Made by a program: the position numbers and the translations under genes
In this document: piece after piece, positions 1 through 19,983 of the stretch
Position numbering within the stretch: position 1 is the stretch's first letter
Layout: each line of letters begins with the position of its first letter
The notes under the pieces: generated by a model
What the model saw: only the letters and a program-made list of their open reading frames with translations
What the model was told of the DNA's origin: nothing
Databases searched by the model: none
Origin: an uncultured archaeon
GTDB lineage: Archaea > Asgardarchaeota > Lokiarchaeia > Sigyniarchaeales > SOKP01
Direction of reading: 5' to 3'
Assembly: GCA_964447495.1 (NCBI GenBank)
Contig: CAYUTF010000061.1
Span: forward strand, 1 to 19,983
DNA length: 19,983 bases

Positions 1-1
1 T

Positions 2-565
2 AATATTAGCTTCAGTCGTATCAAAATGACCATTATTTGGAATATAAAACTCTTTTTTTGGATATTTACTCCTCAGTAATGGAGCAATCGTAGAAAAGAG
101 AAGATGTTCGGCACACCTTCCCTGAGGTACTATAAATGCATTCGGCCTTTTTAATTGATGCACGCCACCATTAACAAATCCTCCTTCAAATGAAGTTAGA
201 TATAGTTCATTCATGAGCTTTTCAATATTTGTTTCTCCAGTGAAAATGAGATTAATCGCTTTTTTGGGATTATCCCCTCTTTCAAAGGTATCACGAATCG
301 CATCCAAAAGGATATAATATCCTCGATTTCGCCCATAAGCTTCATCACCATGAATAATGGCTGCCCATTGTAAATCAGTCATCGTTGAGGTACCGCTATC
401 GGATAAAAAATCTAAAACTAACATATCCGCAGGAAACGAGAACATACTATACTCTGTTTCTTTAAGAGCAGTTTCTCTCTGAGCTTGAGTGACTTCTTTT
501 ATATTTCTTACTACGAGCGCCTTTTTAGAAGGAACGGGTACGCCCAAATCATGCATAGACTTCAT
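2..565 (-). CDS. Tryptophanase / tyrosine phenol-lyase family PLP beta-eliminating lyase, N-terminal part (runs off window start)
   Basis: Manually translated, not in the ORF track: MKSMHDLGVPVP...DFLSDSGTSTMTDLQWAAIIHGDEAYGRNRGYY...PQGRCAE...NNGHFDTTEANI. Matches the TnaA/Tpl motifs DLLTDSGT, GDEAY, QGRGAE and FDTT. TnaA and Tpl cannot be distinguished from this fragment. Confidence 0.9.
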   Translation of the reverse strand, partial: MKSMHDLGVPVPSKKALVVRNIKEVTQAQRETALKETEYSMFSFPADMLVLDFLSDSGTSTMTDLQWAAIIHGDEAYGRNRGYYILLDAIRDTFERGDNPKKAINLIFTGETNIEKLMNELYLTSFEGGFVNGGVHQLKRPNAFIVPQGRCAEHLLFSTIAPLLRSKYPKKEFYIPNNGHFDTTEANI

Positions 566-708
566 TCTATCATTCTTTACTCCAATTATAGGATTAGATA
601 TTCAAATTTTACGTCTAGAAATTAAAATCACTATTTTTAATTAATTCATAGATGATAATAAAAGTTATTGAAATAGAAAATTCAAATCTCTCTCTATGAA
701 CTTAATTG

Positions 709-1260
709 CTACTCTTTTTTCTTTTTCCCTAAATTAATTTCTTTGCTCAACATTAATTGTGCGATTTTTTCAAAGGTGAGCTCAACATTCTCGCCAGTTT
801 TCGAAGAACATTCTATATACTCTGAAAAGTTGTGATCTTTGGCAAAACTCTTAGCTTCTGGTACAGAAACCGTCCGGGCTTGTTCAAGATCTAGTTTACT
901 TCCTAATAAGATAGTTTGGACCTCCTGACCGAAATTTCTATTCGTCTCATTAAAAACGGCTAACCAATTCTTTAAATTACCAAATGTTTTATATCGGGTA
1001 ATATCAAATAGAAAAAGTGTTCCGCTTGCTCCGTTAATGGCACCAGGTAAAAGAAATCGGAATTTCTCTTCTCCGGCAAAATCCCAGATCTGTAATGTAA
1101 CTTTTTGTCCATCTACTTCAAGTTTTTTTAAATAAAATTCCATTCCGATTGTAAGGGCATATTTTTCTTCAAATAAGCCTTCCATATAGCGATGTGTTAA
1201 TGTAGTTTTGCCAACTCCTGCGTCACCTAATATACAAAGCTTATATCTCAAATCGCTCAT
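709..1260 (-). CDS. Rab-like small GTPase (Ras superfamily)
   Basis: G1 GDAGVGKT, G2 TIGMEF, G3 WDFAGE, G4 SKLD, G5 CSSK; RabF-like IGMEF, LQIWD, KFRFL, LFDIT. Confidence 0.95.
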   Translation of the reverse strand: MSDLRYKLCILGDAGVGKTTLTHRYMEGLFEEKYALTIGMEFYLKKLEVDGQKVTLQIWDFAGEEKFRFLLPGAINGASGTLFLFDITRYKTFGNLKNWLAVFNETNRNFGQEVQTILLGSKLDLEQARTVSVPEAKSFAKDHNFSEYIECSSKTGENVELTFEKIAQLMLSKEINLGKKKKE

Positions 1261-1381
1261 AATCTACTTTATTTAATACTTGATTTTCAATTTAAATCTT
1301 TATTATTCAAAATGTATTTAAAAAGAGGTTTTAAAAAAGAAATTTAATAAAATTAAAAGAAAATAGAAAGTAAAAAAAGGA

Positions 1382-1873
1382 TTAATCTAATTTACGCAGT
1401 AATTCTTTCACCCATAAAATAACTTGTTCTTTGACAGTTTCAGGTTCAATTTTTAGCGGATGTATAAAACGGTGGTCACCAAGGATGTTAGTACCTTCCA
1501 TAAACGCTCTAAATCGCTTCATTGCTTTAATCCCATCACCATCACTACATGTCCATAATGCTATTTTTTTACCCTTTAAATCGAATTTGGTGCAATACGA
1601 GCGTATTGGAGGTGTAATTGTCCAAGCCCATACAGGAGTACCAATAATAGTTAAATCATAATCCGATGGATTGTACGTTAAATCTTCCAGTTTTGGTTTT
1701 TTTTTCATACTAGCTTGCATCCCGCCCCAAAGGAATTTCGAACTGCTCTCTGGGTTTAAATTTTTTTTTGGTTTGACTTCTTCTATATCTGCATTAAGTT
1801 CATTACTGATTTGTTCAGCAATGAATTTAGTATTCCCTGTAAGCGAATAATATACTACTAATATTTTTACCAT
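1382..1873 (-). CDS. Flavodoxin family protein
   Basis: N-terminal ILVVYYSLTGNT FMN phosphate loop and YDLTIIGTPVW motif; 163 aa. Confidence 0.92.
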   Translation of the reverse strand: MVKILVVYYSLTGNTKFIAEQISNELNADIEEVKPKKNLNPESSSKFLWGGMQASMKKKPKLEDLTYNPSDYDLTIIGTPVWAWTITPPIRSYCTKFDLKGKKIALWTCSDGDGIKAMKRFRAFMEGTNILGDHRFIHPLKIEPETVKEQVILWVKELLRKLD

Positions 1874-1935
1874 AATTTTTTATCTCAACTTTATCATTTA
1901 TTATTTTTTTTTATTGGTGAATAAGAATATTATAA

Positions 1936-3330
1936 TTAATTTAAATCTGATTTCAAAATATCTGCTCTTTCCTTCAAGATAGATTTAATAAAGTTCACAT
2001 TATTGGGATACCATTTTAATGCAAACGTCCATAATATAATTCCTGGTAAGATACATAAAATAATATAGAGAATAGTTTGTTGATAGTTATATTGTGTTAG
2101 AACTAAAAGTAATCCACTTAGAGCAGGTCCAATACCCCTCCCAAGGTTTTCTAAGAATTGATTCCAAGATACTATTTGCGCCTGAGCTTCGGGTAAATTA
2201 ATATATTGTAGAATAGGGCTTTGATTGACAATATATAGGGAAAATATAGACCTTGAAAAGAAAAATAGAGCACCCATCAACCATATTGTGGGAAATGACA
2301 TCAAAAAGAATACATCTTTTCCTTGTTCTATGCTTAAATGTGGCCAAGGTATAAAAAAGAACAGGGCAAAAGTAATAATCCCTCCAATTAATGCAAAAAT
2401 TATCATGAAGACACGAGCATTCATATATTTCTGAGCAAATTTATCGCTCAATCGTGAAAGGCTTAGTTGACCTGCAATTCCTCCTGTTAACCCAAAAAGG
2501 ACCATAAAGATGCTCGTGGAAAATTCTGAAATATTATGGGGTTCATTTTGGATTAAATTTAGAATTAAAAAGTTAATAGAGCCCATTAAAATCCATGTAA
2601 AGATTCCTTCAATTAAAGCAACAATATTAGTCTTACTAAACATCGTTCTTTTCATCATTTCTCGGCTGATCTTATAATCATAGGTTAGATTATCCTTTTT
2701 GAGAAGATGTATTAATTCTTCCTCTTGAGCACCGCGCTTAGGTTCCTCACTCAATATTTTATAAATGATTCCAAACATTATTATACCAATACCTGCAATC
2801 CAAAAAAACAGGCGCCAAAATCCTGTTTGCATAAAAAGAGCACCAATAACAAATCCAAATGTCATTGTTAAAGACCGAACAATCTCATAATTCCCAAAAA
2901 AACGAGACCTTTGTTCTTTCGGTACGATATCATTCGAAAGTGAAATAACAGTTGGCCAGCTCAATCCAGCAAAAACTCCAAACATCGAAATAAGGATTAA
3001 GAAGTAGATCCATGTGAATTCTTCGCCGCCCTCAATTCCAAATCCTAATAAAATGATGGCGATCCCCCTAAAAATAGATATTATAAATAAGATTTTCTTA
3101 CGCGAATATTTATCAATAAGAAACCCAAATAATAATCCTGAAATGGATGCCGCCCAAGAAAGGGTTGTGATCATGATACCCATTTCTAAAGCGTGGCTCG
3201 GATCTCCTGGCCAGATGATACGTGATATCGGAACAATAAGAAAGATGATACCACCCCACGCAATGCTTTGAAATCCATTTAAAAAGTAAATTGGCCAGAG
3301 AATAGAATTATATCGGTATTTTTGAGCCAT
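1936..3330 (-). CDS. MFS transporter
   Basis: About 12 hydrophobic segments; motif A-like GFLIDKYSRKK, plus DIVPKEQRSRFFG and SRLSDKF in the second half. Confidence 0.9.
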   Translation of the reverse strand: MAQKYRYNSILWPIYFLNGFQSIAWGGIIFLIVPISRIIWPGDPSHALEMGIMITTLSWAASISGLLFGFLIDKYSRKKILFIISIFRGIAIILLGFGIEGGEEFTWIYFLILISMFGVFAGLSWPTVISLSNDIVPKEQRSRFFGNYEIVRSLTMTFGFVIGALFMQTGFWRLFFWIAGIGIIMFGIIYKILSEEPKRGAQEEELIHLLKKDNLTYDYKISREMMKRTMFSKTNIVALIEGIFTWILMGSINFLILNLIQNEPHNISEFSTSIFMVLFGLTGGIAGQLSLSRLSDKFAQKYMNARVFMIIFALIGGIITFALFFFIPWPHLSIEQGKDVFFLMSFPTIWLMGALFFFSRSIFSLYIVNQSPILQYINLPEAQAQIVSWNQFLENLGRGIGPALSGLLLVLTQYNYQQTILYIILCILPGIILWTFALKWYPNNVNFIKSILKERADILKSDLN

Positions 3331-3446
3331 TAAAATCAGTAGTATGTTGCCTTAATATGCTAATTTAAAATGGTTTTTGAAATTTGAATCTATTGGAATT
3401 TTGGACGCTTTTGTTAATAAGGAAAGGAATTACTATAAAGAATATC

Positions 3447-5900
3447 TTAGTAAATGAATTGTGAAAGTTTCTTATGTTGGATTTTACGAATGGTAAAGTA
3501 AAGGATAATAAAAACTACACTGAAAAGGATGTATATAATTATATTGAAAAGTGATAGGAGCCAGCATGTTGTAATTCCAACGATTAATAATGCCATATAT
3601 ATGTAGAATCCATTCAAATGGTCTTTATTATTATCCCAAATAAAAATTGTCGCTCCAATTATGACTCCTAAATTGTATCCAATATTTATAAACTGTTTTA
3701 GATTACTATAATCCATTATCGCTAAAATAATTGCCCCAAAAAGGCCTATAATTAAGAAATAGAAGATATTATTATTGCCTTTCGCCTCATAAGCGGTTTT
3801 TCTTGCATTTGTAAGCCCATTTTTGTAAAGTGCCCAGAACACCAATGCTGTACTAAAAATTTTGAAGTAATAATGACCGAAGAAAAGATCAATATTATCT
3901 AAAAACGATAAATCAAGATGATATCCTAGGATTTGTAAGATTTCTAACATTGAATCAGGGACAGCAAACTCAAATGCAATATTAACAGAAGGAATAAGTT
4001 CTATAGAAAAAAGAGCTTTAAATGCGGCTCGAATTGACCAAATAAGATATATCATTACGAATATATCAAATATTTTGAAAGCTTTTTGCTTTACCATTAA
4101 TGTCGAGAGTTTGAAATATTTAGATACTGATGCAATAATACATAACCCAATTAAAAAATTTATAGATATAGCAATCAGAAACAGCGCTCCACTTAGTAGA
4201 GTATTATAAACTAAAAAATCAGTATCAATTATTGAAAATGTGATTAAACCTATCAAAGCGATTATTCCTGCATATAAAAAAGGTATCAAACTTCTGAGAA
4301 TTCTTTTATTATCAATAATTTTATCATAATGAGTTCCAATTTCCTCTTCAATTTTACATTTACTAGCAATCTGCATTAGGCGATCATATCGACTACCAGA
4401 TGATTTTAATGCCATTGATTGAAACTTACTCGATCCTTTAATGTTTAATGGATTTCCTTTCAATAGAATCCTTTTTAAGCTCACTAAATCTCCAATTGAA
4501 TCAGGCAACTCTTTTAATTGATTATTCTCTAAATTTATAATTTCTAATTGTTTCAGCTCTCCAATAGAATTTGGAATTGATAGAAGTTTGTTCTCATATA
4601 AATCTAATACTTTTAAAGAATCGAGTTTTCCTATAGAATCGGGGAGCTCTTGTAATTCACAAGAACTTAAATCTAACACTTCTAGTGATATCAGATTTCC
4701 AATACAAGAAGGTAATTTATTTAAAGTTCCTTTATAGAAGATTGGTGGTGCTTCAAGATATAGTGATTTAAGATGCCTTAAATCACAGATAGAATCGGGT
4801 AATTCATTTAAGGGATTATTTTCAATATTTAAATGCTCTAAACTGTCGAGATGTCCCAATTGATCAGGTAAAGAAGTTATATAATTATTTTCTAAATGCA
4901 AACTCTTTAGATTCTTTAAATCTTTTAAATCCTCTGGAAGATTGGATATATTTGTTAGAGACAAATCCAAAAATTCGAGGTTTTTTAGTTGAAATAAAGT
5001 TTCTGGGACTTTTCCAAGTGGATTACATTTCAATGTTAACTTTTTTAAAAATTTCAAGTTTTTAATATTGGTAGGTAAGTCCTTTAAGTCGCAATTAAAT
5101 AACCCTAATCCAATTAACGTACCATCTTGAACTACTATTCCAAAGGAATCATTCTCACAACTGTATATTCTTGGAAGTCCATTTCTTTTAAGCTTCTTTA
5201 AATCATATTGTGTCTTTATGTGAGGGTTTTTGCTATTATTGAAAATAAGCTTTTCAATTTCTTGTAATGTATCTATCTCATAATTATTGAGATTATACCT
5301 ACTATATCTATTAGATGGTTGATTGAGTAGATTATCTTTTCTATCTATTAATCTTTTTATTATATCATTGAAGAGGATATCAACATTCTTTCCTGTTTTG
5401 GCCGAGTTATAATAAAATTTAAAGTTATTTTCTTTTAAATAAAAGCCAATATATTTTGACGCATCTGGTATAAGTTTAGGATGCAAATCTGCTTTATTTC
5501 CTGCGATGCTTATCGGAATCTCATGCAAATCGTCTTCAATATATTGATTAAACCACTTTTTAAAATCTCTAACGTTAATATGACTTTTTAATTCCTTGAC
5601 AATGATTACAGCATCAGCATTTTTTAATATTTTTTCTCTTAGTGGTGAAACTTGAGAACTTAAACCTCCCGTGTCCCATATAATTAAGTTTACTTTGACT
5701 CTCTCCTCGAATATTAAGGTTTTTTTAATGATTTTAAATCCTACTGTAGGATGATGAAACTCAGTAAAGGTATTTTCAAGAAATTTTTGTATTAAGGATG
5801 ATTTTCCCGATTGATAATCTCCAAGGATTATAATCTTAAATGTATAATTTCCTTCCGATAAAGCTGAAGCGTTAATTTGCTTATTAATTTGAGAATTCAA
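3447..5900 (-). CDS. Small GTPase (Rab/Roc-like) + leucine-rich repeats + C-terminal multipass membrane domain fusion
   Basis: aa ~19-186: GDYQSGKS, TVGF, WDTGG, NKAD, SAK. aa ~260-487: about 9-10 LPxxIGxLxxLxxLxLxxNxL repeats. aa ~535-805: 7-8 hydrophobic helices. TTG start is uncertain. Confidence 0.88.
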   Translation of the reverse strand: MNSQINKQINASALSEGNYTFKIIILGDYQSGKSSLIQKFLENTFTEFHHPTVGFKIIKKTLIFEERVKVNLIIWDTGGLSSQVSPLREKILKNADAVIIVKELKSHINVRDFKKWFNQYIEDDLHEIPISIAGNKADLHPKLIPDASKYIGFYLKENNFKFYYNSAKTGKNVDILFNDIIKRLIDRKDNLLNQPSNRYSRYNLNNYEIDTLQEIEKLIFNNSKNPHIKTQYDLKKLKRNGLPRIYSCENDSFGIVVQDGTLIGLGLFNCDLKDLPTNIKNLKFLKKLTLKCNPLGKVPETLFQLKNLEFLDLSLTNISNLPEDLKDLKNLKSLHLENNYITSLPDQLGHLDSLEHLNIENNPLNELPDSICDLRHLKSLYLEAPPIFYKGTLNKLPSCIGNLISLEVLDLSSCELQELPDSIGKLDSLKVLDLYENKLLSIPNSIGELKQLEIINLENNQLKELPDSIGDLVSLKRILLKGNPLNIKGSSKFQSMALKSSGSRYDRLMQIASKCKIEEEIGTHYDKIIDNKRILRSLIPFLYAGIIALIGLITFSIIDTDFLVYNTLLSGALFLIAISINFLIGLCIIASVSKYFKLSTLMVKQKAFKIFDIFVMIYLIWSIRAAFKALFSIELIPSVNIAFEFAVPDSMLEILQILGYHLDLSFLDNIDLFFGHYYFKIFSTALVFWALYKNGLTNARKTAYEAKGNNNIFYFLIIGLFGAIILAIMDYSNLKQFINIGYNLGVIIGATIFIWDNNKDHLNGFYIYMALLIVGITTCWLLSLFNIIIYILFSVVFIILYFTIRKIQHKKLSQFIY

Positions 5901-6036
5901 GAGCCTTTTTCCAATGGATAGTATATTAGAAAATCTAAATATAAGATGTATGTTATTTCATAGTGATAATAAATCAATTTTTTTTTAATTCTTGCTTTTC
6001 AAAAACAAAAAAATAGGCTGTTTTTCTCCTAATTCT

Positions 6037-7239
6037 TTACCAAATACTAATTTTATTTCTAAGAATTACAAAAAATACCACACCAAATAAAGCTAAACCT
6101 GTTAAAAAGAAAAATCCGATATCAATCCCGAAAGTTGCTATATATCCTATTACAATCGGAGAAAAAAAGTAGCCAAAACCAACTATTGTCTCAAAGTAAA
6201 CGCTATATTTTGAAGTTTTGTTAATTATATTTTTAAAAACTATCAATTTGAATGAAAACGTATAATTAATAGATAAGAACATGCCAAAAGTAAAGAATAA
6301 AAATCCAAAAATAATGATATTTTGATTAATAGCCATTAAAAAAAGGCTACAAAATACAATCATAATTGAGAAGGGCAATAATTTCTTTAATCGTGCAATA
6401 TTAAAATCCATTGATTTTGCAATAGTAATCGTTTGAGAGGAAAGTCTAAAGGCATAAAATAAGTAGTTTGTAAATAGTGAAAAATTCAAAAGATTTGATT
6501 TTAGGGGATAGACTAATCCTACTCCTCCAATTAAAAAACTATATACGCCAATCATTACAAGGGGAATATACAATGGAAAGGAGACTTCTTCATTCTTAGG
6601 AATGGCTTTTACACCTTTATCCATTGGGATTACGGGCTCTGATTCAAGATTAAAATTTGGATTTTTAATAAAAAAAGCAAAAATAACTCCAATGATTGCA
6701 AAAATTAGTGAAAACTTAAACATAATAAGATTATCATCAATAAAGAAGAGAATACAAGTTCCTAAAATAAAGCCGAAAATTCCTCCTGAATTCCATGATA
6801 GACTATAAGTTTTCATTAACTTATTTTTTTGAACAGTATTATCTTTATATTCATTCTGATCCAATATTGTAGAGATTGTGCTCGCTAAAACTGGCCAAAA
6901 AAAACCTAAGAGAATCCCATCAGAAATTAAGAGAATAAATATAATCAATGGGTATAAATTAAACTGCAGAATGATTTGAATAACCAACGCGCCTGATGAA
7001 GAGATTATAAGGGTTAATTTTAATCCCAACTTGTTATGAATATTACGAAATATTAACGGAGAAAATAGATAAGCCATTGCTGTACCAGAAGTGATAATTC
7101 CAATGATTTCGGAGCTAAGATCTATCCCTATTAAATATAATGGGATTGCTAAACCAATTGTTACACTTATTGCGATTCTGAAGAACGCGGAAAAGAGAAT
7201 TGGAAGGAGATTATAACCTTTTTTCCCCACTAAGTACAT
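6037..7239 (-). CDS. MFS-like transporter
   Basis: About 12 hydrophobic helices in two halves with a central loop; degenerate motif A (RNIHNKLGLK) and YSLSWNSGGIFGFILG. Confidence 0.82.
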   Translation of the reverse strand: MYLVGKKGYNLLPILFSAFFRIAISVTIGLAIPLYLIGIDLSSEIIGIITSGTAMAYLFSPLIFRNIHNKLGLKLTLIISSSGALVIQIILQFNLYPLIIFILLISDGILLGFFWPVLASTISTILDQNEYKDNTVQKNKLMKTYSLSWNSGGIFGFILGTCILFFIDDNLIMFKFSLIFAIIGVIFAFFIKNPNFNLESEPVIPMDKGVKAIPKNEEVSFPLYIPLVMIGVYSFLIGGVGLVYPLKSNLLNFSLFTNYLFYAFRLSSQTITIAKSMDFNIARLKKLLPFSIMIVFCSLFLMAINQNIIIFGFLFFTFGMFLSINYTFSFKLIVFKNIINKTSKYSVYFETIVGFGYFFSPIVIGYIATFGIDIGFFFLTGLALFGVVFFVILRNKISIW

Positions 7240-7316
7240 CCCACATACTATATTAAATTAAAAAATAGAATTAAGGAAAAATAATAAAGTTTATGGCAAT
7301 TTACAGAAATAGATAC

Positions 7317-7409
7317 AATCTTAAAAAATATAATTTGAAATAAAGCCTTCTTTCACATTACTCGTTCCAAAATCTATGAAATACTTATCAACATATTCAA
7401 ATTAAATTT
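7317..7409 (+). pseudogene. Highly decayed remnant of an LRR gene C-terminus
   Basis: Frame reads NLKKYNLK*SLLSHYSFQNL*NTYQHIQIKF and aligns residue-for-residue to HLHT/INLQRNPLPSDMVQNLRNTYPHIQIEY at 8955-9046. Confidence 0.55.
7366..7407 (+). repeat. Diverged direct repeat, copy 1 (partner 9003-9044)
   Basis: tccaaaatctatgaaatacttatcaacatattcaaattaaat; 36/42 identical to copy 2, ungapped. Confidence 0.85.
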
Positions 7410-7737
7410 TTTATTAATAAGGTAGGTTTCAGTACAAATTCCTATAAAGAATACCTATGGAATATTTATGGCGCATATCGTCAAGGAAATCTTGAATATC
7501 TTTTACCCCTCAGTCCGCTTACTGATCACCCTGATGAATTAATTGAATGGACCAAGACTAATTGGAATACTCTAAGAAACCATACAATCTTCATATTTAG
7601 CAAGCGTTGGGTATTGTTTAAAATACTTTAGAACTTAGAAGAGATGCAGAAAGATTGATGCTTGGTTTTCTTTTATCTATAGGCTTAGCGAGTATGCAAC
7701 TCTCACTTTTTGATGTAAGGTCAATTCCATCCGAATT

Positions 7738-7752
7738 GAAACTTTTATAAAT
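7738..7752 (+). promoter_or_regulatory. Candidate archaeal BRE-TATA promoter for the LRR gene
   Basis: gaaac-ttttataaat about 70 nt upstream of ATG 7819; weak evidence given the AT-rich background. Confidence 0.35.
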
Positions 7753-7818
7753 AAAATTATCCTTTTTTTAAATTAGAAGAACTTAAGACTCCATTTATTT
7801 AAATTAGTATTTTTCTTC

Positions 7819-8751
7819 ATGATAAGCATGCGAAAAGAACAAAATTATGTAACTCTTATGGGTAAAAAAATATTCATCCAATCTAAGGAAAATTTACCTC
7901 AATTAGCACAGTATGATTTTTTACCCATCTGGGATACTAATCTGAGGAGAATATCTGAACTTGAAGGATTAGAAAAATTACATGATCTTGAAGGCCTAAT
8001 TGTCGTTGAAATATACCTAATGGAAATCGATGGGCTTGAAAAACTCACTAATTTAAAAGAATTGCGAATAGTTGGAAGTGAATATCTTACCAAAATAAAA
8101 GGGCTTGATACGTTAACTAACTTAGAAATTCTAGATCTTGGGTGCAATTGTTATATTGACAAAATTGAAGGTTTAGATAATCTTCAAAACCTTAAAGTAC
8201 TTAATTTTGGCACAAGTTATTTTGATTGTGAGGGTGGATTTGTAATGAAAATTGAAGGCCTTGATAATTTAACTAATTTAAGATGGCTAAATTTTAATAG
8301 TAATGGCATTAGTACCATTGAAGGTCTTGAAAATCTTAAAAATCTCCGATATCTCTCTTTTATGGCAAATATGATTACAAAAATACAAGGTCTAGACTCC
8401 CTTGTGAATCTTGAATTCTTGGATTTATCGGAGAATAAAATTGAACATATTGAAGGCCTCAATTCATTGATAAATTTAAAGCATCTTAATTTAAAACATA
8501 ATAATATTTCTGAGATACAAGGTCTTGATAAGCTCCAATCATTAAGAGAACTTAACCTATTCGATAATAAAATTCAATAAATTGAAGGTATTGATCACAA
8601 TCTTAACCTACAAGAATTAGATGTTCGTCAGCGGCACAATATGTTTCCATCTTTTTCCAAGAAAAATAAACCTGAAAAAAGGTATTATTCACGAGAAGAG
8701 ATACTGCCTTATCTTAAAAATTTGAAAAAATTAGAAAAATTCAATGACTAG
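7819..8751 (+). pseudogene. SDS22-like leucine-rich repeat gene interrupted by an in-frame TAA at 8578-8580 (253-aa ORF 7819-8580 may be expressed truncated)
   Basis: About ten IEGLxxLxNLxxLxLxxNxI repeats. After the TAA the same frame continues IEGIDHNLNLQELDV...EILPYLKNLKKLEKFND to TAG 8749-8751. Confidence 0.8.
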
Positions 8752-8828
8752 CATTATCCCATTGCGGATAAGTACCCAATTTACTATTGGTAATCCCTCA
8801 TATTTACGATACTTTTTGGAAAGGGTTC

Positions 8829-9052
8829 GTGGAAATTTAATCATCCAACAACTATTTTTGTTCATTTAGCGTCCCAGAACCACTCGAATACCTTGAATTT
8901 ATTGACTTGTCGGATATTTATATTGTTAACATTAAAAACCTCGACAATATTGCTCACCTCCATACATAAATCTACAGAGAAACCCCCTCCCCAGCGACAT
9001 GGTCCAAAATCTACGAAATACCTACCCACACATTCAAATTGAATATCCCTAA
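8829..9052 (+). pseudogene. Frameshifted remnant of a second SDS22-like LRR gene (last repeats plus C-cap)
   Basis: VEI*SSNNYFCSFSVPEPLEYLEFIDLSDIYIVNIKNLDNIAHLHT, then a -1 shift at ~8965 gives INLQRNPLPSDMVQNLRNTYPHIQIEYP* (TAA 9050-9052). Confidence 0.72.
9003..9044 (+). repeat. Diverged direct repeat, copy 2 (partner 7366-7407)
   Basis: tccaaaatctacgaaatacctacccacacattcaaattgaat; 36/42 identical to copy 1. Confidence 0.85.
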
Positions 9053-9296
9053 TTTCACTCCCCAAAATTTAACTTTAAAACGTCGTATCATTTAAAAATA
9101 ATGTTCTTCTCGAACCATTCGCTCCCAAATCTCAATTTATCGCTAGTTAGTTTTCATACTTTATCGCATATTATTTAGACGGTTAAATATAAAAACAAAT
9201 GAATCTTTAAGTAAAGATATTCAACGATAAAAAATACATAGTTATTAAAATCTACACTGATTTTTAATAAAATTACAGAGATTAGAACTAAAACTT

Positions 9297-10079
9297 ATGC
9301 AGGCTGGCAATCAACTAATAAAACGGCTTCAATCGGGTTCGATTCGGGGAATAATATTTGATTTTGACGGTACGCTCCTTGATATAAGGGAACCGCTTCA
9401 GAGAGCAATAGAGGAAGTCTACCAAGCGAAAAATATTAATGCCGATATTACAAGCACAATAGAGGAGATCGGGGCATTAATGGAAACAATTCAAGGGTAT
9501 CCTCTTCCAAAAATCTTGCTTGAATCCTATGAAATGTTTAAGTATATTTCCTCACTAAAATCATTGACATTTTTTAAGAAGCTTGAGATAGCTATAAAAA
9601 TTTTTACGAAATATTTGACATATGCGAAGGAAGCTCCGTTATTTCCTAACACAGTAGAGATATTAAAAAAACTTAAAAAATCGTTTGATCTCTTTATTGT
9701 ATCCCATAATCAAACGAGAAATGTGCTCGAACATCTAGAGAAGGAAAATATCAAACCCTTTTTCAAAGGGATATTTGGAGCGGATGTATTACCTGCCTTA
9801 AAACCTGATCCTAAGGCATTGAGCCCAATTTTTGAAAGTTATAAATCGTGCAAGTTGAAAGATTTTATAATGGTTGGAGATATGCCATCGGATATCGAGG
9901 TGGGACGAGAGGCTGGTGTTTGGACAATTGCCATCGCGAGCGGTGTGAGTAGTAAGCAAACCTTAACAGAATTCAAGCCAGATATATTAGTTGAATCGTT
10001 GGATGATTTTCTTAATTTAATTGAACAAAAAAAAGTATCAAATTCAAATACTCAAAAAGGTCTTAAAATAAAATCCTAA
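9297..10079 (+). CDS. HAD-superfamily phosphatase (subfamily IA, Gph-like, C1 cap)
   Basis: Motif I FDFDGTLLD, motif II IVSHN, motif III KPDP, motif IV VGDMPSD. Confidence 0.92.
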   Translation: MQAGNQLIKRLQSGSIRGIIFDFDGTLLDIREPLQRAIEEVYQAKNINADITSTIEEIGALMETIQGYPLPKILLESYEMFKYISSLKSLTFFKKLEIAIKIFTKYLTYAKEAPLFPNTVEILKKLKKSFDLFIVSHNQTRNVLEHLEKENIKPFFKGIFGADVLPALKPDPKALSPIFESYKSCKLKDFIMVGDMPSDIEVGREAGVWTIAIASGVSSKQTLTEFKPDILVESLDDFLNLIEQKKVSNSNTQKGLKIKS

Positions 10080-10083
10080 GAGG

Positions 10084-11748
10084 ATGAATAGTATGGAACT
10101 GAATGAAATAGAAGCTGCTAAAAAAATTGATGAAGATGAGCTAACCGAAACTGAAAAGGAAAAAATGAAAGGAGAGTTAGAGCTTGGTAAGCGTCATCAA
10201 AACTGGATGTATCAACTATTAAAATACAATCCAATTGACCCTATAAATGATGTTTATCGTCAAGCTGTAAAGCGATTAAATGTAGAAGATAAAGAGGGAC
10301 AACTTCAATGGTGGGCAGCATATATTTATGTAAAATGGTTCGTGAGGACATTATGGAATTTTAAGGCGATCTATCCGAAAAAAAACATGTTTCCTGAATT
10401 TGGACCTGGCGTAGTGGTCTCTAATCACCAATCTCATATAGATCCTTTCCTTCTTGGTGCTGCATGCCATCGCCGCATTAGATTTATGAGTAAACTTGAT
10501 AATTTTAAAACTCCTTTAGTAAGGACATTATTTTCGAATTTAGGTGCTTTCAAAGTGGATCGTGAGCACCCTGAAGCTGGTTGGGAGCGCGCGCGACAAG
10601 TTATTAGAAAAGGTGATTGGGTGGGAATCTTTCCGGAAGGCACCCGTAGCAAAGATGGTGAGTTAGGAGAGTTTAAGACGGGAGCTGTAAGATTAGCAAT
10701 TGAGATGGATGTACCTATTGTCCCCATGGGGATTGTTGGTTCTCTAAATGCATTACCTAAAGGAAATTTAATGATGAAACCCACACAAATAATTGTTCGG
10801 GTTGGTGATCCTATTTATTATGACAATTATGATATTAACACAGTGACCTATGAAGAAATACATCGGTTAAATGATGAACTACGAACTATCATTTTTGAAT
10901 TAAAGGAAGGGACATACGGTAAAGTCGAGGAGGGTCTCTCTATCGGAAGTGTTGAAGATATCGAAAGAGTTCCAAAACTTACTTTCAAATCATATATGAA
11001 AGATTTAGGGAAAAGCATTTTAAGGTTAGTGGATGATACCTGGTATGCATTTCTTAAAAGTTTAGAAGTTTTCGGGCTTCGAGATACATTCCAAGAGGCG
11101 GTTCAGAATTTTTCAGGATGGTTGGTTCATAATTGGAGTGACCTCATGTTACCCTATAAAGTCATTGATTATGATAAGTATATTCCCGACTCTGGTGCTG
11201 CTATCCTTTGTACCAATCACAATTCCGAATGGGATGTTATAATGACAGCGACGAGCATGATCTATCATAAGCATCGTGTGATTTATCAAATGTCGAAACA
11301 AACATTATTTAAACCTCCGGTAGTTAATGCATGGATTCGTAATCATCACGCGTTTCCTCTAAAGCGTGGGCAAAGCGACCGAGATTCCTATAATTATGCG
11401 GGGTACCTTTTAGATAATGGTCATATCGTTATGATCTATCCTGAAGGTACTACTAATCTTGGCGAAGGGGAATTATTAGAGGGCCATACCGGAGCTATAC
11501 GTCTTGCAATCGAGAAGCAAGTTCCAATCTTACTAATTGGTATAACTGGTACAGAACATACTTACCCAAAGCACGCTAAGATGTTAAACTTTTATAAGGG
11601 TCAAATCTTTAAAGCAGGACCAGCCTTTATGGAACATCAGCAATATTGGGGCAAACCAGTGCCTGACTATGATGAACTTAAGCGATTAACCGCGAATATG
11701 ATGGCTCAACTAAAAGAATTACTCATGTATGACACTCCAGATGCGTAA
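10084..11748 (+). CDS. Tandem double-domain glycerolipid acyltransferase (two PlsC/LPLAT domains)
   Basis: Domain 1: NHQSHID (HxxxxD), FMSK, FKVDR, IFPEGTRS, FKTG. Domain 2: NHNSEWD, QMSK, FPLKR, IYPEGTT, GHTG. Starts 4 nt after the HAD stop. Confidence 0.93.
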   Translation: MNSMELNEIEAAKKIDEDELTETEKEKMKGELELGKRHQNWMYQLLKYNPIDPINDVYRQAVKRLNVEDKEGQLQWWAAYIYVKWFVRTLWNFKAIYPKKNMFPEFGPGVVVSNHQSHIDPFLLGAACHRRIRFMSKLDNFKTPLVRTLFSNLGAFKVDREHPEAGWERARQVIRKGDWVGIFPEGTRSKDGELGEFKTGAVRLAIEMDVPIVPMGIVGSLNALPKGNLMMKPTQIIVRVGDPIYYDNYDINTVTYEEIHRLNDELRTIIFELKEGTYGKVEEGLSIGSVEDIERVPKLTFKSYMKDLGKSILRLVDDTWYAFLKSLEVFGLRDTFQEAVQNFSGWLVHNWSDLMLPYKVIDYDKYIPDSGAAILCTNHNSEWDVIMTATSMIYHKHRVIYQMSKQTLFKPPVVNAWIRNHHAFPLKRGQSDRDSYNYAGYLLDNGHIVMIYPEGTTNLGEGELLEGHTGAIRLAIEKQVPILLIGITGTEHTYPKHAKMLNFYKGQIFKAGPAFMEHQQYWGKPVPDYDELKRLTANMMAQLKELLMYDTPDA

Positions 11749-11769
11749 TTGGTAAGGGGTTTCTTTACG

Positions 11770-12846
11770 ATGGAACTTAGTGAACATAGTGAGAGAACGA
11801 GATATAAAGTAGGGATACCGAGAGCTCTACACTACTATCGTTATTATCCATTTTGGAAAAAATTATTAGAAGAATTGGATGTTGAAATCATATTAAGCCC
11901 TCAAACAAATAAGAAAATCGTTGAAGAGGGAGTCACTCATGGTTTTGGTGAACTGTGTATCCCCGTAAAAATATATTACGGTCAAGTGCTAAAATTAATC
12001 GAGGAAAATCCCGATTTAGACTTTCTATTTGTACCTCGATATGTCTCAGAAGATCAAGATTCGTATTTTTGCCCGAAATTTTTATCCCTACCTGATGTAA
12101 TTAAGATTCTACCGGAAGTACCAAAGATTTTAAATTTTGAAGTAAATGTAAAAGAATTTCCTATTGCTACTTCTGCTGTAGAACTTGGTAAACAGCTCGG
12201 TAAAGGTCAAAATGCCTCTCTTGACGCTTATAAAAAAGCCCAAGCCTATTTTGATGAATACCATGAATTTTTACGCCAAGGGGGTTCTGTGAATCACGCA
12301 TTACGTTTAGTCCAGCGAAATATTCCCTTTAAACTACCAAAAAAGAAAATTCAAGGGGATATCAGATTTCTATTGCTCGGTCATGCGTATAACATATTTG
12401 ATACCTTCATTAATTTAGATTTTATTAAAAAATTACAAGATCAAGATGTGGAAGTTCTCACAATTGAAAACATCCCTGAGTTTATCTTTAAAGAACCGGT
12501 CATCGTAAATCCAAGGGGCGGAATCCTAAGAAATTACTGGCGCCATGAGGAGGAAATAATGCAAGCCATACGATTTTTCCTAACAAAAGGACGAAATGAA
12601 ATAGATGGTGTTATTTTTTTAATTAGCTTTGCATGCGGTCCTGATAGTCTTATCTCAGAATTAATTATGCGCGACATGAAAGTTGTCGGGTTGCCCTTTT
12701 TGGAGATCATAATGGACGAACATTCAGGTGAGGCGGGTATGATGACTCGGATCGAAAGCTTTGTTGAGATGGTCCGCCGAAAAAGAAAAAAATTGGGATT
12801 AGAACCGAGATGGAAAGCGAAAATTAAATTTTATCAGACAACATAA
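11770..12846 (+). CDS. DUF2229 / acyl-CoA dehydratase-reductase-like Fe-S subunit (PlsA C-terminal-type domain)
   Basis: KVGIPRALHYYRYYPFW, ELCIPVKIYYG, FCPKF, FACGPDS, DEHSGEAGMMTRIESF. ATG 11770, preceded by GGTAAGGGGT, is preferred over TTG 11749. Confidence 0.88.
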   Translation: MELSEHSERTRYKVGIPRALHYYRYYPFWKKLLEELDVEIILSPQTNKKIVEEGVTHGFGELCIPVKIYYGQVLKLIEENPDLDFLFVPRYVSEDQDSYFCPKFLSLPDVIKILPEVPKILNFEVNVKEFPIATSAVELGKQLGKGQNASLDAYKKAQAYFDEYHEFLRQGGSVNHALRLVQRNIPFKLPKKKIQGDIRFLLLGHAYNIFDTFINLDFIKKLQDQDVEVLTIENIPEFIFKEPVIVNPRGGILRNYWRHEEEIMQAIRFFLTKGRNEIDGVIFLISFACGPDSLISELIMRDMKVVGLPFLEIIMDEHSGEAGMMTRIESFVEMVRRKRKKLGLEPRWKAKIKFYQTT

Positions 12847-12982
12847 TTGTTTCTAAGATTAAACTATTCCTTCTATTTATTTATTTTCATCTTAGAAATC
12901 TGATGTAGTAGTGTATTAAAAGGCTTTAAACTTACTTCCCTACTTTTGGATATCAAATGAATTAATTACTATTATTTACTCT

Positions 12983-13004
12983 TTCTTTCTTGCCTTCTAC
13001 ATTT
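12983..13004. repeat. Imperfect 22-bp inverted repeat, left arm (partner 14456-14477)
   Basis: ttctttcttgccttctacattt; its reverse complement matches 14456-14477 at 21/22 positions. Confidence 0.5.
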
Positions 13005-13156
13005 GAATACTTAATCTCTTTTTTATTAACTAAGTTGTGCATTTTCTCGTTATGTGCTCCATAAATTCCTACACATAGTCTTAGTTTTATTAAAATTTTG
13101 GTATATTTTTAATAGAACTATCATACTTTTGAGATTCTGAACGTAATGGGTAATTT

Positions 13157-13164
13157 TTTATATA
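13157..13164 (+). promoter_or_regulatory. Candidate TATA box for the 13233-16585 transcription unit
   Basis: tttatata about 70 nt upstream of ATG 13233 in a 386-bp intergenic gap; no clear BRE. Confidence 0.3.
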
Positions 13165-13232
13165 AGATTGTGTTATTTATTCAAATACCAAGTTAAGTAA
13201 AATGTAAAACACCCACAAAAAACAAATAAATA

Positions 13233-14420
13233 ATGCTCATATCCTTTCCGAATATGGGATCCAGCTGGGTCGCATTCAAAACACTGTTCACGGCATTAGA
13301 TTTAGAAGTTGTCCTTCCCGACCCTACAAATCGAGAGGCAATCAAAATCGGAGTTAAACATAGCCCCGAATTTGTATGTTTTCCATTTAAAGCTACAATC
13401 GGGGATTTTGTGAGTTCTATTAAGAAGGGAGCCGATACTCTTGTAATGGCAGTTGACTGTGGTCCATGTCGCTTCGGATTTTATGCGAGTGTACAAGAGC
13501 GCATTTTAAGGGATATGGGATACAAAAATGTAAGGGTAATTCCTTTGGATCAGGCAGATCTTCTTGAATTTCACTGGGTCAAGACCCTCCAAGAATTGAG
13601 CGGTCGAAGGGATTTGTTTATCTATTCAAAATTTGTTAAAGCCGTAATTTATTTCTTGAAAAAATCAAAATTGCTCAATGACATTCAAACTGCGGAAGGT
13701 TTATTCCGTGCTTATGAACGTAATTTAGGCGACACAACTCGAGTAATTAATGAATTGTTGCAGAAATTAGATAATGCAAATTCGTTGTCAGAATTACGTA
13801 GCTTCAAAAAAGTGATAAAAGACGATTTCAATTCCATTGATGTTGATAAAACTAGAACTCCTTTAAGGGTTGGTCTTTCTGGTGAGATTCATATCAGTCT
13901 AGAACCGTATGTTAATTTAGATATTAGACGAAAATTGGGTGAGATGGGAGTTGAAATTCATCAAAGCCTAAGCCTTTATGATTGGGTGGTGCATAAATTT
14001 CATCTTAATTATCATCGAAAATGGCTCGAGCATTTAGCAAAACCTTATATGCCGATGGATATTGGCGGGGAATGTGTTTGGGTTCTTGGAGAATATATTG
14101 ATAAGGCAAACGCGGGGTTTGATGGATTTGTTCATTCGTATCCGTTTACCTGCATGCCCGAAGTAACCGCTCGAACAATTATAACCAATAAACTTAAGAA
14201 AATCTACGATCTTCCAATAATCTACTTTTCTTTTGATGAGCAGAGTGGTCAAGAGGGCTTTCGAACAAGATTAGAGGCGTTTTACGACTTAATGGAATCT
14301 AGACGGAATCAAGAAATTAAAAAAAACCCTGAATTTATGGCAAATGGAAAGAAGAAAATTTATCCGCATTACGGAGACGTTTTTTATAATGAAATCGCTC
14401 AATTAATTCAAGCAGAGTGA
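13233..14420 (+). CDS. 2-hydroxyacyl-CoA dehydratase D-component-like Fe-S subunit (PlsR-like)
   Basis: SFPNMG, SPEFVCFPFKATIGDF, CGPCRFGFY, LSGEI, PFTCMPE, FDEQSGQEGFRTRLEAF. Confidence 0.86.
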   Translation: MLISFPNMGSSWVAFKTLFTALDLEVVLPDPTNREAIKIGVKHSPEFVCFPFKATIGDFVSSIKKGADTLVMAVDCGPCRFGFYASVQERILRDMGYKNVRVIPLDQADLLEFHWVKTLQELSGRRDLFIYSKFVKAVIYFLKKSKLLNDIQTAEGLFRAYERNLGDTTRVINELLQKLDNANSLSELRSFKKVIKDDFNSIDVDKTRTPLRVGLSGEIHISLEPYVNLDIRRKLGEMGVEIHQSLSLYDWVVHKFHLNYHRKWLEHLAKPYMPMDIGGECVWVLGEYIDKANAGFDGFVHSYPFTCMPEVTARTIITNKLKKIYDLPIIYFSFDEQSGQEGFRTRLEAFYDLMESRRNQEIKKNPEFMANGKKKIYPHYGDVFYNEIAQLIQAE

Positions 14421-14429
14421 AGAGAAAGC

Positions 14430-15455
14430 ATGGTTGAAGTATCTGATAAAGTAAAAAATGAAGAAGGCAAGAAAGAAGCGTTCTTAGGGATTGATATAGG
14501 ATCGGTTTCCTGTAAATTTGTCTTGATGGATATCGATGGAAAAGTCCTGACAAGTGTATTTTTGCGAAATCGAGGTTCCCCTATAGATTCTGCGAAAGCA
14601 GGGATGGGAGAATTACGTGATAATATTGAAGAAAATACAGATTTGCATGATTATGTTATAAAATGTTGCGGGACTACCGGTTCAGCAAGGTATTTAACTA
14701 AGGCGGTCGTTGGTGGCGATTTAGCGAAGACGGAAATAATTGCCCATGCGGTTGCTACACAATCAATGTATCCTGATGTAAGAACCATTCTTGAAATTGG
14801 AGGGCAAGATTCGAAAATCATTATCCTTCGTGAAGGAATCATCGTAGATTTTTCGATGAATTCGGTATGCGCAGCAGGTACAGGCTCATTTCTTGATCAT
14901 CAAGCATCACGATTGGGCATTCCAATTGAGGATTTTGGAGATTACGCTATTCGAGCAAAAAACCCCGTGAGTATTGCCGGAAGATGTACGGTATTTGCGG
15001 AGTCAGATATGATTCACAAACAGAACGCGGGATTTTCGAAAGAGGATATTATTGCGGGTTTGTGTGATTCGTTGGTAAGAAATTATATGAATAATGTGGG
15101 AAAAGGAAAAGAATTGGAAGAGCCCGTGGTATTTCAAGGGGGAGTTTCGTATAATAAAGGAATTATTGAAGCATTTGAAAGACATTTGGGCTGTAAGGTT
15201 ATTGTACCGAAATATAATGTATTGATGGGAGCCCTTGGAATGGCAATCCTAGTCAGAGATTATTATCTTGAGAACGGCAGTGAAACTGTATTTCGGGGTT
15301 TAGAAGTATCTGATATTGAATTTAAGACATCTACTTTCTATTGTGGCGATTGCCCTAATAATTGTGAGATTGTACAGGTTAAAATGCCTGAACAGGATAA
15401 TAAGGTTATTGCGCGTTGGGGTTCACGTTGTGGAAAGTGGGATCAATTAACATAA
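14430..15455 (+). CDS. ATP-dependent CoA-enzyme activase (BadF/BadG/BcrA/BcrD, HgdC-like) with C-terminal Cys-rich module
   Basis: GIDIGSVSCK, TTGSAR, EIIAHA, EIGGQDSK, MNSVCAAGTGSFL, GRCTVFAESD, QGGV; tail FYCGDCPNNCEI...WGSRCGKW. Confidence 0.93.
   Translation: MVEVSDKVKNEEGKKEAFLGIDIGSVSCKFVLMDIDGKVLTSVFLRNRGSPIDSAKAGMGELRDNIEENTDLHDYVIKCCGTTGSARYLTKAVVGGDLAKTEIIAHAVATQSMYPDVRTILEIGGQDSKIIILREGIIVDFSMNSVCAAGTGSFLDHQASRLGIPIEDFGDYAIRAKNPVSIAGRCTVFAESDMIHKQNAGFSKEDIIAGLCDSLVRNYMNNVGKGKELEEPVVFQGGVSYNKGIIEAFERHLGCKVIVPKYNVLMGALGMAILVRDYYLENGSETVFRGLEVSDIEFKTSTFYCGDCPNNCEIVQVKMPEQDNKVIARWGSRCGKWDQLT
14456..14477. repeat. Imperfect 22-bp inverted repeat, right arm (partner 12983-13004)
   Basis: aaatgaagaaggcaagaaagaa, inside the 5' end of the activase gene. 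Confidence 0.5.
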
Positions 15456-15483
15456 TTTTAATATAATTAAAGGTGTATACAAA

Positions 15484-15678
15484 ATGGCAGAATTTATAAA
15501 GCAATTGAGAGAGAGGGGAGAAGACTTTTTCGATACTATCAAACATAAGATAAAGTTATCGACAATTTTTGACTTATACACTGAAAAGGTAATACCTACA
15601 TTCGTTTCTGAAAAAGATTTAAAGGAATATTATGAGAGACGGATGGAGGAAGTAAATAATTTTATTGATAAATTATAA
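15484..15678 (+). CDS. Small helical hypothetical protein (64 aa)
   Basis: Fills the operon gap (28 nt upstream, 14 nt downstream); AGGTG SD-like site before ATG. Confidence 0.8.
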   Translation: MAEFIKQLRERGEDFFDTIKHKIKLSTIFDLYTEKVIPTFVSEKDLKEYYERRMEEVNNFIDKL

Positions 15679-15692
15679 GAGAGGTTAAGAAA

Positions 15693-16379
15693 ATGGTAGA
15701 AAATACGGTAGAAAAGGAAACCAAAGGAAAAGAGAAGATGTTTAGCAAGGATTTGATGGAAGACTTACTCTATGGCACCGTAAAGGGACTTGGTGCGTTT
15801 GGTCTTACAGCTTTTGCTGATCTGAAGATAGAGGGGAAAGAGAATGTTCCTATCATGGGGAAAGCGATCCTGACTACGATAAGTGATAACGCATTAAGAG
15901 ATATGCTAATTATTAGTCAAGTGACGGGGAGAAGGATTCATTTTATGGTGCATCATAAACTTATGAAGAATCAAATGTATGGACCCGTTCTTAAATCGTT
16001 AGGGATGTTTCGGAGCACATTAGACAAAGAAGATACTGAGCCAATTGATAAAGTATTCCATTATTTAAATGAGGCCGGTGATCTTGTCGCGATGACTCCT
16101 GAATCTAAATTAGAGAAAGATATCCAAATAAAAGCGATGGCAGGAATTATTAAATTTGCCGTAGCGGGGGATGCTCCTATCATTCCGTTAGCAATTTACA
16201 CAGAAAAAACCAAGATCTTGAATTTGATCGATTCGCAAGGAATTAGAGTAAAAATCGGTACTCCTTTACCGGTGGAGAAGCGATTGAATCGTGAGAAATA
16301 TCGAGATCAAAGGTATGAACTTGCAGAGGATATTATTAATATCATTGATTCTCTAAAAATTCAGCCTATGGATGATTAA
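15693..16379 (+). CDS. PlsC-fold acyltransferase-like protein with degenerate catalytic motifs
   Basis: IEGKENVP, RRIHFMV, VAMTPE, APIIPLAI, IRVKIGTPL follow the PlsC pattern; HxxxxD is replaced by SDNALRD. GAGAGG SD upstream. Confidence 0.8.
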   Translation: MVENTVEKETKGKEKMFSKDLMEDLLYGTVKGLGAFGLTAFADLKIEGKENVPIMGKAILTTISDNALRDMLIISQVTGRRIHFMVHHKLMKNQMYGPVLKSLGMFRSTLDKEDTEPIDKVFHYLNEAGDLVAMTPESKLEKDIQIKAMAGIIKFAVAGDAPIIPLAIYTEKTKILNLIDSQGIRVKIGTPLPVEKRLNREKYRDQRYELAEDIINIIDSLKIQPMDD

Positions 16380-16393
16380 AAAAAAAGAGGTAA

Positions 16394-16585
16394 ATGTATT
16401 TGGAAAGTGAATTTGAATTAAATTCCGAGCTAGAGCAACGCAAAGAAGAGTTAATAAAAAAATTAGAAGCGGCTCATGAAGATGGAGAGCTTATTGGAGA
16501 CATTTTTTATCACTCCATGAAACAATTTTTTGACTTGGGCGTTGAACTTGCTAAAGATTTAGCATCAGGAGAAGAAGAAGACTAA
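16394..16585 (+). CDS. Small acidic hypothetical protein (63 aa)
   Basis: GAGGT SD directly before ATG; 14 nt after the previous stop; last gene of the co-directional run. Confidence 0.75.
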   Translation: MYLESEFELNSELEQRKEELIKKLEAAHEDGELIGDIFYHSMKQFFDLGVELAKDLASGEEED

Positions 16586-16608
16586 TCGAGTTATCATTGA
16601 TTAGAGAG

Positions 16609-16619
16609 TTTTCTTTTTT
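16609..16619 (+). terminator. Candidate archaeal oligo-T terminator
   Basis: ttttctttttt about 25 nt after the last operon gene, in a convergent intergenic region. Confidence 0.3.
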
Positions 16620-16702
16620 ATCTCCTTCATGAAGATAATTTCAGTTAGTGATGGAATTTTTCTTTATGGTAGTAAATACTTTTTAAGTGATTTGAAAGGG
16701 AC

Positions 16703-17338
16703 TTAATACAGCTTGGTTTTATTGAAGTGAATGTAAATATTCCATTCAAAAAAAATGCCTTTATATTTACCATCGGCAGTTCCAACTAGCTTAAACCCGT
16801 TATATTCATGCCATAGAACAGAAGCTTTATTTTCTAGTGGCTTTTTTACAATAAAAGCTACTATGGGAGAATCTATATCAGCTAATATTTGTTTTAATAT
16901 CGCAGTTGCTATTCCTCGGCGTTTATACTCAACCAGAATACTTATCTGATCCAAGTAGGTAAAACCACCATTCCCCTTTGTAAGTAAATGCGCTATACGT
17001 TGATTTTTGATATAAAGGTTATTTAAAGTGCTCCGTAATGTTTTTATATCCATTTGGTTCTTGTGAATACTTATAAACCCTAATATTTCCTCGTTTTTAG
17101 TCTTTGCAACATAGATATCGGTTTTTTTATCTTTAATTAGCTTTTGATAATATATCATATCTGCTTCTATCCTTAAAAAACCATTTTCTTCTAATTCTCT
17201 CCTTTTTTCATCAGAAATTTTACTAATATCTTCAATTTCAACTAAATTTGACTTTAGAGCAGTGTGGATACCTTTTGCATCAGATAGTTCTGCGATAATT
17301 ATGTGATAAGTTACTTCAGGATGATGATCATTATTCAT
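16703..17338 (-). CDS. GNAT family N-acetyltransferase
   Basis: YLDQISILVEYKRRGIATAILK acetyl-CoA motif A and NKASVLWHEYNGF motif B; ATG 17338 preferred over TTG 17407. Confidence 0.88.
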   Translation of the reverse strand: MNNDHHPEVTYHIIIAELSDAKGIHTALKSNLVEIEDISKISDEKRRELEENGFLRIEADMIYYQKLIKDKKTDIYVAKTKNEEILGFISIHKNQMDIKTLRSTLNNLYIKNQRIAHLLTKGNGGFTYLDQISILVEYKRRGIATAILKQILADIDSPIVAFIVKKPLENKASVLWHEYNGFKLVGTADGKYKGIFFEWNIYIHFNKTKLY

Positions 17339-17647
17339 TTTCAAAGCCTTACCAAGTAATTGTATTTTTAAAAAAAAGTATTTTCTTTTAGTAAAGTAAC
17401 ATACCAAGTTAAATTAAATTTAACCATTTTTGTAAACTTGATTAATTTCTTAGCAGATTCCAATTGAATAATTCATAACCTTTTATTTATTCTAAAAATA
17501 ATTATACTACTAAATAATGATGGTATGAGAAATATAGAAAATCCAGAAATGGAAATAGAAAAAGAGTCCAAAGTCAGGGTCTGTATTTTATAGGGGATCT
17601 TATTCTTTTTTAATTAAATTTTTAAATCACATTAAGATTAATTACTT

Positions 17648-18799
17648 ATGGTTGAATTCATCAAATTAAAAGGCAGTCCTAATGAGCGGGGTTACCTACA
17701 GGGAGAACAATTAAAAGAAAAAATTCATCACACATTTGATACAGTATTTCACTCAAAAATGTTTTCAGAAGTTACCTCGAAATTCATTCCACTCTCCATT
17801 ATAAAATTTGCTTTGGGAATTATTGGAAAAAAGAATACCAAAAAATCATTATCACAACTCCTTCCAAATCAGCATGAGAAGATGATTTCTCTGAGTAAAG
17901 CGGCCGGAATAAGTAAAAGATTGATTTATGGCGGACATTTTATAGAGGTCATGTCAGGAGACCCAAACTCATTATATAAAAACCCTCCAGTTCCCGCTTG
18001 CTCAATGATATTTGCATTACCCAGCGCTACTATAGATAACGCTATGATATTTGGGAGAAATTATGATTTTCCTAATGTTCTCCAACCATTTCAGGTGGTT
18101 CGTGAAGAATTGCCGGATAATGGATATAGAAATCTGAACTTTACCCAATATCCTTTGGTGGGCTGCCATATAGGGCTAAATGAAAAAGGCTTAGCAATAG
18201 GGTATAATTTTGGTCGCTCATGGAAAAAGGAACCATTAGATTTCAGATTAAAAGGTGTTCCAGCTACTTTCATCATACAAGAAGCCTTAGAAACTTGTGC
18301 AACAACTCAACAAGCTATTGATTTTATTACCCATTTTTCTGGACGTGCTAATGGGTTTCATTGTGGATTAATGGATATATCGGGAGATACTTGCATAATA
18401 GAAACTACCAGCACTCGTTTTGCTCTGCGTCGGCCTAAAGAGGGAATATTAGCGCACACGAATCATTATCAGACAGAAGATCTTAAAGATGCTAATTTAC
18501 CTGAGTATGTTCGATTTAAAATGGATGATATGGATATTAGCCCTATAGAATCACCAATTAGACGATATAAAAGAGAAATTGAGCTCCTCAACAAGTACAA
18601 AGGTCAAATTTCGATAGAAACAATTAAAGAAATTTTAAGAGATCATGAAAATAGAGAACCAGATGATTTTACCGTCTGTACTCATGGTCCTGCTGCAGGA
18701 ACTTTGGGCTCTATAATTATACTTCCCCTCAAACGCGAATTCTGGGTCACAGATAATCACCCATGTCAATCTGAATATGAAAAATTCACGTTAAAATAA
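17648..18799 (+). CDS. C45 family autoproteolytic Ntn-hydrolase/acyltransferase (acyl-CoA:6-APA acyltransferase-like)
   Basis: N-terminal LKGSPNERGYLQG, putative cleavage A|CSMIF, GRNYD, GLNEKGLAI, HTNHY, CTHG. Confidence 0.9.
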   Translation: MVEFIKLKGSPNERGYLQGEQLKEKIHHTFDTVFHSKMFSEVTSKFIPLSIIKFALGIIGKKNTKKSLSQLLPNQHEKMISLSKAAGISKRLIYGGHFIEVMSGDPNSLYKNPPVPACSMIFALPSATIDNAMIFGRNYDFPNVLQPFQVVREELPDNGYRNLNFTQYPLVGCHIGLNEKGLAIGYNFGRSWKKEPLDFRLKGVPATFIIQEALETCATTQQAIDFITHFSGRANGFHCGLMDISGDTCIIETTSTRFALRRPKEGILAHTNHYQTEDLKDANLPEYVRFKMDDMDISPIESPIRRYKREIELLNKYKGQISIETIKEILRDHENREPDDFTVCTHGPAAGTLGSIIILPLKREFWVTDNHPCQSEYEKFTLK

Positions 18800-18832
18800 A
18801 AAATAAAAAATAGTTAAAAAAAAAGGTTGGGT

Positions 18833-19324
18833 TTAATATCTCGTTCTTGTGGCTTGGATGCGAAGTTTTGCTTTAGTATTTTCCTTCTCATCCTGTAGAA
18901 TGACATATTCTGTTTTCTGGGGTAACCGAATCTCAAATTCTTGTTTAGCGATGTTGCTATCTTTCTGAAGAGGATCTTTCTCTCTAAGGATTACTTTGAT
19001 TGGGAGAATTATGCTTTCATCTGCCCGTACAGTTATAAATTGACTCCAGATAGACATATCTGCTTTCGAGGTAAATTCTTGATTGCGCTGAAGCTTAATT
19101 TCACCTTTATTCGGCCAACGCGCTTTAAAAACTTTATCCTCGGAATCTACTTTAAAATAGAACTCACCTCGCCAACCCAATATATCATAATCCTTCATAG
19201 TTTTTAGGCTCATTAATTCTATGCTTATGAAATACCTCTCCTTTTCCTCTCCAACTTGGTCCTGCTCGAAGGACTGGTCCTTTGCGTATGTCTTCTTTCC
19301 TTTCCTATAATATCTTTGCGGCAC
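18833..19324 (-). CDS. Hypothetical beta-rich protein, C2-domain-like
   Basis: 163-aa ORF with GTG start; DYDILGWRGEFYFKV and VILREKDPLQKDSNIAK resemble the C2 loop motifs DxxGxSDPYVKV and VxDxDxxxxDDxIG. Confidence 0.7.
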   Translation of the reverse strand: MPQRYYRKGKKTYAKDQSFEQDQVGEEKERYFISIELMSLKTMKDYDILGWRGEFYFKVDSEDKVFKARWPNKGEIKLQRNQEFTSKADMSIWSQFITVRADESIILPIKVILREKDPLQKDSNIAKQEFEIRLPQKTEYVILQDEKENTKAKLRIQATRTRY

Positions 19325-19453
19325 GTTTATTTCACATATTAAATATTAGCATTATACAAAATATATTATTTGAGTTTTATATATTTAGGCAATTATCCCT
19401 TAATAAAACCTTATAACATAATAAATGAACCCTAATGCATAAAATAAAAAGTG

Positions 19454-19774
19454 CTAAATATGAAAATCATACTTTCTATCGCATCCGGTGCAGATCCAGT
19501 ATTTTCTTTTAAATAATTCTTTATATATCATGTCTTCACCTATACTGTTACAGAATGGGCATTGAACGATTGATTCCTTCTCCCATACACCAAGATTTTC
19601 GCGATAAAGCTGCAACTCTTGAAACTCTCTTGAATCGGGATCGTTATTTTCTCTAAGTAATTTAAATGTCTTCCTGCGTTCCCGAGAAACAGAATTATGG
19701 AGTACAATCCTAAAATTACTCCTAATTCGGATCGTACATGGATGTTTAAGAATGATTGCCCTTGATTCTCTAAT
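19454..19774 (-). CDS. Zinc-ribbon protein (106 aa) lacking a canonical start codon
   Basis: Open frame IRESRAIILKHPCTIRI...SIVQCPFCNSIGEDMIYKELFKRKYWICTGCDRKYDFHI*; two CxxC pairs; GAGGTGA SD 6 nt before an in-frame ATT. Confidence 0.65.
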   Translation of the reverse strand: MRESRAIILKHPCTIRIRSNFRIVLHNSVSRERRKTFKLLRENNDPDSREFQELQLYRENLGVWEKESIVQCPFCNSIGEDMIYKELFKRKYWICTGCDRKYDFHI

Positions 19775-19785
19775 TTTTTTTCACC

Positions 19786-19923
19786 TCATAAATATGCGGG
19801 ATATCCATATAACCTAAAGATAGCACTGTATAGATTATCCCAATGTATATTATTAACATCTTCAAACCACACACCGGTGCCGATATTGTGAACTTTCACC
19901 TTATAATTGTAATTTTTAAATTT
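19786..19923 (-). pseudogene. Possible gene fragment (45 codons)
   Basis: KFKNYNYKVKVHNIGTGVWFEDVNNIHWDNLYSAIFRLYGYPAYL*; the stop overlaps the SD of the next gene, and upstream frames are interrupted. No family recognised. Confidence 0.25.
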
Positions 19924-19983
19924 TTAGCTTAATATAGTGTGAAAATATATAATTTTATTCAGTTAAATAATCTGGTAACAATG

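What the first reader, a model, noticed from the sequence alone, without database searches (positions are those of the whole stretch)
3447..5900. Small GTPase-LRR-multipass membrane fusion: a receptor-like architecture
Seen: a complete G1-G5 GTPase at the N-terminus (catalytic Gln position is Leu, DTGGL), about 9-10 LRRs, then 7-8 predicted TM helices, all in one uninterrupted frame with no signal peptide. Established: Roco proteins are LRR-Roc-COR, so here the order is inverted and COR is replaced by a membrane domain; Asgard small GTPases generally lack prenylation. Inference: a membrane-integral GTPase switch with a cytoplasmic LRR scaffold, possibly a one-component signalling, trafficking or immune-like protein. 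I do not recognise this architecture.
Basis: partly seen in the sequence, partly recalled or inferred. Interest (0 to 1): 0.8.

Follow-up and report, generated by a model that had tools for sequence, protein, structure and literature searches.

The report
Membrane-built Rab-like GTPase with LRR arm
This Asgard archaeal gene really encodes one protein that joins a Rab-like GTP switch lacking its catalytic glutamine, ten leucine-rich repeats and a conserved eight-helix membrane module of unknown fold, which bears on how Asgard GTPases reach membranes.

Summary
Window 3447-5900 (-) is one intact 817-aa ORF. It has a Ras/Rab-like G domain with G1-G5 present and Leu at the catalytic-Gln position, then ten 23-residue LRRs, then an 8-helix membrane module. 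The N-terminus and both LRR and G domain are predicted cytosolic.

It is not a misassembly. An independent metagenome run bridges both domain junctions, and 36 full-length relatives (42-50% identity) share the order.

The family is narrow and patchy: 23 of 400 Asgard genomes, all in one GTDB family, one copy each. In this genome the gene is a roughly 2.6-kb single-gene insertion between two MFS genes that are adjacent in 14 same-genus genomes.

Many relatives carry an extra N-terminal Roadblock-like domain; this copy lacks it. The membrane module has no Pfam or PDB sequence match and no convincing fold match. Where fused, it is fused to LRRs, with or without the GTPase. Its outer acidic loop plus TM4 is the best-conserved part.

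It is not a Roco protein: there is no COR domain and the G domain is Rab-like. Function is inferred only, as a GTP-latched, LRR-regulated conduit or sensor.

This scan found the long form twice before on other DNA. I found no paper describing the architecture.

The parts
3447..5900 (-). Whole gene: 817-aa GTPase-LRR-8TM protein (TTG start at 5900, stop codon 3447-3449)
   Evidence: ORF list and translation. 36 full-length relatives. Contigs of the independent run X2 cover the whole stretch with 0 differences.
5346..5843 (-). Rab-like G domain, residues 20-185
   Evidence: Pfam Ras 22-184, E 7.4e-25. Best PDB relatives are Rab5A (E 2.4e-20), Rab21 and Rab6. G1-G5 read in the alignment.
5799..5822 (-). 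G1 / P-loop GDYQSGKS (residues 27-34)
   Evidence: Sequence. G27, G32 and K33 are nearly invariant in A1.
5661..5675 (-). G3 DTGGL (residues 76-80), with Leu80 at the catalytic-Gln position
   Evidence: Leu or Phe in 37 of 37 G-domain-bearing rows of alignment A1. The own-genome paralogue keeps WDIGGQ.
5115..5345 (-). Linker / N-terminal cap of the LRR arm (residues 186-262)
   Evidence: Conserved motifs E208, A211, L215, E216, G241, P243 and G254. A similar N-terminal motif opens the GTPase-less LRR-TM proteins. No Pfam family, and no COR.
4419..5114 (-). Ten leucine-rich repeats (residues 263-494)
   Evidence: Pfam LRR_14 and LRR_8. Repeat register and per-column conservation. 69-nt DNA periodicity (family D1).
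4296..4418 (-). Basic juxtamembrane helix (residues 495-535), predicted cytosolic
   Evidence: Helix 4-26 of the module model. 9.7 K+R on average. F493, K499, G502 and R507 are invariant.
3450..4295 (-). Eight-helix membrane module (residues 536-817), no known family
   Evidence: Hydropathy. AF2 model with pLDDT 73.4 and eight long helices. No Pfam, NCBIfam or PDB sequence match. No convincing fold match.
3786..4001 (-). Outer acidic loop, TM4 and the following cytosolic basic loop (residues 634-705): the best-conserved stretch
   Evidence: Mean pairwise identity 0.73, against 0.46-0.58 for the other domains. The loop has 6.0 D/E and 0.3 K/R. E634, P637, N640, P648, G659, Y660, N669, D671 and H676 are invariant.
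5901..6036 (-). The gene's own upstream spacer, unrelated to the ancestral MFS-MFS spacer; AT-rich, with a TATA-like TTATATTTAG about 35-45 nt before the start
   Evidence: Sequence. Alignment with the spacers of G239 and G232. The promoter reading is by eye only.
3331..3446 (-). Downstream spacer, which is the retained 3' part of the ancestral spacer in front of the MFS gene 1936-3330
   Evidence: It aligns with the G239 and G232 spacers.
1936..3330 (-). Flanking MFS transporter gene (insertion-site marker, not part of the system)
   Evidence: Pfam MFS_1. Orthologues lie directly next to the other MFS gene in 14 same-genus genomes.
6037..7239 (-). Flanking MFS transporter gene (insertion-site marker, not part of the system)
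   Evidence: Pfam MFS_1. Adjacency in relatives.

Best explanation
Shown or strongly inferred (about 0.9):
- The gene makes a self-contained membrane protein whose N-terminus, Rab-like G domain and ten-repeat LRR arm lie in the cytosol.
- They are joined through a basic helix to a conserved eight-helix module with both ends inside.
- The LRR arm plus the membrane module is the recurring core. The G domain, and in many relatives a Roadblock-like domain before it, is an added regulatory head.
- The G domain keeps all nucleotide-binding motifs. It has a hydrophobic residue where the catalytic Gln should be, so it should bind GTP and hydrolyse it slowly or by another route.

Committed mechanism (inference, about 0.35-0.4):
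- The membrane module is a gated conduit, a channel or carrier for a small cation. Its mouth is formed by the very conserved acidic outer loop and TM4, with polar residues inside the helices (N581, D612, R624, E634, H676).
- The cytosolic LRR arm regulates it, as the cytosolic LRR domains are implicated in activating LRRC8 channels.
- The GTP-bound G domain acts as a latch on that arm, as the G domain does in FeoB.
- Where present, the Roadblock-like domain would set the nucleotide state, as MglB does for MglA. In this short copy that control is absent or supplied in trans.

The confidence given for this field (0.38) is for the committed mechanism, not for the architecture.
For: Architecture and integrity.

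Topology:
- Family-averaged K+R per loop is 9.7, 4.4, 5.3, 2.8 and 2.3 on one side, against 0.1, 0.3, 0.7 and 0 on the other.
- The AF2 model has eight long helices.
- GTPase-less LRR-TM and LRR-TM-LRR relatives have hydrophilic N-termini without a signal peptide.

The module is more than an anchor:
- Residues 634-705 have 0.73 mean pairwise identity, the highest of any part.
- There are many invariant polar residues.

Core is LRR plus module:
- Of the 23 representatives that match the module among 1.84 billion, 20 were scanned and 11 carry Pfam LRRs. These lie before, after or on both sides of the module.
- Four metagenome loci encode LRR-TM forms without a GTPase.
- P0134 is a 394-aa module alone on a 26-kb contig. 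This suggests the module can work by itself.

Hydrolysis-impaired head:
- Leu or Phe at the Gln position in 37 of 37 rows, while the nearest paralogue keeps GGQ.

Roadblock-like head in long forms: hhalign probability 92.3%, E 5.6e-7, 85 columns.

Autonomy:
- No conserved neighbour across 19 + 14 loci.
- The gene sits here as a single-gene insertion.

Analogies, from abstracts in search listings only:
- LRRC8 is a transmembrane pore plus cytoplasmic LRR domains (PMC8440666).
- FeoB is a polytopic membrane protein with a regulatory, hydrophobic-substituted G domain and a GTP-gated-channel model (PMC3153494, PMC4847171, 10.1101/2020.08.16.253419).
Against: - No transport or channel family matches by sequence or profile.
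- No transporter or channel fold matches convincingly. Foldseek's best E is 1.7 with TM-score 0.22 or less. The best VIA Z is 8.6, over one helical hairpin only.
- No internal repeat of the kind many carriers have.
- The outer loop, the key element of the model, is the least confident part of the structure (pLDDT 45-63).
- Oligomer state, domain contacts, nucleotide binding and ion flux are all untested. Complex prediction and a full-length fold were not available.
- A sensor reading explains most of the same facts.
Confidence: 0.38

Rival explanations
1. One-polypeptide receptor switch. The eight-helix module senses an outside or membrane signal through its acidic outer loop. It passes this through TM4 and the conserved cytosolic loop to the LRR arm and G domain, which then bind or release cytosolic partners.
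For: - The best-conserved stretch spans the outer loop, TM4 and the next cytosolic loop, as a transmission path would.
- Several LRR strand (presumed concave-face) positions are invariant or nearly so (E337, N338, N339, E383, D433, E453, N456). This fits a fixed protein partner.
- No transporter fold match.
- Polytopic sensor modules fused to cytosolic output domains are common in prokaryotes (recalled, not from a call).
Against: - A module that stands alone (P0134) has no output domain.
- No partner gene is conserved nearby.
- No similarity to known sensor modules or 7TM receptors beyond Z 6.2 or less over about 50 residues.
Confidence: 0.3
2. Plain anchor. The membrane module only tethers a Rab-like GTPase-LRR platform to the membrane, replacing the lipid anchors that Asgard GTPases lack. 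The work is done by the cytosolic parts, in trafficking, cytoskeleton or membrane identity.
For: - Loki GTPases have no CAAX boxes or prenyl transferases, and their mode of membrane association is an open question (PMC4917890, section 6 read).
- The G domain is Rab-like.
- A related small GTPase gene, or an array of them, lies near the gene in the window and in L011, L019 and L064.
Against: - An anchor does not need eight helices, invariant polar residues within them, or a 73%-identical outer loop.
- The module occurs without any GTPase.
- The family is in only 23 of 400 genomes, so it cannot be the general solution.
Confidence: 0.13
3. Immune-like one-gene defence. The LRR arm senses an invader protein, the NTPase switches, and the membrane module kills or arrests the cell by permeabilising the membrane.
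For: - Patchy, single-copy distribution.
- Arrival here as a single-gene insertion, with a different location in a same-genus genome.
- The sensor repeat + NTPase + membrane effector logic resembles NLR-like systems (recalled).
Against: - No PADLOC family matches.
- No relative on viral contigs.
- Neighbours are metabolic or transport genes, not defence genes.
- LRRs are conserved (mean identity 0.58) rather than hypervariable, and the membrane part is the most conserved.
- No STAND NTPase.
Confidence: 0.1
4. Artefact: a chimeric assembly or a decaying gene.
For: - The copy sits on the longest branch of the family tree (1.02 against a median of 0.15).
- It starts at TTG.
Against: - Contigs of the independent run X2 bridge the LRR/TM junction (record 8, 3696-4572) and the G/LRR junction (record 12, 5076-6098) with 0 differences.
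- The same order of parts is seen in 36 relatives and 19 genome loci.
- P0001 departs at only 10 of 150 columns that are at least 95% conserved, all by conservative changes.
Confidence: 0.01

Closest known systems
Asgard Roadblock-GTPase fusion proteins
   Same: - The G domain's nearest paralogue in this genome is a 308-aa Roadblock-like + Ras-family protein.
- 23 of the 36 family members in the tree carry the same Roadblock-like head.
- Literature: Box 1 of PMC4917890, citing Klinger et al. [quoted passage not shown] Fig. 1f of PMC10933270 shows the domain architectures of small GTPases in MK-D1.
   Different: - Those proteins are soluble, with two domains, and the paralogue keeps the catalytic Gln (GGQ).
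- This family adds ten LRRs and an eight-helix membrane module and has Leu or Phe at that site.
- The window's own copy has lost, or never had, the Roadblock-like head.
Roco proteins (LRR-Roc-COR, e.g. LRRK2, C. tepidum Roco)
   Same: A Ras-superfamily G domain and LRRs in one chain. Pfam Roc matches residues 22-138.
   Different: - No COR domain, which is the defining tandem partner (PMC6337361, abstract in listing).
- The LRRs follow rather than precede the G domain.
- The G domain is closer to Rab than to Roc.
- It is membrane-integral.
FeoB (G domain fused to a polytopic membrane permease)
   Same: An N-terminal cytosolic G domain with a hydrophobic residue in place of the catalytic Gln, fused to a multi-helix membrane domain that it is thought to gate (abstracts of PMC3153494, PMC4847171 and 10.1101/2020.08.16.253419).
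   Different: - No FeoB_N, FeoB_C or Gate match in the window protein.
- The G domain is Rab-like, not TrmE/Era-class.
- An LRR arm lies between the G domain and the membrane.
- The membrane fold is unrelated as far as tested.
LRRC8 / volume-regulated anion channels
   Same: A polytopic membrane domain with cytoplasmic LRR domains in the same chain, where the LRRs are implicated in channel activation (abstracts of PMC8440666 and PMC13586329). Relatives here also have the TM-then-LRR order (P0127, P0129, P0133).
   Different: - LRRC8 has four pannexin-like helices and is a vertebrate family (recalled).
- Here there are eight helices, no sequence match, no fold match found, and an archaeal host.
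- This is an analogy only.
Lokiarchaeum Ras + 2 TM proteins (KKK46087, KKK46086)
   Same: Small GTPases of a Loki-type archaeon with predicted membrane helices in the same chain (PMC4917890, section 6 and Table S1).
   Different: Those have two helices at about residues 243-310, with no LRRs listed. They fit a hairpin anchor rather than a conserved eight-helix module.

Membership tests
Roco (Roc-COR) proteins | COR domain directly after the G domain | tested here: not met
   No COR family (PF16095, PF25497) at E <= 1. True Roco proteins in the same search list carry them (e.g. P0046, P0047).
Roco (Roc-COR) proteins | Roc-type G domain | tested here: inconclusive
   Roc PF08477 scores 67.8 bits, but Ras PF00071 scores 87.8 bits. 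The best solved relatives are Rab5, Rab21 and Rab6.
Roco (Roc-COR) proteins | Repeats (LRR) N-terminal to Roc | tested here: not met
   The LRRs are at 263-494, after the G domain at 20-185.
Ras superfamily / Rab-like small GTPases | G1-G5 nucleotide-binding motifs | tested here: met
   GDYQSGKS, T52, DTGG, NKAD and SAK. Ras family E 7.4e-25.
Ras superfamily / Rab-like small GTPases | Catalytic Gln after DxxG | tested here: not met
   Leu80 here. Leu or Phe in 37 of 37 rows.
Ras superfamily / Rab-like small GTPases | C-terminal Cys lipidation motif | tested here: not met
   The chain continues into the LRRs and the membrane module and ends ...KKLSQFIY.
Asgard Roadblock-GTPase fusions | Roadblock/LC7 domain before the G domain | tested here: not met
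   Only about 19 residues precede the G domain here, and no such segment lies in the window. It is met in the long orthologues: hhalign 92.3%, E 5.6e-7.
Asgard Roadblock-GTPase fusions | G domain of that lineage | tested here: met
   The best G-domain paralogue in the genome is the Roadblock-like+GTPase ORF on C10 (E 2.9e-29, 34% identity).
HAS-GTPases (descriptive class) | Hydrophobic residue in place of the catalytic Gln/His | tested here: met
   Leu80, with L or F in the family. Class definition taken from the abstract of 10.1101/2020.08.16.253419. K+ dependence was not tested.
FeoB | FeoB_N G domain and FeoB_C/Gate membrane domain | tested here: not met
   No such Pfam match for P0001 at E <= 1 or for the module members.
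LRRC8 / pannexin-like channels | Pannexin-like four-helix pore domain | tested here: inconclusive
   No Pfam match. Not among the fold-search rows, which does not exclude it.
LRRC8 / pannexin-like channels | Cytoplasmic LRR domain on the same chain as the membrane domain | tested here: met
   Topology by basic-residue bias and absence of a signal peptide.
STAND / NLR-like immune NTPases | NACHT / NB-ARC / AAA-type STAND NTPase | tested here: not met
   Absent from the Pfam list. No PADLOC match.
GPCR-like 7TM receptors | Seven-helix receptor fold | tested here: inconclusive
   Only partial matches: LPA1 at Z 6.2 over 51 residues, TAS2R14 at Z 4.0. Model pLDDT is 73.

The most novel reading that the evidence does not exclude
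The protein is a complete receptor-plus-G-protein in one chain. An outside signal read by the acidic loop of the eight-helix module sets the nucleotide state or exposure of a membrane-tethered Rab-like GTPase and its LRR arm. That would give a Loki-type archaeon a built-in, lipid-anchor-free way to mark and signal from a membrane. The membrane module would be a new fold.
Probability: 0.25. Interest if true: 0.85.

Novelty: new variant of a known kind. Interest (0 to 1): 0.6.

Why it matters
Asgard archaea encode scores of eukaryote-like small GTPases but none of the lipid-anchoring machinery. Whether and how these switches act at membranes has been an open question since 2016 (PMC4917890, section 6).

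This family shows one concrete answer in a few Loki-type lineages: the switch is built into a polytopic membrane protein. That gives a tractable test object with four parts:
- a G domain naturally carrying the hydrophobic substitution at the catalytic Gln position;
- a Roadblock-like regulator in cis in some copies and absent in others;
- an LRR arm, in a phylum whose many LRR proteins have no known function (10.64898/2026.10.28.762692, passages);
- a membrane module without any known relative.

It is narrow and accessory, so it does not explain Asgard GTPase biology in general.

Tried and rejected
**Structure tools**
Only the membrane module was folded. No full-length model was made.

**Fold and sequence searches of the module**
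- Foldseek against PDB gave 0 matches at E <= 0.001.
- VIA wide over 48,161 chains gave a best Z of 8.6, over a 59-residue hairpin only.
- The second look at Foldseek's top chains gave a best Z of 6.9.
- These results do not show that the fold is new.
- PDB by sequence and by profile found nothing.
- Pfam on 27 module sequences gave only scattered single hits at E >= 0.0015.
- hhalign of the module halves showed no internal repeat.

**Defence and mobile-element checks**
- PADLOC: no hit.
- Viral contigs: none.

**Conserved neighbours**
- None were found across L001-L019 and L053-L066. Only subclade synteny with housekeeping genes was seen.
- The flanking MFS genes are not conserved partners.

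**Insertion site**
- No flanking direct or inverted repeats around the insertion.
- The sigma-70 scan is not meaningful for an archaeon and showed no enrichment.

**Expression**
- No RNA holder is listed.

**Wider module searches**
- Profile searches for further architectures found nothing new.

**Literature**
- Seven searches and term look-ups in seven papers found no description of a GTPase-LRR-polytopic or LRR-plus-this-module protein.
- The supplements of the Asgard GTPase surveys were not read and may list it.
Full report
**1. What is in the sequence**

Window 3447..5900 on the minus strand is one open frame of 817 codons starting at TTG.

Pfam results:
- Ras covers residues 22-184 (E 7.4e-25).
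- Roc covers 22-138 (E 1.3e-18).
- Several LRR families cover about 260-490 (LRR_14 E 1.7e-31, LRR_8 E 6.9e-27).
- Nothing real covers 500-817.
- NCBIfam adds only small_GTP and sub-threshold LRR look-alikes.

The G motifs are all present: GDYQSGKS, Thr52 in PTVGF, WDTGGL, NKAD and SAK. Leu80 stands where Ras and Rab have the catalytic Gln.

I count ten LRRs between 263 and 494, nine of 23 residues and one irregular one of 29. Their 69-nt period also shows in the DNA.

The N-terminus is hydrophilic. The first hydrophobic segment starts at residue 533.

**2. Topology of the membrane part**

I averaged over 19 complete modules and took eight helices at about 539-559, 567-592, 611-633, 672-692, 711-730, 738-756, 764-783 and 785-806.

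| Side | Mean K+R per loop |
|---|---|
| One side | 9.7, 4.4, 5.3, 2.8, 2.3 |
| Other side | 0.1, 0.3, 0.7, 0 |

The 38-residue loop 634-671 on the K/R-poor side has 6.0 acidic and 0.3 basic residues. By the positive-inside rule, both ends, the LRR arm and the G domain are cytosolic, and the acidic loop faces out.

An AlphaFold2 model of residues 500-817 was built from a 27-row alignment. Its mean pLDDT is 73.4 and its pTM is 0.67. It shows a juxtamembrane helix, eight long helices at the same places, and three short helices in the outer loop. The outer loop is the least confident part (pLDDT 45-63).

**3. The gene is real and conserved**

The protein search listed 36 full-length relatives (P0002-P0035, P0037, P0038).
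- Identity is 42-50% and coverage 93-100%.
- Lengths are about 790-810 or about 935-965 aa.
- Where sources name them, they are called 'GTP-binding protein' of Promethearchaeota, Lokiarchaeota, Hodarchaeota or Hermodarchaeota MAGs.
- P0036 is an LRR-plus-module protein without a G domain.

Nineteen loci in species-representative genomes encode relatives. Seventeen are titled as Asgard MAGs and two as 'uncultured archaeon'.

Logan contigs of run X2, a sample other than the possible source, bridge both junctions with 0 differences:
- record 8 (3696-4572) bridges the LRR/membrane junction at 4295-4421;
- record 12 (5076-6098) bridges the G/LRR junction at 5117-5348.

The window's copy sits on the longest branch of the family tree, 1.02 against a median of 0.15. 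The tree has 36 rows; P0036 and the partial P0010 were left out. Even so, this copy departs at only 10 of 150 columns that are at least 95% conserved, and all the changes are conservative. Misassembly and decay are therefore excluded as far as sequence can tell.

**4. The G domain**

- Its best solved relatives are Rab5A (E 2.4e-20), Rab21, Rab6, Rab11 and Rab7.
- The top Rab5 chains read DTAGL at the aligned site. I recall these as the Q79L hydrolysis-deficient mutant.
- No COR family matches.
- In alignment A1 the residue after DxGG is Leu or Phe in 37 of 37 rows that have a G domain.
- The closest paralogue in the same genome is contig C10 (L040:952-1878, 308 aa). It has a Roadblock-like domain followed by a Ras-family domain and keeps WDIGGQ.

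The loss of the catalytic Gln is therefore a trait of the membrane-fused family. GTP binding should be kept. Hydrolysis should be slow or use another mechanism, as in the hydrophobic-substituted GTPases such as Era and FeoB (abstract of 10.1101/2020.08.16.253419).

**5. A Roadblock-like head in many relatives, but not here**

The long forms have about 140 extra N-terminal residues without a Pfam hit. I compared two profiles:
- 11 such segments;
- 12 Robl_LC7 domains of this genome.

The comparison gave hhalign probability 92.3% and E 5.6e-7 over 85 of 89 template columns.

No such segment lies in the window or within 8 kb in L002-L004 and L019. On the tree the long/short label needs six changes. 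Some of these may be start-calling differences.

MglB, a Roadblock dimer, acts as GEF and GAP for MglA (PMC10933270, passage). A cis Roadblock head may play that part in the long forms.

**6. The membrane module**

A phmmer search of residues 500-817 against 1.84 billion cluster representatives found only 23 proteins at E <= 0.001. Of the 20 scanned with Pfam:
- 11 carry LRRs before the module (P0049, P0124, P0136, P0137), after it (P0127, P0129, P0133, P0139) or on both sides (P0121, P0123, P0125);
- 9 are short proteins of 144-394 aa with no family;
- one of those nine, P0135, shows LRR-like sequence in its tail;
- the other three hits are P0036, P0014 and P0021.

Named distant members come from Helarchaeota and Lokiarchaeota MAGs. 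P0134 (394 aa, on a 26-kb contig) appears to be the module alone.

Metagenome loci add LRR-module(-LRR) genes of 753, 876 and 1160 aa, plus one truncated by the contig end at 683 aa or more. None has a GTPase gene in its flanks. The N-termini of these proteins are hydrophilic.

Conservation within the family, as mean pairwise identity:

| Part | Identity |
|---|---|
| G domain | 0.46 |
| Linker | 0.39 |
| LRRs | 0.58 |
| TM1-3 | 0.55 |
| Residues 634-705 | 0.73 |
| TM5-8 | 0.55 |

Invariant polar residues include N581, D612, R624, E634, N640, N669, D671 and H676.

Nothing matches in Pfam, NCBIfam or PDB by sequence or profile. There is no internal repeat.

Fold searches gave no convincing match:
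- Foldseek's best E is 1.7, with TM-score 0.22 or less.
- VIA over 48,161 chains gave a best Z of 8.6, covering only the last two helices.
- The second look gave a best Z of 6.9.

With a model of middling confidence, this does not prove a new fold.

**7. Distribution and history**

The module profile matched 23 of 400 genomes of the phylum.
- All are in the window's own GTDB family (22 of 134 besides G000). None of the 265 genomes of the 32 other families has a match.
- By genus the counts are 4/41, 1/6, 4/4, 3/10 and 10/54. Three of the last ten are weak fragments.
- There is never more than one match per genome.
- The own genome has one copy and no paralogue of the module.

The two MFS genes that flank the gene here are 2706 nt apart. 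In 14 same-genus genomes they are direct neighbours with gaps of 100-142 nt. In two more the gaps are 708 and 1172 nt. The closest example is G239, a 99%-complete genome without the module.

G264 has the module on another contig, yet its MFS genes are adjacent. The spacer after the gene (3446 to 3331) aligns with the 3' part of the ancestral spacer, whereas the spacer before the gene does not. The gene therefore arrived here as a roughly 2.6-kb single-gene piece with its own upstream region. No flanking repeats were seen.

Orthologues of the neighbours seen in L001-L004 lie on contig C13 of this genome without the gene between them. No neighbour is conserved family-wide.

**8. How it most likely works**

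Shown:
- the architecture;
- conservation of the module and LRRs;
- the missing catalytic Gln;
- the gene's autonomy.

Inferred:
- the topology;
- that the LRR-plus-module pair is the working core;
- that the G head regulates it.

I commit, at about 0.35-0.4, to a regulated conduit. The mouth would be the acidic outer loop, and the LRR arm and GTP-bound head would act as the cytosolic gate. My reasons:
- The module also exists alone.
- It has conserved charged residues inside its helices.
- The only known chains that join a cytosolic LRR domain or a G domain to a polytopic membrane domain, LRRC8 and FeoB, are conduits regulated from the cytosol (abstracts).

A receptor-type sensor is nearly as likely (0.3). 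A plain anchor (0.13) and an immune-like system (0.1) fit less well. Conservation of the module counts against the anchor. Conserved LRRs, no PADLOC hit, no viral relatives and ordinary neighbours count against the immune reading.

**9. Comparison with what is known, and novelty**

It is not a Roco protein: there is no COR, the order is reversed and the G domain is Rab-like.

It belongs by descent to the Asgard Roadblock-GTPase lineage, but it adds LRRs and a membrane module. Dey et al. 2016 noted two things:
- Loki GTPases lack lipidation machinery.
- Only two Ras proteins have two predicted helices each (KKK46087/86, Table S1), which is a different architecture.

A 2026 preprint states that Asgard LRR proteins are almost all of unknown function (10.64898/2026.10.28.762692, passages).

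None of seven literature searches, nor term look-ups in seven papers, produced a description of this fusion. I did not read the supplements of the GTPase surveys.

This scan noted the long form twice before on other genomes (e1-5590581 and e1-5499045). My results agree with their reading. One of those notes is marked 'part of it fell', without saying which part.

**10. Limits**

- No full-length model, no complex prediction and no Atlas search could be run.
- No RNA data were found.
- Nucleotide binding, topology, oligomer state and any transport or signalling activity are untested.

Noticed in passing
window 709-1260 (-); L011:11265-13845, L019:9811-12542, L064:1076-2172: A stand-alone 183-aa Ras-family GTPase lies 2.2 kb downstream of the gene. 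Its roughly 50%-identical orthologues form tandem arrays of 2-4 genes next to the family's gene in three other loci. This could be retained synteny or a functional link.
   Followed up: partly
window 3331-6036, against G239:C66:38708-41378 (L067) and G232:C121 (L068): The gene is a roughly 2.6-kb single-gene insertion between two tandem MFS transporter genes. Those genes are adjacent (100-142 nt apart) in 14 same-genus genomes. No flanking repeats or integrase were seen.
   Followed up: yes
G000:C10:3922-4848, i.e. L040:952-1878 (-): The own-genome paralogue is a 308-aa Roadblock-like domain + Ras-family GTPase with an intact GGQ. It is the closest relative of the window protein's G domain.
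   Followed up: partly
G000:C13:29373-33662: Orthologues of the genes that flank the family's gene in L001-L004 (an NTP transferase and a 98-aa ORF) lie here with an LRR protein between them, but without the GTPase-LRR-TM gene. This may be an emptied ancestral locus.
   Followed up: partly
window 7819-8580 (+): A 253-aa protein made only of LRRs lies divergent from the upstream MFS gene.
   Followed up: no
window 10084-16379 (+): A co-directional cluster holds a double acyltransferase (554 aa), two DUF2229/HGD-D-like proteins, a BcrAD/BadFG-type activator ATPase and another acyltransferase. It is preceded by a HAD hydrolase.
   Followed up: no
L007:7542-10387; L063:4022-6858: In two other genomes the family's gene is split into two ORFs, in L007 at the middle of the LRR arm and in L063 near the LRR/membrane junction. 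The cause could be a frameshift, a stop or an assembly error.
   Followed up: no
P0137 (943 aa, Lokiarchaeota MAG protein): A distant relative has a second hydrophobic block at residues 42-256 before its LRRs and the module, so its order is TM-LRR-TM. I did not test whether the first block is another copy of the module.
   Followed up: no
window 5876-5888: Two in-frame ATT codons (codons 5 and 9) follow the TTG start. Earlier notes on this genome report ATT starts for other genes, so the true start may be one of these.
   Followed up: no

Follow-up and report, generated by a model that had tools for sequence, protein, structure and literature searches.

Here, we describe eight co-directional open reading frames on the plus strand (9297-16585) of a Lokiarchaeia contig, found in a window of 19,983 nucleotides, which is the whole stretch of DNA analysed. 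They join bacterial-type PlsC acyltransferases to a three-gene module (g3-g5, the trio) for a putative radical enzyme that is distantly related to ester-to-ether enzymes, and they offer a testable handle on the "bacterial lipid" genes of archaea. The trio is a sister family of PlsA and Ger and not a fragment of either. Tentatively, and at slightly less than even probability, we read the cluster as an Asgard-specific operon for building and modifying lipids. Its features are as follows.

g1, 9297..10079, plus strand: 260-aa phosphatase of the HAD-IA family; nucleophile motif DFDGT
g2, 10084..11748, plus strand: tandem double PlsC-family acyltransferase, 554 aa
g3, 11749..12846, plus strand: catalytic subunit D, DUF2229 with an HgdD-like C-terminus
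Intergenic gap, 12847..13232, no strand: 386 nt between g3 and g4
g4, 13233..14420, plus strand: catalytic subunit D', a diverged g3 paralogue, 395 aa, with 3-4 invariant Cys
g5, 14430..15455, plus strand: ATP-dependent activase of the BcrAD_BadFG/HgdC type, 341 aa
g6, 15484..15678, plus strand: conserved Cys-free 64-aa protein, directly after the activase
g7, 15693..16379, plus strand: 228-aa pseudo-acyltransferase, a PlsC-fold protein lacking the catalytic His
g8, 16394..16585, plus strand: acidic 63-aa open reading frame, conserved only within the genus

From g1 to g8, the gaps between reading frames measure 4, 0, 386, 9, 28, 14 and 14 nt. The second widens to 21 nt with ATG 11770 as the start of g3; this is likely the true start (358 aa) and is the one of the 358-aa database protein P0001. 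An earlier note on this DNA had described an eight-gene co-directional cluster with one 386-nt gap, and every reading frame was found where it had been placed; the contig itself proved to be Asgard (Promethearchaeota), while a bacterial origin was not borne out. The part from g2 through g3 and the gap into g4 (window positions 10690-13887) is bridged by a contig from a separate sequencing run with 0 differences. Chance alone does not account for this arrangement: of 134 genomes in the host's own family, 121 carry a g3 orthologue, and gene order is retained between families in the relatives' loci compared. Transmembrane helices are predicted for none of the eight proteins. Genes for MFS transporters are recurrent neighbours, standing next to the cluster in six same-family loci.

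Within the trio, g3 matches DUF2229 with 155.5 bits and HGD-D with 27.2 bits, slightly below the cut-off of 28.4 (Pfam). Three of its residues, C70, C108 and C296, do not vary in any of the 21 Asgard alignment rows, nor in any of the 60 rows with bacteria included. For g4, the DUF2229 match (43.2 bits) covers the N-terminal part only and HGD-D (20.7 bits) stays below the cut-off; all 18 rows keep C49, C79 and C307, and 17 of them keep C76. The g3 and g4 families match each other at 99.5% (hhalign). With AF2 models of pLDDT 93.2 and 89.9, the closest matches by fold in the PDB are 2-hydroxyisocaproyl-CoA dehydratase, DCCP and BzdNO for g3 (TM 0.50-0.55), and DCCP, HadB/C and MbdON/BzdNO for g4 (TM ~0.5). 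The activase g5 matches BcrAD_BadFG with 158.7 bits (Pfam) and TIGR00241 with 193.7 bits, above its cut-off of 125.4 (NCBIfam), and residues C147, C186, C305, C308, C312 and C334 are invariant in 15/15 rows. It carries an additional C-terminal CX2CX3C...C extension. The same extension occurs in 63/63 bacterial trio activases and in the linker of BBD proteins, i.e., those with the two-activase-plus-DUF2229 architecture that defines Ger and PlsA; five solved activators of 243-276 aa (HgdC/HadI/Mbd/DCCP-R) stop before it.

The systems HadBC-HadI, HgdAB-HgdC, BzdNOPQ, MbdONPQ and DCCP/DCCP-R share with the trio the catalytic-subunit fold (Foldseek TM 0.50-0.55), the activase core (E 1e-35 to 1e-23) and the logic of a heterodimer served by an ATP-dependent reductant, but identity is only 10-16% and the Cys-rich activase tail is missing from them. 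CoA-transferase or fermentation genes were not found near the trio. The earlier note had raised a grouping with amino-acid-fermentation dehydratases as the opposing outcome; the trio groups with DUF2229 proteins instead (for g3, BLAST E 6e-26 and hhalign 99.8%), the best solved dehydratase match of g3 having E 1e-3 over ~60 C-terminal residues. The folds do fit a scheme in which D, D' and the activase act on acyl-CoA thioesters and so make an acyl donor of an uncommon kind for transfer by the PlsC domains: the best solved folds (HadBC, BzdNO, MbdON) are those of CoA-thioester enzymes, acyl-CoA is the likely currency because no ACP was found, a LarA-like 2-hydroxyacid racemase homologue lies within the clusters of families f6 and f7, and all proteins are predicted to be soluble. 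We nevertheless consider such acyl-chain tailoring unlikely. The similarity to CoA-ester enzymes is marginal, g4 having no PDB sequence match at E up to 10, whereas that to the DUF2229 branch is strong, and the only characterised DUF2229 enzymes in the available portions of the literature, PlsA/PlsR and Ger, act on glycerolipid esters.

The acyltransferase g2 matches PF01553 in two stretches (191.8 bits, Pfam) and exceeds the TIGR00530 cut-off of 102.95 with 157.5 bits (NCBIfam). Its HX4D and PEGT motifs, common to bacterial PlsC (LPAAT), are kept in each of the two aligned domains, both of which are thus predicted to be catalytically intact, and it matches PlsC of Thermotoga maritima (5kym) with E 1.3e-16. 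It differs from the bacterial enzyme in its tandem organisation, in the lack of a predicted membrane anchor and in its dedicated His-less third PlsC-fold partner, g7. The latter still matches PF01553 (33.7 bits, Pfam) but reads ISDNALRD where NHxSxxD is expected and PES in place of PEGT. Together with four aligned orthologues (5/5 rows) it shows Ile-Ser instead of Asn-His, and PES, PEA, PEE or PQA instead of PEGT, which is in good agreement with the earlier label "pseudo-PlsC". In families f6 and f7, the His-less domain is the third domain of a fused 876-aa triple PlsC. The Atlas cluster of g7 has 98 members, Archaea only; the phylum is known for 27 of them, and Promethearchaeota is the most frequent one there. 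The phosphatase g1 matches HAD_2 with 86.5 bits (Pfam). HAD-PlsC fusions exist in bacteria; in the host genome, this pairing occurs twice, the second pair being located on contig C67, and PlsC adjoins g1 orthologues in 10 of 13 same-family loci.

Neither g2, whose highest 19-residue hydropathy is 1.37, nor g7 has a transmembrane or clearly amphipathic anchor that we could find. The PlsC-fold, HAD and radical proteins may therefore serve a pathway away from the membrane, making or degrading a small acylated phosphorylated metabolite, e.g., an acylated hydroxyacid or polyol. In line with this, g1 resembles phosphoglycolate phosphatase and the pyrophosphate phosphatase PpaX, though with sub-threshold matches only (NCBIfam), one relative's cluster contains LarA-like and radical SAM genes, and MFS transporters stand beside the six loci mentioned. 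We judge this improbable: g2 lies above a curated cut-off for 1-acylglycerol-3-phosphate acyltransferases and matches the T. maritima enzyme, and relatives insert PlsA/Ger-type cassettes into the same operon, as described below.

The acyltransferase-activase linkage proposed earlier is conserved across one Asgard class. Of 20 relatives' loci of this class, 18, among them three from closed genomes, have PlsC genes no farther than 3 kb upstream of the g3 orthologue, and one further same-class locus carries PlsC inverted at a distance of 7.5 kb. The linkage holds over g3 identities from 41% to 100%, and it is kept where PlsC is split into two single-domain genes (f3) as well as where it is fused into the triple PlsC (f6 and f7). 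In the one f6 or f7 locus with neighbours scanned (L055, of f7), the gene after the activase is of the radical SAM type. The two informative D-D' loci from outside this class (L057 and L142, both of other Asgard classes) lack PlsC.

The Asgard trio is, on sequence grounds, orthologous to a widespread bacterial D-D'-activase operon (Thermoanaerobacter, Pelotomaculum, Syntrophomonas, Desulfotomaculum and others) annotated as "acyl-CoA dehydratase activase-related protein". D-D' is present in 80/80 bacterial loci and the activase in 66/80, in the same order as in Asgard. The invariant Cys and the activase extension are shared, and identities in the 25 loci listed amount to 32-38% for D, 31-38% for D' and 50-57% for the activase. 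In contrast to the Asgard loci, PlsC occurs in 1/80 of the bacterial ones and g6 in 0/80; a search of them for g7 gave no match either. Neighbours in Bacillota include spoIIA/sigF, dacF, spoVA, GerA-family and lysA genes. The general role of the trio family thus need not concern lipids, as bacterial orthologues are rarely near PlsC and Bacillota copies sit among sporulation genes. A published function for the bacterial operon was not found in the DUF2229 literature. The trio was borrowed from, or is shared with, anaerobic bacteria, and it became tied to PlsC genes in a single Asgard class.

The last 130-160 nt of the 386-nt gap form a conserved region upstream of g4 (window positions ~13076-13232), with 82-87% identity to the 180-nt gaps of two same-genus loci (L038, L039) and no second copy in the host genome. 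The first ~230 nt are unique to the host genome, and no Rfam family matches the gap. At this very place, three relatives (L041, L042, L043) carry inserted extra DUF2229 cassettes. In the relatives' genomes, 13 of 39 near-full-length BBD matches lie on the contig and strand of g3, at most 5.3 kb downstream of it, where the window has its 386-nt gap, and in L041-L043, the three such loci with reading frames examined, a PlsR-like gene of 462-474 aa follows the BBD gene. Closed f3 genomes possess the trio and, elsewhere in the genome, fully fused BBD+PlsR-like reading frames of 1420-1470 aa. This coexistence suggests that the trio's reaction is non-redundant with that of the BBD forms, and possibly different.

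The trio might also do in Asgard what its orthologues do in anaerobic Bacillota and have no more than a transcription unit or genomic island in common with PlsC. The bacterial neighbourhoods with their sporulation genes and a single PlsC fit this, and g4-g8 may be transcribed on their own, to judge from the gap and the conserved region in it. A linkage that survives PlsC fusion and fission over the whole range of g3 identities speaks against mere neighbourhood, as do the position of the trio between PlsC-fold genes, with the His-less g7 on the far side, and the gain of the class-specific g6 along with the linkage; we hold it to be rather unlikely.

The earlier note had taken the trio for a split plasmalogen synthase or Ger, and this was not supported. 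Relatives' BBD proteins served as stand-ins for the named Ger, PlsA and PlsR in our comparisons: g3 matches the D domain of a PlsA-type protein (BLAST E 6e-26, 359 columns), and its family matches the BBD D domain at 99.8% (E 6e-30, hhalign). No BBD protein was found in the host genome. As a candidate equivalent of PlsR, g4 was rejected; it pairs with g3, at the 99.5% given above, and reaches 53.6% with PlsR-like proteins (hhalign). In the tree, the PlsC-linked Asgard g3 proteins group together as a single clade (SH-like 99) within the split-form family, and a branch of length 2.56 leads to the BBD D domains. Of 2704 homologous cluster representatives, the 150 best do not exceed 770 aa, so that none of these is of BBD length. 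The trio thus lacks the BBD fusion, has one activase domain and not two, and contains a pair of paralogous D subunits, not D together with PlsR. An orthologue of PlsA/PlsR or Ger split into three genes, as the identical Pfam domain set (B, D, H) and the activase extension common to BBD proteins might suggest, is very improbable given this separate clade, the pairing of g4, the 80/80 D-D' loci of the bacterial operon and the true BBD and fused forms beside the trio in relatives.

Ger (T. maritima Tmari_0479, D. alkenivorans SHJ90043) and PlsA/PlsR (C. perfringens CPE1194/1195) have the BcrAD_BadFG activase, DUF2229 and HgdD-like C-termini of the trio and likewise belong to anaerobic hosts. Ger is presumably ~1400 aa long. 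The published Ger homologue search, as far as its available text goes, used e <= 1e-50 and >= 30% coverage, and would probably miss a 358-aa protein of the g3 type. The accessible parts of PMC13159169 describe the Ger/PlsA domain architecture, report that Ger of T. maritima and of D. alkenivorans, expressed in E. coli under anaerobic conditions, gave 1-alkyl glycerol monoethers, and already place Ger homologues in Lokiarchaeota and Heimdallarchaeota with a view to eukaryogenesis. Those of PMC12838417 and PMC9702350 assign plasmalogens to C. perfringens plsA-plsR. PlsC in Asgard is likewise published in the literature available; the operon linkage, the distinct trio family and the cassette hotspot were not found there.

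Returning to the proposed lipid operon, g2, as a soluble or peripheral enzyme, would acylate a backbone of the glycerol-phosphate type, assisted by the catalytically dead g7 and the phosphatase g1. Acyl-CoA is the probable donor, because neither PlsY nor PP-binding/ACP gave a match in the host genome, which is 98.4% complete. We infer that g3 and g4 would form a D/D' heterodimer, an iron-sulfur radical enzyme in which each subunit holds a single [4Fe-4S]-type site; with g5 as its homodimeric reductant and g6 as companion, it would attack the ester carbonyl reductively, driven by ATP. By analogy with PlsA/PlsR and Ger, the product may be an alk-1-enyl or alkyl ether. This ester-to-ether step is conceivable on the family relations, if somewhat short of probable. 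We counted for the lipid operon the PlsC linkage with its class specificity, the DUF2229 kinship, the activase extension common to BBD proteins, the invariant Cys triads of g3 and g4, their HAD/BCR/DCCP fold, the BBD cassettes at the same locus, the published Ger/PlsA function and the missing PlsY and ACP. Counted against it were the sporulation genes near bacterial trios, the missing BBD, the unconvincing PlsR likeness of g4, the lack of transmembrane helices, the coexistence of trio and BBD forms in f3, and the LarA-like (f6, f7) and radical SAM (L055) genes, which hint at chemistry that we could not assign. A further point against it is that lipid analysis of the cultured Lokiarchaeon reportedly gave isoprenoid lipids only, as cited in the available text of PMC13400652 and PMC9385802.

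Two small reading frames complete the cluster. The weakest part is g8, which is uncertain as a real gene; it has no Pfam or NCBIfam family and was found in two same-genus loci only (L038, L039; 77% identity). No Pfam or NCBIfam family and no Atlas match was obtained for g6 either. A g6 HMM of 12 sequences matches directly after the activase in f1 and f3 loci and weakly in f6 (E 2.5e-5), and g6 is specific to the host's Asgard class.

An ORF listing of the window returns eight forward-strand open reading frames at 9297-16585, exactly where the earlier note had placed a candidate lipid operon. They encode a HAD-type hydrolase (g1), a double PlsC protein (g2), the two DUF2229 proteins D (g3) and D' (g4), an activase (g5), a 64-aa protein (g6), a PlsC-fold protein devoid of the catalytic His (g7) and a 63-aa protein (g8). 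From g1 to g8, the ORFs are separated by 4, 0 (or 21), 386, 9, 28, 14 and 14 nt. Transmembrane helices are predicted for 0 of the 8 proteins, g6 and g8 matched no family, and Rfam reports no RNA family in the window. The flanks of the operon also encode MFS transporters and a flavodoxin. Upstream of it, three eukaryote-like signalling genes are located, which are typical of Asgard genomes:

709-1260, minus strand: Ras-family small GTPase
3447-5900, minus strand: 817-aa fusion of a Ras/Roc GTPase with leucine-rich repeats (LRR)
7819-8580, plus strand: stand-alone LRR protein

The 19,983-bp contig is part of a 3.81-Mb genome of 98.4% completeness, and its GC content is 32.8% versus 31.3% for the genome. 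Its taxonomy was judged from named homologues and gene content; an archaeal SSU rRNA (16S) was not found in the genome, and a GGGP synthase is encoded. Proteins closely related to g3 (77-84% identity) bear NCBI names such as Promethearchaeota, Thorarchaeota, Hodarchaeota, Hermodarchaeota or Odinarchaeota archaeon, Promethearchaeota being an archaeal phylum. The protein Atlas cluster of g7 is 100% archaeal. Within the genus, 34 of 41 genomes carry an orthologue of g3, as do 121 of 134 in the family, and a contig from another sequencing run spans g2, g3, the gap and g4 with zero differences. Because of the flanking genes, the named homologues, the g7 cluster, the occurrence in genus and family and the difference-free independent contig, we regard the contig as Asgard, not bacterial, and as correctly assembled. 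Its class is presumably Lokiarchaeia-like.

The centre of the operon is formed by the trio g3, g4 and g5. Both g3 and g4 are DUF2229 proteins (PF09989; 155.5 and 43.2 bits, cut-off 29.4) with weak HgdD-like C-termini, and they are paralogues of each other (hhalign 99.5%). All three Cys residues of g3 are invariant, as are three of g4, which has a fourth that is nearly so; both statements hold with bacterial homologues included. AlphaFold2 models of g3 and g4 (pLDDT 93.2 and 89.9) retrieve HadB/C, DCCP and BzdNO in Foldseek (E 6e-10 and 4e-8), and compare with 2-hydroxyisocaproyl-CoA dehydratase, the double-cubane cluster protein and BzdNO/MbdON at TM 0.50-0.55 and 10-16% identity; g4 has no PDB sequence match at E up to 10. 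At the level of predicted structures, g3 and g4 are shown as two catalytic subunits of the HAD/BCR fold with invariant Cys triads. The third member, g5, is an HgdC-type activase (TIGR00241 193.7 bits, cut-off 125.4; E 1e-35 to 1e-34 to HadI, HgdC and MbdQ). All 15 aligned rows keep its residues C147 and C186, which presumably bridge the cluster, in analogy with HgdC. A C-terminal extension of about 58 residues holds four further invariant Cys (CX2CX3C...C), whereas the five solved activators, with 243-276 aa, stop short of it. The motif recurs in the linker of BBD proteins, which unite two BcrAD_BadFG domains and DUF2229 in one polypeptide, and in the trio activases of bacteria, where 63 of 63 have it. 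Judged by its alignment, g5 is shown to have all Cys residues expected of an activase. A Cys-pair activase and an HgdA/B-type catalytic fold with conserved Cys are both features which the trio shares with the BCR/HAD/DCCP superfamily.

The earlier note had interpreted this trio as a split plasmalogen synthase (PlsA) or glycerol ester reductase (Ger). The branch of enzymes was recognised correctly: g3 and g4 share the DUF2229 reduction domain with Ger/PlsA, and the g3 family aligns with the BBD D domain at an hhalign probability of 99.8% (E 6e-30, 300 columns). The g4 family gives a weak match of 53.6% (E 1.3e-4, 92 columns) with PlsR-like proteins, the second reductase/dehydratase part, whose profile consists of 3 sequences from three relatives. 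The split itself is not borne out. Ger/PlsA carry the BBD architecture in one polypeptide, whereas in the window the activase has one domain and the D proteins are encoded apart from it; according to the available part of PMC13159169, this architecture is conserved in all alkyl-ether producers. Across the 98.4%-complete genome, PF09989 matches g3 and g4 alone, so that it contains no BBD protein, and g4 pairs with g3.

An exhaustive homologue search yielded 2704 clusters (50% identity) at E <= 1e-3. Among the best 150 of these 2704 clusters, all proteins have at most 770 aa; most are stand-alone proteins of 300-380 aa, a few are shorter fragments, and nine with 671-770 aa look like D-D' fusions. 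Named family members belong to Thermoanaerobacter, Omnitrophota, Thermoleophilia and Bacillota, where their annotation is 'acyl-CoA dehydratase activase-related protein'. In 80 named bacterial loci, D-D' was found 80 times, the activase 66 times and PlsC once. The bacterial trio agrees with that of the window in the order D, D', activase, in the invariant Cys and in the activase tail. In Bacillota, its neighbours are a GerA-family gene (29 loci), spoIIAA/spoIIAB/sigF-like genes (23-28), a dacF-like gene (25), SpoVAD (22) and a lysA-like decarboxylase (22). The setting is one of sporulation genes and may point to the ancestral role of the family.

For the phylogeny, a FastTree of 193 rows was computed, in which BBD proteins of relatives stand in for named PlsA, PlsR and Ger sequences, no named PlsA or Ger being included. 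Twenty-one Asgard rows, namely g3 of the window, its 19 orthologues from the class and the D domain of one FAD fusion, form one clade (SH-like 99) together with five unnamed representatives, among them P0126. This clade falls within the split-form family and apart from the Bacillota sequences; in another Asgard class, the D protein groups among bacterial-like rows. The branch that carries the BBD D domains has a length of 2.56, and g3 lies outside of it, for which reason we rejected the trio as a PlsA/Ger orthologue, with the BBD stand-ins as reference. On account of the homologue search, the bacterial loci and the tree, the trio is, as far as its sequences tell, a member of a distinct and widespread family related to PlsA/Ger, not a fragmented PlsA/Ger. 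Two entries of the Asgard-type clade bear bacterial labels at NCBI: P0044, 81% identical to g3, is named Nanopelagicaceae bacterium, and one member of the 90% cluster of P0126 is labelled Omnitrophota. These labels could be due to gene transfer or mis-binning; that of P0044 is taken to be a mislabel or binning error.

The trio is accompanied by a candidate acyltransferase and phosphatase. g1 is a HAD-IA hydrolase (HAD_2 86.5 bits) with the DFDGT nucleophile motif of the DxDxT type; for a specific assignment, e.g. as a putative phosphatidate phosphatase, no equivalog cut-off of NCBIfam is reached, the best score being 89.5 versus a cut-off of 225. g2 has 554 aa and two PlsC domains, both of which keep HX4D and PEGT. 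It scores above the cut-off of TIGR00530 (157.5 versus 102.95) and matches PlsC of T. maritima, so its tandem PlsC domains are shown as catalytically competent as judged by motifs and scores. Catalytic motifs and curated score are thus common to g2 and the PlsC/LPAAT enzymes, whereas g7 is without them. g7 matches the fold (PF01553 33.7 bits, cut-off 23) and stays below the cut-off of TIGR00530 (40.6 versus 102.95); in all five aligned orthologues the catalytic His is replaced and PEGT is lost. By these sequence criteria it is a pseudo-enzyme with PlsC fold, in good agreement with its first description as a pseudo-PlsC. A single other PlsC gene (251 aa) is present in the genome. It is located on contig C67 (L005 53-3344) with a HAD_2 gene directly upstream, and it sits between genes for E2-like (ubiquitin-conjugating) and ThiF/E1-like proteins. 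PlsY and PP-binding/ACP models have no match in the genome, and the models for G1P/G3P supply (PF01210, PF13685) give weak, partial matches to generic dehydrogenases.

The linkage of acyltransferase and activase proposed in the earlier note is conserved across one Asgard class. Of the 20 loci compared around g3 orthologues, one of which (L057) comes from another class, 18 have PlsC genes at most 3 kb upstream of the g3 orthologue. In L040, a locus of the same family, g1 and g2 are found 7.5 kb away and inverted. PlsC is absent from L057 and L142, the informative D-D' loci of other Asgard classes; two more such loci, L143 and L144, were too short and were left out of this comparison. The order D-D'-activase is retained in family f1, in f3, there in three closed genomes, and in f6 and f7, two of the other families of the class. 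The form of PlsC varies: f1 has the tandem double protein and a separate g7, f3 has two single-domain genes, and f6 and f7 have an 876-aa triple PlsC, whose third domain is His-less like g7. The fusion of this His-less domain into the triple PlsC argues, from gene architecture, for g7 working with g2. Families f1 and f3 have g6 directly after the activase, f6 gives a weak match, and none of the 80 bacterial loci has it; g6 has no usable protein Atlas match. Judged from this class distribution, g6 is a gene gained together with the PlsC linkage. g8 is confined to the genus.

The position of the 386-nt gap is a hotspot for inserted cassettes. In L041, L042 and L043, a BBD gene (985, 977 and 865 aa, respectively) and a PlsR-like gene of 462-474 aa follow directly after g3. 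The inserted cassettes occupy the position of window 12847-13232, between g3 and g4:

L041, 9519-13904: inserted cassette
L042, 3781-13335: inserted cassette, which adds an 837-aa FAD_binding_4-DUF2229-HgdD fusion, a second activase and a second D'
L043, 4841-8838: inserted cassette

A search across the class retrieved 39 BBD rows of near-full length, 13 of which lie on the same contig and strand at most 5.3 kb downstream of a g3 orthologue (hand comparison). In a hand count of 51 minus-strand rows of g3 orthologues, 25 have a contig that stops at most 1.4 kb downstream of g3; therefore, assemblies often break there. The last 130-160 nt of the window gap show 82-87% identity to the 180-nt gaps of two loci of the same genus, and its first approximately 230 nt are unique. 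The closed genomes of f3 carry fully fused BBD+PlsR-like ORFs of 1420-1470 aa elsewhere, with no PlsC nearby.

From these components a reaction sequence can be proposed. A dimer of g5 would transfer a low-potential electron, driven by ATP, to a g3/g4 heterodimer. At the carbonyl of an ester or thioester, the heterodimer may then form a radical of the ketyl type. The acyl ester made by g2 would serve as substrate and, in analogy with PlsA/Ger, a vinyl or alkyl ether would be the product, with g1 presumably removing a phosphate. A lipid substrate is favoured mainly because BBD+PlsR cassettes occur in the same locus and PlsC-fold genes flank the trio; the main reason for caution is that the bacterial orthologues are PlsC-free and sporulation-linked. 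A function of the operon in ester-to-ether chemistry, which in Ger and PlsA-PlsR turns an sn-1 acyl ester into an alkyl or alkenyl ether under anoxic conditions, is plausible but unproven. A more far-reaching scenario, which we consider rather improbable, is that one Asgard class, including its closed-genome members, makes non-isoprenoid ether or plasmalogen-like glycerolipids via a dedicated operon of PlsC and a radical reductase. Here, the D/D' trio would perform a step that is not carried out by canonical Ger/PlsA; its target could be, e.g., the ester at sn-2 or an intermediate from earlier in the pathway, such as acyl-glycerol phosphate. A 'lipid island' would swap three DUF2229 modules at one hotspot, namely the trio, the BBD+PlsR-like genes and the FAD_binding_4-DUF2229 fusion. 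If true, this would mean a tunable mixed membrane in the lineage nearest to eukaryotes.

The DUF2229 branch is the only one known to convert acyl esters to ethers without oxygen. The operon supplies the PlsC genes of Lokiarchaea with a conserved enzymatic partner from it, and the origin of bacterial-type membranes in an archaeal host is an open question in eukaryogenesis. Since closed genomes from the same order carry the operon, the idea is directly testable. According to the available part of PMC13159169, in which the activity of Ger is demonstrated and the BBD architecture defined, homologues of Ger exist in Heimdallarchaeota and in Lokiarchaeota, the cultured strain among the latter, at search thresholds of e <= 1e-50 and coverage >= 30%. 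Screens at these thresholds probably miss the trio family, a large uncharacterised family of 2704 clusters at 50% identity. The accessible portions of further articles describe plsA/plsR (PMC8788747, PMC12838417, PMC9702350) as well as PlsC and PlsY in Asgard genomes, whose function is called open (PMC6737245, PMC9385802, PMC13400652); as excerpted, the 2022 review states that the function of Lokiarchaea PlsC homologues 'remains to be elucidated' (PMC9385802). In the text portions returned by a full-text literature search on DUF2229 and by related searches, we found no description of a PlsC-linked operon or a split trio. In sum, the first reading named the correct domain of life and enzyme branch and its linkage holds; it fails for the trio as a split PlsA/Ger, and was in part already published.

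Some neighbouring genes vary between loci. In L055 2465-13125 (G128, f7), the order is triple PlsC (876 aa), LarA-like (Lar_N/LarA_C), a 488-aa HAD protein whose C-terminal half is unassigned, D, D', activase and, at the end, a radical SAM protein carrying a zinc ribbon of the HMPTM type; for the LarA-like gene and the radical SAM gene, L055 was the one locus scanned. L056 (G126, f6) also has the triple PlsC, a HAD fusion, D, D' and the activase. The one LarA homologue of the window's genome lies on a 2.8-kb contig, unlinked to the operon. Four further genes of the window are:

1936-3330, minus strand: MFS transporter
6037-7239, minus strand: MFS transporter
16703-17407, minus strand: GNAT-like protein, just downstream of the operon
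17648-18799, plus strand: C45/AAT-family autoproteolytic acyltransferase/hydrolase (NF040521 146.5 bits), just downstream of the operon

Six loci of the same family (L038, L039, L040, L041, L044 and L047) have a homologue of the transporter at 1936-3330 adjoining the cluster on its HAD side. A role of this neighbour in LplT/Aas-like lysolipid salvage is kept as a lead: the LplT-Aas model gives 28.7 bits versus a cut-off of 1349 and the NCBIfam matches are generic. Among the fetched loci, the C45/AAT and GNAT-like genes are kept beside the cluster in L039 alone.
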